A stretch of DNA of 64,000 bases from Candidatus Woesearchaeota archaeon B3_Woes (lineage in GTDB: Archaea; Nanobdellota; Nanobdellia; Woesearchaeales; B3-WOES), in contig NJBG01000001.1 of NCBI GenBank assembly GCA_005222965.1, positions 549,533 through 613,532 on the forward strand, written 5' to 3'. A program made the translations under genes and the position numbers. This document shows positions 1-64,000 of the stretch, piece by piece. The notes beneath the pieces were generated by a model. That model was not told the DNA's origin. It did not search any database and saw only the letters and a program-made list of their open reading frames with translations. Numbering within the stretch: position 1 is the stretch's first letter; every line of letters starts with the position of its first letter.

Positions 1-1215
1 TCCATCAGGCTTACAGACATGAAAATCCTGATAATACATCTTATTAGAACAATTTGGAGGTAAAACCTTGCTTTTGTGCGTCTTATGATAGCGTAACTGG
101 CCAACTAAATAAACTTCCCGCAATGGCTCTTTATTCTTTTTATTCCATTCCTTTAATCTTTCCTCTATCTTCTCATAACCCCACCCTACAGACGTTAAAA
201 AATTAACAAGAATAAACAAAGCCCTCTTCTTACCATCATCCAACCCATTTAAAACTAATTTTATACAAGGAGGAAAAAATTGCTCAGGCAAAGCCTCTTT
301 TATTTCATCATACTTAAAACCAGTCTTAACTTTTATTTCCTCTTTTCTCTCCTCATAATCAAAAGCTTCTACAATCAATTTTTTAGCTTCATTATTAACA
401 ACCTTTGATCTATCTAAAAAATTAAATTTACTTACCTTAACATTAGAAGGCGTAGCAACTAATTTATTAAACTCTAAAACCTTAAAAGGATTTATAGGAA
501 CAGAAACTAATCCAGACTTCTCATTAAAACTATATGGTGTTCTGTATAAATGTCTGGATGATATTAATATTGTATCAACATCTAAAATACTAAAAGGATC
601 AAAATTATTATGTTTAACTAATTCATTAAATTTCTTCCCGGTTCTCTTAACTACTCCATCAATTCCTTTATCAAATTTCAAAATTTCTTTTGCTAAATGC
701 TCTCTTATCATAACCTTAAGATAATCAGCTATTTTTCTTGGGCCTTCTGGAAAAAGATTTTTAGTTAATTTATCATGAACCTCTTCAGGAAAACTTTCAA
801 AACAAACACCAATATGGTAACCATGATTTCCTGAAAATTTGCAGGAAATATTCTCAACACCATGATGTTTTATAGCCTTTATCAATAAATCAGCAGCAAT
901 TGCACTATAATCTAAAAACTTACAGTCAATATCTAACACCAAATCCCATCCAAATCTCAACTCATCAAGATCTTTTCTGCTTAGCGTTGGTTCTAATCTT
1001 AGGGGATTTTTCCAAATCTCTTCCGAAACATGAAAAGAAGTAGCACCCCCTTTTACCTGCTCTATAACGTCACTCTCATAAGTTAATATGTCTGGTCTTT
1101 TCCCAAAACCAACACCAAATTGAGCCACAACCTCTCTATCCTTAACACTACCCAGAATTGCTTTTTGTATATCTTTTCTTTTGTAATAATTCAAAGCTTC
1201 ACTTAAATTTACCAT
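1..1215 (-). CDS. priS: DNA primase, single-chain PriS catalytic domain fused to PriL-CTD-like Cys-rich domain (gene runs off the window edge)
   Basis: Absent from the ORF track because there is no stop inside the window. Hand translation of the minus strand from ATG 1215-1213 is stop-free to position 1. Sequence: MVNLSEALNYYKRKD...FGWDLVLDIDC (DxD metal site)...KFSGNHGYHIG (primase SGxxGxH motif)...FFPPCIKLVLNGL...LPPNCSNKMYYQDFHVCKPDG (PriL C-terminal Fe-S-like Cys pattern). Confidence 0.8.
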   Translation of the reverse strand, partial: MVNLSEALNYYKRKDIQKAILGSVKDREVVAQFGVGFGKRPDILTYESDVIEQVKGGATSFHVSEEIWKNPLRLEPTLSRKDLDELRFGWDLVLDIDCKFLDYSAIAADLLIKAIKHHGVENISCKFSGNHGYHIGVCFESFPEEVHDKLTKNLFPEGPRKIADYLKVMIREHLAKEILKFDKGIDGVVKRTGKKFNELVKHNNFDPFSILDVDTILISSRHLYRTPYSFNEKSGLVSVPINPFKVLEFNKLVATPSNVKVSKFNFLDRSKVVNNEAKKLIVEAFDYEERKEEIKVKTGFKYDEIKEALPEQFFPPCIKLVLNGLDDGKKRALFILVNFLTSVGWGYEKIEERLKEWNKKNKEPLREVYLVGQLRYHKTHKSKVLPPNCSNKMYYQDFHVCKPDG

Positions 1216-1306
1216 TTCGCCCCAAAAAACAGATAAACAACTTTATTTATAAAACTTTACGAAACAAATCACTATATTTTTAAATAAAGATTATTATCTT
1301 GTTACA

Positions 1307-2155
1307 ATGGTTATCGGAAATCAAATAAAAACAGTATTTTTACTAGGATTACTAACAGCACTATTTTTATGGGTAGGTAACCTTGTTGGAGGACCTAGTG
1401 GATTAACCATTGCAATATTCTTTGCTCTTATAATGAACTTTGGATCATATTGGTTTTCCGATAAAATAGTTTTGAAAATGTATAAAGCTAAAGAAGTTAA
1501 AGAATCTGATGAGCCAGAACTCTACAAATTAGTAAAAGAAATTATAAACACAGCTAAAATACCTATGCCTAAAATTTATATAATGAATGCACTCTATGCA
1601 AATGCATTTGCAACTGGAAGAAATCCCAAACATTCTGCAGTTGCAGTAACAAAGGGAATAATAGACTTATTAAGCAAAGAAGAATTAAAAGGGGTTATTG
1701 CTCATGAAATTTCTCATATAAAAAACAGAGACACATTAATACAGGCTGTTGCAGCTACAATTGCAGGAGTAATTTCTTATGTCGCTTTTATGGCCCGTTG
1801 GGTAGCAATCTTCGGAGGAAGAGACGATGATAGTTCAGGATTAGAATTTTTAGTTTTAGCTATTCTAACACCAATACTAGCAGCAATCATTCAAATGGCT
1901 ATTTCAAGATCAAGAGAATTTATTGCAGATTCTTCTGCAGCAAAATTATTACATTCAGGAGAAGGTTTAGCAACAGCATTAGAAAAACTAGAAAACTCAA
2001 CTAAACATATATCTTTAAGAAAAAATTCACAAACACAAGTCACAGCACATCTATTTATAACAAACCCTTTTCGTGGAGGAAATTTACTTAAATTATTTTC
2101 TACACATCCACAAACAAAAGAAAGAATTAGAAGATTAAAAAATATGAATTTCTAA
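1307..2155 (+). CDS. htpX: zinc metalloprotease HtpX (M48 family)
   Basis: HEISHIKNRD HExxH motif, several hydrophobic TM segments, and C-terminal FSTHPQTKERI typical of HtpX. Confidence 0.9.
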   Translation: MVIGNQIKTVFLLGLLTALFLWVGNLVGGPSGLTIAIFFALIMNFGSYWFSDKIVLKMYKAKEVKESDEPELYKLVKEIINTAKIPMPKIYIMNALYANAFATGRNPKHSAVAVTKGIIDLLSKEELKGVIAHEISHIKNRDTLIQAVAATIAGVISYVAFMARWVAIFGGRDDDSSGLEFLVLAILTPILAAIIQMAISRSREFIADSSAAKLLHSGEGLATALEKLENSTKHISLRKNSQTQVTAHLFITNPFRGGNLLKLFSTHPQTKERIRRLKNMNF

Positions 2156-2156
2156 A

Positions 2157-2360
2157 CTATTTCCAATATCTTACCATTGGCCTAATACTTATTAAAATAA
2201 ACAAAAATATAACTGGGAATAAATTTTGTTCTACAAAACCTCCAAGAGATAAAAAACAAGTTGCTATAATCATCCCTAAAACCAAACTTGACAATTCTAT
2301 TAAAGCAATATCTAAAGTATCTAATCTTCTCAGCCTTCTTCTAAGCTCGATTAACTTCAT
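2157..2360 (-). CDS. small membrane protein, unknown function
   Basis: 67-aa ORF with two hydrophobic segments. Its 4-nt overlap with the upstream ORF suggests co-translation. Confidence 0.4.
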   Translation of the reverse strand: MKLIELRRRLRRLDTLDIALIELSSLVLGMIIATCFLSLGGFVEQNLFPVIFLFILISIRPMVRYWK

Positions 2361-2590
2361 TTTTTCTTGCTCTTCTTTTCCCAGGGTTTATGTATCAACA
2401 AATAAACAATAGGCAGTATTCCAATAGTATTAAATATTAATATACACACAAACCAAACCTTTTGTTTATCTCTAGCAGAATACCACAATGCAAACCCTTT
2501 CCAAAATAGTTCCCATAAACTAAAAATTATAAGAATTGGCATAAAAAAAGCCCATGGAAATCCTCCAAACTGCGCAGTTGCCCAAAACAT
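2357..2590 (-). CDS. small 2-TM membrane protein (resembles DUF5652-type proteins, from memory only)
   Basis: 77 aa containing WELFWKGFALWYSARDKQKVWFVCILIFNTIGILPIVYL. No search was run. Confidence 0.5.
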   Translation of the reverse strand: MFWATAQFGGFPWAFFMPILIIFSLWELFWKGFALWYSARDKQKVWFVCILIFNTIGILPIVYLLIHKPWEKKSKKK

Positions 2591-2633
2591 ATTATCACCT
2601 AACCTTCTAAACCTTTAAAATATAAAAAAGTAT

Positions 2634-4835
2634 CTATTCATACTCAGAATCTAAAACCTTTCTTATCTCTTCTGCTTTTTTAGGACCTATTTTAGCTACT
2701 TTCTCAAGTTTATCTTTTTTAGCATTAACAATTTTTTTAACACTCTTAAACTTCTTAAGCAAAGGTTTCGATAGTGTTGGACCAATGCCAGGAAAACTTG
2801 AAACAATATACTCTTGCTGCTCTTTTAATGTTAAAGGCTTTTTCTCACCATGCAAATCAAAATCTTTAGTAGTTGCATCCTGTTCACGCCTGGCAATCGC
2901 TTTCAACAAAGAAGCAGTTTCTAAACTACTTTTAGTTTGTATTATTGGAATACCATAACTAATAGCAATTGTTGCCAACATACCATGAATAGCATTTCTA
3001 TGAACTTTTCTAACACTATAGAGGTCTTCCTCACCTTCAATAATAATCAAAGGCCTGGAAAAGTTATTCTTTAAATCTTTTAACTGATTTAACAACCTAC
3101 CATCTATAATAGAATTAACAAAATCTTCAACAGTCTTGAATTCAACACCACACCTTGAACTCAAAACATAATCACCACAAACCAGCTTATCCAGTTTTAT
3201 ATCAACATCCAAATCAATTAAACACTTTATAACTCCAGAACTTTTCTCACGATAATCAGCAAATATTTTTACCCCTTTAATAAAAGAAGTTAATTTTTTC
3301 TCAGGCACAATACTTAAACTAAAAATCTGTTTTTTAAGACTATCCAAATTTCTATACATCCTCTTTTCCTTATGATAAGAACTCCACTTATAACCTTCAT
3401 CTCTTGTTTTTTTAGCCATTAATATAACTACGCGCCCTTTTTCCTGCCGTCCAGTACGCCCGCGCCTCTGAATAGTACGTATTGCAGAAGGAATTGGCTC
3501 ATAAAAAACAACCAAATCAACCTTAGGAATATCAAGACCCTCTTCACCAATAGATGTAGCCACAATAACATTAAATTTTCCTTCACGAAATTTGTCTAAA
3601 ACCTTTTTCTGCTCTTTTTGACTTAAACCAATCCCTTTTTTCTTAGTTTGTCCAACAAAAAGTTCACTCTTAACACCTTTTATTTTATTAAGATTCTCTT
3701 TAATATCAAGAGCATTATCCCTGTACTGATTAAACACAATTACTTTCATATCTTTATTAGATTTAATCTCTTTATCAATTAAATTTTTAAGTTCAGTTAA
3801 TTTTGGATGCTCAATATTATCAGAAACAAGCTTTTCAGTTTTAAATAAAGCAGATTTAAAATTTTCATCAATCACTAAATTCTTCACAGCCTTAACTTTA
3901 GTTTTAAAACTCTCCTCATAAATTCCTTTCAGGTATTTATGTAAAGTTATTACTCCTTGTGTTTCCAAAAGATCAAGAGCATGATAAACCTTCATGACTT
4001 CTGCAAGAACACTTATGGAACTCCACATAACAGGGTTTTTCTCACCTCTTGCAATATCTCCATGAATCTTTCCCTGTAAAGCCAATAACTCTCTTTTATT
4101 TACATAATTCAAATCAGTCCTTCTTAAAACTCCCCACGATTTTAATTTTTGAAGTCTTTCCTTTAAACAATCACTAAGATACTTATGAATTTCATAAAAA
4201 GCAGGAGTTAATTCTACCTTAATCCATTTTTCATCAACCTCTTGAACATACGGCTTAACATCTCCATCTTCATGAGTTCTAACCTCAATATTTTCAATAT
4301 AAAGATTTTGACAAATCTCTTTTATTTTTTCCATATCACTTCCAGGAGAAGCGGTTAGAGCCAATATCCGAGGGTATTTAGCTATTTTATTATATTGTTT
4401 AGCCACAAAAACATAAGCATAATTTCCTACAGCACGATGAGCCTCATCAACACCTAATAAACTAACTTCTTCTAAATTAATTCTCTTAGAAATTATATCA
4501 TTTTCTAATCCTTGTGGTGTTGAAAAAATTATCTTAGATGTTTTCCAAAGATCAGCCCTTTTGGCAGGACTAACTAATCCAGTAAATATAGATATCTTAT
4601 CTTCAGGAATTTCAAAATATTTTTTAAAAACCTCAAAATACTGATCAATCAAGGGTTTGGTAGGTCCTATAAATAATATCTTAGAATTAGGATGTATCTT
4701 AAGTCTATATGAGGCCAGCATCAAAAAAATATTTGTTTTACCCAACCCAGTAGGCAAAACAACTAATGTATTTTTATTTACAGATGTGTTTAAAATACTC
4801 TCCTGATATAATCTTGGTTTAAAATTCTTTATCAT
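2634..4835 (-). CDS. hef: Hef-type helicase-nuclease (FANCM/XPF-like)
   Basis: The N-terminal SF2 helicase shows PTGLGKT Walker A, VDEAH and QRRGRTGR. The C-terminal ERCC4-type nuclease region shows GDYVLSSRCGVEFKT. Tandem HhH follows (FPGIGPTLSK...KIGPKKAEEI). Confidence 0.85.
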   Translation of the reverse strand: MIKNFKPRLYQESILNTSVNKNTLVVLPTGLGKTNIFLMLASYRLKIHPNSKILFIGPTKPLIDQYFEVFKKYFEIPEDKISIFTGLVSPAKRADLWKTSKIIFSTPQGLENDIISKRINLEEVSLLGVDEAHRAVGNYAYVFVAKQYNKIAKYPRILALTASPGSDMEKIKEICQNLYIENIEVRTHEDGDVKPYVQEVDEKWIKVELTPAFYEIHKYLSDCLKERLQKLKSWGVLRRTDLNYVNKRELLALQGKIHGDIARGEKNPVMWSSISVLAEVMKVYHALDLLETQGVITLHKYLKGIYEESFKTKVKAVKNLVIDENFKSALFKTEKLVSDNIEHPKLTELKNLIDKEIKSNKDMKVIVFNQYRDNALDIKENLNKIKGVKSELFVGQTKKKGIGLSQKEQKKVLDKFREGKFNVIVATSIGEEGLDIPKVDLVVFYEPIPSAIRTIQRRGRTGRQEKGRVVILMAKKTRDEGYKWSSYHKEKRMYRNLDSLKKQIFSLSIVPEKKLTSFIKGVKIFADYREKSSGVIKCLIDLDVDIKLDKLVCGDYVLSSRCGVEFKTVEDFVNSIIDGRLLNQLKDLKNNFSRPLIIIEGEEDLYSVRKVHRNAIHGMLATIAISYGIPIIQTKSSLETASLLKAIARREQDATTKDFDLHGEKKPLTLKEQQEYIVSSFPGIGPTLSKPLLKKFKSVKKIVNAKKDKLEKVAKIGPKKAEEIRKVLDSEYE

Positions 4836-4898
4836 CCCATTAAGAGTAAATTAAAGCCATTTAAATACTTTGAGGCAGTATGGCAAATGAAACAAAAA

Positions 4899-5225
4899 TT
4901 AGTATTGTAAACTCTTTATAATCTCTCTATCATGTAGATAATAACTTATTGCAATGCCAAACACATAAAACAAAAGAATTATTTTATTACTACCATATCT
5001 GCTTCCAAGCATAAAACCAATCAAAAAACCAGTTAATATAATCACCCAGGGAGTTTTAAAACCTTTTTTTACTCTAAACCATATCCTCCCTCCCATTAAA
5101 CCAGCTAACAACACAAGGGTGTAAGCAATAACCGCAGAACCAGAACCCAAAGCAGAAAAGAAACCAATAACTAATAAAACAAAAGCAAGAACTTCTGGCC
5201 AATCCATAAACAAATTTAATTTCAT
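4899..5225 (-). CDS. membrane protein, unknown function
   Basis: 108 aa with 3-4 hydrophobic helices. It overlaps the upstream ORF by 4 nt. Confidence 0.5.
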   Translation of the reverse strand: MKLNLFMDWPEVLAFVLLVIGFFSALGSGSAVIAYTLVLLAGLMGGRIWFRVKKGFKTPWVIILTGFLIGFMLGSRYGSNKIILLFYVFGIAISYYLHDREIIKSLQY

Positions 5226-6010
5226 ACTGCTTCAACCTTCCACAAGTGTAAAACCCATATTATTACCCCTACAACAAGAGAGAGCAATATTATGAGGAAT
5301 ATATTGAGATTAGATATTATTAAAAAAGTAGCACCAAGAATACTACCAAAAACAAATGCATAAGTTGCTCTTGAATAAAAGAATAATCTTGAACCATTTA
5401 AAGGAGGAATTGGCAAAATTGAAAAAAATGCAAACCACAAACTAACAACCATTCCTTTATAAAAAAATAAACTTCCAGGAAAAACAACCAACAATATTTT
5501 AAAGAATAAAGCCAAAAAAACAGTTGACAGAGAACCCCACATACAACAAAGACCTGTTTCAATCATATTTACACCATATCTAAACCACCCTAAACGATGA
5601 ACACTCATATGATGAAAAAATATTCCACCTGGTGCCAAAACCCACAATACAAAAGGATGCCCCACACTTCCTGTTAGAGAAGCAGAAAAAAATGCCAAAC
5701 CTAAACCAGTCAAAAGACCATACCACCACAATTTAAATTCTGCCCTGTAACCCCAATACAAAGCTATTAATTTTATAACAATAAGATGAGATCCTAAAAC
5801 AATTCCAACAATAATTATTGATTCAAATAAATTAATCAATCCAACATTAAAATCAAAAGCATCTCCAGCCCCCCACTCACCAAAAGAAACAATAAATGCC
5901 AAAACCAAAACAGATATAACACTAGCCTCAATTTCGCTCTTGTTAAACCTAAAATAATGTCTAAATTTACTTATAAAATTCCTAAAACTAAACATTACCA
6001 TTTCACCCAT
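5222..6010 (-). CDS. polytopic membrane protein, unknown function
   Basis: 262 aa with at least 6 hydrophobic helices. No catalytic motif was recognised. Confidence 0.55.
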   Translation of the reverse strand: MGEMVMFSFRNFISKFRHYFRFNKSEIEASVISVLVLAFIVSFGEWGAGDAFDFNVGLINLFESIIIVGIVLGSHLIVIKLIALYWGYRAEFKLWWYGLLTGLGLAFFSASLTGSVGHPFVLWVLAPGGIFFHHMSVHRLGWFRYGVNMIETGLCCMWGSLSTVFLALFFKILLVVFPGSLFFYKGMVVSLWFAFFSILPIPPLNGSRLFFYSRATYAFVFGSILGATFLIISNLNIFLIILLSLVVGVIIWVLHLWKVEAV

Positions 6011-6044
6011 AATTTAGTCATAAGAATATATAAATATTTGGGTT

Positions 6045-6755
6045 TTAACTATAAGAATAAGTATAACTATAACTTACCACATCAACCTTTTTCTTCTTTA
6101 TTAAATTAATTAAATCTTCCTCATGTCCGGCTCCAATAATCCCTAAAACTTTTTTATCATCATTAACACTAATTATTTTAGCTAATTTTGATGCCATAAA
6201 TTCATTCCTTTCCTCAATCAAAACCTTATACAAACCAGGATATCTTTTCTTAACTTTATTAAGAATCTTATCAATAACCTTTTTATTTGGAACTTTTCTC
6301 AAATCAAAATCAATTTCCTTCTTCCTAAACACAACAGCTTTGATTATATCACTTAGTAATCTAAATTTTTCTTTCCAAGTAAACTCCTTAGAAAACCTTT
6401 TCAATGTTTTTTCAATATCCTGATCAATAACCATTATTTTTATTTTGTTTTTCTTTGCTAACCCGATTGCTTTTAACATTTCAGAACCAGGAGAAACCCC
6501 AACATACTGTCCTAATTTCTTTTCAGCATAAGCGCCAATTATACTAAACAAATAACCTTTTAATCCAACTTTTCTTATATCACTCAAACTAAATTTATTT
6601 CCTTTAACATTATGAACAAGAGCATATAACCTTTTTTTATCTAATTCTAAACAAACAATATCCGGCTTTAAATTAATAATGGATTTTTCTACATCATCCA
6701 TACTTTGTTTAGCAATATGACTTGTTCCAATCAATGTTAAATTTTTATATTTCAT
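6045..6755 (-). CDS. TraB/GumN family protein
   Basis: N-terminal LTLIGTSHIAKQS and C-terminal GIIGAGHEEDL match the TraB family signature. Confidence 0.7.
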   Translation of the reverse strand: MKYKNLTLIGTSHIAKQSMDDVEKSIINLKPDIVCLELDKKRLYALVHNVKGNKFSLSDIRKVGLKGYLFSIIGAYAEKKLGQYVGVSPGSEMLKAIGLAKKNKIKIMVIDQDIEKTLKRFSKEFTWKEKFRLLSDIIKAVVFRKKEIDFDLRKVPNKKVIDKILNKVKKRYPGLYKVLIEERNEFMASKLAKIISVNDDKKVLGIIGAGHEEDLINLIKKKKVDVVSYSYTYSYS

Positions 6756-6779
6756 ATAAAAATAAAGAACAAATACAGT

Positions 6780-8657
6780 TTAAAAATTATCCTTTTTTAT
6801 GATTAATACAATACTTAACAAGGTTGTTAATGTAATAATAAAATAAGGTAATGTTTTCTTTATTTTTTCATTTTTTGATTCATAAATTTGTTGTTTATAG
6901 TGTATACTTTCTGTGCATAAAAGCCGATTAAAAATATTAAATTCAGCTAAACTTATTGGATTTCCAAAATTAGGGCTATATTCTGCACTAAGACATTTAG
7001 TAGAATAAGAACCAGAACCACTAACAGATATCTCTTCTATAATCTCTTTATTTGTCTTCTGATTATCTTTATTAATTACAACTTTTAGTTTATAATCGCC
7101 ATCTTCTAAACTTGAAACTTTGTTTGTTAAAGTTATGATTTCAGAAGAACCTACATCTATTGTAATATGTTTTTTATTTTGTTGTCTATCACCAGAGTAA
7201 GATTTGGATCCTCTATAAACATAACTCCATATGTCTACTTCAGAATCCTGATCATCATCATTTTTTATCTCTACATTAATATTAAATTCTTGTGAAGAAC
7301 TTATTTTTTTAGGATAATTAATTAAGCTATAATCAAATTTTCTTGAGCTAAGGCTTGTAGAAGAAGTTTTTGTGGAGGATTTTCCGCATAAAGATGTTTT
7401 AATGCCTTCTATCTCTATTTTTTCTGAATCAGATTCACCAAGTCCTTCTACAACTACTATATGTTTGCCATCTTTATATTTTTCATCACAGTTTGGTTTT
7501 AATTGTATTGGAACAGTTAATGTGTAACCAGTGAATTTATTTTTAAAATGCATTGTACTCTTTTCAGTTGCCTTTTTTCCACTTTTAGTCTCAATATAAG
7601 CATAAACAGCATATTTTGAAGTGTCACCTCTATAAACATTTATTTTAGCCTTGACAATATCTCCAAATTCAGCAGAAGAAGGAACATCTGATATTTCTAT
7701 AGATGACTCTGATTCTTGGTTTTCTTTATCTGTTTCTTCTTCAGAGAAAATAGTATCAACAACATTAAAGATGTATAAGTTACTTTCAACAGAAGAGCCT
7801 GAAAATCTTAACTTAGCCTGAATAGTTGCTGTTCCTATGTAGCTTTTATCAGGATCAATTTTCAGATATGCTAGATAATTTCCAGAGCCATTTTCCACTT
7901 TAGTAGAATTATAAACATAATAGGTTGTTGATTTCCATTTTTTATCATTTGTGTCATAAATTCTTCCTATTCTGGTTCCATTTTCATCTTTGATATCAAT
8001 TTTAACATCATACAACCCATCAGAAAAACCTGAAATCTCAATTTTAATTAAAAATATAGTGCCATCATTCAAAACATGCGAAGGATAATTAAGAATAAAA
8101 GAGGGTTGGGAAGGACAAAAGTTATCTTTTCCTGGTGTTGGGGTATTTGTGCACCAAGAATTATTAAAAAATTGTAATGAATTTCCATCTCCATCTGCTC
8201 CAAAACTTTTATTATAATAAAAACTATCTATTAATGAATCATTAGAAGAATAAAGATTTACAATTTCCTGACCATTATTCAAGCCAAAAGAGACCTCAGC
8301 AATAGGGCAAGAAACATTCCAATACCGAGAAAAATTTACTGGTTTTTTTGCGAATATTAAATATCCACCAGCAGGTATATTTGTTTGATTCATAATAATA
8401 CTTCGATTATATTCTTTAGATAAATCAGATTTCATATCAGAGATTTTCCAGCCGCTTAGATTAACAGAAGATGGACCATTGTTAAATACCTCAATCCATT
8501 CACAATAGGTATCTGAACACTGGTTTGGATTATACATTATTTCATTAATTATTATATTAGCAAATATTGTTTTTGAACTTAAGATTAATATTATTAAAAA
8601 TAAAAATCTAATCCCACACCCCATTAATCTCTTGTTTACAAAATTTACATTTGCCAT
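6780..8657 (-). CDS. lamin-tail-domain (LTD) surface protein with C-terminal TM anchor
   Basis: Signal/anchor FLFLIILILSS is followed by IIINEIMYNPNQ...CEWIEVFNNGPSSVNLSGWKISD (LTD signature). There are many N-x-S/T sequons and a C-terminal hydrophobic LPYFIITLTTLLSIVLII. The start may instead be the internal Met at 8624. The gene overlaps the 3' end of the upstream gene. Confidence 0.7.
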   Translation of the reverse strand: MANVNFVNKRLMGCGIRFLFLIILILSSKTIFANIIINEIMYNPNQCSDTYCEWIEVFNNGPSSVNLSGWKISDMKSDLSKEYNRSIIMNQTNIPAGGYLIFAKKPVNFSRYWNVSCPIAEVSFGLNNGQEIVNLYSSNDSLIDSFYYNKSFGADGDGNSLQFFNNSWCTNTPTPGKDNFCPSQPSFILNYPSHVLNDGTIFLIKIEISGFSDGLYDVKIDIKDENGTRIGRIYDTNDKKWKSTTYYVYNSTKVENGSGNYLAYLKIDPDKSYIGTATIQAKLRFSGSSVESNLYIFNVVDTIFSEEETDKENQESESSIEISDVPSSAEFGDIVKAKINVYRGDTSKYAVYAYIETKSGKKATEKSTMHFKNKFTGYTLTVPIQLKPNCDEKYKDGKHIVVVEGLGESDSEKIEIEGIKTSLCGKSSTKTSSTSLSSRKFDYSLINYPKKISSSQEFNINVEIKNDDDQDSEVDIWSYVYRGSKSYSGDRQQNKKHITIDVGSSEIITLTNKVSSLEDGDYKLKVVINKDNQKTNKEIIEEISVSGSGSYSTKCLSAEYSPNFGNPISLAEFNIFNRLLCTESIHYKQQIYESKNEKIKKTLPYFIITLTTLLSIVLIIKKDNF

Positions 8658-9615
8658 TAGAAATATTATTTTGGGATATGTTAAATTGCGCTCTTTCTAT
8701 CAAAAGTTGATTGCATTTAGGACAATAGGTATTTCCTTGATTTTCCAGTTGAAGATTTCCAATATAAACATAATTAAGTTTGTTCCTCTCTGCTATTTTT
8801 TTAGCTTCTAATAATATTTCAGCAGAAGTAGGTGGCAAATGTTCCATTTGATAACAAGGATAAAATGCACTAAAATGCAAAGGAACATCATTTCCTAGAT
8901 TAGAAGAAATCCATTTACACATTTCATCTATTTTTTCCATATTATCATTTAATTTAGGGATAATCAAATTTGTAATTTCAAGCAAAGTGTCTGATTGATG
9001 AATCATCTTTAAAGTATTTAGAACTGGTTGAATCCATGCATCACAAATTTCTTTGTAAAATCTGTCTTCAAAAGATTTTAAATCAATATTTGCAGCGTCT
9101 AAATAAGGTAATAATTCTTTTAGAGGTTCTTCATTAATAAAACCATTACATACAATAACATTTTTTATCCCTTTTTTCTTAGCTAATTTTGCTGTTTCAA
9201 GCACAAATTCATAAAAAATAATTGGTTCATTATAGGTATAAGCAATTATTCCACATCCAGAATCAATTGCTTCTTTTACAACTTGTTTTGGAGTAAATTT
9301 TTTTGCTTTAGTATCTGGTTTTATTTGAGAGGTAGTCCAATTTTGGCAGAACTGACAATGCAAATTACATCCTGTTGTGCCAATAGAGAATACTTGTTGA
9401 CCAGGCATAAAATGAAATAAAGGCTTTTTTTCAATAGGGTCTATTGAAATTGAACATAAATTTCCATAGACCAAAGAATAGAGTCTTCCTTTGATGTTTT
9501 GTCGAGCATTACAGTTACCAAATTTGTCCGGCTTTATAATACATTTTTTAGGACATAAATGACACTGTACTATTTTATCTCTTAATTTTTCATAATATAA
9601 TGCTTCTATTGGCAT
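8608..9615 (-). CDS. amrS: AmmeMemoRadiSam system radical SAM enzyme
   Basis: CNLHCQFCQNW CxxxCxxC cluster motif. N-terminal Cys-rich CHLCPKKC...CNAR is typical of this family. Length is 335 aa. Confidence 0.8.
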   Translation of the reverse strand: MPIEALYYEKLRDKIVQCHLCPKKCIIKPDKFGNCNARQNIKGRLYSLVYGNLCSISIDPIEKKPLFHFMPGQQVFSIGTTGCNLHCQFCQNWTTSQIKPDTKAKKFTPKQVVKEAIDSGCGIIAYTYNEPIIFYEFVLETAKLAKKKGIKNVIVCNGFINEEPLKELLPYLDAANIDLKSFEDRFYKEICDAWIQPVLNTLKMIHQSDTLLEITNLIIPKLNDNMEKIDEMCKWISSNLGNDVPLHFSAFYPCYQMEHLPPTSAEILLEAKKIAERNKLNYVYIGNLQLENQGNTYCPKCNQLLIERAQFNISQNNISNGKCKFCKQEINGVWD

Positions 9616-9657
9616 ATTAAAAACAATAATAAACCAAGTTATTAATATTTTGTTATT

Positions 9658-11166
9658 TTAGTGTTGATGAATTGGTTCTATTGATTTAGGAAGCGAACCC
9701 CTAAATGTTGCTAATTCTTGTTCTGATACTTTTGGAGTTTGGATTTCATAAGGTTGTCTGCAATATCTACATCTCATTGTTCCATCATCATAAAATTTAA
9801 GGGGGATGTCTTCATTTACAACTCTTGTAACACAATTATCATTTTGACATAAGAGATACACAAATTTCTCAGATACTTCTCCCTCTCTTATAATATTAAT
9901 TGTTGCTTCTGGTGACATCAAAGCAATTCTTTTCAATTCTCTATTTGTAAGTTCTGGCAAATTTGTTTTTAAGAATGTTTTTTGGTGTTCAGAGAGAGAC
10001 GCAATAACAGAATCATATCTTCTTTTTTCTAATCCCAACTCATCAGCGATTTGTTTACCAACACCTTCAACCAAATGGTCTATAACCACGCCATCTGAAA
10101 TTTTATCAATATATAAGACTCCATTTACTCTTTCTTTCCCTGTTCTTTGCAATCTATTATTCCCATGTTCCAGCGCTGAACTTAAACTTCCACTAAATGT
10201 CGTGTATCCTTCATATTTTAACATTTCATAAAGCAAAGCCTTTCTCATTAAAACACCATTTTCTGCTTGTGGAAAAAATCCTTGCACAGAACTAAAGAAA
10301 ACCCTATAATCAATCTCTGCAATTTCACTATTTACAGGAAGAGGATGCATAACTTTAACATCTAATCCGTCAACTTTACTCAAATCAATTCTGGCATCTC
10401 CCATAAATCTTATTACATCTTCTTGAGTAACTCCTTCCATTCTTTCAAGTTGAGGTCTAGTCATATAATAGAATTCAGATTGTCTCATAACATCTTTTAC
10501 AGTTTGCTCTCTAATTACATTAATTCCTCTTGATTCTAACAAACTTGTTAAATCAGTTGGCATAGCTAAGAAATCATCTGCAGACCATCTTATTGTAATA
10601 TCATCAAAATGAGATAATGCCAAACTTAAAGATCTTATTGTTCTACCATAAGCTAAATCTCCCCCAAGACCCATATTTAAACCATTTAATCGACCATCAT
10701 TATACATATATAATGTAAATATATCAAGCAAAGCCTGTGTTGGATGCTCATTTGTTCCATCTCCTCCATTAATTACAGGGATATCAGCAACATCAGCAGC
10801 CCATTGTAATGAACCATCAAGAGGATGCCTCATAGCAATAACATCAAAATGATTTGCTTCCATCATCTTTATTGTATCCCTTATTGTCTCTTTTTTCGTT
10901 ACAGATGTTCCTTCTGTTCCTACAAAACCATCTCTTTGACCGCCAAGTTCGCGTATAGCTGTGTTGAAACTTGTTCTTGTTCTTGTACTTGGTTCATAAA
11001 ACATAGAAGCCAATGCTCTGTTTGTAAGTTGATGAGAAGAATCATATCTTTTGCCATTTTTCTCTAAATCATACATTCTTTGTGCTTGTTGACATAGATA
11101 AAGAATTTCTTCTTTTGTAAAGTCAGTTATTGAAATTATATCTTTATCTTGAAAGTCTATTTCCAT
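9658..11166 (-). CDS. pyrB: aspartate carbamoyltransferase, catalytic (PyrB) and regulatory (PyrI) chains fused in one ORF
   Basis: PyrB motifs are STRTR, HPTQ, HPLP and RPQLER. The C-terminal part carries the PyrI allosteric domain (ISDGVVIDHL) and a zinc domain (CQNDNC...CRYC). ATG 11166 is preferred over the track TTG at 11190 because GGAGAGGT lies about 8 nt upstream of it. Confidence 0.85.
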   Translation of the reverse strand: MEIDFQDKDIISITDFTKEEILYLCQQAQRMYDLEKNGKRYDSSHQLTNRALASMFYEPSTRTRTSFNTAIRELGGQRDGFVGTEGTSVTKKETIRDTIKMMEANHFDVIAMRHPLDGSLQWAADVADIPVINGGDGTNEHPTQALLDIFTLYMYNDGRLNGLNMGLGGDLAYGRTIRSLSLALSHFDDITIRWSADDFLAMPTDLTSLLESRGINVIREQTVKDVMRQSEFYYMTRPQLERMEGVTQEDVIRFMGDARIDLSKVDGLDVKVMHPLPVNSEIAEIDYRVFFSSVQGFFPQAENGVLMRKALLYEMLKYEGYTTFSGSLSSALEHGNNRLQRTGKERVNGVLYIDKISDGVVIDHLVEGVGKQIADELGLEKRRYDSVIASLSEHQKTFLKTNLPELTNRELKRIALMSPEATINIIREGEVSEKFVYLLCQNDNCVTRVVNEDIPLKFYDDGTMRCRYCRQPYEIQTPKVSEQELATFRGSLPKSIEPIHQH

Positions 11167-11498
11167 TTTGTTTACCTCTCCTTTCTCCAATATTTATCTT
11201 TTCACCTGATGTTGTCAATTAAAACACCCCTTAAAGAATTCTTTATCGCTTTTAATAATTTGGACCATACTAAAAATATAAGAAATGAACTATTCTTTAA
11301 ATATTTTATTGTAATCCAGTAGTTATGTCGACGAGAAATTAAAAAGGTTACCCCTATCAAAAACTTAGAATATACCTATTTTAGAATAGTAATAGAATTT
11401 AAATATTTTTTGGTGATACAAAAGATATATTTGATTATGTTCTATTTACTGTAACAAATCTTTTAAATAGATGAATGATCTTAATATGGGGGAGTTGA

Positions 11499-12926
11499 AT
11501 GTTGGACGATTTAAGACATAATTGTGGAGTTGTAGTAGCCCATACGCTTCATGATGCTTATTCTTTTGGAGAATCTCTTCAACCTAGAGGGAGAGAAGCA
11601 GCTGGACTTGGAGCAATAGGCGACGATAGAATAGATGTTGTTAAATGGAAAGGTCCAATTAAAAGATTTAGTATTACGGATTTACATAGAATTTTTCCAG
11701 GACATAATTATCATACTTATTTTTTTCATACAAGATATGCAACAAGAGGGAGAAAAGATGAAATTTTAGAAGATGCACATCCTATCACAATAGGTGGACG
11801 AACTGAAGGCAACGGAGACCATGTTTTTATATTAGATTGTGAAGCAGCCATTATACATAATGGTCAAGTCAATGGGGGGTTTTTTAAAGATATAGACTCT
11901 AATTTAGTAAGAACAGGAGGCGACTCAGAATATTTACTACATTTCTTTAGACAATATAGTGAACGTGAAATTCTAAGAAATATTCCTGGAGCGTATACTT
12001 TAGCAATTGCAGATAAAGGAAGAAAAGATGTTGTTGTGTTAAGAGATAGAACAGGTATGAAGCCAGGGGTTTTAGGTTGGAAAGATGGGAAAGTCGTAAT
12101 GGCTTCAGAAGACGTAGCATTCAACGAGAATGGAGCCACAGTGATAGAAGAATTAACTCCTGGTTCTATTTATTATCTCCACCCACAGGGAGATTATAGA
12201 AAAGAGCAAGTTATTGATTCCAAATTAAAATCTTGTTTTTTTGAGTATAATTACATTGCTAATGTGCTTTCAACATTAGGTGGAGTTAGTGTAAGAACAG
12301 TAAGATCTTTAATGGGAGAAGCACTTGCAAATGATCCAGATATTTCTAATATCATTGAAAATATTGATATTGTGACTTACATGCCTCGTTGTCCCGAACC
12401 AGCAGCAAGAAAATTCGCTGAAAAAATAGGTAAACCATTTGAATTTGTTTTTTATAAGCCAAATGACGAAAGAGCATTTCAAGGATCAACACTTGAAGAG
12501 AGAGCAAACTCTATACGTGGAAATTTATTTCTTATACCAGAAATTAAACAAAAAATAAAAGATAAAGTTGTGGCTGTTGTTGACGATAGCTTAGTTAGAG
12601 GAAATAATTCAACTCATGCAAGGAATCTGCTTTATAATCAAGCACAAGTAAGAGAAGCACATTTGATAAATTATACTCCTCCAATTGGAATAATTGGAGA
12701 CGATGGAATCCAAAGAGGGTGTAGTTTTGGTGTAGATATGCCTCAAAATGATAAGTTTGTTGCAAGAGATAGAACATTAGATCAAATAGCAAAACACATT
12801 GGTATGCCAGTTCATTATCTCTCTTTAAAAGGTATGTTAGGAGTATTTGCTAAACTAGGTATTAATAAAAAAAACCTATGTTATTTCTGTATTGGTGGGA
12901 ATGAGCCATTTAAATTAGAAATCTAA
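11499..12926 (+). CDS. purF: amidophosphoribosyltransferase-like protein (class II glutamine amidotransferase + PRTase)
   Basis: N-terminal NCGVVVAH supplies an Ntn-type Cys nucleophile after a short propeptide. The PRPP-binding loop is VVAVVDDSLVRGNNS. The sequence is divergent from canonical PurF. Confidence 0.65.
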   Translation: MLDDLRHNCGVVVAHTLHDAYSFGESLQPRGREAAGLGAIGDDRIDVVKWKGPIKRFSITDLHRIFPGHNYHTYFFHTRYATRGRKDEILEDAHPITIGGRTEGNGDHVFILDCEAAIIHNGQVNGGFFKDIDSNLVRTGGDSEYLLHFFRQYSEREILRNIPGAYTLAIADKGRKDVVVLRDRTGMKPGVLGWKDGKVVMASEDVAFNENGATVIEELTPGSIYYLHPQGDYRKEQVIDSKLKSCFFEYNYIANVLSTLGGVSVRTVRSLMGEALANDPDISNIIENIDIVTYMPRCPEPAARKFAEKIGKPFEFVFYKPNDERAFQGSTLEERANSIRGNLFLIPEIKQKIKDKVVAVVDDSLVRGNNSTHARNLLYNQAQVREAHLINYTPPIGIIGDDGIQRGCSFGVDMPQNDKFVARDRTLDQIAKHIGMPVHYLSLKGMLGVFAKLGINKKNLCYFCIGGNEPFKLEI

Positions 12927-13032
12927 GTGAAAACCAATGAAACCTTTTTCTTGTTACCATTAGGAAATACTCCACAAAGTTTTTAATAGACGAGCAGTTT
13001 TTATACTATATAACTAATGGGTGGTACTAACA

Positions 13033-13629
13033 ATGCATTTTTTTAAGAAAAAAAAAGGAGACCTAGATTTAGATTTACCTCCACCGCCAAAACCTGGTTC
13101 TGAAATGACTAAACCTAAAGAAAAAACAAAAGAATTAGAACCTGCTCCCCATCAATTAAAAAAAAATGAAGCGAAAGACAAGTTTCCTCATATTCATGAT
13201 ATCAAAGATCTTGAAAAAGATCTACCTCCTTTGCCTGATTTAGAAGAATTAGAAAAAGAATTGCCTCCTTTAAGAAAAATGGGCAAAGAAGAACTTCCAA
13301 AATTAAAATATCCTGAAATAGAACACGAAAAAGAACCTGAACAAATAAGCGCAGGACCTATTGAAAAACCAGAGTTAACTCAAGACGAAAAACCTATGCT
13401 AAAAGGACCTGTTTTTGTAGGTGTTGGTTCATATAAAAATGCACTTAGTGATATTATTCTTATTAGAAGCAAAATAAAAGAAAGTGAAGATTCTTTGAAA
13501 AGATTAAACGAAATAAAAAATTCTAAAGATAAATATTTTGAACAGTTCAGATTTAAATTAGAAGATCTTCAAAGAAAAAGTGTGTATGTTGATAAAAATT
13601 TATTTGAAGGGGGGATGTCAAATGAATAG
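13033..13629 (+). CDS. Pro/Glu/Lys-rich protein with C-terminal coiled coil (paralog 1 of 3)
   Basis: ATG 13033 lies behind GGGTGGT. Repeated (E)LPPLP-type polyproline tracts are followed by PVFVGVGSYKNALSDIILIRSKIKESEDSLKRLNEIK. Confidence 0.6.
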   Translation: MHFFKKKKGDLDLDLPPPPKPGSEMTKPKEKTKELEPAPHQLKKNEAKDKFPHIHDIKDLEKDLPPLPDLEELEKELPPLRKMGKEELPKLKYPEIEHEKEPEQISAGPIEKPELTQDEKPMLKGPVFVGVGSYKNALSDIILIRSKIKESEDSLKRLNEIKNSKDKYFEQFRFKLEDLQRKSVYVDKNLFEGGMSNE

Positions 13630-13855
13630 TCAGGAAATGCCTATTTTTGTTCGAATCGAGGAATACAAAGAAGTGTTAGATGTTATGGAATTAATAAAAA
13701 ATAAAATATCACAAGCAAATAGTATTCTTGGTAAAATAAACGAACTAAAAAACGAGGAAGATGCTGAATTAGAAGCATGGAAAACAAATCTCGAAGAAAT
13801 AGAAAGAAAAGTAGATAACATAGATAGTTCTCTAATTGAACCAGAGTCTGTTTAA
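13622..13855 (+). CDS. small coiled-coil protein (paralog 2 of 3)
   Basis: ATG 13622 overlaps the upstream stop (ATGAATAG) and follows GGGGGG. The PIFVRIEEYKEVLDVMELIKNKISQANSILGKINELK pattern is shared with both neighbours. Confidence 0.6.
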   Translation: MNSQEMPIFVRIEEYKEVLDVMELIKNKISQANSILGKINELKNEEDAELEAWKTNLEEIERKVDNIDSSLIEPESV

Positions 13856-13856
13856 A

Positions 13857-14240
13857 ATGACCGAAGAAGATACATTTTATGTTGGAGTTAATGATTCAGC
13901 TAATTTACGGAAGGAATTGCTTGGGTGCTCAAAAGAAGCAATATATATTCTAAAAAACTACGATAAAATAAATTCTATAAGAAAAGACAAGATTGAAAAA
14001 ATAATAGAATTACAAAAAATACTAGGAGAGATAAAAAAATTAAATAATATATTAAGAGAAAGATTACCTTCTGAAAAAGTAAGAGCGAAATCTTTAAAAA
14101 CAAAAAAAAGAGTTGTGAAAAAAACAACCATTAAAAAAATTATCCCAAACGTTGTTCCAAAAAAACAAGATAATGAAATACAACAGTTAGAAGGGGAATT
14201 AAGCGAAATAGAAAATAGATTAAGTAATATTGGTGTTTAG
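13857..14240 (+). CDS. small coiled-coil protein with Lys-rich tail (paralog 3 of 3)
   Basis: ATG 13857 lies 1 nt after the upstream stop. It contains TFYVGVNDSANLRKELLGCSKEAIYILKNYDKINSIRK. Confidence 0.6.
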   Translation: MTEEDTFYVGVNDSANLRKELLGCSKEAIYILKNYDKINSIRKDKIEKIIELQKILGEIKKLNNILRERLPSEKVRAKSLKTKKRVVKKTTIKKIIPNVVPKKQDNEIQQLEGELSEIENRLSNIGV

Positions 14241-14247
14241 GGAAAGG

Positions 14248-14258
14248 TTTTTATAATA
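14248..14258 (+). promoter_or_regulatory. TATA box for the tRNA gene
   Basis: TTTTTATAATA ends about 25 nt upstream of tRNA position 1 (14283), the usual archaeal spacing. Confidence 0.55.
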
Positions 14259-14282
14259 CATTCTGATTCTAAAATTTTGTTT

Positions 14283-14446
14283 GAGGGGATGCCGGAGTGG
14301 CCAAACGGGATAGTGTTTGGTAACATATGGTACTAAACATCCAAACTCAAGTTATTGAGTAATGAGGTCTAACAAGGTCGATGAAATACTCGTATGCGCC
14401 ATCTATTGGCTTAGTGCCTACTAGGGTTCGAATCCCTATCCCCTCA
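14283..14446 (+). tRNA. tRNA-Leu(CAA), class II, with two introns (30/31 and 37/38); no encoded CCA
   Basis: The 7-bp acceptor stem is GAGGGGA/TCCCCTC with A73. The D arm is CCG-GAGTGGCCAAA-CGG. The T arm is TAGGG-TTCGAAT-CCCTA. The variable arm is GGC-TTAGT-GCC. Removing 14314-14344 and 14352-14400 gives anticodon stem ATAGA/TCTAT and loop CUCAAGA. Intron 1 forms a bulge-helix-bulge: central helix GGAU(14308-11)/AUCC(14339-42), 3-nt bulges AG|U and AA|A, and an 8-bp helix GUUUGGUA/UACUAAAC. Confidence 0.8.
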
Positions 14447-14494
14447 TTTTCTCTTTACAAAGATTTTTATAGTATAAAATTTGATTTGTTAACT

Positions 14495-15832
14495 ATGATA
14501 GAAATAACAGCAGTTGGTGGTTATAATGAGGTTGGAAAAAACTGCACCGCTATAAACATTGACGGAGACGTTATTCTTTGTGATTTAGGATTACATCTTG
14601 AAAATTATATCAAATACACGGATTCTGAAGAAGAAGACATAAGAAAGATTAGTGGAGCAGCATTAATGAAAGTTAAAGCTGTTCCTGATATAAGCGCCAT
14701 AGAACATATTAAAAAAAAAGTTAAAGCAATAGTTTCAACGCACGCACATCTAGATCATATTGGGGCAATTCCATATCTAAGCAACAAATTTGATTGCGAT
14801 ATATTTGGAACTCCATTCACAGGAGCAGTTTTGAAAACTATCTTAAAAGACGAAGGAATTAATCTAAAAAACAACATCAAAATATTGAATGTTAATTCTA
14901 TTTACTCTCTAACAAAAAACATTAAAATTGAGTTTATCAACATGACTCATTCAACCCCTCAGACTGTGATGATAGCTATCCATACAAAATATGGTATTAT
15001 TGTTTATGCTAATGATTTTAAGCTTGACAGCTACCCTGTTTTAGGAAAAAAAGCAAATTTTGAAAGACTAAGAGAGATAGGAAAAAAAGGAGTACTCGCT
15101 CTAATATGTGATTCATTATATTCCCGCGATTCCAGAAAAACTCCTTCTGAAAGTGTTGCAAAAGAAATGTTAAAAGATGTTTTATTAGGAACAGATTCAA
15201 AAGACAAGCTTATTGTTGTAACAACATTTGCTAGCCACCTAGCAAGATTGAAAAGTATTGTTGATATTGGTTTGAAATTAAACAGGAGAATAATATTTCT
15301 AGGAAGAAGTTTAGCAAAATATACTCAGGCAGGAGAGGATATAAGAATTATAAAATTCTCTGATAAAGTAGAATTAATAAAATATGGTAAAGCAGTTAAA
15401 AAACGTTTAAAATTAATAAAAGACAATAAAAGAAGCAAATATATGCTTGTTGTAACAGGGCACCAAGGAGAACCAAAAGCTGTTTTGAGTAAAATAGCCA
15501 ACAACGAAATTGAATTTAAATTAAAACCAGAAGACCATGTAATATTTTCATGTAAAACCATACCTACAAAAACAAACATTGAACAAAGGGCTTTTCTTGA
15601 AAAAAGATTAAGAAAAGTAGGGGTTAGAGTTTTCAAAGATATACATGTTTCAGGTCATGCAGGTAGAGAAGATTTAAGAGATTTATTGAATATATTAAAG
15701 CCAAAACACATATTTCCTGCACATGGTAATATGGAAATGATGAGAGGAATGGAAGATTTAGCATTAGAGATGAAATTCAATAAAAATAACATTCATTTGA
15801 TGAAGAATGGTTCTAAAATAAAGATTACATAG
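14495..15832 (+). CDS. rnj: archaeal RNase J (metallo-beta-lactamase / beta-CASP)
   Basis: MIEITAVGGYNEVGKNC N-terminus, HAHLDHIG motif, and C-terminal HVSGHAGREDL. ATG 14495 is chosen because the track start 14381 lies inside the tRNA gene. Confidence 0.85.
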   Translation: MIEITAVGGYNEVGKNCTAINIDGDVILCDLGLHLENYIKYTDSEEEDIRKISGAALMKVKAVPDISAIEHIKKKVKAIVSTHAHLDHIGAIPYLSNKFDCDIFGTPFTGAVLKTILKDEGINLKNNIKILNVNSIYSLTKNIKIEFINMTHSTPQTVMIAIHTKYGIIVYANDFKLDSYPVLGKKANFERLREIGKKGVLALICDSLYSRDSRKTPSESVAKEMLKDVLLGTDSKDKLIVVTTFASHLARLKSIVDIGLKLNRRIIFLGRSLAKYTQAGEDIRIIKFSDKVELIKYGKAVKKRLKLIKDNKRSKYMLVVTGHQGEPKAVLSKIANNEIEFKLKPEDHVIFSCKTIPTKTNIEQRAFLEKRLRKVGVRVFKDIHVSGHAGREDLRDLLNILKPKHIFPAHGNMEMMRGMEDLALEMKFNKNNIHLMKNGSKIKIT

Positions 15833-15893
15833 TTAAGAAAGTTTTATATATTGGCACATTTTACTCTATATATTGAGAGGGGGTTATTTAAAG

Positions 15894-16637
15894 ATGAAAC
15901 TTACACTAGCTGAACCAAAATATCTAAAAGACAGTATTTCAATCATTTCTGAATTAGTTACTGAAGCAAAATTTAAGATTACACCAAACGCAATGGAATT
16001 AGTTGCAATGGATCCTGCAAATGTTGCTATGATTATTTTTAAGCTATTGAGTTCTTGTTTTACAGAATACGATGTTAAAAAAGAAACAGAACTATCAATT
16101 GATTTAGGAAATTTTAAGCAGATCTTGAGAAGAGCAGGAGCCAACGACATGCTTAGTATGGAAATTGGAGACAACAGATTAAAAGTACAGCTTAAGGGAA
16201 GAACAACCAGAACATTTTCATTACCTTTACTTGATAGCGAGGAAAAAGAACAAAAAGTGCCTGAGTTAAATTTCCCTCTTAAAATAACCACAACCACTTC
16301 TATATTTAATGATGCTATAGAAGATGTTGATATTGTTGCAGAGAGTGTTACATTTGAAGCGGATAAAAACAATTTTGTTATTGAAGGAGAATCTGATCTA
16401 TCAAACGCACATATTGAGATAAAATCTAGTGATGATACTAATATAACTTCTGATAGCGATGATAAAATAAGATCAAAGTATAGTGTTGAATATCTAAAAA
16501 AAATAACTAGTGCTTCTAAATTATGCGATAATGTTGTAATCCAGTTTAACAAAGATTATCCTTTAAAATTAGACTATGTCATGGTTGATAAAATTCAATT
16601 GAGTTTTATATTAGCCCCAAGAGTAGAAAACGACTAA
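15894..16637 (+). CDS. pcn: DNA polymerase sliding clamp PCNA
   Basis: 247 aa starting at ATG 15894 behind GAGAGGGGG. N-terminal pattern AKFKITPNAMELVAMDPANVAM and C-terminal LSFILAPRVE are typical of archaeal PCNA. Confidence 0.8.
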   Translation: MKLTLAEPKYLKDSISIISELVTEAKFKITPNAMELVAMDPANVAMIIFKLLSSCFTEYDVKKETELSIDLGNFKQILRRAGANDMLSMEIGDNRLKVQLKGRTTRTFSLPLLDSEEKEQKVPELNFPLKITTTTSIFNDAIEDVDIVAESVTFEADKNNFVIEGESDLSNAHIEIKSSDDTNITSDSDDKIRSKYSVEYLKKITSASKLCDNVVIQFNKDYPLKLDYVMVDKIQLSFILAPRVEND

Positions 16638-16665
16638 AGTATAGGAGCTATTAGTTTTTATCAAT

Positions 16666-18057
16666 TTATTCTTGAACTTTTAACGTATCAATTGTGATGG
16701 GCGTCAAAATTCTTTCCCAACCATTATATTGTAAATGTTCAATATGCGTTTCTTCATTTGGGTTTGTTAACCCCAGTTGTCTTTGCATATCATATATTTC
16801 GGCAGCAAGAGTTATGGTGCCAACAACAGAAGGCAAATTCAATCCTAATTGTTGATTTAGTTCACTTGTAATTATTTCTCTTGCTCTGCAATAATGTTCT
16901 GCTTGACCTTCAATTTCTTTTTCTTCTGCAATTGATTCTAACCTTATTGCTTCTTTTAGATTAGTATCATATAAATCTCTTGATGGCCATTCCCCTTTAG
17001 ATCCTAAAAGCATTCTCATAATGTTCTGAGAACTAGCAACAAAAGACACTGTATCTTCTACGACTCCATTAAACCCAGAATCTTTTACATATTGAGAACC
17101 AGTAAAATCAGTTATACTTCCTAAACGAATATTTTGTTCATGAATAGGACCTAGATGAGTTATTCCTGCTTTCCACATAATAGCCAAATCTCTTGTTGCA
17201 CCCCGGATTATATACTCTGCTAAGTCCTCTTTAGACATATTTAATGCTTCTGCAACATCAGGAAGATCCTCATGATAATGAGATACTGAAGGGCTTGATT
17301 TAACAGCTCTAACATATGCACCCAAACTTTCTCCATTAAATTGATGTAACTGTGGTATCTCATATGCACAAATTAATATAACACTATCATAACTATTAGC
17401 ATTTAAGTGATTAAGCATTTCGACAGAATGTTCCATTCTTGTTTTTGTCATCCCACCATTACATTCTCTACCACCCCGAAAACCATTTATTAAATCAAGA
17501 GGCATATCTCCATAATTTACCCCTTTTACTTCTAAGAGATATAACTCATCATTAATCAGGATAGGTTGTTCTAAAGTGGCTGTTCTTCCAGTAGTCCATT
17601 TCATTCTTTGAACTTCTACTGGAACTTTCTCCCCAGTAGACTCTAATCCAAAATCATTTGGACTATAGAATGCTGCTAAAGAATTAACTCCTAATTGTGA
17701 TAAAATTTCATCTAAATCGGGATGTGCTTGAACTAAATCAACCCCTTTTAGGATATCAAAATCCTTTGAAATTAATGTATATTCATTTGTTGCATCATCA
17801 TTGTTTGAACTAGTCTCAAATCCAACCAACCTTTCCCATAATTTATTTTCTTCTTTGTCCCAAATACTACCTATATCGAGTAATGGGCTTTTTGAATCTG
17901 AACATATAATCTTTTCTACGCCGTCTTCATTAGGTCGAGGATATGACATAATATTCTTGTATCTTGAAAAATCAAAGACATAACTATTTCTTTCTGGAAG
18001 CATTATATCTCTCAATTTGCCATCAATTATGACCCTACCATTTCTTACTTTATTCAT
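16666..18057 (-). CDS. uncharacterised 463-aa protein with weak kinase-like motifs
   Basis: Long ORF with noticeably higher GC than its neighbours. LYLLEVKGV and HLGPIHEQNIRLGSITDF resemble the VAIK and HxxxxN...DF motifs of protein-kinase-like folds, which is speculative. ATG 18057 overlaps the stop of the upstream RHH gene (ATGAATAA) and follows GAGGGT. Alternative starts extend to 18075. Confidence 0.6.
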   Translation of the reverse strand: MNKVRNGRVIIDGKLRDIMLPERNSYVFDFSRYKNIMSYPRPNEDGVEKIICSDSKSPLLDIGSIWDKEENKLWERLVGFETSSNNDDATNEYTLISKDFDILKGVDLVQAHPDLDEILSQLGVNSLAAFYSPNDFGLESTGEKVPVEVQRMKWTTGRTATLEQPILINDELYLLEVKGVNYGDMPLDLINGFRGGRECNGGMTKTRMEHSVEMLNHLNANSYDSVILICAYEIPQLHQFNGESLGAYVRAVKSSPSVSHYHEDLPDVAEALNMSKEDLAEYIIRGATRDLAIMWKAGITHLGPIHEQNIRLGSITDFTGSQYVKDSGFNGVVEDTVSFVASSQNIMRMLLGSKGEWPSRDLYDTNLKEAIRLESIAEEKEIEGQAEHYCRAREIITSELNQQLGLNLPSVVGTITLAAEIYDMQRQLGLTNPNEETHIEHLQYNGWERILTPITIDTLKVQE

Positions 18058-18196
18058 TTCTACCCTCATTTTCAAGAAGTTTTCTTATGGCAAATTCAAA
18101 TATATGGGACTGATTTCTAAAAGAACCATCTCTAAGCTTATCTTTTAATTTAAGCATGATTTCTTCATCTATTGTAATACTAGTCTGATGTTTCAT
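18056..18196 (-). CDS. ribbon-helix-helix (CopG/Arc-like) protein, 46 aa
   Basis: Below the track length cutoff. Hand translation gives MKHQTSITIDEEIMLKLKDKLRDGSFRNQSHIFEFAIRKLLENEGRNE. The strand-helix-helix pattern is typical of RHH repressors and antitoxins. Confidence 0.65.
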
Positions 18197-18333
18197 AATA
18201 TATTATATCAGAATACATCATTCCTTTATAAATGTTTCTACTGATTAGTAGTTATATTATTTAATGGAGATAAAAACGACCAAATTTAGAAAGCAAAAGT
18301 TTATAAATATCTAGTTCTAGAAATATTGCAAGA

Positions 18334-18885
18334 ATGGAAGAAGAAAAGAGTGTTGTTGAAGATTACATAAAAAAGGGTTTAGAAAAAGGTTTTAATATAA
18401 AATACATAAAAGAAGTTCTTATTAAACACGGCCATTCCTCTAGCAATGTTGAAACTGCAGCAAACAATATAATAGGACTAAGATATCCTGAAAAATTAAA
18501 ACCACATCTAGATGAAGTTAGAACAGAAAAACAAAAAACTAAGTCTCCTAAATGGTTATATGCTTTAATTATTATATTGATTTTAATCAGCGGATTTTTT
18601 GTTGTTAATTATCTCTTAAATAGAAGCGAAGTTGGAAAAGTACAATCACAATTAGACGAAATTGAAAATATTGGAGTAGACATAGATGATTTAAGCACAA
18701 CAATGAAAACACAAATGGCTTTAATAAAAGAAAAAGACTTAACTATTGATGAAAAAGAGAAGATTATTGAAGATCAAATAAAAACTATTGAAAAAATTAA
18801 TGATAAAATACAAGAACAAAAAACAAAATTAAACTCTTTGCTTTTAGATATTATGAATAGAATGATTGGAAGAATGAGTGGATAA
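18334..18885 (+). CDS. single-pass membrane protein with C-terminal coiled coil
   Basis: The TM segment is WLYALIIILILISGFFVVNYLL. It is followed by heptad-like Lys/Glu/Ile-rich sequence. Confidence 0.55.
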   Translation: MEEEKSVVEDYIKKGLEKGFNIKYIKEVLIKHGHSSSNVETAANNIIGLRYPEKLKPHLDEVRTEKQKTKSPKWLYALIIILILISGFFVVNYLLNRSEVGKVQSQLDEIENIGVDIDDLSTTMKTQMALIKEKDLTIDEKEKIIEDQIKTIEKINDKIQEQKTKLNSLLLDIMNRMIGRMSG

Positions 18886-18923
18886 TTCTATAATTTAAAT
18901 ATTAATAAAATAATATAAAGAAA

Positions 18924-19217
18924 TTATTCTTCTTTGTCTTCAGGCTCTGCTTCTGAATCTTCAGGATTATAGGATGGTACTGCTGCTTTGCTTATAATCA
19001 TTATATCTCCCATTGATTTAACAAGTTGGTGTGGCACAATAACACCTTTTGCAGAACCCAAAACCTTTGATAAAAAAGAACCTTTTGTTGACCTCACCCT
19101 CCATCCAGAAACTCTTGTTGATGTGAGGATTGCTTCTTCAACATCCCCAAAATATTCACCATTATCTGTAAAAACACGTACATCATAACTTTCAGTTATT
19201 TTTTTCATCTTTAACAT
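18924..19217 (-). CDS. PRC-barrel domain protein
   Basis: 97 aa containing VFTDNGEYFGDVEEAILTSTRVSGWRV, with an acidic tail. Pattern recognition only. Confidence 0.55.
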   Translation of the reverse strand: MLKMKKITESYDVRVFTDNGEYFGDVEEAILTSTRVSGWRVRSTKGSFLSKVLGSAKGVIVPHQLVKSMGDIMIISKAAVPSYNPEDSEAEPEDKEE

Positions 19218-19345
19218 TATATATTCACCTTTTATTTTTATGTAGTAGTCAATATAAGAAGGTATTAGTATATAAATTTTTTGATTAATGATATTATCTC
19301 AAACCAATCCAAACCTTTTTAAATCGTCATATCCCTCCAAGATGT

Positions 19346-19963
19346 ATGACAGAAAAAATATTATGCAGATCAATAGTTGAAGTAGTCGGCAAGCCAAAAG
19401 AACACGTGGAAAAAGCCTTAAATCTTGTTATTGAAAAAGCTCAGGAAATAAAAGGATTAAAAATAGAAAAAAAGGAAATTTCAGAAATAAAATCTCTTAA
19501 AGATGAAAAACTCTCAAAAACAGAACACAAAATTCAGCAAAGCACAGGAGAATTATTCACATCATTTGTCGAAATCGAGTTTATGGCAAACAATCTAGAT
19601 GTAGTTGCCTCTTTCTGTTTTGATTTCCTACCTTCTTCTATCGAAATAGTTGAACCAGAAAAAATGAAAATTAACACACACGACGTATCAAATCTAATGA
19701 ATGATTTATTATCAAAACTTCACAACGCAGATATGGCTGTTAAAAGGTTAAATTTTGAAAATGCCGCTTTAACAAACAACGCAAAATTATTATTAAGAAA
19801 CATGATTATGGTATCTCTAAAACTAAAAGAGCAAAAACTAGAAGATTTATCAAGCTCAATAGGAATACCTGTAGATCAATTAAAACCTTTCTTAGAAGCT
19901 TTAGTTAATGAAAACTTTGTAAAAGAGGAAGAAGGCCTTTACAAACTAAATAAAGATGGATGA
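19346..19963 (+). CDS. hypothetical protein with C-terminal winged-helix-like segment, overlapping scpB
   Basis: 205 aa with an 8-nt overlap with scpB. The C-terminus LEDLSSSIGIPVDQLKPFLEALVNENFVKEEEGLYKL looks like wHTH. Confidence 0.55.
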   Translation: MTEKILCRSIVEVVGKPKEHVEKALNLVIEKAQEIKGLKIEKKEISEIKSLKDEKLSKTEHKIQQSTGELFTSFVEIEFMANNLDVVASFCFDFLPSSIEIVEPEKMKINTHDVSNLMNDLLSKLHNADMAVKRLNFENAALTNNAKLLLRNMIMVSLKLKEQKLEDLSSSIGIPVDQLKPFLEALVNENFVKEEEGLYKLNKDG

Positions 19964-20981
19964 TATTAAAAATAAAGTAGAAGCTTTATTATTTTCTTCA
20001 GGCAAAGCTCTATCTCATGAAGAAATTAAAAGATTATGCAGATTAAGAGAGGACGAACAACTCAACAAAGCCTTACAAGACCTAAAAGTAGATTATGATA
20101 ATAGAGATTCTTCATTAATATTAGTAAATGAAGGTGATAGATGGAAAATCACAACAAAAGAAAATTATTTTCATGTTGTAAAAAAAGTAGTTACAGAAAC
20201 AGAATTATCCAAAACATTAATGGAAACATTAGCAGTTATAGCGTGGAAATATCCAATAAAACAAGCAGACCTCATAAAAATAAGGACAAACAAAGCATAT
20301 GATCATCTAAGAGAATTAGAAAGTATTGGATATATCACCAGACAAAAACACGGAAGAACAAAATTAATAAAACTAACAGACAAATTTTTCTCATATTTTG
20401 ATTTACCACCAGACAAACTAAAAGAAAAATTCTCAGATTTTAGCCAAATCGCAAAAGCCATATCAGATAAAGAAATCGAAATCGAAGATATGAAAAAAGA
20501 ACATCAAAAAAATATAGGAGAGGCCAAAAAAATGCAGGAAGAGGACGAACAAAAACAAAAAAAAGATTTAAAAAAAACAGAAAAAGAAATCGATTTAATT
20601 GACGATAAAAACGAAAAAATTAAACTAGATACATACGAAACAACCCAGGAACCAGAAAAACCACAAGAACCAAAAAAAACAGTAGAAACCTATGAATCAG
20701 AAGAAACAAAACAAGAACCAGCAGAAAAACCAAAAGAAACCAAAGAAGAACAATCTGCCGAAGAACGACCAAAAGAAGAAGCAAAACCAGAAACACCAAA
20801 GGAAGAAGTTGCTAAGCCCGAGGAAAAACCCGCTGAAAAAAAGAAAGAAGAAGAAAAAGAACCAGAGAAGACAGAAGAACAACCAAAAGAAAAACCAAAA
20901 ACAACTCAAGAAAAATCTATGGATGAAAAAGCAGACGAATTAGTAGAAAAACTATTACATCCAGAAGAAAAAGAAGAATAA
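19956..20981 (+). CDS. scpB: segregation and condensation protein B with long Lys/Glu/Pro-rich tail
   Basis: VEALLFSSGKALSHEEIKRL and TLAVIAWKYPIKQADLIKIRTNKAYDHLRELESIGYI match the two ScpB winged helices. The last ~170 aa are low-complexity KEP-rich sequence. Confidence 0.75.
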   Translation: MDDIKNKVEALLFSSGKALSHEEIKRLCRLREDEQLNKALQDLKVDYDNRDSSLILVNEGDRWKITTKENYFHVVKKVVTETELSKTLMETLAVIAWKYPIKQADLIKIRTNKAYDHLRELESIGYITRQKHGRTKLIKLTDKFFSYFDLPPDKLKEKFSDFSQIAKAISDKEIEIEDMKKEHQKNIGEAKKMQEEDEQKQKKDLKKTEKEIDLIDDKNEKIKLDTYETTQEPEKPQEPKKTVETYESEETKQEPAEKPKETKEEQSAEERPKEEAKPETPKEEVAKPEEKPAEKKKEEEKEPEKTEEQPKEKPKTTQEKSMDEKADELVEKLLHPEEKEE

Positions 20982-20987
20982 ATTAAA

Positions 20988-21134
20988 ATGATGTTTCTGC
21001 TTAAATGCCCTAAATGCAAACACGATATGAAATATCAAACAGATTCTATGATTTTATCTAAAAAAAGAAAAAAATGCGTTTATTGCAACAAAAGTTTTAT
21101 AGTAAAAGACAGAATTGTTAAAAGATTAACGTAA
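20988..21134 (+). CDS. small zinc-ribbon protein (48 aa)
   Basis: Below the track cutoff. Sequence is MMFLLKCPKCKHDMKYQTDSMILSKKRKKCVYCNKSFIVKDRIVKRLT, with CxxC...CxxC. Confidence 0.45.
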   Translation: MMFLLKCPKCKHDMKYQTDSMILSKKRKKCVYCNKSFIVKDRIVKRLT

Positions 21135-21260
21135 TTTCCAGACGGCACCAAACCCTTGAAAACAGCCGATACAGGCCTTCTACCCTCTATTTTCAACCAA
21201 AAGACTTATAAACAATTAAGTAGTTTTAACTACTAGAGAACTCTTCTCTATCTTATTAAA

Positions 21261-23738
21261 ATGGAAAAATCTAAACCAGAAATAAAGGAGAAAATAGTCG
21301 ACAGAGTCATCGAAGAAGAAATGAAACAGTCTTATTTAGATTACTCTATGTCAGTCATCATAGGCAGGGCATTGCCAGATGTCAGAGATGGACTAAAACC
21401 AGTCCATAGAAGAATTCTTTATGCTATGAATGACATGGGCATGTTGCATAACAAACCTTTCAAAAAATCTGCAAGAATTGTTGGAGAGTGCCTAGGAAAA
21501 TACCACCCACATGGAGATACTGCTGTTTATGATTCAATGGTCAGAATGGCTCAGGATTGGTCATTGCGTTATCCTTTAGTACAAGGCCAAGGAAATTTTG
21601 GAAGTGTTGATGGAGACAGACAGGCCGCAATGCGATATACTGAGGCAAGATTAAACAAAATATCTGAAGAAATGCTAAAAGACATAGACAAACAAACAGT
21701 TAAGTTTGTTCCCAACTTTGATAATAGCCTAAAAGAACCTTCTGTTTTACCTAGCAAAATCCCGAATCTATTAATTAATGGTTCATCAGGAATTGCAGTC
21801 GGAATGGCCACAAACATTCCACCGCATAACATGATAGAAGTTTGCGAAGCAATAACCACCACAATAAACAATCCAGAAATAACTGTTGATGAATTATTCA
21901 AAATAATAAAAGGCCCAGATTTTCCAACAGGAGGAATAATCTGCGGGAATAAACCAATTCTTCAGGCCTATAAAACAGGAAGAGGAAAAGTAATTGTAAG
22001 ATCTAAAACAGAAGTAATAGAAAAAAAACAAAAACAAGTCATAATCATAAAAGAAATACCTTACATGGTAAACAAAGCAGAGACAATAAAAGAAATAGCC
22101 AGATTAGTAAATGATAAAAAAATAAGAAACATTTCAGATATAAGAGATGAATCAGACAGAGAAGGAATGCGTGTTGTCATAGAGTTAACTAAAAACGCAA
22201 ATCCAGAAATTGTAATTAATCAATTATTCAGACACACAAGATTACAAGTTACTTTTGGAATTATTATGTTGGCTTTGGTCAACAATGAACCAAAAATACT
22301 AAACCTAAAACAATTAATCCAGGAATACATAAAACACAGACAAATTATAGTAAGAAGAAGAACAGAATTTGATCTTAAAAAAGCACAGGAAAGGCAGCAC
22401 ATACTATCTGGTCTGATAATTGCTCTAAACAATATCGATTCTATAGTCAAATTAATCAAAGCATCAAAAACAACAGAAGAAGCAAAAAAATCATTGATTG
22501 TTGACTATAAACTAACAGAAATACAAGCAAAAGCTGTGCTTGAAATGAGACTACAAAAATTGTCTTCTCTTGAACAACAAAAAATAAAACAAGAATATGA
22601 TGAACTAACAAAACTTATCGAAAAATTAAACAAAATTTTAGCAGATGAAAACAAAATCCTCAAAATAATCAAGCAAGAACTTGAAGAGGTAAAACAAAAT
22701 TATGGAGACAAAAGAAAAACATCCATAATTGAAGAAGAATATGAATCATTTGAGGAAGAAGAACTAATCAAACCAGAAGACAACATAATAACAATAAGCC
22801 ACACAGGCTATATCAAAAGATTACAGGTAAATCTATACAAACAACAAAAACGAGGTGGAAAAGGAGCTAGATCAGCTACAACAAAAGAAGAAGATTTCAT
22901 AGAAGAAATATTTGTAGCTAATACACACGATTATATCTTATTCTTCACAAACAAAGGAAAATTACATTGGTTAAAAGTATATCAAGTACCAGAAACAGGA
23001 AAACAAGCAAAAGGTTCAGCAATATCAAATTTGCTTCATCTACAAGAAGACGAAAAAATAAGCGCCTTTGTACCTATTAAAGATTTTAATAAAGGATATC
23101 TGATGATGGCCACAAAAAACGCAATAGTCAAAAAAACAAGCCTAAATGAATTTTCAAAACCAAGACGCGGCGGAATAATCGCAGTTAACCTAAAAAACGA
23201 CGATGAATTAATAAATGTACTCAATACATCAGGAAATGACCAAATTATGTTGGCAACAAAAAATGGCCAGGCAATAAGATTCAAAGAAACAGATATAAGG
23301 CCAACAGGAAGACAGGCAGCAGGAGTTAGAGGAGCTAGGCTAAAAGAAAAAGATAAAATAATCGATATGGTTAAGGCAGACGATACAAGAACCCTATTAA
23401 CAATAACAGAAAACGGTTATGGAAAAAGAACTTCTGTAAAAGCTTATAGATTAATATCAAGAGGGGGTTCAGGAGTTAGAAACATAATCTGCTCAGAAAG
23501 AAACGGCAGGGTTGTTGCAGTAAAATCAATCACAAACAACGACGACATAATGTTCATAAGCAAAAAAGGAATTACAATAAGAACCCCGGCAAAAGACCTA
23601 AGAATTATAGGAAGAAATACACAAGGTCTCAGACTTATGAGATTAAATAAAGGAGATAAGGTGGTTGCAGCTGCTAAAATTATTAAAGAAAATAATAATA
23701 CAGAACAACAAAATGAAAGCACTGGCAATAACCCATAA
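21261..23738 (+). CDS. gyrA: DNA gyrase subunit A
   Basis: [13 protein letters not shown] and the active-site region [11 protein letters not shown] are present. A C-terminal repeated beta-pinwheel region is present. Length is 825 aa. Confidence 0.95.
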
Positions 23739-24810
23739 AGGAATCGAAGACATTACTTCTCTAGAAATCAACGAATTAATCAAAACAAAAACAACAACCA
23801 AAGAAACTTGTGTTATATTTGAACCAAAAGCATTTGAAGAAATTGCTCTAATTTGCTATAAAGCCCAATCTGTCAAAAAAATTCTCTATCTTTTAGATTC
23901 ATTTAAAATAAATTCCTTAGAAGATCTAAAAAATGTTAGTAAAAGCATAAAAGAGATAAGTAAATTCATAACAAAAGACAAAACATTTGCAGTAAGATGT
24001 GATCATATTGAAAATGAAAATCTTGAAAGAGATGAAATTTGTATAACAACAGCAAACGCATTAAAACTTAATGCTAAAGTTGACTTAGAAACTCCAGACA
24101 TAACAATTTTTGTCTATATTTATAAAAACGATTGTTACCTAGGAATAGATTTTTCAGGAGAAGACATAAGCAAAAGGGATTATAGAATTTATACCCATTA
24201 TGACGCATTAAAAGGAACAATTGCTTATTCATTACTAAGAATTGCAGATTATAAAAAACAAGATATTATACTTGACCCTTTTTGTGGTTCAGGAACAATC
24301 CTAATTGAAGCTGCTCTTTTTGCCAATAATTTTTCTCAAAATTTCTATTCAAAAGACAAATTTGCATTTCTTAAATTCAAGGAAATGGACTTAGAAAAGT
24401 TTGATTTAAAACAACCTTTTAATGGAAAAATTATTGGTTATGATATTGAACTAAAATATATTATCTCTGCAAAGAAAAACGCAAAAATTGCAGGCATTGA
24501 AAAATCTATAACTTTTAGTAGAGTTGAAATAAAAGATTTAGACATAAAACTTAAAGAAAAAAGCATAGATAAAATAATAACAAATCCGCCAAACCAAACC
24601 TATAAAAATCAAAGAACAATCGAAAGAGCGTATAATGGTTTTTTCCAACAAGCAAATTTCATACTAAAAAATAACGGAACAATAACAATCATTACAAGAA
24701 CCTTTGATTTAATCAAGAAATCAGCAAAAAACAACAAATTCAAAATACTAAAACAAAGAAACTTGGATATAGGCAAAGAACAATATGAAATAATTGTCTT
24801 TAAGAAATAA
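23713..24810 (+). CDS. THUMP-domain RNA (guanine-N2/adenine-N6 type) methyltransferase
   Basis: ATG 23713. An N-terminal THUMP-like region is followed by the SAM site [14 protein letters not shown] and the catalytic IITNPP motif. Confidence 0.7.
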
Positions 24811-24811
24811 A

Positions 24812-25015
24812 ATGGAATGCAAAAAAGAACAAAACCTAAAAAATTGTAATTGCAGTTATCCTGGATGTAGCAGAAAAGGAATGTGCTGTGAATGTCTAAA
24901 ATATCATCTAGACAAAAGACAACTACCAGCTTGTTGTTTCCCAAGCGATATAGAAAAATCCTATGATAGAAGCTTTGAAAAATTTACTGAATTAATACAA
25001 AACAACAAAATATAA
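24812..25015 (+). CDS. small Cys-rich protein
   Basis: ATG 24812 lies 1 nt after the upstream stop. CKKEQNLKNCNCSYPGCSRKGMCCECLKYHLDKRQLPACCF has 10 Cys in 40 aa. Confidence 0.5.
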   Translation: MECKKEQNLKNCNCSYPGCSRKGMCCECLKYHLDKRQLPACCFPSDIEKSYDRSFEKFTELIQNNKI

Positions 25016-25061
25016 AATTATTGGATAAACTTTATAAAGACAATAAAACTACTCTATCTTT

Positions 25062-26810
25062 ATGTTAAGAACTAACACATGCGGAGAATTAGACAAAAAA
25101 GACATTAATAATAAGATAGAGTTAGCAGGTTGGATGCACTCAAGAAGAGATCATGGTGGCTTAATATTTATAGATTTAAGGGACAGATATGGTCTAACCC
25201 AAATTGTTTTTGATCCTAAACACAACAAAAAAGTTCATTCTGTTGCAGAACACCTTAGAAGAGAGGACATAGTCCATATAAATGGCAAGGTTCGTGCTCG
25301 TGGCAAAGGTTTAGAAAACCCAAAATTAAAAACAGGAAAAATAGAAGTTTTAGTCGATTCTGTTGAAGTAATTGCAAAAGCAGCAACCCCTCCAATAGAA
25401 GTTGATGACAGGATTGAAGCAGGAGAAGAAATAAGATTAAAATACAGATATTTAGATCTAAGAAGACCAATCATGCAAAACAGATTATTGACAAGGCACA
25501 AAATTGCACAATCCACAAGAGAATACTTTGATAAACACAATTTTTTAGAAATTGAAACACCACTTTTAGTAAAATCAACACCAGAAGGGGCAAGAGACTA
25601 TATTGTTCCTTCAAGAGTTAATCTTGGGAAATTTTACGCACTGCCTCAAAGCCCACAGCTATACAAACAACTACTTATGATTTCTGGATGTGATAGGTAC
25701 TATCAAATTGCACGTTGTCTAAGAGACGAAGATTTGAGGATAGATAGACAACCAGAACATACTCAAATTGATTTTGAGATGAGCTTTGTAGATTCTAATG
25801 ATATAAGAGAGTTTATAGAAAACCTCTATAAACACTTATTTAAAGAGGTTCTTAATATAAAATTAGACAAATTCCCTATTCTTTCTTATAAAGAATCAAT
25901 GGATAGATTTGGAACAGACAAACCAGATTTAAGATTCGGTTTAGAATTAATTGATGTAACAGATATTGTAAAAAAGTCTGATTTTGAAGTATTTCAAAAA
26001 GTAGAACAAGTTAAATGTATAAATCCTAAAAAAGATTTCACAAGAAAAGAACTTGACGAATATATAGGTTTCTGCCAGAAAAACGAAGCAAAAGGCATGG
26101 CCTGGATGAGAGTTACTGATGAAGGCCTAGAATCTAATATTGTTAAATTCTTTAATCCCTCTCTTCAAAAAAAACTATTAGAAAAAACAAAAGCAAAAAA
26201 AGGATCTGTTTTAATGTTTATTGCAGACAAACAAAAAAATGTAGCTGATGTATTAAGCAGATTAAGATTAAAATTAAGAGATGATTTAAAACTAGTTAAA
26301 GAAAAAGATTTCAAATTTTGTTGGGTTGTTGATTTCCCATTATTTGCATATAATGAAGATGAAGACAGATGGGAACCAGAACATCATATGTTTTCAATGC
26401 CTAAACCAGAATTTGTAAAAGATTTTGAGAAAAAACCCAAAGAAGTTATAGGAGATTTATGGGATATTGTTCTTAATGGAACAGAATTAGGATCTGGATC
26501 AATTAGGGTAACTAATCCAAATGTACAGGAAAGAATAATGAAACTTATAGGATTAAATAAACAAGAAGCAGAGAAAAAATTCGGATTTTTACTACATGCT
26601 TATACATATGGTGCACCACCTCATGGAGGAATGGGGCTTGGTTTTGATAGATTAGTGGCTCTAATGTGCGGATTACAAGATATAAGGGAGATTATTGCAT
26701 TTCCAAAGAATAAAGCAGCACAATGTCCAATGGATGGAAGCCCAAGTGATGTTCCAGAAGACCATTTAAAGGAATTACACATTAAATCTGAAGATATTAA
26801 GGGAAAATAA
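25062..26810 (+). CDS. aspS: aspartyl-tRNA synthetase, bacterial type (with GAD insertion)
   Basis: 582 aa. Motifs are QSPQLYKQLLM, CLRDEDLRIDRQPEHTQIDFEMSF and GGMGLGFDRLVALM. A ~130-aa insertion between motifs 2 and 3 is typical of bacterial AspRS. Confidence 0.9.
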   Translation: MLRTNTCGELDKKDINNKIELAGWMHSRRDHGGLIFIDLRDRYGLTQIVFDPKHNKKVHSVAEHLRREDIVHINGKVRARGKGLENPKLKTGKIEVLVDSVEVIAKAATPPIEVDDRIEAGEEIRLKYRYLDLRRPIMQNRLLTRHKIAQSTREYFDKHNFLEIETPLLVKSTPEGARDYIVPSRVNLGKFYALPQSPQLYKQLLMISGCDRYYQIARCLRDEDLRIDRQPEHTQIDFEMSFVDSNDIREFIENLYKHLFKEVLNIKLDKFPILSYKESMDRFGTDKPDLRFGLELIDVTDIVKKSDFEVFQKVEQVKCINPKKDFTRKELDEYIGFCQKNEAKGMAWMRVTDEGLESNIVKFFNPSLQKKLLEKTKAKKGSVLMFIADKQKNVADVLSRLRLKLRDDLKLVKEKDFKFCWVVDFPLFAYNEDEDRWEPEHHMFSMPKPEFVKDFEKKPKEVIGDLWDIVLNGTELGSGSIRVTNPNVQERIMKLIGLNKQEAEKKFGFLLHAYTYGAPPHGGMGLGFDRLVALMCGLQDIREIIAFPKNKAAQCPMDGSPSDVPEDHLKELHIKSEDIKGK

Positions 26811-26885
26811 TTCTTTAAAACGATATATTTATATAAAAACAATTCTATTGTCTAAACAAGTAGTAAATATTTGTTTAGTATTAAT

Positions 26886-27578
26886 ATGAAAAGAGGTGTA
26901 AAATCAGTTTTTATTACTTTAAGTATTATTCTGACTATTTTTATTACTTTAAGTCTACTTGTAAATGCTGCTATTTTTAATAATAACTTAGATACAGGAT
27001 TAGTCTCATACTGGTCTTTTAATGGAAGCGCAAACGACGATCAAGGAAGTAATGACGGTTCTGTAAGTGGCGCAACTTTAGTAAACTCTTGTATATCAGG
27101 ACAAGCATATTCTTTTGATGGTTCTAATGATTATATTAATGCTGGAAAAGATTCTAGTTTACCTTCAACAGGAGTTATTACTGTTTCTGCGTGGATTAAT
27201 TTTACAGATTCCCAACATGCTGCCATTGCTGGAAGATTTATTGCACAAAACAGCCGCACAGGCAATGATTCATACATAGTCAATAATACAAATCTTTTAG
27301 CAGTATTCACAGATACAGGAGATATTGAACTTAAAGGAGATTGCAAAGTTCTAGCTTCTTGTGGTTCAGGAATATTTGAAATTTATAATAGCGGTATTGT
27401 TGCATCAATCAACTCAACAGGAGATTTATGCTTAGAAGCAGGAGATTGTACAATAGATGCCAGTTGTTCTGCAGGAAGCTTAAAAATAAAAGATGGAAGC
27501 GGAACAGTAGTATCTAGTATTAATAGTTCAGGAAGCCTATGTTATACAGGAAATTTAATTCAAAGAGGTTTTAGATAA
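26886..27578 (+). CDS. secreted/anchored LamG (ConA-like lectin) domain protein
   Basis: N-terminal anchor KSVFITLSIILTIFITLSLLV. LVSYWSFNGSANDDQGSNDGSVSGATLVNSCISGQAYSFDGSNDYINAG is a typical LamG N-terminal half. The C-terminus has a repeated GD(I/L)xLxxGDC motif. Confidence 0.65.
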   Translation: MKRGVKSVFITLSIILTIFITLSLLVNAAIFNNNLDTGLVSYWSFNGSANDDQGSNDGSVSGATLVNSCISGQAYSFDGSNDYINAGKDSSLPSTGVITVSAWINFTDSQHAAIAGRFIAQNSRTGNDSYIVNNTNLLAVFTDTGDIELKGDCKVLASCGSGIFEIYNSGIVASINSTGDLCLEAGDCTIDASCSAGSLKIKDGSGTVVSSINSSGSLCYTGNLIQRGFR

Positions 27579-27580
27579 AA

Positions 27581-28678
27581 ATGAAAAAAATTACACTAAT
27601 TATAACATTTTTACTAGTTTTGTTGCCTCTTCAAACATATGCTGCTGGTTATACTTCAGACGATGGCAAAGGATATCTTCTAAGTATTAGTGATGGAACT
27701 TTAGGAGGAGCAGGAACTAAAGCAGTATCTATACTGGCTTATAAATATGATTATGCTATTGAAACTACAACTCCTACTTATAATAATGGCAAATGGCATC
27801 ATGTTATTGGAGTATTTAATATTGACACTGGAACTGTAAAATTCTACATTAATGGATATTATATGGGCTCAACCACAAACACAAGTCTAACAGATTTAGA
27901 TATATCAAATGCAGATTTTTTAATCGGTAGTCTTTTACATATTAATACATCCGGAGAAAACAATGCAGATTATTTTAAAGGAATGATAGATGAAGTAGCT
28001 GTCTGGAATCGGGAATTAGACTCAACAGAAGTTTCTGCGCTTTATAATAATTATACTGATAAATGGCTTTGTGATGAGTGTGGAGATTCTAATATAAGTG
28101 GTGGAGAAGAGTGTGAAATTGATTATGACTGCCCAACATATTATGATAAATGTCATAACTCTACCCATATAAACCAAACAGCATCATCTTGCGGCAGTTG
28201 TTTATGTAGCTATCAAACAACCACTACTATGTGTGGTTCTAATGAACAATGCATAGTAAATGAATGTGTAGATCTTTCAGAAAGTGAATTTTATTTAGAT
28301 ACATGTGAAACAACATCAGATTGTGATGCTAATTATTGTTGTTATAGACCATATTCAAACATCAATGGAACATGTAGAAGTGCTCTTCCATCAGGAACAA
28401 CCAATGCTACTATTGAAACAAACTCTTGTCTTTGTTTAATATCCAGATCTGATTTAGGTTATGGCACAACATGTACTAATACAGGAAATTCTCCTTGTTG
28501 GGATGTAGATTCAGCACAATGCTGCGGCAACGAACCAACAGAGACATGGAACACAACACAATATTCAAGCGAATTTGTAGAAGATGTACTTATTAAAGGA
28601 ACATGCACATCAGGGGCATGGAAAACAAGAGAAGAAGCAGCACTTACATATTATGATATATGGTCAGAAGAAGAGTAA
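27581..28678 (+). CDS. secreted LamG domain protein with Cys-rich C-terminal half
   Basis: Signal peptide MKKITLIITFLLVLLPLQTYA. LamG signature: KWHHVIGVF...KFYINGYYMG...FLIGS...FKGMIDEVAVWNRELDSTEVSALYN. The following ~230 aa contain about 30 Cys. Confidence 0.7.
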   Translation: MKKITLIITFLLVLLPLQTYAAGYTSDDGKGYLLSISDGTLGGAGTKAVSILAYKYDYAIETTTPTYNNGKWHHVIGVFNIDTGTVKFYINGYYMGSTTNTSLTDLDISNADFLIGSLLHINTSGENNADYFKGMIDEVAVWNRELDSTEVSALYNNYTDKWLCDECGDSNISGGEECEIDYDCPTYYDKCHNSTHINQTASSCGSCLCSYQTTTTMCGSNEQCIVNECVDLSESEFYLDTCETTSDCDANYCCYRPYSNINGTCRSALPSGTTNATIETNSCLCLISRSDLGYGTTCTNTGNSPCWDVDSAQCCGNEPTETWNTTQYSSEFVEDVLIKGTCTSGAWKTREEAALTYYDIWSEEE

Positions 28679-28732
28679 TTTATTTATAAAAAACGAAACA
28701 TTTTTATATCAACTGATATAATATTATAACAT

Positions 28733-29275
28733 ATGATACAAAAATGTAACACATACAAAGTATTAAAAGTATTTTTAGATGACCCTTTAAAGGGATTTAA
28801 GCTAAGGGAAATCTCAAGAATATTAAAATTAGGGTTGCCTTCAGTTTCAAAATATGTTAAAGATTTAGAAAAAACAAAATTAATTATTTCAAAAGAAAAA
28901 TATGGAAGTAAATTATGGTTTAGTAATAGGGAATCAAGATTATTTAGAATATACAAAAAATTTGAAACAATTAGATCCATAGAAGAAAGCAATTTAATCA
29001 AATATTTAGATAAAGAATTAAACTTTCCAACCATTATATTGTATGGATCACATGCACTAGGCGAAGATAGAAAAGAATCAGATATTGATTTGTTTATAAT
29101 AGCACCAAACAAAAAAAAAATAGAAACCAAACAATTTGAAAAAACACTTAAAAAAAAATTGCATTTATTCATTCACACAGAACACGAAATAAAACAAATG
29201 AAAATAAACAATAAAGAACTGCTTAATAATGTTTTAAATGGAGTTGTCTTAACTGGATACTTAAAGGTGTTATAA
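28733..29275 (+). CDS. minimal nucleotidyltransferase (MNT) with N-terminal wHTH-like region
   Basis: ILYGSHALGEDRKESDIDLFII matches the GSxxxG...SDxD MNT motif. The partner HEPN gene overlaps by 1 nt. Confidence 0.7.
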   Translation: MIQKCNTYKVLKVFLDDPLKGFKLREISRILKLGLPSVSKYVKDLEKTKLIISKEKYGSKLWFSNRESRLFRIYKKFETIRSIEESNLIKYLDKELNFPTIILYGSHALGEDRKESDIDLFIIAPNKKKIETKQFEKTLKKKLHLFIHTEHEIKQMKINNKELLNNVLNGVVLTGYLKVL

Positions 29276-29688
29276 TGAATGACTGGGAAAAATCAATAGA
29301 AGATGGAAAAGTTTTGAAAATATCCCTCAACCAAGAAAGAGCAAAATCATTAATGATATCCTCTTTAAAATTACTAAATATTATTGAAAAAATAAAATTA
29401 GATAAAGAAAATGGTTTTTTTATTTTAACAAATTACTATGATATTATCTTAGAATCACTGCATGCTTTGTTATACAAAAAAGGATATCAATCTTTAGATC
29501 ATTTAAGTATTGGGTATTATATAAAAGATGTACTAGATAACCAGGAATTTTTTAACATATTTGATAAATATAGAAAAACACGAAATAAAATTTTGTATTA
29601 TGGAAGAAACATAGACCCCGAGACAGCACAACAAGGAATAAAAGATCTAAAAAGATTGTATCAATTTGTTAAAAAGTTATTAGAATAA
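29275..29688 (+). CDS. HEPN domain protein (MNT partner)
   Basis: All-helical 137 aa with a TAATG overlap with the MNT gene. KYRKTRNKILYYG lies where the HEPN R-x4-6-H motif is expected, so the motif is degenerate. Confidence 0.6.
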   Translation: MNDWEKSIEDGKVLKISLNQERAKSLMISSLKLLNIIEKIKLDKENGFFILTNYYDIILESLHALLYKKGYQSLDHLSIGYYIKDVLDNQEFFNIFDKYRKTRNKILYYGRNIDPETAQQGIKDLKRLYQFVKKLLE

Positions 29689-29863
29689 AAATAAAAACTA
29701 TATAAACCACTAGTTTACATATATAAACTGTTAGTTTAAATGAAAGATGTAACCTACTATTAGTGTCAATTGATACTAATAAATAATATACCTTAGTTTA
29801 CGATAATATCACTGATTTAGAGAAGAAAGATACCTTAACAAAACAAAAAATTTGAACAATAAT

Positions 29864-29881
29864 TGTAACATAAATGTTACA
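29864..29881. promoter_or_regulatory. perfect 8-bp inverted repeat TGTAACAT-aa-ATGTTACA
   Basis: Read directly from the sequence. It lies about 115 nt upstream of the giant surface-protein ORF and abuts a 20-codon mini-ORF. Confidence 0.4.
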
Positions 29882-29995
29882 TATGGCACAAAAAGATTAC
29901 AAACTGGAAATTATGAAACTTTTATCAAAAAAAACAAACGTTTAAATATCCAAATTCATAACAAATAAATGAGAAAGAAAAAAGAGGTGGTTTAA

Positions 29996-32900
29996 ATCGA
30001 AATCAAAAAAAGAGGAATATTTACTTTAGTTCTAACTTTTTTATTAATTTTTTGCACAACTTTAACATTAGCAGCAAACGAGTTTGTAATTGACGCCGCA
30101 ACAGGAAACGTGGGAATCGGAACGAGTAGTCCAAGTGAGAAATTGCATATACAAGATGGGAATCTTATAATTAATAATACACCTTCACAACCAGCTATAC
30201 AAATTTATCATTCTGACGCTAATCAATTAAGAGCTGCGATTGATGGGTATGGGAGAGCGGTTTTTGGTTACACTTCTGCTCCAGGTACAGGTCTGGCGAC
30301 AGGTACTACAGTTTATATTCTTGCTGGTGGTGCTTCTACAGTTCCTCTCAAAATAAGTGGCTCTGGAAGCGGTCATACAGGGAATCTATTTCAAGTTTGG
30401 AGAGATGGGACTATCCAAAGATTTGTAATACAAGCAGACGGAAACGTAGGAATTGGAACTAGTAGTCCTGGTCAGAAGTTGGATGTAGTAGGGAATATAC
30501 GTTTAAATAACGGAAATTATCTTCAAATAAATGATAGTTCTGGATATGAGAGGGTAAAGCTTACAAGAGCTGCGTTAGAATTTTATGAATCTGTTGGAAC
30601 TATCTCAAACACTTTTACTAACAGCCACATGAAACTTGGGAATTTAGGGTATGGCTCTCTTGCTACTTTTTTACAAAGTTCAGATAATGTAGTTAGGATT
30701 TGGGCAAATGGAGCGCTTTCTGTTGGGCAGTCTCTTATAAACAATACTTCTCCAGGAACAGGTGACCTTATTGTTGCAGGCAAAGTAGGAATCGGGACAA
30801 GTAGTCCTTCTTATCCCTTAGATGTTAATGGAACTATAAAAACAAATGGTGAAATTAGAATGGCAGAGCCTTCTATAATCAGATTAGGAACTGCAGGTTT
30901 AATCTGGGAGTCCGGGGCGAATTTGATAATACAAGAAGTAGGCAGGAACTTCTTTCTGGGAACAACAACAGAAAACGAACTGCAATTTAAAACAAACAAC
31001 ACTGCACGAATAAGTATTATGTCTGATGGTAAAGTAGGAATCGGAACAACAACCCCCTCACAAAAATTAACAGTCATCGGAACAGTAAACGCAACAAACT
31101 TTGTAGGAGACGGCTCAGGCTTAACAGGAGTAGGAGGCGGAGGAGGCACAGGAATATGGAACCGCTCTGGAACAAACGTATTTCTAAACAATAGTGGCGA
31201 TAAAGTAGGAATCGGGACGAGTAGTCCTTCAAACTCCTTGCAAATAGGAAACGCAATCTTTTTTAACGCAACGTCTGGAAATGTCGGTCTAGGTGAAGCA
31301 CCATTATCAAGCATTCGTATAAATGTACAAGGTAATCGAGTAATGAGATTTGAGAATGCAGCATTAGATGGATTTGAACTTGCTCAAATAAATACAAAAA
31401 CCTGGGGATTTAATCAATTATCTGGTGGACATACTTTTCAAATTCAAGCACATGCAAAGGTAAATAGTGATTTAACTGTTGACACAGACACACTTTTTGT
31501 TGATGCGAGCGAAAATGCAGTAGGAATCGGAACGGACTCTCCAGAAAGTGCATTACATATAATTGATAATCCTTCTGCCCCTGGAACAGCAAAATTAATT
31601 CTTGATAATACAGGAGGTTCCACAAATGATGAAGATAAAATAGAATTTAGGCACGGCGATTATGAACAAGCATATATCAAGACGATTCTAAATGTAGGAT
31701 GGCCTACAGACCTTGCTTTTGGCACAGCTACAGGCATGGGAAGTGGTTTAGATGAACGAATGAGAATTAAAAGCACTGGAAATGTAGGAATCAATACAAC
31801 AACACCATTAACAGCATTAGAAGTAGTAGGAACAATAACAGCAACAAACTTTGTAGGTGACGGCTCTGGCTTAACAGGTGTTGGTGGTAGTGGAGGCACA
31901 GGAATATGGAACCGCTCTGGAACAAACGTATTTCTAAACAATACTGGTGATAATGTAGGAATTGGAACAAGTAGTCCAAATGAATTACTTACAGTCAGTA
32001 ATAGTAATATTCTTCAAGAAGGAGGTGGAGGAATTTATGCTGTTCAAACTGTTGGAGGTTCTGATGTAAGATTTCAATATAACAAAGCAGGAGGAAATGC
32101 TTATTTAAGATTGATGGATGTTTCTAATAATACTGATTTTGAGTTTAATACAAATGGTGATTCTTGGTTGAATGGTGGGAATGTAGGAATTGGAACAGAT
32201 AGTCCAACAGCAGAACTGACAATTAAAAATTCTGCTGATAATACAGATATGTTAAGTTTAGAAAATGCTGCGGGAACAAGAGTGGCTAATTTTGGAACAG
32301 ATGTAAGTGGAGATGGTGTATTAATTGTGAGGGATTCTTCTGGAAATGTTAAACATTATTTAGATGGTGATACAAGCACAGATACTTATTTTAATGCAGG
32401 TAACGTAGGAATTGGGACAAATAGTCCTCTTTCTAAATTACAAATTGGTGATGGTTCTGGTACTGCGTGGACTAGCACTTCTTATCCTGCATTATGGATT
32501 TATGGATATGATAACGAAGCAGCTGTTGAAGGGTTTAGAGTTCAAGATGAAAATGATAATATTGATTTCAGATTAAAAAGTGTAGGGGATGGAGGAACAA
32601 CAGGGGCTACTGCTTATTTTAGGGGAAATGTGGGAATAGGGACGAGTAGTCCTGCAACATTATTACATACAAATTCGTCAGGGCAGAATTATTTGAAAGT
32701 TGAGACTACTGGCGCTTCTTCACAAGCTGCCCTACAATTAAAAACAGGCACCGCAAATGCCGACTGGATTACGTATATTCCCGAAAGTTCTACTGATTTG
32801 AGATTTTATCGTGGTGCAGATAGAATGGTATTGGATGCCTCAGGAAATCTTCAAATAGATGGTGACCTAACAACAAGCAGCCTAGCAAGTTGTGATACAA

Positions 32901-34213
32901 TTGATACAGATTCAAATGGACTTTTATCTTGTGGAACAGATGCATACTCAGCAAACACATGGAGAGGAATTGATGACTCCCCTGTAAATGGTGTTACTAC
33001 TGAATCAATATCCTCCAATTGGGCTTATGACCACGATGCAGCTTCAAGTGCACACCATGTAAAAACAGTAAACACAGACACCCAAGACTTGGGCACAAGC
33101 GGTACTACAATAACTTTAACAAATAGCCCTGCTGTTACAGCACCATATGCAACCTATTCTGGAAATACAAATTCATGTAATAAAGATGCAACATGTGAAA
33201 CAGGAAATATCCTAACAGGGGCAAATGGCTATTTGTACTTGGGTGGAACAGATATGTTCTTGCAGGACAACAGCGGTAACCTAGTCGTAAGTTCCTCTAG
33301 CACCGCCTCTTATAAATATGATTCTACCAACAATGGTGTTGGATTTTTTCAGATTGCTTCAGGAACTGATACAGTACTGAAGATTGACAATGCTGGAAAA
33401 GTCGGCATCGGCACAACAAGCCCAGCATCAAAATTAAGTGTTGGTGGCACTGGTAGTTCTAATTATGCTATATCTGGGCAAGGCGCGTTATATGGCGTTT
33501 TTGGCGCAACAGCAACCAATGGTGGAGCTGGTGTTTATGGTTACGCTAGTTCCGCTGCTACTTCTTATGGTCTCAGGGGCCATGCTACCAATGGTTATGG
33601 TGTATATGCATCTGGCTCTGTGGGTGCAGGATATATGTCAGGCAATCTTTATGTATCTGGGGTTTGCAGTGGTGGTGATTCTTGCAACCAAGATATTGCA
33701 GAAAAATGGGCGTCAGAAAAAGCATTAAAACATATCCATTGTGGTGAAGATAGATTTGATTATACAAATGAAATTATTCCAGATGACATGAAAGAGGATA
33801 ACCATCAATACAAATGCATATTAGACTCTTCCTTTGAACTAGAATTTGAACAAGGAGATGTTATTTGTTTTGATAAAGCTATTGATTCTGTTACTGTTAT
33901 AAGATATTGTGATAAATCCTATGACAAAACAGCACTATCAACACTAAGTTATCATGCAACAATGACTATTGGAGCAGATTATTATCCTTATCCGATTGCT
34001 TTAACAGGTAATATTCCAGTAAAGGTTATTTGTGACAACCCTATAGAAGTAGGTGACCCTTTAGTAACATCAAACAAACAAGGTTATGCAATGAAATTGG
34101 ATATTTCAGATATCACAACATTTAAAGAATTTCAGGAAAGAAATAATGCAATCTTTGCAAAAGCCCTGGAACCTTGTGATTCCGGAAAAAAACTAATTAG
34201 GGCTTGGATTTAA
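29996..34213 (+). CDS. giant secreted repeat protein (13x GNVGIGTxSP motif, tail-fibre-like) with distinct C-terminal domain
   Basis: The track ORF starts at GTG 30110, but the frame is open from 29996. The extension encodes a textbook signal peptide, IEIKKRGIFTLVLTFLLIFCTTLTLAANEF. The motif G(N/K)VGIGT(S/T)SPxxxLx(V/I) recurs 13 times. The C-terminal ~200 aa (CNQDIAEKW...) are non-repetitive. Confidence 0.85.
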   Translation: MEIKKRGIFTLVLTFLLIFCTTLTLAANEFVIDAATGNVGIGTSSPSEKLHIQDGNLIINNTPSQPAIQIYHSDANQLRAAIDGYGRAVFGYTSAPGTGLATGTTVYILAGGASTVPLKISGSGSGHTGNLFQVWRDGTIQRFVIQADGNVGIGTSSPGQKLDVVGNIRLNNGNYLQINDSSGYERVKLTRAALEFYESVGTISNTFTNSHMKLGNLGYGSLATFLQSSDNVVRIWANGALSVGQSLINNTSPGTGDLIVAGKVGIGTSSPSYPLDVNGTIKTNGEIRMAEPSIIRLGTAGLIWESGANLIIQEVGRNFFLGTTTENELQFKTNNTARISIMSDGKVGIGTTTPSQKLTVIGTVNATNFVGDGSGLTGVGGGGGTGIWNRSGTNVFLNNSGDKVGIGTSSPSNSLQIGNAIFFNATSGNVGLGEAPLSSIRINVQGNRVMRFENAALDGFELAQINTKTWGFNQLSGGHTFQIQAHAKVNSDLTVDTDTLFVDASENAVGIGTDSPESALHIIDNPSAPGTAKLILDNTGGSTNDEDKIEFRHGDYEQAYIKTILNVGWPTDLAFGTATGMGSGLDERMRIKSTGNVGINTTTPLTALEVVGTITATNFVGDGSGLTGVGGSGGTGIWNRSGTNVFLNNTGDNVGIGTSSPNELLTVSNSNILQEGGGGIYAVQTVGGSDVRFQYNKAGGNAYLRLMDVSNNTDFEFNTNGDSWLNGGNVGIGTDSPTAELTIKNSADNTDMLSLENAAGTRVANFGTDVSGDGVLIVRDSSGNVKHYLDGDTSTDTYFNAGNVGIGTNSPLSKLQIGDGSGTAWTSTSYPALWIYGYDNEAAVEGFRVQDENDNIDFRLKSVGDGGTTGATAYFRGNVGIGTSSPATLLHTNSSGQNYLKVETTGASSQAALQLKTGTANADWITYIPESSTDLRFYRGADRMVLDASGNLQIDGDLTTSSLASCDTIDTDSNGLLSCGTDAYSANTWRGIDDSPVNGVTTESISSNWAYDHDAASSAHHVKTVNTDTQDLGTSGTTITLTNSPAVTAPYATYSGNTNSCNKDATCETGNILTGANGYLYLGGTDMFLQDNSGNLVVSSSSTASYKYDSTNNGVGFFQIASGTDTVLKIDNAGKVGIGTTSPASKLSVGGTGSSNYAISGQGALYGVFGATATNGGAGVYGYASSAATSYGLRGHATNGYGVYASGSVGAGYMSGNLYVSGVCSGGDSCNQDIAEKWASEKALKHIHCGEDRFDYTNEIIPDDMKEDNHQYKCILDSSFELEFEQGDVICFDKAIDSVTVIRYCDKSYDKTALSTLSYHATMTIGADYYPYPIALTGNIPVKVICDNPIEVGDPLVTSNKQGYAMKLDISDITTFKEFQERNNAIFAKALEPCDSGKKLIRAWI
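31031..31230 (+). repeat. intragenic duplication, copy 1
   Basis: Near-identical to 31781-31980, an offset of exactly 750 nt. This includes a 52-nt exact match, ggaggcacaggaatatggaaccgctctggaacaaacgtatttctaaacaata. Confidence 0.85.
31781..31980 (+). repeat. intragenic duplication, copy 2
   Basis: See copy 1. The protein segments are VGDGSGLTGVGG(G/S)GGTGIWNRSGTNVFLNN(S/T)GD(K/N)VGIGTSSP. Confidence 0.85.
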
Positions 34214-34227
34214 AAACATCTTTGAAA

Positions 34228-34444
34228 CAAGAACCCTACCAACAAGGCAACTCATACATGTGGTGTGATATATTTAATCAAACTTAAACTAAACAACATA
34301 CCTTTAATTTAATTAACAAAGCCCCTGAAACCCCCCAATCCACCCATCTCATCCCCAACAACCAAAAATTCTTAGTAAAATCAGGTTGTTAAATTACTAG
34401 TAATATTAGATTGTTTTTTTAGTAGAATTATGTTGATAAAACAA
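34228..34444 (+). repeat. cassette-boundary repeat, copy A (long form, left arm + triple-iteron core)
   Basis: It starts 15 nt after the giant-protein stop. It shares the ~100-bp left arm (CAACTCATACATGTGGTGTGATAT...CCTGAAACCCCCCAATCC) with copy C and the ~110-bp core with copies B and C. TAGTA sub-repeats start at 34373, 34398 and 34420. Confidence 0.85.
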
Positions 34445-34599
34445 TTTATAATAGAAAACACAAATAATTGAGCAAAATAGTTGTGTTTTCCAGATATCAT
34501 AGCGGATTTATTGATAAATTATTTTAGTCTGCTATTATACATTTAAAAAACCAATAATTTTAAATATACTAAAACTATCTAAAGTTATAACAGAACAAG

Positions 34600-34812
34600 A
34601 TGAAATTTAGAATAATTATGGAACAAGACGAAGATGGTATTTTTGTAGTTGAATGTCCATCATTACCTGGATGTGTTTCTCAGGGAAAATCAAGAGCAGA
34701 AGCCGTAAAAAACATCAAAGATGCTATGAAAGGTTATGTCCAAAGCTTAAAAAAACATAATGAAGCAATACCCCCTTCTATAAGGGAAGATACAATTGAA
34801 ATAAATGCCTAA
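34600..34812 (+). CDS. hicB: HicB-family antitoxin (UPF0150)
   Basis: EQDEDGIFVVECPSLPGCVSQGKSRAEAVKNIKDAMKGYVQSL is the typical HicB N-terminal fold signature. There is an 8-nt overlap with hicA. Confidence 0.8.
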   Translation: MKFRIIMEQDEDGIFVVECPSLPGCVSQGKSRAEAVKNIKDAMKGYVQSLKKHNEAIPPSIREDTIEINA

Positions 34813-35032
34813 ACTACCTGTTATTTCTGGATTGAAAGCTGTAAAAGCGCTTTCTAAATTAGGATATAGGATTGACCACCAAACAGGTTCTCATTTAATT
34901 CTTAGACACGAAAAAGAACCTCATAGAAGACTAACTATTCCCAATCACAAAGAATTATCCAAAGGAACGTTAAGAGCAATAATAAGACAAGCAGGTTTAA
35001 CAAGAGAAGAATTTTTAAGATTAGTAAGATAA
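34805..35032 (+). CDS. hicA: HicA-family mRNA interferase toxin
   Basis: LKAVKALSKLGYRIDHQTGSHLILRHEKEPHRRLTIPNHKELSKGTLRAIIRQAGL matches the HicA/YcfA pattern, including the GSH motif. Confidence 0.8.
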   Translation: MPKLPVISGLKAVKALSKLGYRIDHQTGSHLILRHEKEPHRRLTIPNHKELSKGTLRAIIRQAGLTREEFLRLVR

Positions 35033-35044
35033 ATTCTATCTACT

Positions 35045-35155
35045 CAATTCACCCATCTCAGCCAATCAACATACAACTTCTTAGTAAAATCAGGTTGCCA
35101 AATTACTAGTAATATTAGATTGTTTTTTTAGTAGAATTATGTTGCTAAAACAAAA
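35045..35155 (+). repeat. cassette-boundary repeat, copy B (core only)
   Basis: It starts 13 nt after the hicA-1 stop. The core is TTCACCCATCTCAGCCAATCAACATACAACTTCTTAGTAAAATCAGGTTGCCAAATTACTAGTAATATTAGATTGTTTTTTTAGTAGAATTATGTTGCTAAAACAA. TAGTA sub-repeats start at 35082, 35107 and 35129. Confidence 0.85.
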
Positions 35156-35240
35156 ACATATAAATATAATGTGCTGAAGATTAGACCAAGATTTCTTTTT
35201 AAAAAGAGAAACATAAGAAATGTCAAATATTATTCTATGC

Positions 35241-35265
35241 TTCGGAAATTTGAAAAATTTCCGAA
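35241..35265. promoter_or_regulatory. 11-bp perfect inverted repeat TTCGGAAATTT-gaa-AAATTTCCGAA (putative operator of hicBA-2)
   Basis: Read directly from the sequence. It ends 35 nt upstream of the hicB-2 ATG. Confidence 0.5.
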
Positions 35266-35299
35266 AGATTTAAATAATTCCAAAGATTAAAAAAGTATC

Positions 35300-35503
35300 A
35301 TGACAGGCTTTAATATGATTATAGAAAAAGGAGAAGATGGATATTTGATATCTGAAGTAGTTGAGCTTCCAGGATGTCATACACAAGCAAAAAATATGAA
35401 TGAACTTCTTGAAAGAACAAAAGAAGCTATTTCTCTTTATTTAACAGAACAGGGAAGCGAATTTAAAGATAAGTTTATTGGTGTACAAAAATTAGAGGTT
35501 TAG
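35300..35503 (+). CDS. hicB: HicB-family antitoxin (second copy)
   Basis: IIEKGEDGYLISEVVELPGCHTQAKNMNELLERTKEAISLYL. The stop abuts the hicA-2 ATG. Confidence 0.8.
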   Translation: MTGFNMIIEKGEDGYLISEVVELPGCHTQAKNMNELLERTKEAISLYLTEQGSEFKDKFIGVQKLEV

Positions 35504-35731
35504 ATGTCAAAACTTCCTTTAATAAGTGCTAACGAATTAATTAAGATTCTTGTAAAAATGGGATTTAAGATTATGAGGCAATCTGGAAGCCATATATTTC
35601 TCAAACATATAGATGGAAGAACAACTGTTGTTCCAAATCATCCCGGAGAAAAAATTGATAGAGGATTATTAAATAAAATCCTTAGAAAAGATGTACAGAT
35701 TTCTCGAGAACAGTTTTTGAAATTATTATAA
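35504..35731 (+). CDS. hicA: HicA-family toxin (second copy)
   Basis: ANELIKILVKMGFKIMRQSGSHIFLKHIDGRTTVVPNHPGEKIDRGLLNKILR. Confidence 0.8.
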   Translation: MSKLPLISANELIKILVKMGFKIMRQSGSHIFLKHIDGRTTVVPNHPGEKIDRGLLNKILRKDVQISREQFLKLL

Positions 35732-35856
35732 CTTATTTTTAAATTACAAAGAGATAAAACTCGCATTTATTTTTATTACATCAGTGTATTATAAAAATAT
35801 GTTTTTTGTTCCATCACTATAGAAACATTTATATATAAGTAAGATAATCTTATTTT

Positions 35857-36108
35857 ATGGAAATAACAAAACTGAGCACAAAAGGACAAATTGTAATACC
35901 TGAATCTATGAGAAAAGGTTTAGAAGTTGGTAGCGCATTTAAAGTAATTAAAAAAGGAGAACTTATAATTTTAAAAGAAGTAGAAGGACTCACTAAGGAA
36001 GAAATGGAAGAAATGAAAGAACTTGATAAGATTTGGAAAGGTATAGATGATGGTAAGGGAGTAACCATGAATAAAAAAGAGTTTCTTAAGGAACTAGAAT
36101 CTTGGTAA
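35857..36108 (+). CDS. AbrB/SpoVT-type antitoxin
   Basis: MEITKLSTKGQIVIPESMRKGLEV is a swapped-hairpin AbrB/MazE signature. The toxin gene follows after 4 nt. Confidence 0.75.
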   Translation: MEITKLSTKGQIVIPESMRKGLEVGSAFKVIKKGELIILKEVEGLTKEEMEEMKELDKIWKGIDDGKGVTMNKKEFLKELESW

Positions 36109-36112
36109 GAGA

Positions 36113-36370
36113 ATGTCTGACGAAATAAAGAAAATAACTCGTTCTCCAAAATTTATCAAACAGACCAAACAACTAGATGAATTCAGTCTCAAAAAGCTAG
36201 GGAAACAAATATTAAAAATCTTAGAAAATCCCAATGTTGGAAAACCTTTGAAATATAAAAGAGGTGAACGGTCACTCTATATTAAACCATTCAGATTAGT
36301 TTATGCTGTAAGAGAAGATGAGGTTATTTTATTAAAATTTGACCATAGAAAAAGAGTTTATAGAGATTAA
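36113..36370 (+). CDS. relE: RelE/ParE-family toxin
   Basis: LENPNVGKPLKYKRGERSLYIKPFRLVYAVREDEVILLKFDHRKRVY matches the RelE/StbE pattern. Confidence 0.75.
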   Translation: MSDEIKKITRSPKFIKQTKQLDEFSLKKLGKQILKILENPNVGKPLKYKRGERSLYIKPFRLVYAVREDEVILLKFDHRKRVYRD

Positions 36371-36424
36371 GTAATGTGAATAAATTATGTATGAATAATA
36401 TATACTCCAAAACCAACTTATCAA

Positions 36425-36654
36425 ACAACAACTCTGCTCGCAAGACAACTCATACACGTGGTGTGATATGCTTAATCAAATTTAAGATAAACAACACACC
36501 TTTTAGTTTTTTAGTTTAATTAACAAAGGTCCTGAAACCCCCCAATCCACCCATCTCATCCAATCAACATACAAATTCTTAGTAAAATAATGTTGCTAAA
36601 CTACTAGTAATATTTTGTTGTTTTTTTAGTAGAATTATGTTGCTAAAACAAAAA
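36425..36654 (+). repeat. cassette-boundary repeat, copy C (long form)
   Basis: It starts ~55 nt after the relE stop and ends 34 nt before the ATG of the Zn-ribbon/nuclease gene. It has both left arm and core. TAGTA sub-repeats start at 36580, 36605 and 36627, the same 25/22-bp spacing as in A and B. Confidence 0.85.
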
Positions 36655-36687
36655 GATTTAAATAACAAAAAAAAACAAATTTAATAT

Positions 36688-37788
36688 ATGCAACCAGAAA
36701 TTAACAAAATAAATTGTCCTAATTGTTCCTCAAAGAATCTTAAAAAATACGGTGTTCAAAAAAATAAAGCACAAAACTTACAAAAGTACCAGTGTAAAAT
36801 TTGTAAAAAAATATTTACATTAAAAGACCAGTCCAAAAACAAAACATATCCAATAAACATCATCCTTAATGCATTATCTTATTATAATTTAGGATACTCT
36901 CAAAACGATATTAATAAAATTCTTTCTAAGAAGTTTAAGCTAAAGCCCTCTCAAAAAACAATCTCTAACTGGATAAATGAATACAAAAACATCACAATAT
37001 TTAACAAACTAAGAAAAGAAGCATCAAAACTTTACACAAAAGAAGAAATAATAGAAAAACACACATTCTTACACAACAATTTACCTTATAAATTCCAAAT
37101 TCACAAAGCAAAACTAGATTTGTTATTCCAAAACAAATACAATAATAAATTCTCAAATCACTCAAAATTCCAAAAACCAATAAAACAATACCTGGAAAAA
37201 ATTCCAACAAAAAAATTTCCTCACCACATATTCAAAGAACACAAAGAAAAGAAAAGTTCAAATACATCAATTGCTCAAATTGATAATATTAAAAATAGAT
37301 CAGAACAAAGAGCATCACAATTAAAATTCTCACATCTTAAAATAACACACATCTCAAAAAATAACCTAGCCAACAAATTAGCATCATTGGCTCTCAATCT
37401 GGCAAAAAACAATAAACAAAGACATGAAGCAGTACAAACCTTCATGCTAATCAACGATTCAACAACAATAGCAGCAGAAGTCCCTATCTACTTAACAAAT
37501 GATGACATAACTTATTTTCTAAGCAGAAAATTCACTCTGCCATTAGAAAACCAACAAACCCCAATCACAGGGCACATAGACATATTACAAATTAGAAACA
37601 ATCTTATCCATATTCTAGATTATAAGCCAGACGCAGCTAAAACAAAACCCATAGAACAACTGACAATATATGCCTTAGCATTAGCATCAAAACTAAAATT
37701 AGATCTAAAATCATTTAAATGTGCGTGGTTTGATGAAAAGAACTACTATGAATTCTTTCCTTTGCGTGCTGTTTATGAAAAGCCATAA
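36688..37788 (+). CDS. Zn-ribbon + HTH (InsA/IS1595-like N-terminus) fused to RecB-family PD-(D/E)XK nuclease domain
   Basis: The N-terminus CPNCSSKNLKKYG...YQCKICKKIF gives CxxC-x19-CxxC, then SQKTISNWINEY. The C-terminus reads ITGHIDILQI (motif I D), LIHILDYKPDAAK (motif II DxK) and EQLTIYALAL (QxxxY). Confidence 0.6.
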   Translation: MQPEINKINCPNCSSKNLKKYGVQKNKAQNLQKYQCKICKKIFTLKDQSKNKTYPINIILNALSYYNLGYSQNDINKILSKKFKLKPSQKTISNWINEYKNITIFNKLRKEASKLYTKEEIIEKHTFLHNNLPYKFQIHKAKLDLLFQNKYNNKFSNHSKFQKPIKQYLEKIPTKKFPHHIFKEHKEKKSSNTSIAQIDNIKNRSEQRASQLKFSHLKITHISKNNLANKLASLALNLAKNNKQRHEAVQTFMLINDSTTIAAEVPIYLTNDDITYFLSRKFTLPLENQQTPITGHIDILQIRNNLIHILDYKPDAAKTKPIEQLTIYALALASKLKLDLKSFKCAWFDEKNYYEFFPLRAVYEKP

Positions 37789-37800
37789 AAAACCAAAAAG

Positions 37801-37832
37801 TTTATATACTATAGCCACTATAGTACCTATAG
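37801..37832 (+). promoter_or_regulatory. TATA box (TTTATATA) followed by three CTATAG palindromes at 9-bp spacing, abutting a leaderless ATG
   Basis: CTATAG occurs at 37809-14, 37818-23 and 37827-32. The ATG is at 37834. Confidence 0.55.
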
Positions 37833-37833
37833 A

Positions 37834-38025
37834 ATGCCATCAACAATTCAATTAAGCAAGTGTACAAAAGAATTAGTTAGTTCCTTCGGTACTAAAGAAG
37901 ATACTTATGAGGATATAATTAAAAGGATATACAAACTTGCAGTTAAAGAACAGTTAAGAGAATTTCTCATGTCTTCTAAAAATACAGTAACACTGGAAGA
38001 AGCAAGAAAAATTATTAACAAGTAA
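37834..38025 (+). CDS. putative antitoxin (small, partner of RelE/ParE-like gene)
   Basis: 63 aa. The stop is 1 nt before the next ATG. An N-terminal strand plus helices gives an RHH-like impression only. Confidence 0.5.
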   Translation: MPSTIQLSKCTKELVSSFGTKEDTYEDIIKRIYKLAVKEQLREFLMSSKNTVTLEEARKIINK

Positions 38026-38026
38026 G

Positions 38027-38371
38027 ATGGCTAAGATAGAAATTCTAAAATCTCTTGTGCTTGAAATAAAGAAGAAATTCAGTAAAACAGAAGCAAATAA
38101 AATTCTTGATATTATCCATAGTTTAAAAAATAACCCTAGAAAAGGAAAACTTTTAGGAAATGTTGGTGGACTTGTAATTAAAGAACTAAAATACAAAAAT
38201 TTTCGTTTCTATTTTATCACAGATGGGTTTAAATTAAAATATTTTGATGAAGAAAACCTTGTAGATTTGCTTTTAAGGTTTGTTAGGATGTCTGATAAAA
38301 AACATCAACAAGAAACAATAGATAAAATCAAACATATTCTTAAAACAATAGGTACTGAAGAATTTAAATAG
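38027..38371 (+). CDS. RelE/ParE-like toxin
   Basis: IIHSLKNNPRKGKLLGNVGGLVIKELKYKNFRFYFITDG resembles the RelE/ParE core pattern. Confidence 0.5.
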   Translation: MAKIEILKSLVLEIKKKFSKTEANKILDIIHSLKNNPRKGKLLGNVGGLVIKELKYKNFRFYFITDGFKLKYFDEENLVDLLLRFVRMSDKKHQQETIDKIKHILKTIGTEEFK

Positions 38372-38424
38372 AATCACAAAACCAAACAAACTAATATTAT
38401 AATAAAAAAGAAAATATGAATTTA

Positions 38425-38673
38425 CTATTTTTTTAAATAATATACTAAAAATAACAAACCAGTTACAACCAAAGATGATATCCAGAGGTTTGTCTTATTA
38501 AACATTTTTAAAAATCCCAACACCAATCCAATTAATATATTAATAGACAAACTAAAAGCAACAGACAATGCAATTTTCTCCAACAAATCAATCTTTTTAA
38601 ATAATATTGAAACTAGAAAATAACCAGGAACCACAACCAATAAAACAAGCCCAATTATATCAAATATTATCAT
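38425..38673 (-). CDS. small 3-TM membrane protein (DUF1616-N-terminal-like, from memory)
   Basis: MIIFDIIGLVLLVVVPGYFLVSILFKKIDLLEKIALSVAFSLSINILIGLVLGF. The internal Met at 38673 is preferred as the start. Confidence 0.45.
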   Translation of the reverse strand: MIIFDIIGLVLLVVVPGYFLVSILFKKIDLLEKIALSVAFSLSINILIGLVLGFLKMFNKTNLWISSLVVTGLLFLVYYLKK

Positions 38674-38839
38674 TTTTATTACAACACACATATAACATCA
38701 AAGTTATTCCATTATATAAACTTGAATATAGTACTCTTTTCTTTTTATTTTATAAACATTGCGCTTATTTGCTAAGACTTTTTGAACACAGCCGTTTTCA
38801 TCCATTAAATTTATATATTGTAACTTATATTTTTATATT

Positions 38840-40405
38840 ATGAAAAAACTTTCGTCACACCAAATAATTTTGCTTATAGTAGCACTGCTTTTTATATCTA
38901 TCCTATTATACAAGGTTCATTACAATAATACTATTCATTATATAGATCCAAATGCTCTTTTAATAATAAAACCAACAGAAAAAACAAATTATCCCTTCCC
39001 CTATCATAATGACGAATGGAATCATATTGCACAAGCAAAATATTTAATAGAGAATAAAGAACTCCCCTTTGTTAACCCATATTTTATTGATAAAGAAAAA
39101 CATGAAAACCTAGAAACAGGATTTCATGTTTTTTTAGCAGAACTATTTTTATTCACAAAAATTAACTGGATTGAGAATTTTGGTCTTTTACCTATGTTCC
39201 TCATTATAATAAATTCCTTTCTAATTTTTGTTTTTGTGAGACATATAACCAAAAACTTTTATATTGCTTTGTTTTCTTTACTATTCTTCGCTCTTTTAAA
39301 AAACAATGTAAATTTTTTAGGCAATTGGTTTTTTATACCTTTAACCTTTTCTTTAATATTTATTTATGCTTTTTTTATTTTATTATTCATGTTTTTAGAA
39401 AAACCAGACAAAAAAAGTTTATTGGCTCTATTAGGCACCCTCCTTGTTTCATTTTTTATTTATCCACTCTCAACTATACTCATTTTTTTAATAACATCTT
39501 TGTATCTTCTTTTAAATAAAGATTCTTTTAATAAAATTTATTATTTATTTAAAAAATCAAATAAGCACGAAACAAAAACATTCAAAAAGAACACAACAAT
39601 TTTCATTTTTTTACTTATAGTAGCATCAATAATGCTCTCCCAAAGTTTTATTAAATGGAACCAATTAGTTTTTAATCAATTATGGACCCTTCCAGAAATT
39701 ACCTATGATATGATGATTTTATATGGTGTTATACCTCTAATTTTTGCTTTAATAGGCATATGGCAAACATATATCAAATATAATAAAATATTTTTATTAT
39801 GGTTAATCCCTCTTTTAATCAATCTTTATTTATACTTAATATATAAAATTACATTATTCATTCCATATCCAAGAGCAGTTTTTTATATTTTTATAGGAAT
39901 GGCAACATTATCAGGAATTGGTTTTTATTATATATGCAATATTATTTATAAATGGAGGAATAAACTTGATTTTGAATTTATAAAAGAATTATCAAACGAA
40001 ACTTTCTTTACATTAGGTCTTTTTGTTTTTTTAATTATGTTCCATGGATATTATAACCAAACTGAAAATACATCGTTATACCATTCATCAGATTTATATG
40101 ATTACGATTCTATCAATTTTATTGATAATAATTTTGATAATAATAAAATTGTTTTAGCACCACCTTTTATATCAACCACAATCTATCCAATTAGTGGAAA
40201 TTATGTAATTGCTGCCATGGATGCAAATCTAAATGGGAGAGACAGCGATTTTTATTTGAATTTTATGAAAAAAGATTGTAATAATAAAATAAACTTAATC
40301 AAAAAAAATAACATAAGTCTTATTCTAACTAAAACAAAAATCAATTGCGATGAAGTGAAATTGATTTATCAAAACAAAGGAAGTTTTGTTTACCAAAAAA
40401 CTTAA
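38840..40405 (+). CDS. large polytopic membrane protein, possible GT-C type glycosyltransferase/oligosaccharide-processing protein
   Basis: 521 aa with at least 10 hydrophobic helices followed by a soluble C-terminal domain. It heads a glycosyltransferase cluster. The function is inferred from context only. Confidence 0.45.
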   Translation: MKKLSSHQIILLIVALLFISILLYKVHYNNTIHYIDPNALLIIKPTEKTNYPFPYHNDEWNHIAQAKYLIENKELPFVNPYFIDKEKHENLETGFHVFLAELFLFTKINWIENFGLLPMFLIIINSFLIFVFVRHITKNFYIALFSLLFFALLKNNVNFLGNWFFIPLTFSLIFIYAFFILLFMFLEKPDKKSLLALLGTLLVSFFIYPLSTILIFLITSLYLLLNKDSFNKIYYLFKKSNKHETKTFKKNTTIFIFLLIVASIMLSQSFIKWNQLVFNQLWTLPEITYDMMILYGVIPLIFALIGIWQTYIKYNKIFLLWLIPLLINLYLYLIYKITLFIPYPRAVFYIFIGMATLSGIGFYYICNIIYKWRNKLDFEFIKELSNETFFTLGLFVFLIMFHGYYNQTENTSLYHSSDLYDYDSINFIDNNFDNNKIVLAPPFISTTIYPISGNYVIAAMDANLNGRDSDFYLNFMKKDCNNKINLIKKNNISLILTKTKINCDEVKLIYQNKGSFVYQKT

Positions 40406-40488
40406 AAACGAAATATAATACAAAATCATTACTAAAGATTTAGAAAAAAACCAAACTTTAGTTAATAAAGACGTTCACTTAAACAGAA

Positions 40489-41571
40489 ATGAAAATAGCA
40501 ATATTCCATAATTATATGGATAACATAGGGGGTGCTGAAAAAGTGACCTTGACTCTTGCAGGGGAATTAGATGCTGACATAATCACAACAAATATCAATA
40601 GAAAAGCTATAGAAAATATGGGTTTCAAAAACATTAGAATAAAAAGCATTGGAAAAATTCCTATAAATGCTCCATTCAAACAACAGTTTGCGTTGTATAA
40701 GTTCAGAAAACTCGATCTAAAAGAAAAATATGATTTTTTTATCATAGATGGGGATTGGGCAATATCTGGAGCAGTCAAGAATAAACCAAATTTATGGTAT
40801 GTCCATTCACCTATAAGAGAGATATGGGATTTGTATGAATACACTAGACAACACAGTGTCCCTTTAATCCTAAGACCTATTTTTGATATTTGGGTAAAAT
40901 ACAATCGTTACCTTAACAGGAAGTATGTCAAACATGTTGACAAGATAACTTGCAACTCAAAGAACACCCAAAAAAGGGTTAAGAAATATCTGAATAGGGC
41001 TGCTGTTGTGATAAACCCGCCAATTGAGACTTCTAAATTTCATTATAAAAAGACAGGAGGTTACTGGTTAAGCGTTAATAGACTCATTACACATAAAAGA
41101 GCAGATATGCAAATAAAAGCTTTTGCAAAACTGCTTGATGAAAAACTAATCGTTGTTGGCTGTTATGAAAAATCAAGACATTTTACTGCATATGCAAATT
41201 ATATAAAAAAAATTAAGCCAAAGAACATTACTTTGCTAAATGGGATTGGTTCTAATCAATTGATAAATCTCTATGCTAATTGTAAGGGTTTTATTACAAC
41301 ATCCAAAGATGAAGATTTTGGAATGGCTCCTGTTGAAGCAATGGCTTCTGGAAAACCAGTTATTGCTCCAAATGAAGGGGGATATAAAGAAACCGTTGTT
41401 GATGGAGTTACTGGAAAGTTAATAGACGATATCAGTGTTGATAAATTAATCAAGTCTATCCAAGAAGTAAGCAAAAACCCTAAAAAATATAAAAATACTT
41501 GTTTAAAACAGGCAAAGAAATTTGATACAAAAATTTTCATTAAAAAAATAAAAGAACAGATGGCTACATAA
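40489..41571 (+). CDS. glycosyltransferase family 4
   Basis: EDFGMAPVEAMASGKPVIAPNEGG is the E-x7-E GT4 signature. Confidence 0.8.
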   Translation: MKIAIFHNYMDNIGGAEKVTLTLAGELDADIITTNINRKAIENMGFKNIRIKSIGKIPINAPFKQQFALYKFRKLDLKEKYDFFIIDGDWAISGAVKNKPNLWYVHSPIREIWDLYEYTRQHSVPLILRPIFDIWVKYNRYLNRKYVKHVDKITCNSKNTQKRVKKYLNRAAVVINPPIETSKFHYKKTGGYWLSVNRLITHKRADMQIKAFAKLLDEKLIVVGCYEKSRHFTAYANYIKKIKPKNITLLNGIGSNQLINLYANCKGFITTSKDEDFGMAPVEAMASGKPVIAPNEGGYKETVVDGVTGKLIDDISVDKLIKSIQEVSKNPKKYKNTCLKQAKKFDTKIFIKKIKEQMAT

Positions 41572-41572
41572 A

Positions 41573-42805
41573 ATGAATATCTGCTTTGTCATACACACCG
41601 ATTTTATTGAATCCTCCTATGGCGGTATAGAGACCTATTTAAAAAATCTGTCGCTTGAGCTTGTTAAAAATGGTCATGAAGTTCACATTATATGCTGCAC
41701 CGGGAAAAAAATTACTGATTATGTGTATAAGGGCATTCATATTCACAGGGTCTGTTCAGGGGTGGTGTTCTTTCACCCTCTTTTATTAAAAATCTTTCCT
41801 CCTTCTAGAATTATTGATAAATACTTTTACCACACCACCGTAAACTTAACCATTGGATGGAGGATTTATCGAAAGTTTAAGAAACTTCACAAAAGAAAAC
41901 CCTTTGATGTTGTTGAATGCGATGACACAGCTGGTTTAGGTGTGTTCTTTCCCCTGTGTAGTCGCGTCAGGTTTATAACCAGAATGCATACTTCATGGAC
42001 CATGGTTGCACTACTTAACAAAGAACAGGTTACCTTAGACAAAAAAATTGTGTATTTCCTTGAAAGATTACAAATTAAAAAGAGTGACGCCTTGAATGCA
42101 GATAGCTTTTCTCTGAAGAAAAGATCCTCTAATTTCTTTAACATAGATCCTTCAAGAATTGACGTTACTTATTATGGTATTGACATCTCAAAGTATGAAT
42201 CTATTTCCAAGAAAAGGATAACAAAACAGGATTACATCCTTTACTTTGGAAGGTTAGAGGAAAGAAAAGGTATGCGACTTCTTGCACGTGCTCTGCCAAA
42301 GGTTTTTTCAAAGCATCCCAATCTAAAAATGGTATTTGTCGGAAATCACCATGTTGAAACAAAACACAGCCGCCTAATAAAACACTTTGATGCGAAGAGG
42401 CATATACGTGGAAAAAACAAGCCGTTTGCAAAGAACATTATGTTCATCAAACACCTTCCTCACAAAAACCTGAATCCTATCATAAAAAATGCAAAATTGG
42501 TGGTACTTCCATCTACATGGGAAGCTTTCGGCTTCACCTGTCTGGAATCAATGGCTTTGGGAAAGCCTGTCTTGGCTACGAGCGGAAGCGGTTTTGAAGA
42601 GCAAATACTCGAGGATGAAAAATACGGATTTCTGGTAAAGCCCAACAACGCAAAAGCTCTCGCAAATAAAATTCTTATATGTCTGAAGAGAAAAGATTTA
42701 GATATAGTAGGAAAAAGGGCTAAAAATAGAGCTAAATTTTTCAGTAATGAAAAAATAACAAAAGAAATGATAGATTATTACAAAAAGGTAAGTATGAAAA
42801 CATAA
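41573..42805 (+). CDS. glycosyltransferase family 4
   Basis: N-terminal YGGIETY, plus EAFGFTCLESMALGKPVLATSGSGFEE. Confidence 0.8.
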   Translation: MNICFVIHTDFIESSYGGIETYLKNLSLELVKNGHEVHIICCTGKKITDYVYKGIHIHRVCSGVVFFHPLLLKIFPPSRIIDKYFYHTTVNLTIGWRIYRKFKKLHKRKPFDVVECDDTAGLGVFFPLCSRVRFITRMHTSWTMVALLNKEQVTLDKKIVYFLERLQIKKSDALNADSFSLKKRSSNFFNIDPSRIDVTYYGIDISKYESISKKRITKQDYILYFGRLEERKGMRLLARALPKVFSKHPNLKMVFVGNHHVETKHSRLIKHFDAKRHIRGKNKPFAKNIMFIKHLPHKNLNPIIKNAKLVVLPSTWEAFGFTCLESMALGKPVLATSGSGFEEQILEDEKYGFLVKPNNAKALANKILICLKRKDLDIVGKRAKNRAKFFSNEKITKEMIDYYKKVSMKT

Positions 42806-42826
42806 AATAAATTTTGGATATAAAAA

Positions 42827-44101
42827 ATGAATAAAAATCCCAAGAAAAATTTAAGAATAGCCATCATACATGATGATTTTTCCTTGTGTGGTGGAGGAGA
42901 AAAATTAGTTGCAATACTTGCTAAAGGACTTTCTAAAAAAGGTATAGAAGTGGATATAATAACATATAATTTTACAGAAGAACCCAAAAAAATAATCCCA
43001 AAAGGGATTAAAATTAAAACCATTATCAATAAAAAATACCCCTTTCATGACCATAATGTAAGAAAGTATTTATTCTCCAAATTAAATTTAAAAAAAAAAT
43101 ATGATTTGTTTATCTTTAGTGGTTATTTCTGCTTGTATGCATCAAAGATAAACAAACCAAACATTCTTTATTGCCATAATGTTAGAAAACCATATCTGTC
43201 AACACAAAAAAGATTTGAAGAAAAACCAAACAAAAGACAAGTCCAAGCAAAATTAGATTTAATAGATAATTCATTCCTTGGAAAGAGTTGGACATTTTTA
43301 TATAAAATAAAAAATAAATTCATTAAGAAAAAAATCCCAAGAAAAATCTCAGAAAAAATAGAACTTATTCGTTTTTTATTTGCAATCTCCCCTCATCCAA
43401 TATTAATAAAATACGCCATAAAACCTCTCACAGAAGAAGAGGAAATCAGAAAGGAGATTAATTATATACAAAAAATTATAGTGAACAGCCTTACTATTAA
43501 AAAAGATGCTAAAGAGTATTATAAAAGAGAATCCATAATTATACACCCCCCTATTGAAACAAAAAAATTTCATTATAAAAAAAATAAAAATTTTTGGATT
43601 TCTATAAATAGAATTGATCCCCATAAAAGAGTAGAATTACAATTAAAAGCATTTTCTAAAATGCCTAATGAAAAACTTTATATTATTGGCCATATACAAA
43701 ATCAAAAATATTATGAATTTCTTAAAAAAATAAAACCCAATAATGTGAAATTCTTAGGAGTTATTAATGAAGATAAATTAATTAAAAAATTAAGTGAATG
43801 CAAGGGAATGGTATTCACAGCAAAAAAAGAGGATTTTGGAATGGCTCCTGTTGAAGCAATGGCTTCTGGTAAGCCAGTGATAGCTCCAAACGAAGGGGGG
43901 TGTAAAGAAACAATTATTAATGAAAAAACCGGAATATTAATAAATAATATAAATGAGGATAAAATAATAAGAGCAGTAGAGAAGATAAACAAGAATCCTG
44001 AGAAGTATAAAAATGCATGTTTGAGGCAAGCACGAAAATTTGATGTTGAAGTTTTTATTAAAAAAATGACAGAAGAAATAAGGGATTCTCTGGTTCAATA
44101 A
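42827..44101 (+). CDS. glycosyltransferase family 4 (paralog of 40489-41571)
   Basis: EDFGMAPVEAMASGKPVIAPNEGG is encoded by a stretch nearly identical in nucleotides to 41320-41390. Confidence 0.8.
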   Translation: MNKNPKKNLRIAIIHDDFSLCGGGEKLVAILAKGLSKKGIEVDIITYNFTEEPKKIIPKGIKIKTIINKKYPFHDHNVRKYLFSKLNLKKKYDLFIFSGYFCLYASKINKPNILYCHNVRKPYLSTQKRFEEKPNKRQVQAKLDLIDNSFLGKSWTFLYKIKNKFIKKKIPRKISEKIELIRFLFAISPHPILIKYAIKPLTEEEEIRKEINYIQKIIVNSLTIKKDAKEYYKRESIIIHPPIETKKFHYKKNKNFWISINRIDPHKRVELQLKAFSKMPNEKLYIIGHIQNQKYYEFLKKIKPNNVKFLGVINEDKLIKKLSECKGMVFTAKKEDFGMAPVEAMASGKPVIAPNEGGCKETIINEKTGILINNINEDKIIRAVEKINKNPEKYKNACLRQARKFDVEVFIKKMTEEIRDSLVQ

Positions 44102-44103
44102 AA

Positions 44104-44916
44104 ATGAAAAAGACAAGAGGGGTAATTTATATTGCAACAGGAGAAAAATACATTAACGAGGTTTTAGTTTCTGCAGCTAGTCTAAAGAAACACATGCCTG
44201 ATTTACCTGTAACTTTATTTTCTGATTTAGATGTAAAATCTTCTTATTTTGATAAAATACTGAAAATAAAGAATCCTGTTTTTGGTTTTGAAGATAAAGT
44301 AAGATACATGTATAAATCTCCTTATGATTTAACTTTATTTTTAGATACAGATACTTACATTTGTGATGATGTTTCTGAGTTGTTTGATTTGCTCAACAGG
44401 TTTGACATTGCAGTTGCACACGTTCCAACGAAAAACAAATCTAGTATTATAGGAACTCCCGAAAGTTTTGTGTTGATAGATACAGGAATAATCTTATTTA
44501 AAAAATCCCTAAAAATTAAAAAACTATTTTCCGAGTGGCTGAGATTATATAATCTTGATAAGAAGAGGGGGTATATTAGATTAAAGTCTGGTTTGAAAAG
44601 TCTAGAAAATAAAATTAAGTGGAAGGAGAAAGGCATTCCAGACGCATTAAATTTTAATAAAGTTCTTTATAATAGTAAAATAAGATTTGTAACGCTGACA
44701 AAAGAATATGATTTTAGAGCAAAATGTGGTTTTGTTAATTGGAAAGTTAAGATACTTCATCGTAGGAATTGGGATTTTGCTTTGGTTGAGAGCATTATCA
44801 ATTCATATTCTTCTCCCAGGGTTTTTTTTTGGTCTTTTGATCGTTTACATGTTTTCCCTTTAGATAGGAGGTTTGGCTTGTCTACGGGTTTATTTAGGAG
44901 GTTTGGTTTTTTATGA
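44104..44916 (+). CDS. GT-A fold nucleotide-diphospho-sugar transferase (GT8-like)
   Basis: VIYIATGEKYINEVLVSAASL, plus the DxD motif in LDTDTYICDD. Confidence 0.55.
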   Translation: MKKTRGVIYIATGEKYINEVLVSAASLKKHMPDLPVTLFSDLDVKSSYFDKILKIKNPVFGFEDKVRYMYKSPYDLTLFLDTDTYICDDVSELFDLLNRFDIAVAHVPTKNKSSIIGTPESFVLIDTGIILFKKSLKIKKLFSEWLRLYNLDKKRGYIRLKSGLKSLENKIKWKEKGIPDALNFNKVLYNSKIRFVTLTKEYDFRAKCGFVNWKVKILHRRNWDFALVESIINSYSSPRVFFWSFDRLHVFPLDRRFGLSTGLFRRFGFL

Positions 44917-44930
44917 GTAGGGATATTCTA

Positions 44931-45917
44931 TTATTTCAACCCTGGTTTTCTTTTTACCCATTTAACAAATTTGGAGTAAGTTATTGAATGCTTCTTGAGA
45001 TTTGAAGAAAGCCTAAATAATTTCAAATCATAAAATTTTGAAGTAATAAATGAAGGAAAATCCTGTAGTTTCAAATGAAAACAAAAGAATTTTTTAATTC
45101 TCATAATAAGCACTATTAAGAAAAAAAATTTATGATTTTTCTTGAATTTTCTATTCTGTTTTAAACAATAATTATAAATCTTTCTGTCAAATTCCAAATC
45201 TTTAGAAATTAATATTTTGGCTTTTTCAACCTCTTTTTTTCCCAAATATTTTGTAGACACATTGAAATTTCTCAGGAATCTTCCACTTCCAATCTTATTA
45301 TAGAAGAATAAGAAGTCCTCAGGATTTTCAGTAATGCCCACAAACCAGAATTTGTCAATAAGATTCTTTATTCTTTCAAGATTTTGTTCATTAATATCTC
45401 TATGTTTAAATTTGTCATTAATAAAGAAGAAGAATAAATACCTGAAAATATAATTATTCATTTTCAAATTGTTCTTTCTGTCTTCCTCTATCCAATTATT
45501 GAACCACGATGTAAAAGACAAATCCTTTCTTCCTTTGGGAAAAAGTTCAGACCCTCTCCTTTTTGACATCTCACCATTATAATAGCGCATCAAATCCCAG
45601 TTGTAATGGGAGATAGTTCTATTGGTGGGTTCTCTAATGAAAGTAACGTACCTGCAATCCCTGTTATGAAAAAGCCTATGAAGGCCGTAAAAAGCTATGT
45701 GTCCAAATATTATTCTTATTTTGTTTTTTTGCTCTTCCGTTAAAGAACTAATATATTTATTAATGTTCCCCTTATTCTTTTCAAAGATTGGTTCTTCATT
45801 ATAATAAAGTAGAAGAAATTCATCCTTATCAAGATTTTCCTTCTTATGAAATCTTATAGTGGTGCCAGCACATTTCATGATATGAAGAAATATGTATAGT
45901 GGTTTTTCATTTTTCAT
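44931..45917 (-). CDS. sulfotransferase family protein
   Basis: The 5'-PSB-like loop is FLHIMKCAGTTI. The 3'-PB-like motif is TFIREPTNRTISHYN. Confidence 0.7.
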   Translation of the reverse strand: MKNEKPLYIFLHIMKCAGTTIRFHKKENLDKDEFLLLYYNEEPIFEKNKGNINKYISSLTEEQKNKIRIIFGHIAFYGLHRLFHNRDCRYVTFIREPTNRTISHYNWDLMRYYNGEMSKRRGSELFPKGRKDLSFTSWFNNWIEEDRKNNLKMNNYIFRYLFFFFINDKFKHRDINEQNLERIKNLIDKFWFVGITENPEDFLFFYNKIGSGRFLRNFNVSTKYLGKKEVEKAKILISKDLEFDRKIYNYCLKQNRKFKKNHKFFFLIVLIMRIKKFFCFHLKLQDFPSFITSKFYDLKLFRLSSNLKKHSITYSKFVKWVKRKPGLK

Positions 45918-46959
45918 TTTTCATTGTTTTAATCAGTTTGTTGTATGTTTTTGATTTTTTCTTTAATTTTGATGATATTTTGAATAGTAGTTGTGTTGTT
46001 TGTTGTATTTTTGATAGTGTTTGTGTCTTTATGTTGTATAGTGTTCCCTTTGTTGCCATGATTGTTGTTATCAGTTTGTATTTTGGGTTTTGTTTTTTGT
46101 GTTGTTTATTTAGTTTTTTTGCGTGATTGTATAGTTCTAAATCGTACTTGTTCTTTGTTAGTATGAACCTTTCTATTTTTTCTTTGTTTTTTGGATTGAA
46201 GTATTTTTTAGAGATATTCTTATTTTCCGAGAATTTGCTGATTCCTAGTAGGAGGTAGAGGTATAGAAAATCTTTAGGATTTTCTGTCAACCCTATAAAG
46301 TAGAATTTATTGAGTGTTTTTTTTATTTTTTCTAAGTTTTTTTTATTTATGTCTTTTTTTTGTATTCTCTTGCTTAGTGATAGATAAAACATATGAGTAC
46401 TAAGTGGTATGTTTAATATATGGATACTAAAGAATTTATATATGAATTCTTCTGTTAGATATGTGTTTGCCAGGAACCATTTTTTGAAGTTTAATACTCT
46501 TCCATTTTTTATAAGTTCCTTGTTCTTCTGTCTATGAATATCTAACTTCACTTTTTTAATGATTTTAAACTCTTCAGGATTAAGTTTATTTTTAAGCTTT
46601 CTAATATCTTCTTCAATCTTTTGTTTCAAAAATTGCCGGTTGAAGTTGTACTGTGATATTGTTCTGTCTACAGGGTTCCTAAGAAATGTTATGTATCTTG
46701 CCTTTCTGTCTGGAAAGAATTTGTGTAAGTTATAGTATGCTCCATGGCCAAATATTATTTTTATTTTGTCCTTCTGTTTTTTGTTTAATGATCTCAAATA
46801 GTTCTCGGTGTTTTCTTTGGTCCTTTCAAAGACCGGCTTTCCCCTTATAGTGAGAAGCAAATAGTTGTCTTTTTTCAAGTTAATTTCTATGTGTTTTCTT
46901 ATTGTAGTTCCGGCACATTTCTGGACATGTATAAATATGTATAATGGCTCTTTTGACAT
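45907..46959 (-). CDS. sulfotransferase family protein (tandem paralog)
   Basis: FIHVQKCAGTTI and TFLRNPVDRTISQYN. It overlaps the downstream paralog by 11 nt inside an (ATGAAAA)x3 repeat. Confidence 0.7.
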   Translation of the reverse strand: MSKEPLYIFIHVQKCAGTTIRKHIEINLKKDNYLLLTIRGKPVFERTKENTENYLRSLNKKQKDKIKIIFGHGAYYNLHKFFPDRKARYITFLRNPVDRTISQYNFNRQFLKQKIEEDIRKLKNKLNPEEFKIIKKVKLDIHRQKNKELIKNGRVLNFKKWFLANTYLTEEFIYKFFSIHILNIPLSTHMFYLSLSKRIQKKDINKKNLEKIKKTLNKFYFIGLTENPKDFLYLYLLLGISKFSENKNISKKYFNPKNKEKIERFILTKNKYDLELYNHAKKLNKQHKKQNPKYKLITTIMATKGTLYNIKTQTLSKIQQTTQLLFKISSKLKKKSKTYNKLIKTMKNEK

Positions 46960-46963
46960 AATG

Positions 46964-47722
46964 TTAACCCCGTTTAATAAATTTCACATATGCCTCAATA
47001 ACTTCTTTTGGCTTTCCGTCTTTTATAATCTTGCCTTTGTCAAGCCATATAACCCTATCACAATATTTCTCAATAAGTTTCAGGTTATGACCCACTAAAA
47101 TAAAAGTTGTTCCTTTTCCCATCAATTCTTCCAGTTTTTTTAAACTTTTATTTTTAAATTCCTCATCTCCTCCTGCAAAAATTTCATCTAATAGAAGAAT
47201 ATCTGGTTTATAATGCTCTATGTAATGTATGATAATAGAAAAGGCAATTCTCTTTCTCATGCCAGAAGAAAATTGATATATTTTTGTATTCACAAAATCC
47301 TGAAGACCTGCAAATTCTACAATTGAATTAAATTTTCTTTTAATATCTTTTTGACTAAGACCCAAAATAGAACTAACTAAATAAATATTATCCATTAAAG
47401 TTAATCTTGATCTTAATCCTACTCCAGATAATATAACAATATTTCCATTAGTTTTTATTTCTCCTTTATCTAAATTATAAATTCCCATAATAGTTTTAAG
47501 AAGGACGGTTTTTCCAGAACCGTTTTTTCCAATAATTCCAATATTTTCTCTTGAGTTTACGCTAAAAGAGATGCCTTTTAATGCCCAAAATTCTTTCTTA
47601 GGTTCTATTCCTGAAAAAAAGGAGATAAAATATGATAAAACACTTTGTTCTTTCTTAAAACCAATTCTAAATTTCTTTGATAAATTCTTGATTATTATCT
47701 CTTCCATTTTTTGTTTCATCAT
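46964..47722 (-). CDS. ABC transporter ATP-binding protein, polysaccharide export type (Wzt/TagH-like)
   Basis: Walker A is GKNGSGKT, the signature is SSGMRKRIAFS, and Walker B is ILLLDE. It overlaps the permease gene by 4 nt. Confidence 0.85.
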   Translation of the reverse strand: MMKQKMEEIIIKNLSKKFRIGFKKEQSVLSYFISFFSGIEPKKEFWALKGISFSVNSRENIGIIGKNGSGKTVLLKTIMGIYNLDKGEIKTNGNIVILSGVGLRSRLTLMDNIYLVSSILGLSQKDIKRKFNSIVEFAGLQDFVNTKIYQFSSGMRKRIAFSIIIHYIEHYKPDILLLDEIFAGGDEEFKNKSLKKLEELMGKGTTFILVGHNLKLIEKYCDRVIWLDKGKIIKDGKPKEVIEAYVKFIKRG

Positions 47723-48492
47723 ACTAATTCAGCAAATTTATGTTTATATTTTTCAAAAATAAACATTCCGAAAAAAAATAATATAAAACTAAATAATATT
47801 GCTCCAAATATCATCCATAATCTAGGAATTTGATTATAAATTATTATTTTTCTTGCTATCTTTATAAAATAATACATTGGATTTAAGGAATTAAAATTAA
47901 ATGGTAAATCTAAATTAGCACCATAGAAAATTGGTGTCGCAAACCACAATACTCTTGTAACAACATTCCAAAATCTTGCAAAATCAACGAAATAAGTTCC
48001 AATAGTGGATACTACAAATGAAACACCCAAGACAAAAAAAGAAAAAAAGGCAAAAATTAAGGGGTAAAAAATTACATTTATTGGTGAGATATTAAATAAA
48101 ATTAAAAGAAGTATTAAAAGAAGTATTTCAAAAAAATGAGAAAAAATATTTTTAAAGACAGTTGAAACAACAAAGACTTCATGATTAATATTTACTGATT
48201 TTATTAATCCAGCATTACCAATCATAACTCCTGTAGATTCACTAGTGGTTTTTCTAAAAAAGTTAAACATGATTAATCCAAGTAACAAATAAAGAGGGTA
48301 ATTTTCTATATCTACTCCAACAATATTTCTTATACTTAAAAGAATAACAAACATAAGAAGAGGATCTAACAAATACCATAAAATTCCTAGATAACTTCCT
48401 TCATTTCTCAATTTAAAGCCTGCTTTTGCTAATTGTAAACTCAAGCCTAAAATACTTTTTAATTTATGCCAACTTATTCTTATCTTCATCAT
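47719..48492 (-). CDS. ABC-2 type permease (Wzm/TagG-like)
   Basis: 257 aa with six hydrophobic helices. N-terminal LRNEGSYLGILWYLLDPLL is typical of ABC-2 permeases. Confidence 0.8.
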   Translation of the reverse strand: MMKIRISWHKLKSILGLSLQLAKAGFKLRNEGSYLGILWYLLDPLLMFVILLSIRNIVGVDIENYPLYLLLGLIMFNFFRKTTSESTGVMIGNAGLIKSVNINHEVFVVSTVFKNIFSHFFEILLLILLLILFNISPINVIFYPLIFAFFSFFVLGVSFVVSTIGTYFVDFARFWNVVTRVLWFATPIFYGANLDLPFNFNSLNPMYYFIKIARKIIIYNQIPRLWMIFGAILFSFILFFFGMFIFEKYKHKFAELV

Positions 48493-48632
48493 ATCTCCCC
48501 ATATTATAAATATTTTTTCTGAATAAATAACTTTATTTTAGTATATAAATACAATTCACTGAAATTATAAAAACCAGATACAATATTCTTTTTTGTTATT
48601 AAGATCATTAAATTTACTAAAAACATTTTAAA

Positions 48633-49760
48633 TTATTTCTTTTCAATTCCCAAAATACTCAAATAAAACACATTAAAAATTATTTGTATACCTATTATTA
48701 AAATAGTTGATGCTAATATAACCCTTCCTGGCTGGAAAAACCCACTAAAACCAGTCAATAACCATCTTATAAAAATATTCCCACTAATCAATAAACCTAT
48801 TAAAAATATTAAACTACCAAAAAAAAGACCCTTTTCTAATGTTAAATATTGAATAAACCTTTCAATCAAAAGAGATTTTTCTTTTAAAACTGCAAATAAA
48901 TATATTTTAGCAAATAATGTCAAAAAAATTAATTGAAAACCCAAAATAGCCAATAAACTGCACAAGATTGCAGTATGGATACCTAATCTAAAATTATTGA
49001 TCATTATATCCCCTGTACTTAAAAAAAGAACCCCTAAAATCCCAACAAAAAATATTAAAAAACCAGGTATAAAAAATAAATAAGAAGGGGTATGTAATAA
49101 CATGAATCTTAGATGCTTCCACCCATCATTAAAACTACTTAATTTACTTTTTCCTATTCGTTTATAATAATTTATAAGGACCTCTTTAACCTTAATTTTT
49201 TGTTTTACTGCCTTCATCAACATTTCAGAAGCAAATTCCATTCCACCAGTATTTAGTTCAAGCTTTTCAAAAGCTGTTTTTTTAATAATCCTAAAACCAG
49301 AGTGAACATCCTTAATTTTTGCTTTAAAAAATAATCTAAAGATAAAAGAAAGCAAAGGATTACCAATTGTTCTATGTAACCAAGGCATGGCTTTTTTATG
49401 AAAATAAGTTCTTTTTCCAAGAACTAAATCATATTTTTTAGAATATTGGATTAACTTAGGCAATTCATACAAATCATAAGTATTATCACTATCAACCATT
49501 ATTATTCTATTACCTTTTGTTACAGAAAATCCTTTTAGATATGCATTTCCATAACCTTGTTTTGGTTCAACAACAACTTTAGCGCCAAGTTTTTTAGCAA
49601 TACTAGCAGAATTATCTTTACAACCATTATCAACAACTATTATTTCATAACTAACCTTTAATTGAGAAAAAACCTTTTTTGCTTTTTCTATACAAATTCC
49701 AATAGTTTTTTCTTCATTCAAACAAGGCAAAACCAAGCTAAATTCAATATCAACACCCAT
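48633..49760 (-). CDS. GT2 polyprenol-phosphate glycosyltransferase (DPM1/GtrB-like) with C-terminal TM helices
   Basis: SLVLPCLNEEKTIG, VVDNGCKDNS and MVDSDNTYD (DxD), followed by 4 C-terminal TM segments. Confidence 0.8.
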   Translation of the reverse strand: MGVDIEFSLVLPCLNEEKTIGICIEKAKKVFSQLKVSYEIIVVDNGCKDNSASIAKKLGAKVVVEPKQGYGNAYLKGFSVTKGNRIIMVDSDNTYDLYELPKLIQYSKKYDLVLGKRTYFHKKAMPWLHRTIGNPLLSFIFRLFFKAKIKDVHSGFRIIKKTAFEKLELNTGGMEFASEMLMKAVKQKIKVKEVLINYYKRIGKSKLSSFNDGWKHLRFMLLHTPSYLFFIPGFLIFFVGILGVLFLSTGDIMINNFRLGIHTAILCSLLAILGFQLIFLTLFAKIYLFAVLKEKSLLIERFIQYLTLEKGLFFGSLIFLIGLLISGNIFIRWLLTGFSGFFQPGRVILASTILIIGIQIIFNVFYLSILGIEKK

Positions 49761-49825
49761 AAAAAGAATATTATCAAATTATTATTTAAATTTATGGGAT
49801 AATCACATTTACCAGAAGGATAAAT

Positions 49826-50704
49826 TTAAAGATTCAATTCATTTAATATCTTTCCTACACATGTTTTAACATCATTATGTTCTGTATCTACAATAACATC
49901 TGCTTTCGGCTCTTCAAATAAGTCAGATACTCCTGTAAAATTTTTAATTTCCCCTTTACGCGCCTTTTTATACATTCCTTTTTTGTCTCTTTTTTCGCAT
50001 GTTTCTAAACTACATTTAACATACACTAAACTAATATTTTCTATTATCCCCTTAACCATACTTCTTAACTCATTAGTGGGAGATATAAAGGAAGAGACCA
50101 CAAGATTGTCGTTTTCATTAAAAAGCCTTGCAACATGCGCAATCCTTCTTAGATTTTCTCGTCTATCTTTGTATGAAAATCCTAAATCTTCATTAAGCTT
50201 TCCACGCACATCATCACCATCAAGGTGAACAGTAGCATAACCTCTGTTGTATAACTCCTCTTTCAATTTTTTTGCGAGAGTGGTCTTACCAGAACAAGGT
50301 AACCCTGTAAACCATATTGTTGTCCTTAACGATTTGATATAATCTGTAACTTCCTTTGGAACACGATTTTCTTTTTTGTTCCTCACGTTTGTTCCTGATA
50401 TCTCAAGTATGGTGCTGGGGGGATCGATTTTGTTTATATCATACCCAACATTTCTTCCAATGTTTATGCTTTCTATATCAGGAATAGATATGACTTTTAC
50501 TTTGTCTCCGTAAACCCTTCTTATTATCTCAATGCGCTGTTTTACTGTATATGGATTTTTTTGCGAAAGTTCTGTTTGTCGAATTGCAATACATATATCC
50601 TTACCATCTGAGATGGCTTTGTCTATTAGGTATTTATGCCCATTATGAAAAGGCTGCCACCTCCCTATGAATAAAGCATATCTTTTATTATCTTTATATT
50701 TCAT
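49826..50704 (-). CDS. cysC: fusion of HxGH/ISxT nucleotidyltransferase domain with adenylylsulfate (APS) kinase
   Basis: The N-terminal ~125 aa read ALFIGRWQPFHNGH (HxGH) ... ISGTNVR (ISxTxxR). The C-terminal part reads WFTGLPCSGKTTLA (P-loop), LDGDDVR, FSYKDRRENLRRIAHVARLF and SFISP, all APS kinase motifs. Confidence 0.8.
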   Translation of the reverse strand: MKYKDNKRYALFIGRWQPFHNGHKYLIDKAISDGKDICIAIRQTELSQKNPYTVKQRIEIIRRVYGDKVKVISIPDIESINIGRNVGYDINKIDPPSTILEISGTNVRNKKENRVPKEVTDYIKSLRTTIWFTGLPCSGKTTLAKKLKEELYNRGYATVHLDGDDVRGKLNEDLGFSYKDRRENLRRIAHVARLFNENDNLVVSSFISPTNELRSMVKGIIENISLVYVKCSLETCEKRDKKGMYKKARKGEIKNFTGVSDLFEEPKADVIVDTEHNDVKTCVGKILNELNL

Positions 50705-50709
50705 TCTAA

Positions 50710-50805
50710 TTATTCTCTTATCTTTTTTATAAATGCTTTTGTATCAAACTTCTTTGATTCCATCAAACAAGGCAAAACCAAACTAAATTCAATATCCCCC
50801 CTCAT
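50710..50805 (-). pseudogene. chimeric gene remnant: GT2 5' end joined to GT4 3' end
   Basis: The 31-codon ORF is MRGDIEFSLVLPCLMESKKFDTKAFIKKIRE. Residues 1-14 match the GT2 start (MGVDIEFSLVLPCLNEE, 49760). Residues 17-31 match the GT4 C-terminus (KKFDTKIFIKKIKE, 41515-41560). The upstream 40 nt also duplicate the GT2 promoter region (49761-49800). Confidence 0.7.
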
Positions 50806-50881
50806 AAAAAGAACATTATAAAACCATTATTTAAATCTATGTAATCCCTATTATGAACAACAAAACATTTAAATATAATCC

Positions 50882-51250
50882 AACCACTCTTTATTTAGAG
50901 GTGATGGGGGAATAAAAAATGAAAGGATTAGTCCAGATTGTAACAGCATAAGTATACCTATAATTTTTTCTGGTTGTATTAAAGATGTACCTAACAATAC
51001 ATTTGATAATCATATAAAAGAACTAAATGCGGCAGAACAAAAGTATGGCTCATTTGGTTTTAACAAATATCAGGCATTTACTTTGCTCACAGCAGGAACA
51101 GATAGCACATTCGTAGCAAGATGTGTTGATTTATATGATCAATATAATATAGCACCAAGCCCAAATGAGATTGTTTCTTTCCAGCAACAAGAGTGGACTT
51201 GGGAAAAAATAGAAGAGAGTATTGCAGAAACTGCACAATATATAGAATAA
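50882..51250 (+). CDS. conserved-looking ORF without canonical start codon (possible AUA start at 50912 or a frameshifted gene)
   Basis: There is a stop-free run of 124 codons (50879-51247) in AT-rich DNA, which is very unlikely by chance. The only canonical in-frame start is a TTG leaving 55 aa. GGTGAT lies 6 nt upstream of the in-frame ATA at 50912. Confidence 0.4.
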   Translation, partial: NHSLFRGDGGIKNERISPDCNSISIPIIFSGCIKDVPNNTFDNHIKELNAAEQKYGSFGFNKYQAFTLLTAGTDSTFVARCVDLYDQYNIAPSPNEIVSFQQQEWTWEKIEESIAETAQYIE

Positions 51251-51275
51251 ATATTAATTAAAAAGGTGATAAAAA

Positions 51276-51554
51276 ATGAGACAAGAAGAGAAAACAAAAA
51301 AAACAATGGTTATTTTAGCAATAGCTTTAGTTATAGCCATTGGTTATATAGTAGTTATAAAATACAATACTGCACAACAACAAAAACAATTTGAAATTTT
51401 CCAACAAGGAACCCAACAAGGAGCCCAACAAACAGTAATCCAAATGGCGCAATTAGCTTCAACATGTCAAGAAGTTACTTTAAGATTAGAAAACAATCAA
51501 ACAATGAATCTAATTGCAGTTGACTGTATACAACAAACCGGAACTAAACAATAA
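51276..51554 (+). CDS. small membrane-anchored Gln-rich protein
   Basis: The TM segment is MVILAIALVIAIGYIVVI, followed by QQQKQFEIFQQGTQQGAQQ. Confidence 0.5.
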   Translation: MRQEEKTKKTMVILAIALVIAIGYIVVIKYNTAQQQKQFEIFQQGTQQGAQQTVIQMAQLASTCQEVTLRLENNQTMNLIAVDCIQQTGTKQ

Positions 51555-51636
51555 ATTATTTTTTCTAGTTTATTTTTAGAAGCATTTATAAAGGAGTATG
51601 TATACCATATTAATATGAAGTTAATTTGGTGTTAAA

Positions 51637-51870
51637 ATGGTAAAAGCGATAGTTAATATTGAAGAAAGTGCAAACAGAATCTTAAACATAGTGAAAGCTA
51701 AAGAAAATTTAAGAGATAAGAGTGCTGCTATTAATCTGATTTTGAATTTATACGGTAAAGAAATGTTAGAACCAGAACTTAGACCAGAATTTATTAAAGA
51801 GCTTTTAGAAGCTCAAAAAGAAGAAACTGCAAAAGTAAAAGATTGGGACAAACATTTTGGTCTAAATTAA
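51637..51870 (+). CDS. putative antitoxin (DUF2683-like, from memory)
   Basis: MVKAIVNIEESANRILNIVKAKENLRDKSAAINLILNLY. It lies directly upstream of a RelE-like gene. Confidence 0.55.
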   Translation: MVKAIVNIEESANRILNIVKAKENLRDKSAAINLILNLYGKEMLEPELRPEFIKELLEAQKEETAKVKDWDKHFGLN

Positions 51871-51879
51871 TTCTAAAAA

Positions 51880-52131
51880 ATGTATAATCTTGAAATAAGA
51901 AAAGAGGTTGAAAAAGTTCTTAAAAAACTCTCTAAAAAAGATAAGGTAAGTTCAATTTATATTAGTAAAAAAATAAAGGAGATAAAAGAAAACCCTTATC
52001 GTTTTAAACCACTTCAAAATTTTTGGAGAATACATATAGGTAACTATGTTCTTATTTATTCTATAAATGAAAAAACCAAAACAGTTATAATTGAAAAATA
52101 CAAACACCATAAAGAAGTCTATAAAATTTAA
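51880..52131 (+). CDS. relE: RelE/ParE-family toxin
   Basis: IKEIKENPYRFKPLQNFWRIHIGNYVLIYSINEKTKTVIIEKYKHHKEVY. Confidence 0.7.
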   Translation: MYNLEIRKEVEKVLKKLSKKDKVSSIYISKKIKEIKENPYRFKPLQNFWRIHIGNYVLIYSINEKTKTVIIEKYKHHKEVYKI

Positions 52132-52192
52132 ACTTTTTCTAAAAACCAAAATAATATAAACAAAAACACAATACTATCAATAGGGGCGAAAA

Positions 52193-53386
52193 ATGAAATT
52201 TGCACATTTAGCAGACTGTCATATTGGAAGCTGGAGAGATCCAAAACTGAATAATGCTTCAACAAAAGCATTCACAAAAGCAATAGACGAATGTATAGAA
52301 AAAAAAGTAGATTTTATTGTGATAGCAGGGGATTTATTCAACACATCTTTACCTTCTATAACTCATCTAAAAAAAATAACAAAAAAACTAAAACAATTAA
52401 AAGACAAAGACATTCCAGTCTATATTGTTGCAGGCTCTCATGATTTTTCTTCTTCTGGAAAAACAATGCTAGATGTTTTAGAAAATGCAGGACTATTAAC
52501 AAATGTAGTAAAAGGAGATGTAATTGATAATAAATTAAATCTAAAATTTACAATAGATAAGAAAACAGGAACAAAAATAACAGGATTATTAGGAAGAAAA
52601 GGAATGCTGGAAAAATCCTATTATGAATCCTTAAACAAAGAACCTTTGGAAAAAGAAAAAGGTTATAAAATATTTGTTTTCCACTCTTTATTATCAGAAT
52701 TTAAACCAAAAGATATGGAAAATATAGATGCACAACCCCTGAGTTTATTACCAAGAAATTTCAATTACTATGCAGGGGGCCATCCACACTTTGTCTTTAA
52801 AAAACAAGAAGAGAATTACGGTTTAATAACTTATCCTGGACCTTTGTTCCCTAATAATTTTAAAGAATTAGAAAAACTCCAAAAAGGGGGGTTCTATATA
52901 ATTGAAGATAACAATATAGAATGGATTCCAACCCAAATATACAATGTATACTCAATAAATATTGATGCTAATAATAAATCACCAGAGCACATACAAAAAG
53001 AGATAGAAGAACAAACAAAAAATCACGAATTCAACAACACAATAATAACAATAAGAATTCAAGGAACACTAAGCTCAGGAAAAATATCAGATATTAATTT
53101 TAAATCAATCTTTAAAAAATTGTATGACAAATCAGCTTATTTCATTCTAAAAAACACATCAAAACTTCAAACAAAAGAATTTGAAGAAATAAAAATACAA
53201 GCAACATCAGTAGATGAAATAGAAGACAAATTAATAAAAGAGCATTTAGGCCAGACAAAAATAAGCTTAGATGAAGAAAAACTAACAAAAGATTTAATAA
53301 ACTTTTTATCAGCAGAAAAACAAGAAGGAGAAAGAGTCATTGACTTTGAGAACAGACTAAAACAAGAAATAAATGAAGTTTTATAA
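52193..53386 (+). CDS. mre11: DNA double-strand break repair nuclease Mre11
   Basis: The phosphoesterase motifs are [22 protein letters not shown] and GGHPH. Length is 397 aa. Confidence 0.8.
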
Positions 53387-54310
53387 AATATTTTTAAAAT
53401 AATTTATTGTTTCTTTTAAACCTCTTCCTAATTTTACATTTGGTTTCCATTCTAATTTTTTCTTTGCTAAGCTTATATCTGGCTGTCTTTGTGTTGGGTC
53501 ATCTTTTGGTAATTCTTTATAGATTATCTTTGATTTGGAATTTGTTAACTTTATTATCTGTTTAGCTAAATCTAAAATGGTAATTTCATTTGGATTTCCA
53601 AGATTAACAGGACCAATAAAATCTTTTTGATTCATCATTTTGTACATTCCTTCAATTAAATCAGTCACATAACAAAAACTTCTTGTTTGTGAACCATTCC
53701 CATAAATAGTTATTGGTTTGTTTTTTAAAGCCTGAATGATAAAATTAGAAATAACCCTTCCATCATTTATTGCCATATTTGGGCCATATGTATTAAAAAT
53801 CCTAACAATTCTTATATCAACTTTATTTTCTCTATGATAATCCATCATAAATGTTTCTGCTACTCTTTTACCTTCATCATAACAACTCCTAACCCCAATA
53901 GGATTTACATTTCCCCAATAACTCTCTTTTTGAGGATGTTGTTTTGGATCTCCATAAATTTCAGAAGTTGATGCTTGTAAAATTCTTGCTTTAGATATTT
54001 TAGCTAATTCTAACATATTATGTATTCCAATAGTGCTAGTCAATATGGTTTTTATTGGATCCAATTGATAATGAATAGGTGATGCAGGGCATGCTAAATT
54101 GTATATCTGATCTACCTCTAAATGTATTTTTTGTGTTATATCATGTCTAATTTCTTCAAAATTTAGATTTTTGAGAAATGGTTTTATGTTTGTTTTACTT
54201 CCTGTAAAAAAATTGTCCATACAAATAACTTCTTCTCCTTTATCTAACAGGTATTTGCATAGGTGACTCCCGATAAATCCCGCTCCTCCTGTTACTAATA
54301 CCCTTACCAT
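53381..54310 (-). CDS. UDP-glucuronate decarboxylase (UXS-type SDR)
   Basis: [36 protein letters not shown], with DNFFTG as the UXS hallmark, plus YDEGKR. The internal Met at 54310 is preferred as the start. Confidence 0.8.
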
Positions 54311-54385
54311 ATAATGATGCACCTTATTTTATATATAAAACTATATATTTTATAAAATTAGTTTATTAGATAAAAGAACTATTTG

Positions 54386-55795
54386 TCATTTAATTAATTC
54401 TCTAACTAGCGTATTAACCAAATCAGGCTTAGCCTTTCCTTTGGTTTTCCTCATAATCTGGCCAATAATAAAATGAATAGCTTTTTCTTCACCATTTTTA
54501 TACTGTTCAACAGCAGAAGCATTATCTTTGATCACTTCTTTACAAACCTTTTCTACGCCCCTTTCATCAGAAATAATTTCCAAACCTTCTTTTTTAACAT
54601 AATCTTCAATATCAAAATCTTTTTCAACCAACTTTTCAATTAATCTCCTGCCTGTTTGCTCTGTTATTCTTTTATCCTGAATTAATTTTACAATATCAAC
54701 AACATGTTTTGGTTTTATTTTAGTATCACCAAGTTTTTTCTTATTATAATTCAAAACTCTTTTCAACTCTAACTCAACCCAATGAGAAGCCAATTTAGGA
54801 TCTACTTTTTTATCTGAAATAACTTCCTCAAAAAACTTAGCAAGCTTCAAATCTTTAGCAATAACAGCCATAGACTGAACACTTCCATGCTCTTTTTCAT
54901 ATTTCTTTAATTTTTCCTCAGCCAATTCAGGCATATCTTTTTTTATTGAACTAATCCATTTAGAATCTAAATCAATTCTGACCAAATCAGGATCAATAAT
55001 ATAACCATACTCAACCTCTACTTCTTTCTTTCTTAAAGAAAACGTAATCCCTTTGTCAGAATCCCATGCTCTTGTTTCTAGAACAATCTCTTTAATATTT
55101 TTCTTTTGCCTCTCAACCTCATAATTAAGAGCCCTTTCAATATCCTTAAATCCAGTTATATTCTTAATCTCAACTCTTGTATAATTAGATTCTTTAATAG
55201 AGATATTAACATCAGCTTTAATTATACACCTATTAACATCAAATATCTCTAAATAATTCAAAATTAGAATTAATTGCTTCATAAAATCACGTGCTTCTTC
55301 TGGAGAACTTAAATCAGGTTCAGTAACAACCTCTACCAAAGGATCACCAGAACGATTATAATCAACCAAAACATAAGAACTCTTTTGCATTCCAGAAGGA
55401 TGCACTAATGATGCAGGATCCTCTTCCATATGAACCCTTGTAATTCCAATTGTTTTACCAGAATTTAATCTAAGCTTTCCTTTCTCTCCTAATGGAATCT
55501 CATACTGGGTAATCTGATAATTTTTTGACATATCTGGATAAAAATAAGATTTTCTAGAAAAAATTAACTCAGGAGCAACCTTACAATTTAAAGCCAAACC
55601 CAGCTTAAGAGCATAATCAACTGCTTTTTTATTTAGAACAGGTTTTGAACCAGGATGCCCTAGACAAACCTCGCAAGTTCTTGAATTAGGTTTATCATCT
55701 CCATGAGTTGAACATCCGCAAAACAATTTAGTATCTGTAGCCAATTCTACATGAATCTCAAGCCCAATCACAACATCTGATGTAAACTTCTTCAT
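54386..55795 (-). CDS. gatB: aspartyl/glutamyl-tRNA amidotransferase subunit B
   Basis: VIGLEIHVELATDTKLFCGC, RVHMEEDP, and a C-terminal GatB/YqeY domain. Confidence 0.9.
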   Translation of the reverse strand: MKKFTSDVVIGLEIHVELATDTKLFCGCSTHGDDKPNSRTCEVCLGHPGSKPVLNKKAVDYALKLGLALNCKVAPELIFSRKSYFYPDMSKNYQITQYEIPLGEKGKLRLNSGKTIGITRVHMEEDPASLVHPSGMQKSSYVLVDYNRSGDPLVEVVTEPDLSSPEEARDFMKQLILILNYLEIFDVNRCIIKADVNISIKESNYTRVEIKNITGFKDIERALNYEVERQKKNIKEIVLETRAWDSDKGITFSLRKKEVEVEYGYIIDPDLVRIDLDSKWISSIKKDMPELAEEKLKKYEKEHGSVQSMAVIAKDLKLAKFFEEVISDKKVDPKLASHWVELELKRVLNYNKKKLGDTKIKPKHVVDIVKLIQDKRITEQTGRRLIEKLVEKDFDIEDYVKKEGLEIISDERGVEKVCKEVIKDNASAVEQYKNGEEKAIHFIIGQIMRKTKGKAKPDLVNTLVRELIK

Positions 55796-57228
55796 TTCAA
55801 AACCTCAACACCACTTCCCAACTGGATAATCTTTTTCTCCATTAGATGATCACCAATAAGCATCATTCCAACTGGCAATTTTTTCTCAAAACCAACATTA
55901 ACACTTAAATGAGGCATTCCAGCCAAATTAGGACCAACAGTCAACTCATCTATCATATAATTATCTAAAACACTTAATTTATCAACTTCCTTAAATGTTG
56001 GAGGAAGAATTGGAACAGTTGGACTTACTAAAGCATCAAATTTCTTAAACGCTTTTTTATATTCCTGAATTATCTTTGTTCTAATTTGTGCAGCTCTGAT
56101 ATAATAAGCATCCCTATAACCAGCCATCCTAGAAAAAGTACCCAACATAATCCTCCTTTTAGCTTCACTACCAAAATTAGAACTTCTAACTTTTGTAAAA
56201 TATTCATTAAATCCTCCTTCAAGTTTCTCATGCTTTCCATATCTCATTCCAGAATATTTTGCAAGATTAGTTGAAGCTTCTGATGTTGATAAAAAATAAT
56301 AAGCAGGAACACCATATTTTATTCCAGTTGGTAAAGAAATCTCTTCATACTTAACACCCTTACTCTCAAGTTTTTTAATTCCATCCCAAACATGTTTTTC
56401 AACAGCACCATCACCTTTAAATGCCTCTTTTATAACACCAATCTTCATCCCAGATACATCTTTATTAGCATATTCTAAATATTTATCAACAGGAGAATTT
56501 AATGAAGTAGATTCATTCTCATCAAAACCAGAAATCACTTCTAACATTAAAGCAGCATCTGAAGTTGTTTTTCCCATAGGACCAATTTTGTCTAATGAAT
56601 TCGCAAAATCCAATAACCCATACCTAGAAACACGACCATAAGTAGGACACAAACCAGCAACCCCGCAAAAACTAGCAGGATTTACAATACTCCCCCCTGT
56701 TGATTCTCCTAAACTTATATGGGGATAACCTGTTTTTTGAGTTATGCCTCCGCTTCCCCCACTACTTCCACCACAAACACAACCTTTATCAAAAGGATTT
56801 AATGGAACTTTAAAGTCTAAACCAACATTAACATTAAATGCACCAAAACCAAATTCATCTTGTGAAACTTTCCCTATAATTATTCCACCCTCTTTTTTAA
56901 TCTTATTAATTACAGTAGCATCAAATACAGGCTTATAACCTTTTAATATTCTACTCCCAGATGTTGTTTCAACTCCTTTAACACAAATACAATCTTTGAC
57001 AGAAACAGGCAATCCGGCTAATTTACCTGATGGATTTTTCTTAACTAATTCTGCTTGTTTAACAGCTAATTCATCTGAAATAACATTAAAATAATGATAT
57101 TCTTTATCTATTTTCTTAGATTCATCAATAACTTTATGAGTATGTTCAACAACATCAATTTCATTATTTTTTATTTTTTTTATAAAATCAATTGCCTGCA
57201 AGTTTCTCACCAAGTTTTTTACACTCAT
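55792..57228 (-). CDS. gatA: aspartyl/glutamyl-tRNA amidotransferase subunit A (amidase)
   Basis: The amidase signature is GGSSGGSGG...GESTGGSIVNPASFCGV. The start is uncertain: ATG 57228, or a TTG/GTG nearer the upstream stop at 57188. Confidence 0.85.
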   Translation of the reverse strand: MSVKNLVRNLQAIDFIKKIKNNEIDVVEHTHKVIDESKKIDKEYHYFNVISDELAVKQAELVKKNPSGKLAGLPVSVKDCICVKGVETTSGSRILKGYKPVFDATVINKIKKEGGIIIGKVSQDEFGFGAFNVNVGLDFKVPLNPFDKGCVCGGSSGGSGGITQKTGYPHISLGESTGGSIVNPASFCGVAGLCPTYGRVSRYGLLDFANSLDKIGPMGKTTSDAALMLEVISGFDENESTSLNSPVDKYLEYANKDVSGMKIGVIKEAFKGDGAVEKHVWDGIKKLESKGVKYEEISLPTGIKYGVPAYYFLSTSEASTNLAKYSGMRYGKHEKLEGGFNEYFTKVRSSNFGSEAKRRIMLGTFSRMAGYRDAYYIRAAQIRTKIIQEYKKAFKKFDALVSPTVPILPPTFKEVDKLSVLDNYMIDELTVGPNLAGMPHLSVNVGFEKKLPVGMMLIGDHLMEKKIIQLGSGVEVLK

Positions 57229-57727
57229 CAACAACCATGTCATTTTTTTGCAGATCATTAGGGGCTTCTGCTTTTGCAATAACACTCCCAATCAAATTCA
57301 TCTTATGCTCTTTTATAAATTCAGAAAATATATCACCACAAAACATTGTATTATCAATAGATTGTCCACCAACACAAACAAAAGCAGCATTTTTACCACC
57401 AAGCTTAGAATCTTTTACTATTTCATTTGTTCTATCCATAAAAGTTTTCATCAAACCACTAACATTCTTAAAATAATTAGGGCTTCCAAAAACAATTGCA
57501 TCTGAATCCAGCATTTTATCCAACACATTTGAAAAATCATCTTTTATATAACAAGGTTTTCCTTCATTAAAACAGATATCACATCCTGTACAATTCTCAA
57601 TCTTTAATCCCTTTAATAAAAGAAGTTCTGTTTCAACCCCTCTTTCTTTTGCAAAGTCAAGAACAGAATTTAACATAAATTCAGTATTTCCTTTTCTAGG
57701 ACTTCCACATATACCCAAAATATTCAT
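57188..57727 (-). CDS. iron-sulfur flavoprotein (Isf-like NADPH-dependent FMN reductase family)
   Basis: ILGICGSPRKGNTE, plus the compact cluster motif CTGCDICFNEGKPC. Confidence 0.7.
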   Translation of the reverse strand: MNILGICGSPRKGNTEFMLNSVLDFAKERGVETELLLLKGLKIENCTGCDICFNEGKPCYIKDDFSNVLDKMLDSDAIVFGSPNYFKNVSGLMKTFMDRTNEIVKDSKLGGKNAAFVCVGGQSIDNTMFCGDIFSEFIKEHKMNLIGSVIAKAEAPNDLQKNDMVVDECKKLGEKLAGN

Positions 57728-58012
57728 TTAAACAGCCCTCGGTCCTTTAAAATAACCATCTTTTTTATGTTCGCTATTAGATAAAGCATCCTCCTGACTA
57801 AAAGAATCCTCAACTAAATCATCCCTCATAATGTTCTTTATTTCAACAGGCCGAAAACTAGGTTTTAATCCTTTTACATCACATTTATCAATAACAGAAA
57901 AACCATTTAAAATCTCTTTGAAATCCTTTACAAAACCCAAAATTTCTTTATCAGTTAACTTTAACCTGGCAAGTTCTGCAACATTTTTAATAATATCTTT
58001 ATCTACTTTCAT
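57728..58012 (-). CDS. gatC: aspartyl/glutamyl-tRNA amidotransferase subunit C
   Basis: MKVDKDIIKNVAELARLKLTDKEILGFVKDFKEILNGF is a typical GatC sequence. The internal ATG at 58012 is preferred over the track start. Confidence 0.8.
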   Translation of the reverse strand: MKVDKDIIKNVAELARLKLTDKEILGFVKDFKEILNGFSVIDKCDVKGLKPSFRPVEIKNIMRDDLVEDSFSQEDALSNSEHKKDGYFKGPRAV

Positions 58013-58108
58013 GTACAAAGAAAAATATTTTCTTTCTTTATAAAAGTTATCCAAAAACGAAAAGTATATAAAGAAAATAAATCTAATTTTGACCAAGTGG
58101 TGATATGA

Positions 58109-58738
58109 TTGATAAAAACATTTAAAAATTTTTTAAATAAATTTGTAAAAGACATCTTTAAGAAGAAAAAAAATCTTAAACTAGGATTATATGGACCCCC
58201 TAACGGCGGCAAAACAACTCTGGCAAATAAAATTTGTAAAGATTGGTTAGGGGAAGAAATGGGTTCTGTTTCTAATGTTGCTCACGAAACAAGAGAAATT
58301 CAGATAAAAGAGCAAATCGACATTAAAAGCAATGGAAAAGAATTGAGTTTTAACTTAGTAGATACACCAGGTATTGCAACAAAAATTGATTATGAAGATT
58401 TCATGAAAACCGGCATGAAAGAAAAAGAAGCAAAAAAAAGATCAAAAGAAGCCACAAAAGGAGTTATAGATGCTATAAAATGGCTTGATGAAATGGAAGT
58501 AGTAGTAGTAGTATTAGATTCTACAAAAGACCCTTATGATCAGGTAAATATTACCATAATAGGAAATTTACAAGCAAGAAAAATACCAGTCTTAGTAGTT
58601 GCTAATAAAATAGATTTAAAAAAATCAAATATCAAAAAAATAGAATCAGCATTCCCACAATATGGCGTAGTAGGAATAAGTGCTAAATATGGAAATAAAA
58701 TTGATGATTTTTACAAAGCTTTATTCAAATTGGTCTAA
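58109..58738 (+). CDS. small GTP-binding protein (TTG start)
   Basis: G1 is GPPNGGKTT, G3 is DTPG, and G4 is NKID. TTG is the only in-frame start upstream of the P-loop. Confidence 0.7.
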   Translation: MIKTFKNFLNKFVKDIFKKKKNLKLGLYGPPNGGKTTLANKICKDWLGEEMGSVSNVAHETREIQIKEQIDIKSNGKELSFNLVDTPGIATKIDYEDFMKTGMKEKEAKKRSKEATKGVIDAIKWLDEMEVVVVVLDSTKDPYDQVNITIIGNLQARKIPVLVVANKIDLKKSNIKKIESAFPQYGVVGISAKYGNKIDDFYKALFKLV

Positions 58739-58741
58739 AAA

Positions 58742-59140
58742 ATGTTAACATTACAAGTACTACCTTATAGCGAAATCGGAAATTTGACTTCTGTAGGTAA
58801 AATAAGAAAATTACTCAACATTGCAAAGGAAAACAAAATAATCTTATTACAAGGCAGACTATCCAAAGAAGAAGAAGCAGAATTAATTAAGGCAACAATG
58901 GAAGAAATCAATAAAGATTTTAAAGGAATTGAATTAGCTGTTCTAGAATCTGAAAAATCTAAAACCAACGCCCTAACGGCATTTAGAGACGGAATTGCTA
59001 ATGTTTTGCTTGGCAACAAACAAGGTTTAACAATAATAGGTCCAGCAAATATTGTAAAAGAGATAAAAAAAGATCCTAAGAAAATCGAACTTCTAACAAA
59101 AGATATAAGAACAACAAAGAAAAAAAATAAAAAAAAATAA
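58742..59140 (+). CDS. DUF2073-like protein (from memory), GTPase-associated
   Basis: 132 aa lying 3 nt after the GTPase stop, with a Lys-rich tail. Confidence 0.5.
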   Translation: MLTLQVLPYSEIGNLTSVGKIRKLLNIAKENKIILLQGRLSKEEEAELIKATMEEINKDFKGIELAVLESEKSKTNALTAFRDGIANVLLGNKQGLTIIGPANIVKEIKKDPKKIELLTKDIRTTKKKNKKK

Positions 59141-59143
59141 AAA

Positions 59144-59530
59144 ATGCCACACCAATGCGTTAGATGCGGAACATTCTATGATGACGGAGCAGCAGAAATA
59201 TTAAAAGGATGTAAATGTGGTGGTAGACTTTTCTTTTTTATTAAAAAAGAAAAGTTTGAAAAATCTAAAGAAATAGTTTCTAAGGTAAATCTAAGCGAAA
59301 AAGAAAAAGATCAAATAGAAGATGATGTATTTGACTTAGTTGGAGTGGACAAGAATAAAGGAGAACCGGTTATTCTCGATTTAGAATCTATAAAAATAAA
59401 AAAACCAGGACAATACGAACTTGATTTGGTTCATTTATTTAAAGGAGACCCTTTGATATTTAAATTAGAAGAAGGAAAATATATGATTGATGTAGTAGAA
59501 TCCTTTAAAAAATTAAGAGCAAGAAAATAA
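59144..59530 (+). CDS. Zn-ribbon protein
   Basis: MPHQCVRCGTFYDDGAAEILKGCKCGG gives CxxC...CxC. It lies 3 nt after the upstream stop. Confidence 0.55.
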   Translation: MPHQCVRCGTFYDDGAAEILKGCKCGGRLFFFIKKEKFEKSKEIVSKVNLSEKEKDQIEDDVFDLVGVDKNKGEPVILDLESIKIKKPGQYELDLVHLFKGDPLIFKLEEGKYMIDVVESFKKLRARK

Positions 59531-59617
59531 ATCTTTATTGTATCTATACATAATCAAATGCAAAATTTATTTTCTTTAATTCTTTCTCGAATTATTTTTT
59601 TATCAGATTTAGATTGT

Positions 59618-60277
59618 CTATTCCACTAACTTTCTTGCTAACTCCTCTAATGCTCTTTCTTCTGCACTCTCAACTTTTCCGCCTATGGTTAATTCAAGAT
59701 ACTCATACGTTGCATTAACTAAATCTCTTATACCTCTTTCATTGAGTGATAATGCATCTTCTTTTCTAAATGAAGAGAAATCTCCGTCTTTATGGTATAT
59801 CTCAAATTCAAGAGCAATAAAATCCTCAACAGCCCACCCACTATTATTAAGATTAATCTCCTTTATATAAAGGGGTAAATTCTTATTTATCTCCTTTCTC
59901 CCTACAATTTCCATTAGTACTTCTTGTCTTAACTTACTTCCAGAATATCTTACAATTTCATCTAAAATCACAACTACTGATGGTTCACTATTAAGATAAA
60001 AAAATGCTGGAATTCTAAACCCAATTATCCCCCTCCCTTCATCATATTCAAAAAACGGATCTTTAAACTCAATACCTTTATATCTATCACTACCTATCAG
60101 ATTTAAATTTATTAAATCCTCGGTTGCTCTTACTTCAGCTATTCTACCAACTCCTCTTAAAGGACTAGTAATGCCTGTATTTATCCTGCTTCTCTTCTCA
60201 GCTTCCTCTTTAAGGAACTGCGAATAGCATCCTTCTTTCATCATCTTTAAATGTTTTTGATAGTTCCCCATTTTCAT
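59618..60277 (-). CDS. hypothetical protein
   Basis: 219-aa ORF with somewhat higher GC. No motif was recognised. Confidence 0.5.
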   Translation of the reverse strand: MKMGNYQKHLKMMKEGCYSQFLKEEAEKRSRINTGITSPLRGVGRIAEVRATEDLINLNLIGSDRYKGIEFKDPFFEYDEGRGIIGFRIPAFFYLNSEPSVVVILDEIVRYSGSKLRQEVLMEIVGRKEINKNLPLYIKEINLNNSGWAVEDFIALEFEIYHKDGDFSSFRKEDALSLNERGIRDLVNATYEYLELTIGGKVESAEERALEELARKLVE

Positions 60278-60344
60278 TTATTTAATTACTACTAAGTAGA
60301 AACTAAATATTATTTATATTTTTCACCAAACATGTACGGTATTC

Positions 60345-60995
60345 TTACTTAGAATAAGTAAGCATATTCGGAATTAATTTTTCCTCAGCAACTCTTAAAT
60401 GTTGCTGGTATGTAGAAAGAGAAACACCCCTAATTTTAGCTAGTTTTCTAAGATCAATTTTTCTAGGATTTTTATAGTAACCTTCTTGTATAGCAAGTTC
60501 TATAACTGTTTTTTGTTTTTCTGTTAGATTAGGCATGAATCTTGGAAAAAACACATTATTAATATTCACATTATGGAATTTAATCAATTTAAAATTTTCA
60601 GTCTTTCTTTTAACATTTTTAATAAACCTAGAAACTTCCTCTCTTTCCCAAGAACCAATTTCCCATGTTTCATATCCATTTATATCCATCAAAACAGGTT
60701 TAACAAAAATTATTTTTGGTATATAACTAGCAACTGCTTTTTTATCTGCTTTCTCTAAAAGAAAAAACATATCTCCTTTTTTCTCTAGTTTTATTACCTT
60801 TTTATCTTTCTTCAAATCTTTAACAAATCTTTCAATTTTTTTTGGATCGCCAGACATATAATGCATAGAAGAAGCAATAATTTTTTCTTTTTTCCTAAAA
60901 ACAGAAAATGCTACTGACTGTAAAGCAACTTTAAATTTCTTGCATCTGTTTCCAAGAATGCAATCATGTTTATATTTTACCTTAGCAATCCACAT
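60345..60995 (-). CDS. Bat-type HTH (HTH_10) transcriptional regulator
   Basis: The C-terminus is LTEKQKTVIELAIQEGYYKNPRKIDLRKLAKIRGVSLSTYQQHLRVAEEKLI. Confidence 0.7.
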   Translation of the reverse strand: MWIAKVKYKHDCILGNRCKKFKVALQSVAFSVFRKKEKIIASSMHYMSGDPKKIERFVKDLKKDKKVIKLEKKGDMFFLLEKADKKAVASYIPKIIFVKPVLMDINGYETWEIGSWEREEVSRFIKNVKRKTENFKLIKFHNVNINNVFFPRFMPNLTEKQKTVIELAIQEGYYKNPRKIDLRKLAKIRGVSLSTYQQHLRVAEEKLIPNMLTYSK

Positions 60996-61042
60996 ACAGA
61001 CATGTACTGTTTTTGATATTTATAAAATTTTCGGAAGATATT

Positions 61043-62242
61043 TTATTTATCACTAATAATTTCTATAACATCTTTGTTTTTTAACACATGATCTCTACCT
61101 ACAGTCATTTTTGTTTTTACATCTATAGCACGTATAAATTTATCTCCAAAATCTGAATGAAGCTTATATGCAAAATCTATTGCAGTTGAATTAAAAGGCA
61201 TTAAAAAACAATCAGGCAGCACATTTCCATCTTGATCTGCTAATTTATTAACTCCTCCTGGAAATATAGCAATATAATTTAATAATTCAAAAACAGCTTT
61301 ATCTAATATTTCCTGAACCCCTGTTGAACCATATTTATCTAATATATTCACTTTAATAAAATCCAAAGCTGATTTTTGTTTATCATTTAATTTTCCTTCA
61401 TCTATTGTTTCAAAAGAATTTTCTCCTGGTATATATTTAATTAAATCATCCTTTGCAGCTTCTTTTAATGCCAATTCTGATTCTGCACTGCACGCAATTA
61501 ACATATGGTCTGGAAACTCATTCTCAATTCTTGTAAAATTTTCCACAGCCCCTTTAATATCAATCTTATTACAAGCAATAATCATAGGTTTTGTTATCTT
61601 TCTAAGGTTTTTAGCCAATTCAAACAAATTATCTTCCGACCATCCTACTGGTTTCGAAGGATCAACACCAAGAATCTTAATCTGATCTTTGATCATATCT
61701 TCTGTTACACTCAATCCAGATAATTGTTTTGAAAGAGATTTATCAACCTCTTTATGTGTTTGTTGAACTTCTTTTGCAAATTTTTCCCATCCTTTTTTTA
61801 TTATACTCAAATACCAATAATCAAGCTCTTCTTCTAAAAATTTTATATCTTTTGCAGGATCATATTCTCCAGGTTCTACTACTTCTCCTTTTTCATTTGT
61901 TGAACCAGAAATATCCACCACATGCACTAAAACATCCGCTTGCCTTAAATCATCTAAAAATTGATTACCCATCCCTTTCCCTTCATGTGCACCAGGCACC
62001 AATCCAGCAACATCTAACATATCCACAGGCACAAATCTTTTATTATCCACACAATATCCAAATCTTGGATTACATTTTACATTAAACTCTTTATCAACAC
62101 ACTCAATTTTCACATAACCAGTTCCATGATTTGGTTTAATTGTTGCAAAAGGATAATTTGCTATTTCAACTTCTGCTAGAGTAACTGCCTTAAAGAATGT
62201 AGATTTTCCAACATTCGCTTTTCCTACTATTCCCACCAACAT
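61043..62242 (-). CDS. ychF: Obg-family GTPase/ATPase, YchF/OLA1-like with C-terminal TGS domain
   Basis: VGIVGKANVGKSTFFKAVT, NYPFATIKPN, DVAGLVPGAHEGKGMGNQFL and NKID. Confidence 0.8.
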   Translation of the reverse strand: MLVGIVGKANVGKSTFFKAVTLAEVEIANYPFATIKPNHGTGYVKIECVDKEFNVKCNPRFGYCVDNKRFVPVDMLDVAGLVPGAHEGKGMGNQFLDDLRQADVLVHVVDISGSTNEKGEVVEPGEYDPAKDIKFLEEELDYWYLSIIKKGWEKFAKEVQQTHKEVDKSLSKQLSGLSVTEDMIKDQIKILGVDPSKPVGWSEDNLFELAKNLRKITKPMIIACNKIDIKGAVENFTRIENEFPDHMLIACSAESELALKEAAKDDLIKYIPGENSFETIDEGKLNDKQKSALDFIKVNILDKYGSTGVQEILDKAVFELLNYIAIFPGGVNKLADQDGNVLPDCFLMPFNSTAIDFAYKLHSDFGDKFIRAIDVKTKMTVGRDHVLKNKDVIEIISDK

Positions 62243-62323
62243 ATAAAATAGTTATTATCTATTATTTATATAAATTATGCTTTAATAGAAAATATTAAAT
62301 AAAATAACTATTATAGGATTATT

Positions 62324-62932
62324 ATGAGAAAAGTAAAAGATTTTATTGCATTTAGACTACATCACAAAAAACCAAAAAAATATCTTATAGAAACTAACAG
62401 ATATGAAATTCTAATAAAAAGAGATATAAAAAGATTAAAAAATCTTGCAGCAAAATTCGAGCTTAATGTAAGAAAAAGTAAACTTTTCCAGAACAACAAA
62501 CCATTTCAATATAATATTATTATAAATGGTAAAAGACTAATCAAAGATACAGAAGATCTAGGAATTTGTTTAAAAGATATTATTGATTCAATATTCAATG
62601 AAAATGAACAAATTAATCACATTAAAAAATCTGTGAAAAACAACCTCAAAGAAGTATCTAAATATGCTATTGGTATGAAAATTCTTATAGATAAAATTAT
62701 TGACGATTTAGCCAAAATTTCTGGAACATCCAATCTTGTTAAAGATGCTGATGAAATAAAAGAAACAATACTTTCAAATTTATTGATTATTCCTGAAATG
62801 ATGAAATCTTCTGATTTCATAGAAGAACAGAAAGGATATGAAAAGTTTATCCAGGAATTTAATGATGAATTGGAGATTCTTAAAGAAACAACAGATCATG
62901 AAGAAGATTTAGTTGAAGATATGGCAGCATAA
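62324..62932 (+). CDS. hypothetical protein
   Basis: 202-aa ORF, basic N-terminus and acidic C-terminus. No motif was recognised. Confidence 0.45.
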   Translation: MRKVKDFIAFRLHHKKPKKYLIETNRYEILIKRDIKRLKNLAAKFELNVRKSKLFQNNKPFQYNIIINGKRLIKDTEDLGICLKDIIDSIFNENEQINHIKKSVKNNLKEVSKYAIGMKILIDKIIDDLAKISGTSNLVKDADEIKETILSNLLIIPEMMKSSDFIEEQKGYEKFIQEFNDELEILKETTDHEEDLVEDMAA

Positions 62933-63016
62933 ATCTTTAGTTTCTCATAAATTAAAAAATTAAATTATTACAAATTTTAGATAATTTTATAAACAATAAA
63001 TACTCAAAAATAGATT

Positions 63017-63655
63017 ATGCCAGAGGATTATACAAGAGCAAAACATGTATATACTGATAGAATAACGATTAAAGCTGCTGAAGCAAGAATTAGATATAGA
63101 AACGAATTTCATATGAAAAACTTATATATGATGCTTCATGATTGGTTTATTGAAGAAAAATATATTGCAAGAGACGACCCTAAATGGCCAGAACACTTCT
63201 ATCTTCTTAGAGAGGCACCAATTGGAAAAGAGATGTGGATATGGTGGAGATTCAAAAAAATTCCTAGTGGCAACAACTATTATAGATATGATCTTGATGT
63301 TTTTTGGCATGTTGTTGGTGCAAAAGATATTGAAGTAATGCGCCAAGGAAAAAAATTTAAAACACAAAACGCAGATTTAGAACTTATGTTCCAATCATAT
63401 TTAGAGATGGATTATAATCACGAAAAAGGAAAAGGATGGAGAGACCACCCTTTACTAAAACACATTAATACTGTTTTCCACAAAAGAATCTTCAAAGCAG
63501 AGCTAGAAAAACACAGAATGACTCTTTATAGAGATACATATAGAGTACAAGAAATGGTAAAAACTTTCTTAGGAATGAGAACATATATGCCAGAACCAGA
63601 AGGAGGGCAATATTGGCATGAAAAAGGGGTTGGAGAAAAAGAAGGAATAGCCTAA
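63017..63655 (+). CDS. hypothetical protein (paralog of the next gene)
   Basis: Trp/Tyr-rich, 212 aa. It shares the pattern W-R...Y-(R/K)Y...V-F-(W/F)H...A-(K/Q)DIEV with the partial ORF at 63722. Confidence 0.5.
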   Translation: MPEDYTRAKHVYTDRITIKAAEARIRYRNEFHMKNLYMMLHDWFIEEKYIARDDPKWPEHFYLLREAPIGKEMWIWWRFKKIPSGNNYYRYDLDVFWHVVGAKDIEVMRQGKKFKTQNADLELMFQSYLEMDYNHEKGKGWRDHPLLKHINTVFHKRIFKAELEKHRMTLYRDTYRVQEMVKTFLGMRTYMPEPEGGQYWHEKGVGEKEGIA

Positions 63656-63721
63656 TTATATTATCTAAATAATGTATAATTTCAAAACTTTTATAAAGAT
63701 AATTTCCTATGTTTATTAGAT

Positions 63722-64000
63722 ATGGGAGATTATGACAAAAAAATCAGTACAAGAAAGCTTGTACTACAAAAAGTAGGTATAATAAATCTAGATGGATTGT
63801 ACCAAAATATGCAAAGATGGTTCTATGACAATTTATACTATTTTGATGAACCAACATCTAGGATAAGACCAGGTACTGCTGCTGGTATAGAATATGAATT
63901 CAAATGGAGTGCTTGGAGAAGAGTCAATGAGTATGTAAAATATAATATAAAAGTTTTTTTCCATATTTTTGATGCTCAAGATATCGAAGTTATAAAAGAT
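63722..64000 (+). CDS. hypothetical protein, 5' part only (runs off window)
   Basis: Hand translation from ATG 63722 is stop-free to 64000: MGDYDKKISTRKLVLQKVGIINLDGLYQNMQRWFYDNLYYFDEPTSRIRPGTAAGIEYEFKWSAWRRVNEYVKYNIKVFFHIFDAQDIEVIKD. Confidence 0.55.
   Translation, partial: MGDYDKKISTRKLVLQKVGIINLDGLYQNMQRWFYDNLYYFDEPTSRIRPGTAAGIEYEFKWSAWRRVNEYVKYNIKVFFHIFDAQDIEVIKD

Follow-up and report, generated by a model that had tools for sequence, protein, structure and literature searches.

The open frame at 29996-34213 on the forward strand of the stretch of DNA analysed here (the window, 64,000 nucleotides) probably encodes an exported cellular fibre of the tail-fibre or mosaic adhesive trimer (MAT) kind, or did so until very recently. 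The protein is assembled from known parts, and its C-terminal domain is a relative of the phi29 gp12 auto-chaperone, of the Peptidase_G2 type, despite the absence of a Pfam match. The window is archaeal, in agreement with the initial annotation, and comes from a small genome (1.02 Mb, 96% complete). Coordinates of the features are collected in Table 1.

Table 1. Features of the fibre gene and its surroundings, in window coordinates.
Feature	Position (nt)	Strand	Details
Two adjoining LamG-type ORFs with hydrophobic leaders (by eye)	26871-28678 (26871-27578, 27581-28678)	+	
Nucleotidyltransferase / HEPN pair (toxin-antitoxin type)	28733-29688	+	directly upstream of fibre gene
Putative ancestral start: ATG + 7 codons, then in-frame TAA at codon 9	29969-29995	+	TAA at 29993-29995
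Fibre protein open frame, 1405 codons + TAA stop	29996-34213	+	sole such gene in the 1.02-Mb genome
Leader: basic stretch, hydrophobic segment aa 8-27 ending L-A-A before N28; signal-peptide-like or anchor	29996-30076	+	from translation
Conserved first module, aa 19-167	30050-30496	+	75% identity to P0151, 78% to P0168
Stalk, aa 28-1232, 13 capping-loop motifs	30077-33691	+	PHROG tail-fibre matches; sequence matches to MAT fibres 8ond, 8ojn
V of each motif	30110, 30446, 30785, 31034, 31205, 31283, 31520, 31784, 31955, 32183, 32405, 32630, 33401	+	
Internal 201-nt duplication	31027-31227 and 31777-31977	+	copies 83% identical
Conserved fibre module N-T-W-R-G-I-D-D...S-S-N-W-A-Y-D-H, aa 987-1023	32954-33064	+	
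Segment aa 1026-1067 common to P0156 (S74-ended fibre)	33071-33196	+	88% identity
Predicted autocleavage site Q1232 / D1233	33689-33694	+	D-I-A-E aligned with S/D-F-A-E of gp12
phi29-gp12-like (Peptidase_G2-type) intramolecular chaperone domain, aa 1233-1405	33692-34210	+	profile, fold, AF2
Two HicB/HicA pairs and an AbrB-like/RelE-like pair	34600-36370	+	directly downstream of fibre gene

The motif core VG[IL][GN][TE] occurs 13 times in the protein (aa 39, 151, 264, 347, 404, 430, 509, 597, 654, 730, 804, 879 and 1136), exactly as VGIGT in 11 copies. Thirteen copies had been claimed initially, and that number was reproduced, compared with a mean of 0.04 and a maximum of 2 when the protein was shuffled 2000 times. 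The irregular spacing of 50-110 aa given with the claim was roughly right, as 9 of the 12 spacings fell within 57-113 aa, but it was not exact, the full range being 26-257 aa. The protein is rich in Gly (13.2%), Thr (10.2%), Ser (9.3%) and Asn (7.9%). The stalk matched PHROG tail-fibre families with E-values of 1.4e-38 and 6.3e-28, and phmmer matched it to the solved Bdellovibrio MAT fibres 8ond (3.5e-6) and 8ojn (6.6e-6) with the motifs aligned; VGIGTxxPxxxL agrees with the consensus given for the capping loop in the MAT paper (PMC10769870). Homologues of the stalk numbered 3023 at E<=1e-5, and 41 of the 119 listed carry Peptidase_S74 (PF13884), while 4 of the 119 are named 'tail fiber domain-containing protein'. 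These matches bear out the proposed membership in a tail-fibre-like family. The structure model of the stalk monomer was unusable (pLDDT 52.6).

The non-repetitive C-terminal part begins where it had been placed, C1230 lying at nt 33683 and D1233 at nt 33692. The initial annotation expected an intramolecular chaperone of the S74 or G2 type there; the domain proved to be of the G2 (phi29 gp12) type, not S74. By itself, it had no Pfam match even at E<=10, PF11962 (Peptidase_G2, IMC autoproteolytic cleavage domain) and S74 included. A profile of 45 family sequences, however, matched phi29 gp12 (6qz9, 3.8e-4; 3suc, 4e-3) and aligned D-I-A-E with the gp12 cleavage site S/D-F-A-E, and 13 of the 45 members matched PF11962, the best at 3.3e-6. 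The AF2 model that includes the domain had pLDDT >90 over most of model residues 67-239. When the fold was searched against 48,161 chains, the top match was 3gqh (gp12 residues 692-853; Z 13.1, rmsd 2.1 A over 107 residues). Foldseek against the PDB returned nothing at E<=1e-3, with 3gqh at only 0.086; in BFVD there were 41 viral matches at E<=1e-3, 'preneck appendage' and tail-fibre proteins among them. We found 359 relatives of the domain at E<=1e-3, and among the best 150 it lies at the very C-terminus in 110 and internally in 40. The C-terminal placement is also that of gp12, a trimeric beta-helical protein whose C-terminal domain is required for assembly and is removed once the chains have folded (PMC6542822, PMC3357383). 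The two proteins nevertheless differ in several respects: identity is only 21%, PF11962 misses the archaeal domain, Gln rather than Ser precedes the predicted cut, and D-I-A-E is followed by an insert of ~45 aa that is lineage-specific and contains Cys. In addition, the stalk here is of the MAT type, whereas that of gp12 is an enzymatic right-handed beta-helix.

The overall plan resembles that of the Bdellovibrio bacteriovorus MAT fibres, such as Bd2133 (8ond) and the chains of 8ojn, 8onb and 8onc (Caulton et al. 2024, PMC10769870). Besides the direct sequence similarity, both have an N-terminal export leader followed by a long Gly/Ser/Thr-rich stalk that is punctuated by a V-G-x-G/N-small-x-x-P-x-x-x-L capping loop, a conserved module after the leader (a likeness of placement), ends that are swapped among close relatives, and a gene that appears to be cellular, not viral. 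The present fibre differs in its archaeal host, in its single copy (21 in Bdellovibrio) and in its G2-type end; of the six ends described in the MAT paper (PMC10769870), one is S74, two are new beta-sandwiches, two are TNF-like and one is a C-type lectin. The word 'archaea' does not occur in the main text of that paper. With the Peptidase_S74 fibres (K1F endosialidase, T5 pb1, Bd3182) the protein has in common the stalk family and the principle of a C-terminal folding cap that removes itself, and the close same-leader relative P0156 ends in S74. Unlike them, it has no S74 match, and the phi29 chaperone is described as having a different, beta-stranded body compared with the S74 chaperone (PMC4690869).

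Conservation was unevenly distributed along the protein. Variation mainly at the C-terminal tip had been raised as a possibility, but the reverse was observed: the C-terminal domain was the most conserved part (65-68% identity to relatives), compared with about 30% in the middle of the stalk. The first module was 75-78% identical to P0151 and P0168, with the middle of the stalk below 33%. Because of this conservation, the domain is probably a removable folding cap and not a variable binding tip. The same leader is found in four relatives, of which P0002 and P0151 have a G2 end, P0156 an S74 end and P0168 a LamG insert. Fourteen other fibre proteins contain the N-T-W-R-G-I-D-D module at 57-88% identity, frequently as several copies in one protein, and precomputed Peptidase_S74 matches were present in 8 of these 14. 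The neighbouring segment held in common with P0156 is, on sequence comparison, evidence of an apparent mosaic exchange between fibres.

ORF calling recovered only 30110-34213 (1367 aa, GTG start), because ATG, GTG and TTG are absent between 29996 and 30110; the full frame is bounded by TAA at 29993-29995 and the TAA stop at 34211-34213. No ATG, GTG or TTG was found ahead of the leader in the open frame, and the only ATG able to serve the leader, at 29969, is separated from it by the in-frame TAA at codon 9. The initially proposed signal peptide has a candidate sequence, a hydrophobic segment followed by L-A-A-N, but translation could reach it only across the stop at codon 9 or by initiation at a non-canonical codon. 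Given this stop and the lack of a canonical start before the leader, the gene may be off, broken or mis-sequenced in this assembly. That the gene is a pseudogene, inactivated not long ago, or an 'off' variant, with the fibre family real but this copy not made owing to the TAA, is possible but rather doubtful. This would account for a TAA where all four same-leader relatives (P0002, P0151, P0168 and P0156) keep Lys, TAA being the commonest stop in this genome, where it ends 309 of 479 long ORFs, and the next canonical start, GTG 30110, would give a protein without the leader. However, in a genome of 30% GC the frame is uninterrupted over the other 1405 codons, so that any inactivation must have happened very recently; an identical picture would result if the base had been miscalled or the consensus had taken up a minority allele; and a Shine-Dalgarno-like GAGGTG 5 nt upstream of the ATC at 29996 may mark a candidate non-canonical restart. 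Such motifs precede 24% of long ORFs in this genome, compared with 8% at a control position. A gene of a different origin, that is, a viral tail-fibre gene of a provirus or provirus remnant rather than a cellular adhesin, is highly improbable. The best family matches are phage tail-fibre PHROGs, the closest fold matches of the C-terminal domain are phage proteins, and a location between toxin-antitoxin modules is typical of a variable region. On the other hand, housekeeping genes flank the fibre gene, and no capsid, portal, terminase, tail-tube or integrase gene was detected with Pfam and PHROG among the window's 39 long ORFs and the 14 nearest neighbours. The GC3 of the fibre gene (0.214) lies within that of neighbouring genes (0.14-0.36), and no match to the C-terminal domain turned up when 50,697 phage records were searched with tblastn. 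Among 200 other genomes of the order, 19 carry the domain, frequently as multiple copies next to genes for other surface proteins, and the N-terminal export leader, common to relatives, is a cellular feature. As for the two secreted LamG proteins reported upstream, 27581-28678 is confirmed as LamG (Laminin_G_3, 8.2e-18) and both N-termini look hydrophobic, but 26871-27578 matched only weakly (1e-3). Of 8 loci examined in relatives, 3 also have LamG proteins near the fibre genes.

If the gene encodes a cellular fibre, its C-terminal domain could still remain uncleaved as a distal knob that forms a binding tip or clamps the trimer, in the manner of the homologous capsid-decoration proteins. The same fold is indeed found in such uncleaved, stable trimeric proteins at Z 8-11 (HFTV1, 11.0; Sf11, 9.9; phi29 gp8.5, 8.6), the residue before the predicted cut is variable across the family as well as being Gln here, and both the lineage-specific insert and the internal position in some relatives would suit a retained domain. 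We consider retention unlikely, since the D and E of D-x-A-E are kept here and the motif is kept in 118 of the 138 relatives with enough upstream sequence, and alignments show that the uncleaved crystal form 3suc differs from wild-type 6qz9 at exactly that E (changed to Q) and at one other residue. High conservation of the domain is likewise more in keeping with a folding module than with a tip that confers specificity. The fold alignment begins at D1233, opposite gp12 residue 692, and mature gp12* ends at residue 691 (PMC6542822); gp12 chains made without the chaperone aggregate (PMC3357383, PMC6542822). It is very unlikely that the fibre is a structural part of the envelope, S-layer-associated or in a cell-cell matrix, with no role in host recognition. 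The domain search found no recognised lectin or enzyme domain in the stalk, and the gene is single-copy in this genome, both of which would fit such a part. In contrast, those homologues that have been studied by experiment are adhesins (PMC10769870); the middle of the protein is mosaic and diverges fast, and close relatives have exchanged their ends, a pattern reminiscent of receptor-binding proteins; and presence of the domain in so few genomes of the order argues against a core envelope role.

A role as a cell-attachment fibre is plausible from the sequence. After leader-mediated export, the gp12-type chaperone would bring three chains into register, and the Gly/Ser/Thr-rich stalk, homologous to such fibres and punctuated by the 13 capping loops, would zip into an intertwined beta-helix or beta-prism. 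The chaperone would then remove itself by cutting before D1233 of D-I-A-E, as the alignment with gp12 suggests. The mature fibre would have ~1200 aa per chain and, in rough proportion to the Bdellovibrio fibres, a length of perhaps tens of nanometres. The conservation pattern suggests that the conserved first module would lie near the cell and that the variable mosaic of aa ~170-1130 would carry the binding specificity. By analogy with MAT and phage fibres, the fibre would most likely bind glycans or proteins on the surface of another cell or of a substrate.

The fibre protein is rich in Gly (13.2%), and Thr, Ser and Asn are also abundant. There are 13 copies of its core motif, VG[IL][GN][TE] (at aa 39, 151, 264, 347, 404, 430, 509, 597, 654, 730, 804, 879 and 1136), spaced 26 to 257 aa apart, whereas 2000 shuffled versions of the protein contained a mean of 0.04 copies and a maximum of 2, so the 13 repeats described in the initial annotation are genuine. 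In the DNA, the motif family shows as a 38-nt unit with 10 true copies, and one 201-nt internal duplication is present (Table). The gene is the only one of its kind in this genome.

No Pfam or NCBIfam family matched the whole protein. Two PHROG tail-fibre families matched the stalk (aa 28-1232), phrog_9942 at 1.4e-38 and phrog_18345 at 6.3e-28, and the sole matches among all PDB sequences were Bdellovibrio proteins: 8ond (Bd2133, 3.5e-6), 8ojn/8onb/8onc (6.6e-6) and 8oml (0.042). The HMMER alignment sets the motifs of the fibre on those of Bd2133. In the parts of Caulton et al. 2024 (PMC10769870) consulted here, the mosaic adhesive trimer (MAT) fibres of Bdellovibrio are described as surface fibres built from intertwined trimeric beta-helices and beta-prisms, with a conserved module behind the signal peptide and varied C-terminal ends, including S74, new beta-sandwiches, TNF-like domains and a C-type lectin; one MAT fibre was shown to bind prey glycans. 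The "capping loop" consensus is printed there as V-G-G/N-pi-X-X-P-X-X-X-L. The 13 VG(I/L)(G/N)(T/E)xxPxxxL-like motifs are of the capping-loop type, with one residue (I/L) more than the printed consensus between V-G and G/N; once this extra residue is allowed, VGIGTxSPxxxL agrees with the MAT capping loop, as the direct alignments show.

When a word-indexed search was run with aa 30-430 and 8000 proteins were scored, 3023 stalk homologues were found at E<=1e-5. Among the matches listed, 41 of 119 other homologues carried Peptidase_S74, and four of the 119, from Elusimicrobiota, Verrucomicrobia and an unclassified bacterium, were named "tail fiber domain-containing protein"; the motif is thus indeed typical of such proteins, as the initial annotation stated. 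On these alignments the stalk is shown to belong to the MAT/tail-fibre-like family, as judged from sequence. An AF2 monomer model of stalk residues 561-801 from a 21-row alignment reached a pLDDT of 52.6 and a pTM of 0.23.

The last 239 aa matched no Pfam family even at E<=10 and no PHROG, and a tblastn search of phage records with the C-terminal domain gave no match. No related locus was obtained when genome contigs were searched with the single protein. PF13884 (Peptidase_S74, with its S-D-x-x-x-K catalytic motif) was absent from both the whole protein and these 239 aa. When 1.84 billion representatives were searched exhaustively with HMMER, 359 relatives of the domain emerged at E<=1e-3, of which 39 were at <=1e-10 and 14 at <=1e-30; in the best 150 of the 359, the domain lay at the very C-terminus in 110 and internally in 40. 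Pfam annotation of 40 relatives left 29 without any family, and the fronts of the others were varied (LVIVD repeats in five; NosD/beta-helix, collagen, surface Ig-like, H-lectin and GH43_C in one each). One LVIVD protein, P0060, had a weak Peptidase_G2 match (9.7e-4).

Alignment of the domain with 44 short matches (alignment A1) gave the consensus D-I-A-E, G-D-V-V, Y-D, G-V-V-S-T, A-L-x-G-R-V-P-V-K-V, G-D-L-L-V-T-S, P-G-Y-A-M-K and G-K-A-L-E, in this order; in the lineage of the window, a Cys-containing insert of ~45 aa lies between D-I-A-E and the first core strand. The A1 profile matched the pre-neck appendage protein gp12 of phage phi29 (6qz9, 3.8e-4; 3suc, 4e-3; the isolated C-terminal fragment 3gqh, 0.31). 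PF11962 (Peptidase_G2, the IMC autoproteolytic cleavage domain) was matched by 13 of the 45 A1 members at E<=1 (best 3.3e-6) but not by the window's own domain at E<=10. As the Pfam threshold is an operational criterion, we file the window's domain as a distant relative in the Peptidase_G2/gp12 superfamily rather than as a member of PF11962.

The AF2 model of the C-terminal region built from A1 had a mean pLDDT of 80, with residues 1-45 below 50 and most of 67-239 above 90. No PDB entry reached E<=1e-3 in Foldseek (3gqh, 0.086); the phi29 head-fibre base and capsid decoration proteins headed its list, all above that threshold. An exhaustive VIA-align fold search of 48,161 chains placed 3gqh_A at the top, with a Z of 13.1 and an rmsd of 2.1 A over 107 residues at 21% identity; it aligned model residues 67-239, the first of which is D1233, with gp12 692-853. 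The next matches were capsid decoration proteins (HFTV1, Z 11.0; Sf11, 9.9; phi29 gp8.5, 8.6-8.7). A viral model library gave 41 matches at E<=1e-3, including "preneck appendage protein", "tail protein" and "tail fiber protein" entries. The profile matches and the predicted fold together show that the cap (aa 1233-1405) is homologous to the gp12 C-terminal fragment and shares its fold. The gp12 chaperone body is described as beta-stranded, unlike the S74 type, in the part of PMC4690869 consulted.

The A1 profile places D1233-I-A-E1236 on the S|D-F-A-E of gp12. According to the section of PMC6542822 consulted, mature gp12* comprises residues 1-691; because of this and because the 3gqh chain starts at 692, gp12 is taken to be cut between 691 and 692. 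In printed alignments, 3suc, an uncleaved crystal form, differs from the wild-type chain by Q in place of the E of D-F-A-E and by one Asp, and since the uncleaved form carries Q there, this Glu probably matters for cleavage. Once 11 fragments had been set aside, 138 relatives extended far enough upstream to be scored, and 118 of them kept D-x-A-E. The D is preceded by a variable residue, most commonly Ala, Gly or Ser, which is Gln in the window's protein.

The window's version of the domain was found in only three other full-size proteins, P0002, P0151 and P0152. The initial annotation had suggested surveying whether homologues vary mainly in the C-terminal tip, and the opposite was observed. 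Compared with P0002, the last ~300 aa were 68% identical and the remainder about 30%; compared with P0151, aa 19-167 (the first module) were 75% and the last 272 aa 65% identical, with a middle below 33%. Conservation of the putative folding cap and the first module around a diverging middle fits a chaperone. Relatives with the same leader end differently: in a G2-type domain in P0002 and P0151 and in an S74 domain in P0156, whereas P0168 carries a LamG insert. P0156 shares its first ~330 aa at 45% identity and aa 1026-1067 at 88% before its S74 end. The LamG domain of P0168 is inserted behind the first capping loop, and the module after it shares 78% identity with the first module of the window's fibre. 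This variety of C-terminal ends on related stalks matches the chimeric design of MAT fibres. A short module at aa 987-1023 (N-T-W-R-G-I-D-D...S-S-N-W-A-Y-D-H) recurs in 14 other fibres at 57-88% identity, commonly in several copies and with up to five in one protein, and eight of the 14 carriers have a precomputed Peptidase_S74 domain. These carriers come from unrelated sources.

The single domain, used as query, had matches in 6 of 60 further genomes from this order. The A1 profile at E<=1e-5 matched 32 of 201 genomes, the window's own included. Counted from the match table, the chaperone domain proper (a match reaching profile positions >=221) was present in 20 genomes, that is, in 19 of 200 others; in the remaining 12 of the 32, only the stalk-motif part of the profile was matched. 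Open frames in the matching genomes ranged from 73 to 5377 aa, and one genome had three tandem copies and a fourth elsewhere. In the eight relatives' loci that were inspected (L029-L036), a LamG protein lay beside or near the fibre gene in three (L033, L035 and L036), an association that is suggestive only. Fibres with unlike ends can be neighbours: an S74-ended fibre adjoins a G2-ended one in L029, and a fibre ending in a phage-depolymerase beta-sandwich (Phage_depo_C) adjoins a G2-ended one in L034.

In one relative's genome (G157), a gene of ~520-560 aa stands directly 5′ of each of four fibre genes; the encoded proteins have no Pfam family, share an N-terminal motif, and may be dedicated fibre partners. 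No counterpart lies beside the window's fibre gene. In another genome (G167), a protein of 2077 aa that has three LamG domains as well as Ig-like domains lies behind three tandem fibre paralogues. Many relatives' fibres (ORFs of L029-L036; P0022, P0056) carry a P-G-H...G-x-F motif right behind the leader (for example A-N-D-P-G-H-D and P-N-P-G-H-S-A), which marks a second type of proximal module; the window's fibre lacks it.

Coordinates of the fibre gene, its surroundings and relatives' loci (positions in the window unless a locus is named)
Feature	Position	Strand	Remarks
Primase ORF	1-1215	-	Runs off the window; matches small and large primase subunit families; appears to be a fused archaeal primase
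PyrB-PyrI-like ORF	9658-11190	-	510 aa; OTCace_N and OTCace (aspartate carbamoyltransferase catalytic) with PyrI and PyrI_C (regulatory chain); appears to be a fused PyrB-PyrI
Gyrase subunit A	21261-23738		Bacterial type
AspRS with GAD domain	25062-26810		Bacterial type; upstream of fibre gene
LamG-type ORF	26871-27578		Upstream; hydrophobic leader; front of Laminin_G_3 only (profile positions 1-57)
LamG-type ORF	27581-28678		Upstream; hydrophobic leader; rest of Laminin_G_3 (41-151), then Cys-rich tail
Nucleotidyltransferase/HEPN pair	28733-29688		Upstream of fibre gene; toxin-antitoxin type
ATG	29969	+	Opens M-R-K-K-K-E-V-V
In-frame TAA	29993-29995	+	Codon 9 from the ATG; followed by the leader
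Fibre gene, open frame	29996-34213	+	1405 codons; stop at 34211-34213
Fibre gene, as in ORF listing	30110-34213	+	GTG start, 1367 aa
Internal duplication, 201 nt	31027 and 31777	+	Two copies, 83% identity
Short shared module	32954-33064	+	aa 987-1023
Two HicB/HicA pairs, AbrB-like/RelE-like pair	34600-36370		Downstream of fibre gene; toxin-antitoxin type
PD-(D/E)XK protein			Downstream of fibre gene
Putative surface-glycan cluster	40489-50704		Three GT4 glycosyltransferases, GT2, sulfotransferase, ABC transporter ATPase, cytidylyltransferase-APS kinase fusion
GatA/GatB	54386-57291		Bacterial type
Genes 5′ of fibre genes, G157	L029 2934-4613, 8368-9942; L030 3177-4760, 12766-14316		
Tandem fibre paralogues, G167	L036 5427-19001		Three, about 815-840 aa, each G2-ended

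The window is archaeal, with PCNA, a primase with small- and large-subunit domains, a Hef-type helicase-nuclease, HTH_10 and housekeeping genes, and the genome (1.02 Mb, 4 contigs, 96% complete, 30% GC) fits a small-genome symbiotic-type archaeon. Neither tRNA genes nor Rfam families were found in the 64-kb window. Some of its genes are of bacterial type (Table). The two adjacent LamG-type ORFs divide one Laminin_G_3 profile between them; P0168 carries a whole LamG domain within its fibre. With toxin-antitoxin-type pairs on both sides, the region around the fibre gene looks like a variable island. The content of a cluster further downstream suggests synthesis of a sulfated surface glycan. The GC content of the fibre gene is 38%, compared with about 30% for the genome. 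Horizontal transfer was considered on this ground and rejected: because the GC3 of 0.214 is within the range of the neighbours (0.14-0.36), the raised GC is attributed to amino-acid composition (Gly/Ala/Ser/Thr codons) and not to recent import.

The ORF listing begins the fibre gene at 30110 because the stretch 29996-30110 contains no ATG, GTG or TTG. In P0002, P0151, P0168 and P0156, K-K-(E/D)-V-(V/I)-K-I-R-I runs across the corresponding point, with Lys at the position of the window's TAA, and ATG 29969 is the putative ancestral start. The leader and the conserved first module are present and common to relatives (75-78% identity), but the leader, the candidate signal peptide of the initial annotation, lies behind an in-frame stop. 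Recoding of TAA in this genome was rejected, as TAA terminates 309 of its 479 long ORFs. The codon-9 TAA could be an error in base calling or in the consensus, a nonsense mutation that arose very recently, or a population variant, or translation could restart at a non-canonical codon; for such a restart, ATC 29996 sits 5 nt behind a GAGGTG motif, and motifs of this type precede 24% of long ORFs versus 8% at a control position. That the gene is a dead or switched-off copy, as the stop would suggest, is unlikely. All the remainder of the 4.2-kb frame is intact, so selection acted on the gene at least until very recently.

We favor the reading that the gene encodes a cellular MAT-like fibre that would be exported and anchored at the surface. 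Its gp12-type C-terminal chaperone would seed trimerisation and beta-helix folding and then probably cut itself off before D1233, leaving the mature fibre (about 1200 aa in each chain), whose variable, mosaic middle and distal part may be presented for binding. Four alternatives, including the dead copy, overlap in part with this reading. Retention of the cap in uncleaved form is unlikely; Gln stands before the putative cut, and the D-x-A-E motif is kept here as in most relatives. A purely structural envelope role is very unlikely; the relatives of known structure belong to a fibre class with a glycan-binding member. Descent from a virus, with the fibre gene as a remnant, is highly improbable: the stalk and cap do have phage relatives, and the genomic context is non-viral, since neither the window's 39 long ORFs nor the 14 nearest neighbours include a virion gene.

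Pieces up to 88% identical are found between fibres bearing different caps. A bolder proposal, which we consider very unlikely, is that small symbiotic-type archaea of this order keep a shuffled, Bdellovibrio-like toolkit of recognition fibres. To one leader/base module they would add stalk segments that can be exchanged, inserts of LamG lectin type and one of two unrelated folding caps that remove themselves (S74 or phi29/G2). The codon-9 stop would then be a population-level on/off switch of the genome's single fibre, and specificity would be varied by recombination and switching.

Text searches found no literature linking such fibres to these archaea, although the supplementary end-domain lists of the MAT paper may bear on novelty. 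The papers found on mosaic adhesive trimers and archaea concern, in the parts consulted, predatory bacteria, and from the search on DPANN and tail fibres, PMC11329633 mentions only fibre-like 'antennae', on the host cell. All parts of the protein are of known kind, and bacteria have such fibres commonly and in a stalk family with very many members, which makes the finding useful rather than surprising. A modest added value is that a sizeable family mostly missed by Pfam (359 cluster representatives at E<=1e-3) is now tied to the phi29 gp12 self-cleaving chaperone as a distant branch and so acquires a name, together with a mechanism that can be put to the test. For the way in which host-dependent archaea with small genomes recognise and keep hold of their partners, this long, putatively exported fibre, homologous to those by which Bdellovibrio recognises prey and to those by which phages bind receptors, provides a concrete candidate that is open to expression and testing.

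What the first reader, a model, noticed from the sequence alone, without database searches (positions are those of the whole stretch)
34228..36654. Conserved 110-230 bp boundary element with a triple iteron punctuates a toxin-antitoxin cassette array
Three same-orientation copies of one intergenic element sit just past the stop codon of one module and upstream of the next. Copy A is 34228-34444, after the giant surface protein. Copy B is 35045-35155, after hicA-1. Copy C is 36425-36654, after relE and 34 nt before the Zn-ribbon/nuclease gene. All three share a ~110-bp core: CACCCATCTCA-CC-AACA-ACAA-TTCTTAGTAAAAT-GTTGC-AAA-TACTAGTAATATT-TTGTTTTTTTAGTAGAATTATGTTGCTAAAACAA. A and C also share a ~100-bp left arm with a C-rich end (CCTGAAACCCCCCAATCC).

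Inside the core are three direct sub-repeats of consensus TAGTA-n2-AT-n-A-n2-TTG(C/T). Their starts are spaced 25 and 22 bp apart in every copy (A 34373/34398/34420, B 35082/35107/35129, C 36580/36605/36627). That is roughly two helical turns, as expected for a protein-binding array.

The downstream hicB genes have their own TATA boxes and their own unrelated palindromes 100-150 nt further on. The element is therefore not simply a shared promoter. A conserved site at every cassette junction recalls integron attC sites or other recombination, partition or iteron sites. However, neither an integrase nor an attC-like core is visible.

Inference: this is a recognition array for a site-specific DNA-binding or recombination protein that assembles or mobilises small cassettes.
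Basis: partly seen in the sequence, partly recalled or inferred. Interest (0 to 1): 0.8.

Follow-up and report, generated by a model that had tools for sequence, protein, structure and literature searches.

The report
Duplicated gene operator brackets toxin-antitoxin cassettes
The repeated element is the conserved promoter-upstream region, with three protein-binding repeats, of a zinc-ribbon nuclease gene found in DPANN archaea, and extra copies of it bracket toxin-antitoxin cassettes here and in about 20 related genomes, which points to a recurrent cassette-gathering process whose mechanism is not yet known.

Summary
Three same-strand copies exist (nhmmer E 1e-33 to 1e-35), and the triple sub-repeat has 25/22-bp spacing in each copy.

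Copy C is not a free-standing boundary element. It is the native upstream region of the 366-aa gene at 36688-37788, which encodes an IS1-InsA-like Zn-ribbon/HTH fused to a RecB/Cas4-like nuclease. Orthologous loci from dozens of Woesearchaeota/Nanoarchaeota lineages show the same layout: a C-rich box, 3-4 direct iterons, a TTTAAATA box, and the ATG 22-25 nt further on. The iteron sequence class tracks residues 86-90 at the start of the protein's predicted recognition helix.

Copies A and B are duplicates that bracket inserted TA cassettes. Close relatives differ in cassette content at these copies, and A and C are reciprocal mosaics. Thirty-two further distal copies occur in 20 related loci, all on the gene's strand.

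No hairpin, ncRNA, MITE, integrase or attC features were found. Other local sequences, namely the 3' ends of two genes, are duplicated in the same way. Homology-driven accretion at a hot spot is therefore as likely as a dedicated recombination site.

Best reading: an autoregulatory operator array reused as a recombination anchor. An integron-like role for the nuclease remains possible (about 0.2).

The parts
30110..34213 (+). Giant surface-protein gene (1367 aa, GNVGIGT-type repeats). It is the conserved upstream neighbour of the locus.
   Evidence: ORF. A GNVGIG-repeat giant ORF lies upstream on the same strand in 21 of 42 related loci that have at least 700 nt of upstream sequence.
34228..34335 (+). 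Copy A, left arm. This is the sequence downstream of the giant gene and is duplicated in copy C.
   Evidence: arm profile E 1e-36 and 5e-44; no other copy in the window
34336..34444 (+). Copy A, core. C-rich box CACCCATCTCA at 34341-34351; iterons at 34373-34389, 34398-34414 and 34420-34436; degenerate TATA-like TTTATAATA at 34445-34453.
   Evidence: Mosaic: its left part is like the single element of L006, and its right part is like copy B.
34600..35032 (+). hicB-1 / hicA-1 cassette
   Evidence: Pfam HicB_lk_antitox E 8e-10; HicA_toxin E 1.6e-19
35045..35166 (+). Copy B, core only. Box at 35050-35060; iterons at 35082-35098, 35107-35123 and 35129-35145; TATA-like TATAAATA at 35159-35166.
35300..35731 (+). 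hicB-2 / hicA-2 cassette
   Evidence: Pfam
35821..36370 (+). AbrB/MazE-like + ParE/RelE cassette with its own promoter. A discrete unit shared with relative L013.
   Evidence: Pfam. Window 35821-36362 is 93.5% identical to L013 438-979, and the flanks on both sides do not align.
36425..36654 (+). Copy C, the native copy. Left arm 36425-36542; core 36543-36654 with the box at 36548-36558 and iterons at 36580-36596, 36605-36621 and 36627-36643.
   Evidence: It is orthologous to the upstream region of the same gene in L006/L014, L013, L007, L010 and many others.
36657..36664 (+). TTTAAATA box, the archaeal TATA-type promoter element of the nuclease gene. It ends 23 nt before the ATG, which implies a leaderless or near-leaderless mRNA.
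   Evidence: Sequence. In about 20 orthologous loci the distance from the end of the element profile to the ATG is 22-25 nt. Promoter function is inferred, not measured.
36688..37788 (+). Gene for a 366-aa protein. The N-terminus is an IS1-InsA-like Zn-ribbon + HTH (residues ~10-130). The C-terminus is a RecB/AddAB/Cas4-like PD-(D/E)XK nuclease (GHID...LDYK...QLxxY).
   Evidence: Pfam PDDEXK_1. NCBIfam IS1 transposase N-terminal part, E 2.5e-7, and IS1/IS1595 Zn domain. Invariant residues. AF2 model pLDDT 85. Weak Foldseek hits to RecB/AddA/Cas4 nuclease domains. More than 1750 homologues, with source names only from Woesearchaeota/Nanoarchaeota.
37834..38371 (+). Two small genes downstream (63 aa with a weak DUF7557 hit; 114 aa). 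Probably a further TA-like pair of the same island.
   Evidence: weak hit only. Downstream neighbours of the orthologues are rich in MNT, HEPN, UPF0175 and PIN families.

Best explanation
The ~110-bp core is the cis-regulatory region of the Zn-ribbon/HTH-nuclease gene at 36688-37788. It consists of a C-rich box, three direct 17-bp iterons and, in the native copy C, a TTTAAATA promoter box 23 nt before the ATG.

The iterons are operator sites. They are most likely bound by the gene's own InsA-like N-terminal domain, giving autoregulation. This step is inferred.

The interval between the giant surface-protein gene and this gene is a hot spot where small TA cassettes accumulate in DPANN archaea. 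Cassettes enter and leave by recombination that uses the conserved local sequences as anchors. Here the anchor is the whole intergenic region including the iterons. In other lineages it is the 3' end of the giant gene or of the nuclease gene. This leaves direct duplicates on both sides of each insert.

Copies A and B are such duplicates. A and C are the reciprocal hybrid products of a crossover between iteron 1 and iteron 2. The duplicated iterons are still under the same sequence constraint, so they probably still bind the protein.

Shown: the orthology of the element, the copies at cassette borders, the mosaic pattern and the cassette polymorphism. Inferred: who binds the iterons, promoter activity, and whether recombination is purely homology-driven.
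For: 1. The core lies directly upstream of the orthologous gene in L006 (90% protein identity; nhmmer E 1.6e-30), L007 (73%; 7.5e-9) and L010 (68%; 3.5e-10). It is also visible in most of the 80 further loci.
2. Iteron positions relative to the ATG are conserved (about -108/-83/-61, spacing 25/22). The TATA-to-ATG distance is 22-25 nt.
3. Among 366 alignment columns, the one that best separates TAGTA-type loci (13) from AGCC-type loci (9) is residue 88, S versus P with no exceptions. It lies at the N-cap of predicted helix 89-99. Other iteron classes have their own 86-90 motifs. The two classes are intermixed when loci are compared by the C-terminal domain: for 8 of 22 loci the nearest neighbour is of the other class.
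4. Relatives differ at the copies. L006 has giant gene - element - gene. L013 has element - AbrB/ParE - element - gene. The window has three copies and three cassettes.
5. Mosaic pattern: the spacer and iteron 1 of A match L006; iteron 2 of A matches B; the spacer of C matches B; iteron 2 and the TATA flank of C match L006.
6. There are 32 distal copies in 20 non-redundant loci. All 81 profile hits are on the gene's strand, and 23 of 30 distal copies are followed by a same-strand ORF.
7. Substitutions among A, B and C avoid columns conserved in 15 orthologous elements (4/48 versus 20/64; p = 0.005).
8. Anchors without iterons are duplicated in the same way in L060, L040, L027, L057 and L081. 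All 114 repeat pairs of at least 60 nt in 35 loci are direct.
9. The neighbours on both sides are dominated by TA families.
Against: - No binding or transcript data exist.
- The protein-iteron covariation could partly reflect physical linkage, because the element abuts the 5' end of the gene.
- Most distal copies end after iteron 3 and lack the TATA box, so they are not simply duplicated promoters.
- None of the 32 distal copies carries more than 7 nt of the nuclease ORF. This clustering of breakpoints between iteron 3 and the ATG is tighter than random decay would predict. It fits either selection or a targeted break.
- In L036 most distal copies are of a different iteron class (TAGTA) from the resident gene copy and protein (AGCC/VPQR). 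These copies are only about 60-70% identical to the resident one, which is a poor substrate for plain homologous recombination.
- How the first duplicate in a lineage arises is unexplained.
Confidence: 0.6

Rival explanations
1. The iteron element is a dedicated recombination site, and the adjacent Zn-ribbon/HTH-nuclease is the enzyme that starts cassette capture. The protein would bind the iterons and cut between iteron 3 and the start codon. Repair would then insert cassettes that carry an element of their own. This would be an integron-like platform without a tyrosine recombinase.
For: - The gene and the element are always together, and distal copies cluster within about 10 kb of the gene.
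- hicBA homologues elsewhere in three other genomes have neither the element nor the gene within 10 kb.
- Copies A and C are attL/attR-like hybrids.
- The right-hand ends of the copies fall in a ~50-nt zone between iteron 3 and ATG+7.
- In L021, L037, L075 and L087 a cassette sits exactly between the element and the gene's ATG.
- Foreign-class elements sit next to cassettes in L036 and L065.
- The N-terminal domain is of a transposase type, the nuclease catalytic motifs are invariant, and the head of iteron 2 is a 10-bp palindrome, TTACTAGTAA.
Against: - The ends of the copies are not at one nucleotide.
- L060 and L040 have regular arrays whose repeated unit is the iteron-free 3' end of the giant gene. 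L027, L057, L065 and L081 repeat the 3' end of the nuclease gene.
- The AbrB/ParE cassette shared with L013 has non-homologous flanks between the cassette and the element on both sides.
- A PD-(D/E)XK nuclease alone cannot carry out strand exchange.
- No activity data exist.
Confidence: 0.2
2. The element is a portable regulatory or insulator module (terminator T-run plus upstream activating or repressing sites). It is recognised by some other DPANN transcription factor and travels with TA cassettes as their own upstream region. On this reading the nuclease gene is just one more member of that regulon.
For: - Distal copies usually lie 44-170 nt upstream of a same-strand ORF.
- The element contains a T7 run that could terminate archaeal transcription (established knowledge of oligo-T termination in archaea).
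- The duplicated iterons stay under constraint.
Against: - Three hicBA homologues in other genomic contexts lack the element.
- The other TA pair in the window, at 51637-52128, lacks it.
- The iteron class tracks the recognition-helix motif of the adjacent gene's own product.
- The cassettes have their own promoters and palindromic operators.
Confidence: 0.1
3. The element is a MITE or IS end, a structured non-coding RNA, an attC-type folded recombination site, or a replication/partition iteron array.
For: It is a repeated intergenic sequence with internal direct repeats. Iterons next to the gene of their binding protein are typical of plasmid origins.
Against: - No terminal inverted repeats or target-site duplications were found, and all copies are in one orientation next to one gene.
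- Rfam gave nothing at gathering threshold, and one sub-threshold hit (E 0.56, inside hicA-2) at E <= 1, none in any copy of the element.
- Single-sequence RNA and DNA folds are no better than shuffles, except copy C on the + strand (z = -2.4).
- RNAalifold on 16 orthologues gives 0 to -0.2 kcal/mol on the two strands.
- No relative of the gene occurs on viral contigs.
- GC skew follows gene strand and shows no turn at the locus.
- No Rep, Orc or Par gene was detected among the locus genes or the roughly 40 other window proteins scanned; one 469-aa ORF (16666-18075) had no Pfam hit, and several window ORFs were not scanned.
Confidence: 0.05

Closest known systems
Integrons (IntI, attI, attC cassette arrays), including the archaeal integrons of Ghaly et al. 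2022 (PMC9668308)
   Same: Same-orientation arrays of small, often TA-encoding cassettes, punctuated by a recurring ~100-bp element. The arrays sit next to one conserved gene whose product is a candidate DNA-binding or DNA-cutting protein. Cassette content differs between relatives at the repeats.
   Different: There is no tyrosine recombinase. The element has no imperfect-palindrome fold. It consists of direct iterons and doubles as the promoter-upstream region of the conserved gene. The junctions are not at one point, and iteron-free anchors are also used.
Tandem accretion of elements at the 3' end of a conserved gene (SCC elements at rlmH/orfX; islands in tandem at tRNA genes; integrase-less CIME-type elements)
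   Same: Direct repeats of the target sequence flank each inserted unit. Arrays grow at one conserved chromosomal site. The conserved gene or promoter is reconstituted after each event. This comparison rests on my own knowledge; SCC at rlmH appeared only in a title.
   Different: Here the repeats are 60-230 bp long and 75-95% identical, not a 15-20-bp core. No Ccr or Int recombinase is present. The units are only 0.6-1.5 kb.
TA 'islets' at chromosomal hot spots between core genes (e.g. Photorhabdus, PMC13617665)
   Same: TA systems cluster in small spots with high turnover and without recognisable mobile-element genes. Integration by homologous recombination at conserved flanks is proposed.
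   Different: That model predicts replacement without flanking duplicates. Here each cassette is bracketed by long direct repeats of the flank.
IS1 InsA, and iteron/Rep autoregulation in plasmids
   Same: An N-terminal Zn-ribbon + HTH of the InsA type. A protein that binds repeats placed at its own promoter and thereby represses it (established knowledge for InsA at the IS1 inverted repeat and for iteron-binding Rep proteins).
   Different: The catalytic domain is a RecB/Cas4-like PD-(D/E)XK nuclease, not a DDE transposase or a Rep. The repeats are direct and lie on one side only. The gene is chromosomal, widely conserved, and has a conserved neighbour.
Orphan toxin/immunity arrays downstream of cdiA and rhs genes
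   Same: A giant surface-protein gene is followed by same-strand arrays of small gene pairs, each associated with a repeated fragment of the giant gene (L060, L040).
   Different: The repeated fragment is the extreme 3' end including the stop codon. It is not an in-frame handle upstream of a variable toxin tip. The cassettes are ordinary type II TA pairs with their own promoters.

Membership tests
Integron | Adjacent intI gene (tyrosine recombinase) | tested here: not met
   The adjacent conserved gene is a Zn-ribbon/HTH + PD-(D/E)XK protein. No recombinase or transposase family appeared in about 40 window proteins scanned, nor among the top 25 families of the 254 neighbour ORFs. A few window ORFs were not scanned.
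Integron | attC sites: imperfect inverted repeats that fold into a bulged hairpin as single-stranded DNA | tested here: not met
   ssDNA folds of copy C gave z = -0.56 (+ strand) and +1.18 (- strand). RNA-parameter folds of the three cores on both strands showed no shared structure. The consensus fold of 16 orthologues was ~0 kcal/mol on both strands.
Integron | Same-orientation cassette array whose content varies between relatives at the repeat borders | tested here: met
   Window versus L013 versus L006. Arrays in L019, L036, L065, L072 and L073.
MITE / IS end | Terminal inverted repeats and target-site duplication; dispersed copies in both orientations | tested here: not met
   No terminal inverted repeats were found. 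There are three copies in 64 kb, all upstream of one gene. All 81 profile hits in the related loci are on one strand.
Structured non-coding RNA (Rfam family or new) | Match to a covariance model, or a conserved structure with covariation | tested here: not met
   Rfam gathering threshold: 0 hits in the window. At E <= 1 in 34100-36800 there was only a chance snoRNA hit inside hicA-2. Alifold found no consensus structure.
Autoregulatory operator array of an archaeal promoter | Binding-site repeats at a fixed distance from a BRE/TATA box, conserved upstream of orthologous genes | tested here: met
   (TATA-to-ATG distance 22-25 nt; iterons at about -108/-83/-61).
Autoregulatory operator array of an archaeal promoter | The encoded protein binds the repeats and changes transcription | not testable with these tools
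   Indirect support only: the recognition-helix motif at residues 86-90 tracks the iteron class. Physical linkage of the element and the gene's 5' end is an alternative cause.
IS1-family transposase | InsA-type Zn-ribbon/HTH N-terminus | tested here: met
   NCBIfam transpos_IS1, residues 10-130 aligned to model positions 1-109, E 2.5e-7 but far below the cut-off (30.9 versus 100 bits). The IS1_IS1595_Zn domain scores 28.7 bits against a cut-off of 28.
IS1-family transposase | DDE catalytic domain (InsB) and terminal inverted repeats | tested here: not met
   The C-terminal domain is a PD-(D/E)XK nuclease. No inverted repeats flank the gene.
RecB/AddAB/Cas4-type PD-(D/E)XK nuclease domain | The motifs hhD, (D/E)xK and QxxxY in a restriction-endonuclease-like fold | tested here: met
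   GHID(298), LD311-Y-K313 and Q324-L-x-x-Y328 are invariant or nearly so in 33 sequences. Pfam PDDEXK_1 E 6.6e-5. Foldseek best hits are the RecB, AddA, AdnA and Cas4 nuclease domains, but they are weak (E 0.01-0.1). There is no Cas4-type cysteine cluster.

The most novel reading that the evidence does not exclude
Woesearchaeota/Nanoarchaeota carry a previously undescribed cassette-gathering platform. A conserved chromosomal gene encodes an InsA-like DNA-binding domain fused to a RecB/Cas4-like nuclease. The protein recognises the iteron array at its own promoter and makes breaks just downstream of it. Repair of these breaks captures, duplicates and exchanges small TA or defence cassettes that carry iteron elements of their own. 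In function this would be an integron analogue built from a nuclease and host recombination rather than from a tyrosine recombinase, placed next to the giant surface-protein gene.
Probability: 0.2. Interest if true: 0.9.

Novelty: new variant of a known kind. Interest (0 to 1): 0.65.

Why it matters
DPANN archaea have tiny genomes, and how they acquire and shuffle accessory genes is poorly understood. This locus combines three things:
- a highly conserved but uncharacterised gene with more than 1750 homologues;
- a cis element whose sequence changes in step with that gene's DNA-binding domain;
- a recurrent array of TA cassettes bracketed by long direct repeats, next to the giant surface-protein gene.

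Even on the conservative reading, this gives a concrete and testable operator-regulator pair in uncultivated archaea. It also gives a defined chromosomal hot spot where cassette gain and loss can be followed in population metagenomes.

If the nuclease drives the process, it would be a new kind of gene-capture system. It could also serve as a programmable pairing of binding site and nuclease.

Tried and rejected
1. Exact 20-mer TTTTTAGTAGAATTATGTTG. In genome contigs it gave five single hits in unrelated bacteria, all weak to the profile, so they are chance matches. In viral contigs it gave none. The source genome is not among the species representatives.
2. Exact-protein look-ups for the nuclease, HicA-1, HicA-2 and ParE found nothing on record.
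3. A first control seemed to show the element is not special. Seven of 42 element regions had a second copy, against 35 of 136 other intergenic regions. On inspection, some of these 'controls' were diverged copies of the same element (L065, L036). Others were gene-end anchors. The control as designed is therefore confounded.
4. GC skew as an origin test was uninformative because it follows gene strand.
5. PADLOC gave no match for the nuclease or the neighbours tested.
6. A PDB sequence search gave no meaningful hit.
7. Five literature searches found no description of this gene family or locus. The library is limited, so absence is not proof.
8. An assembly artefact as the source of the repeats was considered and rejected. 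The copies are 75-95% identical rather than identical, and the same structures recur in independent samples (L073/L078, L081/L082, L036/L044/L045).


Full report
**1. The observation**

The window is a 30%-GC archaeal chromosome segment. It encodes Hef, PCNA, ScpB, GyrA, AspRS and GatAB. Homologues of its proteins carry names only from Woesearchaeota/Nanoarchaeota, and the source contig is about 1.0 Mb long.

Three same-strand copies of one intergenic element exist. The cores are at 34336-34444 (A), 35045-35155 (B) and 36543-36654 (C), at 81-90% identity. A and C also share a ~110-bp left arm. A profile of the core finds only these three copies in 64 kb, at E 1e-33 to 1e-35.

Each core holds three direct 17-bp sub-repeats, TAGTA-RWAT-N4-TTG-Y, with starts 25 and 22 bp apart. 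The genes between the copies are hicBA, a second hicBA, and an AbrB/MazE-like gene with ParE/RelE. The gene after copy C encodes a 366-aa Zn-ribbon + PD-(D/E)XK protein. No copy separates hicBA-2 from the AbrB/ParE pair.

**2. What copy C is**

The 366-aa protein has more than 1750 homologues at 50-90% identity. I fetched orthologous loci by exact-protein look-up (L006-L012) and by a protein-pattern scan of metagenome contigs (L013-L092).

In these loci the same element lies directly upstream of the orthologous gene. nhmmer E-values are 1.6e-30 for L006, 7.5e-9 for L007 and 3.5e-10 for L010. The layout is conserved across dozens of lineages:
- a C-rich, G-poor box (...CTCAGCC...);
- 3-4 direct iterons;
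- a TTTAAATA box;
- the ATG.

The profile end (the TATA box) lies 22-25 nt from the ATG in about 20 loci. In the window's clade the iterons start near -108, -83 and -61. Other clades have 25+33 spacing, or four iterons with the last one overlapping the TATA box.

Copy C is therefore the native promoter-upstream region of this gene. From what is known of archaeal promoters, a TATA box about 24 nt before the ATG implies a leaderless mRNA. That point is inferred.

**3. Who binds the iterons**

The protein's N-terminal ~130 residues resemble the InsA part of IS1 transposases: a Zn-ribbon plus an HTH. The C-terminal domain has the invariant GHID / LDYK / QLxxY motifs of RecB/AddAB/Cas4-type nucleases. 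It gives weak Foldseek matches to those domains (model pLDDT 85).

The iteron sequence differs by lineage, and all iterons of a locus change together. Observed classes include TAGTA-AAATC-..GTTGC, CAGCC-AAATC.., TTTAAAAATCCGTTAC, TGTAATATCAAGTGCAT and TTACAAAATCAGGCATA.

I compared 13 TAGTA-class loci with 9 AGCC-class loci. The most discriminating of the 366 protein columns is residue 88: Ser in all TAGTA loci and Pro in all AGCC loci. It lies at the N-cap of predicted helix 89-99. Seventeen of the top 25 columns fall in the N-terminal 130 residues. Each further iteron class has its own motif at residues 86-90: PSQK, (V/I)PQ(K/R), ATLP, IS(A/T)K or VP(L/I)T.

The two classes are interleaved when loci are compared by the C-terminal domain. 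Eight of 22 nearest neighbours are of the other class, with up to 89% identity. The association is therefore not simply a deep clade split.

Caveat: the element abuts the gene's 5' end, so linkage during recombination could produce part of this signal.

**4. What copies A and B are**

Close relatives differ exactly at the copies:
- L006/L014 (90% protein identity): surface-protein gene - element - gene, with no cassette.
- L013 (91%): element - AbrB/ParE - element - gene. This is the same cassette as window 35821-36362, at 93.5% identity, with non-homologous flanks.
- The window: three copies and three cassettes.

The copies are mosaics:
- The spacer after the C-box and iteron 1 of A match the single element of L006.
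- Iteron 2 of A matches B.
- The spacer of C matches B.
- Iteron 2 and the TATA flank of C match L006.

This is the pattern of reciprocal recombination within the element, between iteron 1 and iteron 2. It fits either insertion into an L006-like site or excision that leaves an L006-like site.

Substitutions among A, B and C avoid the columns conserved in 15 orthologous elements (4/48 versus 20/64, Fisher p = 0.005). The duplicated iterons therefore appear to remain under constraint.

**5. The phenomenon recurs**

An iterated nhmmer profile of the element gives 81 hits in the fetched loci, all on the gene's strand. Thirty-two of them are distal copies, in 20 non-redundant loci. Examples:
- L019: at least 12 iterons after the giant gene, plus further copies between PIN-type cassettes.
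- L036: six clusters in a 5.8-kb island, around its cassettes (hicBA twice, HEPN-MNT, RHH-RelE), four of them just upstream of a cassette.
- L065: six copies 3-9 kb downstream of the gene.
- L072: a PIN cassette. L073: MNT-HEPN. L091: HicB.

In L021, L037, L075 and L087 a cassette sits between the element and the gene's ATG, forming one operon without a second copy. In L021 and L075 it reads as HepT/DUF86-like from the sequence alone; no domain search was run on it.

Most distal copies end just after iteron 3 and lack the TATA box. None includes more than 7 nt of the nuclease ORF.

ORFs within 3 kb on both sides of the gene are dominated by TA families: MNT, HEPN/HepT, PIN, ParE, DUF2283, UPF0175 and HicAB.

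A giant GNVGIG-repeat surface-protein gene is the upstream same-strand neighbour in 21 of 42 loci.

Three hicA homologues taken without regard to this gene (L093, L096, L099) have neither the element nor the nuclease gene within 10 kb. The window's other TA pair, at 51637-52128, also lacks the element.

**6. Why a dedicated recombination site is not shown**

- No conserved fold exists on either strand, and there is no significant Rfam match.
- No integrase or transposase was found.
- The right-hand ends of the copies vary from about -37 to +7 relative to the ATG.
- Iteron-free sequences are duplicated in the same way:
  - L060 has 8-9 same-strand copies (75-90% identity) of the last ~150 nt of the giant gene, including its stop codon. 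They separate two-gene cassettes on both sides of the nuclease gene; at least five are followed directly by a TATA box. L060 also has a truncated pseudogene copy and a 3' fragment of the nuclease gene.
  - L040 repeats the 3' end of the giant gene.
  - L027, L054, L057, L065, L081 and L088 repeat the 3' end of the nuclease gene after downstream cassettes.
- All 114 repeat pairs of at least 60 nt in 35 loci are direct.

The common denominator is that conserved local sequences serve as anchors for tandem accretion. This could run on homologous recombination of circular excision products. It could also arise from repeated integration of homologous locus fragments from relatives, followed by decay.

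Two points argue against a purely passive process. The breakpoints cluster tightly just downstream of the iterons. And L036 contains elements of a foreign iteron class.

**7. Verdict**

The element is an iteron-type operator region of a conserved DPANN Zn-ribbon/HTH-nuclease gene, probably autoregulatory. It is reused as the repeated border of TA cassettes at a recurrent hot spot.

It is not an attC site, a MITE or a non-coding RNA. Whether the nuclease actively drives cassette capture is open; I put that at about 0.2. I found no published description of the gene family or the locus. The nearest known analogues are integrons, tandem island accretion at gene 3' ends, and TA islets at hot spots.

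Noticed in passing
L060:2788-12272: There are eight to nine same-strand copies (75-90% identity) of the last ~150 nt of the giant surface-protein gene (...SSAAGSVIIQLG, stop). They separate two-gene cassettes, and at least five of them are followed directly by a TATA box. The copies lie on both sides of the nuclease gene and carry no iterons. L060 also has a truncated nuclease pseudogene (10590-11447, with an in-frame stop) and a 3' fragment (9442-9504).
   Followed up: partly
L019:6366-6800: Directly after the giant gene lies an expanded array of at least 12 iterons (CAAATCAGGTGCAT, period about 30-35 nt). The last iteron of the proximal set ends only 5 nt before the annotated ATG, and no TATA box lies in between.
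   Followed up: partly
window 34320-34360 and 36525-36565; the same region in L007, L019, L027 and L036: The left part of the element is strongly C-rich and G-poor on the gene strand, with CCAGCC/CTCAGCC motifs, in a 30%-GC genome. The opposite strand has several G-runs (for example in L019 and L007) that might form G-quadruplexes. Its function is unknown.
   Followed up: no
window 36603-36612 (also 34396-34405 and 35105-35114): The head of iteron 2 is a perfect 10-bp palindrome, TTACTAGTAA, conserved across much of the TAGTA clade. It lies inside the interval in which the A/C mosaic crossover must have occurred.
   Followed up: partly
window 49708-49796 and 50753-50841: An 89-nt sequence is repeated at 84% identity at the start of, or upstream of, two neighbouring minus-strand genes (a family-2 glycosyltransferase and an APS kinase fusion). 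It is unrelated to the iteron element.
   Followed up: no
window 51637-52128: A solitary DUF2683 + ParE toxin-antitoxin pair lies 14 kb from the island and has no copy of the element.
   Followed up: yes
window 30110-34213: The giant surface protein has internal 750-nt and 58-nt repeat families (GNVGIGT motifs). The same kind of protein is the conserved upstream neighbour of the nuclease gene in half of the related loci, which suggests a functional or structural link between the two genes.
   Followed up: partly
L036:2640-2670: The tandem triplet GTTACTAGTAGTTACTAGTAGTTACTAGTAA lies at the junction between AGCC-class and TAGTA-class iterons within one element. It looks like slippage at the palindromic iteron head.
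   Followed up: no
L093:1-8758: An 8054-aa protein gene lies on the minus strand, about 1 kb from an unrelated hicBA pair (one 180-aa gene between them), in a Woesearchaeota MAG. Giant genes and TA pairs also co-occur outside the nuclease locus.
   Followed up: no
window 41299-41450 and 43817-43968; 40695-40756 and 43066-43127: Paralogous group-1 glycosyltransferase genes account for the other long direct repeats in the window. This is ordinary gene duplication.
   Followed up: yes

What the first reader, a model, noticed from the sequence alone, without database searches (positions are those of the whole stretch)
36688..37788. Zn-ribbon/HTH protein fused to a RecB-like PD-(D/E)XK nuclease directly downstream of repeat copy C
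The 366-aa ORF begins with a CxxC-x19-CxxC zinc ribbon (CPNCSSKN...CKICKKIF), followed by an HTH-like SQKTISNWINEY. This resembles the DNA-binding N-termini of IS1 InsA and IS1595-type transposases. A long Lys/Asn-rich linker follows.

The C-terminus shows the three RecB-family nuclease motifs in the correct order: GHIDIL (motif I Asp), ILDYKPD (motif II D-x-K) and QLTIYALAL (QxxxY). I do not recognise this architecture as any described transposase, Cas4 or TA component. Its start lies 34 nt from the iteron-bearing repeat.

It is therefore the obvious candidate for the protein that recognises or cuts the cassette-boundary elements. It could be an endonuclease-type recombinase/transposase, a homing nuclease, or a DNA-targeting defence effector.
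Basis: partly seen in the sequence, partly recalled or inferred. Interest (0 to 1): 0.7.

Follow-up and report, generated by a model that had tools for sequence, protein, structure and literature searches.

The report
Iteron-reading nuclease beside toxin-antitoxin cassettes
This archaeal gene encodes an uncharacterised nuclease whose DNA-binding head appears to read a short repeated motif found in its own promoter and at the head of neighbouring toxin-antitoxin cassettes, so it may drive a new, integrase-free way of collecting gene cassettes.

Summary
The ORF (36688-37788, 366 aa) is real. It combines an IS1-type Zn-ribbon and HTH, a structured middle domain and a RecB-type PD-(D/E)XK nuclease whose catalytic residues are conserved. 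It belongs to a large unnamed family, mostly in DPANN archaea, that is absent from viral contigs and defence libraries.

The upstream repeat is a conserved ~100-240-nt element (E). It holds three ~18-nt iterons at 25/22-nt spacing, an inverted half-site forming a palindrome, and an archaeal BRE/TATA. All 93 E copies found are co-oriented with the gene. Thirty-seven sit just upstream of a homolog; the others head toxin-antitoxin cassettes in arrays of up to seven.

The iteron type co-varies with residues 87-88 at the cap of the HTH recognition helix (31 of 32 loci), and a natural N-terminal domain swap carries a third iteron type. Close relatives have 0, 1 or 3 cassettes at this site. Copies A and C in the window are reciprocal mosaics, with a crossover mapped to 18 nt around the palindrome.

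E is not attC-like, and no integrase lies within about 8 kb on either side.

Best reading (confidence 0.45): an autoregulated, iteron-guided nuclease that triggers recombination at E and so drives cassette gain and loss. DNA binding is well supported. Cleavage and its role are inferred.

The parts
36688..37788 (+). ORF of 366 aa: IS1-type Zn-ribbon + HTH, middle domain, RecB-type PD-(D/E)XK nuclease
36715..36804 (+). Zn ribbon, C10-x2-C13-x22-C36-x2-C39
   Evidence: Cys conserved in 34 homologs; NF050000 at 28.7 bits, cutoff 28
36853..36984 (+). Three-helix HTH (helices 56-67, 72-83, 89-99); the third is the predicted recognition helix
   Evidence: model; IS1 and IS6 transposase N-terminal matches
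36946..36951 (+). Codons 87-88 (Pro-Ser), N-cap of the recognition helix; these co-vary with the iteron head type
   Evidence: Ser88 with AGTAA 20/20; Pro88 with AGCCA 11/12. L093 has 'AT' with a third iteron type
37003..37233 (+). Structured middle domain (beta-hairpin 122-139 plus helices); no family match
37249..37299 (+). Disordered, length-variable linker (residues 188-204)
   Evidence: pLDDT <50; large indels here in the homolog alignment
37300..37785 (+). RecB-type nuclease domain. Catalytic residues: E264 (37477-37479), D298 (37579-37581), D311 (37618-37620), K313 (37624-37626), Q324 (37657-37659), Y328 (37669-37671)
36423..36664 (+). Element copy C (gene-proximal). C-rich left part; iterons at 36580, 36605 and 36627; near-palindrome ACTACTAGTAAT at 36600-36611
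36657..36664 (+). TATA box TTTAAATA with an A-rich BRE just upstream; the ATG lies 31 nt downstream, so the mRNA is probably leaderless
   Evidence: Read from the sequence; same layout in L001, L009, L016, L042, L048 and L086
34225..34457 (+). Element copy A, heading the HicB/HicA-1 cassette. Iterons at 34373, 34398 and 34420; palindrome ATTACTAGTAAT at 34393-34404
35045..35166 (+). Element copy B (lacks the far-left part), heading HicB/HicA-2 plus AbrB/ParE. Iterons at 35082, 35107 and 35129
34390..34407 (+). Crossover interval in copy A. The partner interval in copy C is 36597-36614
   Evidence: Reciprocal mosaic, 10/10 and 4/4 informative sites
34600..35032 (+). Cassette 1: HicB (70 aa) and HicA (75 aa)
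   Evidence: the [E-HicBA] unit recurs in L030 and L142
35300..35731 (+). Cassette 2: HicB-like (67 aa; Pfam match below the curated cutoff) and HicA (75 aa)
35857..36370 (+). Cassette 3: AbrB/MazE-like antitoxin (Pfam match below the curated cutoff) and ParE/RelE toxin
   Evidence: 93.5% identical copy in L091 between two E copies
37834..38371 (+). Downstream small gene pair: 63 aa with a weak DUF7557 match, plus 114 aa. It is preceded by three CTATAG palindromes at 37806-37832
   Evidence: conserved at ~94% identity in L093

Best explanation
The gene encodes an active, sequence-specific nuclease of an uncharacterised archaeal family.

Its IS1-type Zn-ribbon/HTH head reads ~18-nt iterons (TAGTAAnAT-n3-GTTGCT). 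Three direct copies sit at about two-turn spacing, with an inverted half-site that makes the palindrome ATTACTAGTAAT. These iterons lie in a conserved element (E) that also carries the gene's own BRE/TATA promoter, so the protein almost certainly autoregulates.

Further E copies, always in the same orientation, head neighbouring toxin-antitoxin cassettes. The nuclease gene itself behaves as one E-headed unit within these arrays.

Proposed mechanism: several protomers assemble on E. The tethered RecB-type domains nick or cut at or near E, in the way FokI couples a specific binding domain to a cleavage domain. Host recombination then repairs the break using other E copies or incoming E-bearing DNA. 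The result is gain, loss and shuffling of cassettes. This would be a nuclease-driven, integrase-free cassette platform.

Shown here:
- the domain architecture and conserved catalytic residues;
- the anatomy and fixed orientation of E;
- co-variation between the DNA-binding domain and the iterons;
- cassette turnover among close relatives;
- a crossover inside E.

Inferred:
- that the protein cleaves DNA at all;
- where it cuts;
- that its cuts, rather than ordinary homologous recombination, drive cassette movement.
For: Architecture and active site.

E is the gene's own upstream element:
- 37 non-redundant loci have E within 140 nt of the homolog's start, mostly 30-57 nt.
- This includes loci with no cassettes, L001 and L086.
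- All 93 E hits are on the gene's strand and none is inverted.
- Iterons change in concert within an element, with compensatory change of the palindrome: ATTACTAGTAAT to ATGGCTAGCCAT.

Binding:
- Residue 88 is Ser in 20/20 AGTAA-type loci and Pro in 11/12 AGCCA-type loci. My arithmetic from these counts gives Fisher p of about 1e-7, uncorrected for relatedness.
- The two types interleave when sequences are ordered by nuclease-domain similarity.
- L093 is ~87-94% identical to the window from codon ~90 onward. It has a ~45%-identical N-terminal domain, a different helix cap (KATLPTISNW) and a third iteron type (TTTAAAwAT..GTTAC x4).
- Periodic upstream repeats are family-wide: chains of >=3 in 22/112 loci against 5/560 shuffles.

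Cassette platform:
- L114 has about seven E copies 0.8-1.2 kb apart that bound HicBA, PIN, reversed HicAB, HEPN/MNT and RelE cassettes and end at the gene.
- Loci with >=90%-identical genes hold 0 (L086), 1 (L091) or 3 (window) cassettes at the same site.
- The [E-HicBA1] unit recurs on the other side of the gene in L030 and L142.
- Copies A and C are reciprocal mosaics of an L086-type and a B-type element. The switch lies in an 18-nt interval holding the palindrome.
- Cassettes belong to many unrelated TA families. This points to a generic mobility role rather than a specific partnership.

The N-terminal domain is homologous to the DNA-binding domain of a transposase family.
Against: - No cleavage or binding assay exists; everything about catalysis is inferred.
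- PD-(D/E)XK enzymes hydrolyse DNA and cannot join strands, so host recombination must do the joining. Homologous recombination alone, between ~100-240-nt elements, could explain the crossover. Its position at the palindrome could be chance: the interval is 18 of about 130 nt.
- Arrays are mosaics of iteron types. In L114, L119, L012 and L030 the resident protein is the AGCCA type but many cassette elements are the AGTAA type. The resident protein may therefore not act on all elements.
- E and the N-terminal coding region are physically linked, so block inheritance contributes to the co-variation.
- E carries a promoter, and the next gene is usually co-oriented with it (24 against 7), which also fits a purely regulatory role.
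- Intact iterons next to the gene mean cleavage must be tightly controlled.
- TA enrichment near homologs over more distant flanks is only modest.
- Distant homologs in Thermoplasmata and in bacterial-labelled contigs show no detectable iterons.
Confidence: 0.45

Rival explanations
1. Regulator plus effector. The protein is a transposase-derived transcription factor that binds E to control its own promoter and the E-driven TA cassettes. The nuclease domain serves another purpose, such as DNA degradation during stress or abortive infection. E copies spread passively with duplicated promoters and ordinary homologous recombination.
For: - The iterons end about 12 nt upstream of a canonical BRE/TATA, and the ATG is 31 nt further on.
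- Most cassette-heading E copies are co-oriented with the next gene (24 against 7).
- The window's HicB antitoxins are only 67-70 aa and lack a DNA-binding domain, so they could need a regulator acting in trans.
- In L030, E drives an MNT-HEPN-nuclease operon.
Against: - The reversed HicAB cassette in L114 is still bounded by co-oriented E copies.
- Many cassette E copies have an iteron type that does not match the resident protein, which is odd for a regulon.
- Strict conservation of the catalytic residues demands a nuclease function that this model leaves unexplained.
- The reciprocal crossover inside E and the 0/1/3 cassette polymorphism show that E is a recombination junction, whatever else it does.
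- No PADLOC match.
Confidence: 0.22
2. Selfish IS-like element. [E + nuclease gene] is itself a transposable unit whose 'transposase' uses a PD-(D/E)XK domain in place of DDE. The TA cassettes are passengers or addiction modules left behind after older copies decayed.
For: - The N-terminal ~130 residues match IS1 and IS6 transposase DNA-binding regions.
- Several MAGs carry 2-3 diverged copies.
- Gene fragments are frequent: N-terminal pieces in L012, L016, L078 and L167, and 3' pieces in L078, L020, L055, L067, L033 and L143.
- The distribution is patchy across DPANN phyla, Thermoplasmata and some bacterial-labelled contigs.
- Both ends of the unit are discrete junctions: inside E, and right after codon Y363.
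- Many copies lie at contig ends.
Against: - No inverted copy of E was found anywhere (0 of 93), and no terminal inverted repeats or short target duplications.
- Copies within a genome are diverged paralogs, not near-identical IS copies.
- The chromosomal position is conserved: the gene lies directly after a giant surface-protein gene in the window, L001, L012, L086 and L090.
- In L001 the next gene starts 2 nt after the stop codon.
- There is no remnant of a deleted gene in the window's A and B units.
- A hydrolytic nuclease alone cannot transpose.
Confidence: 0.13
3. Stand-alone defence or toxin nuclease. The protein is a DNA-targeting effector, restriction-like or abortive-infection, that simply lives in a defence/TA island. 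Its N-terminal domain only autoregulates it.
For: - It lies among TA and defence-type genes such as AbiE, MNT/HEPN, PIN and STAND/AAA ATPases.
- The distribution is patchy and accessory.
- The nuclease is intact.
Against: - No match in PADLOC.
- No conserved partner, methylase or immunity gene.
- This model does not explain why the protein's own binding sites are copied, in a fixed orientation, to the heads of many unrelated cassettes, nor the crossover inside E.
- The family is absent from viral contigs. That is neutral.
Confidence: 0.1

Closest known systems
IS1-family transposase InsAB' and its InsA repressor
   Same: - N-terminal CxxC...CxxC Zn ribbon followed by an HTH (NF033558 positions 1-109, NF050000).
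- The binding sites overlap the element's own promoter, which gives autoregulation. That IS1 works this way is from my own knowledge.
   Different: - No DDE catalytic domain: NF033558 scores 30.9 bits against a cutoff of 100 and covers only the N-terminal half.
- A RecB-type nuclease takes its place.
- The binding sites are three direct iterons on one side only, not terminal inverted repeats.
RecB / AddA / AdnA nuclease domains and Cas4 (Pfam PF12705)
   Same: - The fold, and the motif order E...GxxD...DxK...QxxxY.
   Different: - No helicase and no Cas4-type four-cysteine Fe-S cluster.
- No cas genes nearby.
- Fused to a sequence-specific DNA-binding head.
Integrons, including the archaeal integrons and CALINs of Ghaly et al. 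2022 (PMC9668308)
   Same: - Arrays of ~1-kb cassettes, rich in toxin-antitoxin pairs.
- Same-orientation boundary sites.
- A dedicated gene at one end.
- Cassette content differs between close relatives.
   Different: - No tyrosine recombinase in the window within about 8 kb on either side.
- The boundary element is not a hairpin-forming attC: fold z-scores run from -1.0 to +0.85. It is an iteron array that carries a promoter and lies 5' of each cassette.
- The associated enzyme is a hydrolytic nuclease.
FokI-type modular nucleases (type IIS restriction enzymes)
   Same: - A specific DNA-recognition module tethered by a linker to a PD-(D/E)XK cleavage domain.
- Multiple sites would allow the cleavage domains to pair. 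This comparison is from my own knowledge and is a working analogy only.
   Different: - No methyltransferase partner.
- The recognition sites lie intact beside the gene.
- The nuclease is the RecB subtype.
- Cleavage has not been shown.
Iteron-regulated plasmid Rep genes
   Same: - Direct repeats at helical-turn spacing immediately upstream of, and presumably bound by, the product of the adjacent gene.
- Iterons and protein co-evolve.
   Different: - Chromosomal context.
- No Rep, primase or helicase domain.
- Many element copies head unrelated cassettes.
PD-(D/E)XK proteins in DNA mobility: TnsA of Tn7, Rpn/YhgA recombination-promoting nucleases, free-standing homing endonucleases
   Same: - A restriction-like nuclease fold used to cut DNA and so promote movement or recombination of genes. 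This is from my own knowledge.
   Different: - TnsA needs the DDE protein TnsB.
- Rpn proteins lack the Zn-ribbon/HTH and cognate iterons.
- Homing endonuclease genes normally interrupt their own target site, whereas here the sites are intact and multiplied.

Membership tests
PD-(D/E)XK nuclease, RecB-like (PF12705) | Profile match above the curated threshold | tested here: met
   PF12705 at 23.4 bits, cutoff 22, residues 179-337. The margin is narrow, but many homologs carry the same precomputed hit.
PD-(D/E)XK nuclease, RecB-like (PF12705) | Catalytic motifs (E; GxxD; DxK; QxxxY) in order and conserved | tested here: met
   E264, D311, K313, Q324 and Y328 are invariant and D298 is >=90% conserved in 34 sequences.
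PD-(D/E)XK nuclease, RecB-like (PF12705) | Restriction-endonuclease-like fold | tested here: met
   Model pLDDT 83.9. The top PDB matches are AddA, RecB, AdnA and Cas4, with probability up to 0.99 and E 4e-3.
PD-(D/E)XK nuclease, RecB-like (PF12705) | Metal-dependent nuclease activity | not testable with these tools
   Needs biochemistry.
Cas4 | Four conserved cysteines for an Fe-S cluster in the nuclease domain | tested here: not met
   The nuclease domain (205-366) has one Cys, C345, in the window protein. It is not among the conserved columns, and several homologs have Ala there.
Cas4 | Located in a CRISPR-cas locus | tested here: not met
   No cas genes or CRISPR arrays in the window or in the homolog loci inspected.
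IS1-family transposase | N-terminal Zn ribbon + HTH DNA-binding region | tested here: met
   NF050000 at 28.7 bits, cutoff 28. NF033558 matches residues 10-130 to profile positions 1-109, E 2.5e-7.
IS1-family transposase | DDE catalytic domain | tested here: not met
   NF033558 totals 30.9 bits against a cutoff of 100, with nothing beyond profile position 109. The C-terminus is a RecB-type nuclease.
IS1-family transposase | Terminal inverted repeats and target-site duplications flanking the gene | tested here: not met
   0 of 93 element copies are inverted. There are no convincing inverted repeats around the gene. In L001 the next gene starts 2 nt after the stop codon.
Integron | IntI tyrosine recombinase next to the array | tested here: not met
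   No such domain among the window ORFs I scanned between 21 and 45 kb. None is in the top families of 150 neighbouring ORFs of homologs. This was not an exhaustive scan of whole genomes.
Integron | attC sites: imperfect inverted repeats that fold as single-strand hairpins | tested here: not met
   ssDNA folds of A, B, C and the L001 element on both strands give z from -0.98 to +0.85 against shuffles. The element is built from direct repeats.
Integron | Array of cassettes separated by same-orientation boundary sites, variable between relatives | tested here: met
   L114, L143, L012 and the window; 0, 1 or 3 cassettes in close relatives. This is an analogy of layout only.
Homing endonuclease | The gene's insertion disrupts its own recognition site; one site per genome | tested here: not met
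   If the iterons are the recognition sites, they are intact beside the gene and multiplied in arrays.
Type II toxin-antitoxin component | Conserved two-gene pairing with a cognate partner | tested here: not met
   Neighbours differ from locus to locus. In L001 the gene sits between a surface protein and an aldo-keto reductase.
Known anti-phage defence systems (PADLOC) | Match to a defence-system protein model | tested here: not met
   0 families at E <= 1.

The most novel reading that the evidence does not exclude
This would be the first gene-cassette capture platform that runs on a sequence-guided nuclease instead of a recombinase. An iteron-reading RecB-type nuclease would make breaks at promoter-bearing boundary elements, and host repair would then build and reshuffle arrays of toxin-antitoxin and defence cassettes in DPANN archaea. 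The protein would also carry a simple, naturally swappable recognition code: a two-residue cap on the HTH helix matched to the iteron head.
Probability: 0.35. Interest if true: 0.9.

Novelty: new variant of a known kind. Interest (0 to 1): 0.78.

Why it matters
DPANN archaea have tiny genomes yet carry many toxin-antitoxin and defence genes, and how they acquire them is unclear. Most reported archaeal 'integrons' lack an integrase (PMC9668308).

A widespread protein family (344 clusters at 50% identity with E <= 1e-30) that reads the boundary elements of cassette arrays offers a concrete, testable candidate for a different acquisition mechanism.

Even if the recombination role fails, the family gives a clean natural example of protein-DNA co-evolution, with discrete specificity switches. 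It also shows a transposase DNA-binding head re-used with a different catalytic domain. The modular 'reader plus nuclease' design could interest enzyme engineers.

Tried and rejected
1. Units A and B as decayed copies of the nuclease gene. Sensitive alignment of the spacers after A and B against the gene gave only short AT-rich chance matches. Rejected.
2. E as an attC site. No hairpin signal on either strand. Rejected.
3. E as a structured RNA or a known RNA family. No Rfam hits and no tRNAs in the window.
4. A virus-borne or plasmid-like gene. No relative in 2.9 million viral contigs, only weak PHROG hits, and the window and long contigs are chromosomal.
5. A known defence protein. No PADLOC hit.
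6. A solved-structure relative by sequence. None, with either the single sequence or the profile.
7. Extra copies of the gene in the window. None.
8. Strong TA enrichment near homologs. The Pfam tally of 150 near ORFs against 150 far ORFs shows only a modest excess, and the size distributions are identical, so I do not lean on it.
9. The internal repeats in L087 turned out to be coding repeats of paralogous proteins, not boundary elements.
10. An iteron-like sequence in the gene's 3' end (AACTACTATGAAT) is not conserved at the DNA level in relatives and is treated as chance.
11. Five literature searches found no description of the architecture or of iteron-bounded TA arrays. Two earlier queries failed on syntax.
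Full report
OBSERVATION

The ORF at 36688-37788 (+) exists as described and encodes 366 aa.

N-terminal region:
- The four cysteines (C10, C13, C36, C39; the spacing is 22 residues, not 19) match NCBIfam's IS1/IS1595 N-terminal zinc-binding domain at threshold (NF050000, 28.7 bits, cutoff 28).
- Residues 10-130 align with the first 109 positions of the IS1 transposase model (E 2.5e-7). That model's DDE half is not matched (30.9 bits against a cutoff of 100).

Structure and nuclease domain:
- An AlphaFold model built on 34 homologs is confident (pLDDT 83.9, pTM 0.78). It shows a Zn ribbon, a three-helix HTH whose third helix is SQKTISNWINEY (89-99), a structured middle domain, a short disordered linker (188-204) and a C-terminal alpha/beta domain.
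- The C-terminal domain passes Pfam PF12705 (23.4 bits, cutoff 22).
- Its best PDB fold matches are the nuclease domains of AddA, RecB and AdnA, and Cas4.
- It keeps E264, D311, K313, Q324 and Y328 invariant, and D298 nearly so, across homologs.
- It lacks Cas4's cysteine cluster.

THE FAMILY

- A search of 5.8 billion proteins returned 1754 hits. The top 120 are full-length at 54-90% identity and are named only 'hypothetical', 'transposase-like' or 'PD-(D/E)XK nuclease family protein', from Nanoarchaeota/Woesearchaeota MAGs.
- A profile search of 1.84 billion cluster representatives gave 344 clusters at E <= 1e-30 and 1361 at E <= 1e-10. Many are truncated pieces.
- In species-representative genomes the family occurs in Woesearchaeota/Nanoarchaeota, Aenigmatarchaeota, Iainarchaeota, Altarchaeum and Thermoplasmata.
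- At ~35% identity it also occurs on a few long bacterial-labelled contigs.
- Several MAGs hold two or three diverged copies, and many copies sit at contig ends.
- There is no relative in 2.9 million viral contigs, no PADLOC match and no solved relative by sequence.
- Five literature searches found no description.
- The window itself is archaeal chromosome: Hef-type helicase-ERCC4, PyrB-PyrI, RNase J, GatAB, GyrA and AspRS.

THE UPSTREAM ELEMENT (E)

The window has three copies: A (34225-34457), B (35045-35166, lacking the far-left part) and C (36423-36664).

Each copy contains:
- a C-rich left part;
- three ~18-nt iterons (TAGTAAAATnAnGTTGCT, TAGTAATATTnnnTTGTT, TAGTAGAATTATGTTGCT) at 25- and 22-nt spacing;
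- an inverted half-site that forms the palindrome ATTACTAGTAAT with iteron 2.

In copy C, a BRE/TATA (TTTAAATA, 36657-36664) lies 12 nt after iteron 3 and 31 nt before the ATG. The exact iteron pattern occurs nine times in the 64 kb, all in A, B and C.

An nhmmer profile iterated over the window plus about 160 fetched loci found 93 copies in 59 loci:
- All 93 are on the gene's strand.
- Thirty-seven non-redundant copies lie just upstream of a homolog's start, mostly 30-57 nt away. These include loci with no cassettes at all (L001, L086).
- The remaining copies lie upstream or downstream of the gene at a median spacing of 1.1 kb.

E is thus first of all the gene's own promoter-proximal element.

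E is not attC-like. Single-strand folds of four copies on both strands are no better than shuffles (z from -0.98 to +0.85).

THE PROTEIN READS THE ITERONS (co-variation)

- Iterons evolve in concert within an element. Where TAGTAA becomes (C/T)AGCCA, it does so in all units, and the palindrome changes compensatorily to ATGGCTAGCCAT. The distal half-sites also differ by lineage.
- Among 112 unique homologs with at least 150 nt of upstream sequence, 32 could be typed. Residue 88 is Ser in 20/20 AGTAA-type loci and Pro in 11/12 AGCCA-type loci. Residue 87 is Pro in the first type and Val/Ile/Leu in the second.
- These two residues cap the predicted recognition helix. Nearly all other top-associated columns lie in residues 1-106.
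- The two types interleave repeatedly when sequences are ordered by nuclease-domain similarity.
- L093 is a natural domain swap. From codon ~90 through the downstream cassette it is 87-94% identical to the window at DNA level. Its N-terminal 90 residues are only ~45% identical, the cap reads KATLPTISNW, and the upstream iterons are a third type (TTTAAAwAT..GTTAC, four copies, same period).
- A sequence-agnostic detector finds periodic upstream repeats family-wide: chains of >=3 in 22/112 loci against 5/560 shuffles. Different lineages have different motifs. The most distant homologs show none.

Caveat: E and the N-terminal coding region are adjacent, so block inheritance contributes to the association. 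Even so, noncoding iterons persisting at this level of divergence, with discrete concerted switches, is best explained by recognition.

CASSETTES

In the window the order is:
1. surface-protein gene (ends 34213);
2. A, then HicB/HicA;
3. B, then HicB/HicA, then AbrB/ParE;
4. C, then the nuclease;
5. a small gene pair (63 aa with a weak DUF7557 match, plus 114 aa).

L114 shows the pattern at scale. About seven E copies bound HicBA, PIN, a reversed HicAB, HEPN/MNT, an antitoxin/RelE pair and a small ORF, and the array ends at E-nuclease. The reversed cassette shows that E marks boundaries and is not merely each cassette's promoter. Most next genes are nonetheless co-oriented with E (24 against 7).

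Close relatives differ exactly here:
- L086 (gene 90% identical) has surface protein - E - gene.
- L091 (91%) has E - AbrB/ParE - E - gene, with the cassette 93.5% identical to the window's.
- The window has three cassettes.
- The [E-HicBA1] unit recurs, with E ~105 nt upstream, on the other side of the gene in L030 and L142.

In a four-way alignment (L086, A, C, B):
- All 10 reciprocal-type informative sites left of the palindrome read 'A = L086-type, C = B-type'.
- All 4 such sites to the right read the opposite.
- The switch lies in an 18-nt interval containing the palindrome: A 34390-34407 and C 36597-36614.

This is the signature of a single reciprocal crossover between a resident E and an incoming E, that is, a Campbell-type insertion of the cassette block.

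The gene's 3' end is a second junction:
- Homology among close relatives stops right after ...GCTGTTTAT (Y363).
- In other lineages, same-orientation fragments of the last 25-80 codons, all ending at the stop codon, separate successive TA cassettes. L078 has five or six of these; L020, L055, L067, L033 and L143 also have them.

INTERPRETATION

Well supported:
- a conserved, probably active RecB-type nuclease fused to an IS1-type DNA-binding head;
- the head's cognate iterons lie in the gene's own promoter region (so autoregulation is likely) and at the heads of TA cassettes;
- E is a recombination junction at which cassettes come and go.

Inferred: the nuclease cuts at or near E and thereby drives this recombination. 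I favour this reading (0.45) for four reasons:
- The cassettes belong to many unrelated families.
- The DNA-binding head comes from a transposase lineage.
- The catalytic residues are strictly kept.
- The gene itself behaves as an E-headed unit with discrete ends.

Against it:
- Homologous recombination alone could use E.
- Arrays mix iteron types that the resident protein may not read.
- E's promoter fits a regulatory role.
- No biochemistry exists.

The rivals are a regulator-plus-effector (0.22), an IS-like selfish unit (0.13) and a stand-alone defence or toxin nuclease (0.10).

COMPARISON AND NOVELTY

- The C-terminal domain is a member of the RecB-like PD-(D/E)XK group. It is not Cas4.
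- The N-terminal region is homologous to IS1-family DNA-binding regions, but the protein is not an IS1 transposase: it has no DDE domain and no terminal inverted repeats.
- The array layout resembles an integron but fails two of its defining features. The boundary sites are not attC hairpins, and no integrase was found nearby.
- I file it as a new variant of known kinds (modular reader-nuclease; cassette array).
- There is a substantial chance (about 0.35) that it is a categorically new, nuclease-driven cassette platform.

Noticed in passing
L078:3100-9100; also L020, L055, L067, L033, L143: In Aenigmatarchaeota-type loci, same-strand fragments of the nuclease gene's last 25-80 codons separate successive TA cassettes (VapBC, Doc, MNT/HEPN, PIN, AbiE). 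Every fragment ends at the stop codon. N-terminal fragments also occur (L012 2473-2586, L016 4270-5058, L078 191-523, L167 4-183).
   Followed up: partly
window 37806-37832: Three CTATAG palindromes at 9-10-nt spacing lie between the nuclease stop codon and the DUF7557-like gene pair. They are probably that pair's own operator. They are conserved in L093.
   Followed up: no
window 34600-34812 and 35300-35503: Both HicB antitoxins are only 67-70 aa. They contain the HicB-like fold alone, with no C-terminal DNA-binding domain, so they may depend on another regulator.
   Followed up: no
window 30110-34213; L001:5616-7787; L012:122-1474; L086:2-1864; L090:1136-4879: A giant surface protein lies directly upstream of the nuclease locus in several genomes. 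It has GNVGIGT(S/T)SP repeats in the window and L012, and Laminin_G_3 domains in L001. This suggests a conserved chromosomal position that serves as a cassette hot spot.
   Followed up: partly
L114:396-5968; L143; L012; L119; L030: Arrays mix AGTAA-type and AGCCA-type elements. Several loci whose resident protein is the Pro88 (AGCCA) type carry mostly AGTAA-type cassette elements. This could mean a second paralog acts on them, or that the cassettes were imported.
   Followed up: partly
L093:550-960: L093 is a natural chimera. The N-terminal DNA-binding domain and the iterons are swapped, while the rest of the gene and the downstream cassette are ~87-94% identical to the window. The breakpoint is near codon 90.
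   Followed up: yes
window 28733-29688: Another small pair lies just upstream of the surface-protein gene: an MNT-type nucleotidyltransferase (180 aa) and a 137-aa partner. It has no element copy.
   Followed up: no
window 49708-49796 and 50753-50841: An 89-nt direct repeat (84% identical) covers the start regions of two adjacent minus-strand genes (48633-49760 and 49826-50704). It looks like a duplicated 5' region.
   Followed up: no
L080, L081, L069 (bacterial-labelled contigs up to 1 Mb): Full-length homologs at ~35% identity occur on long contigs labelled Acidobacteriota, Xanthobacteraceae and 'bacterium', with no detectable upstream iterons. Other bacterial labels on short contigs (Omnitrophota, Saccharibacteria) may be binning errors.
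   Followed up: partly
window 2634-4835 and 9658-11190: A Hef-type helicase-ERCC4 nuclease and a fused PyrB-PyrI aspartate carbamoyltransferase are present. They were useful as markers that the window is archaeal chromosome.
   Followed up: no
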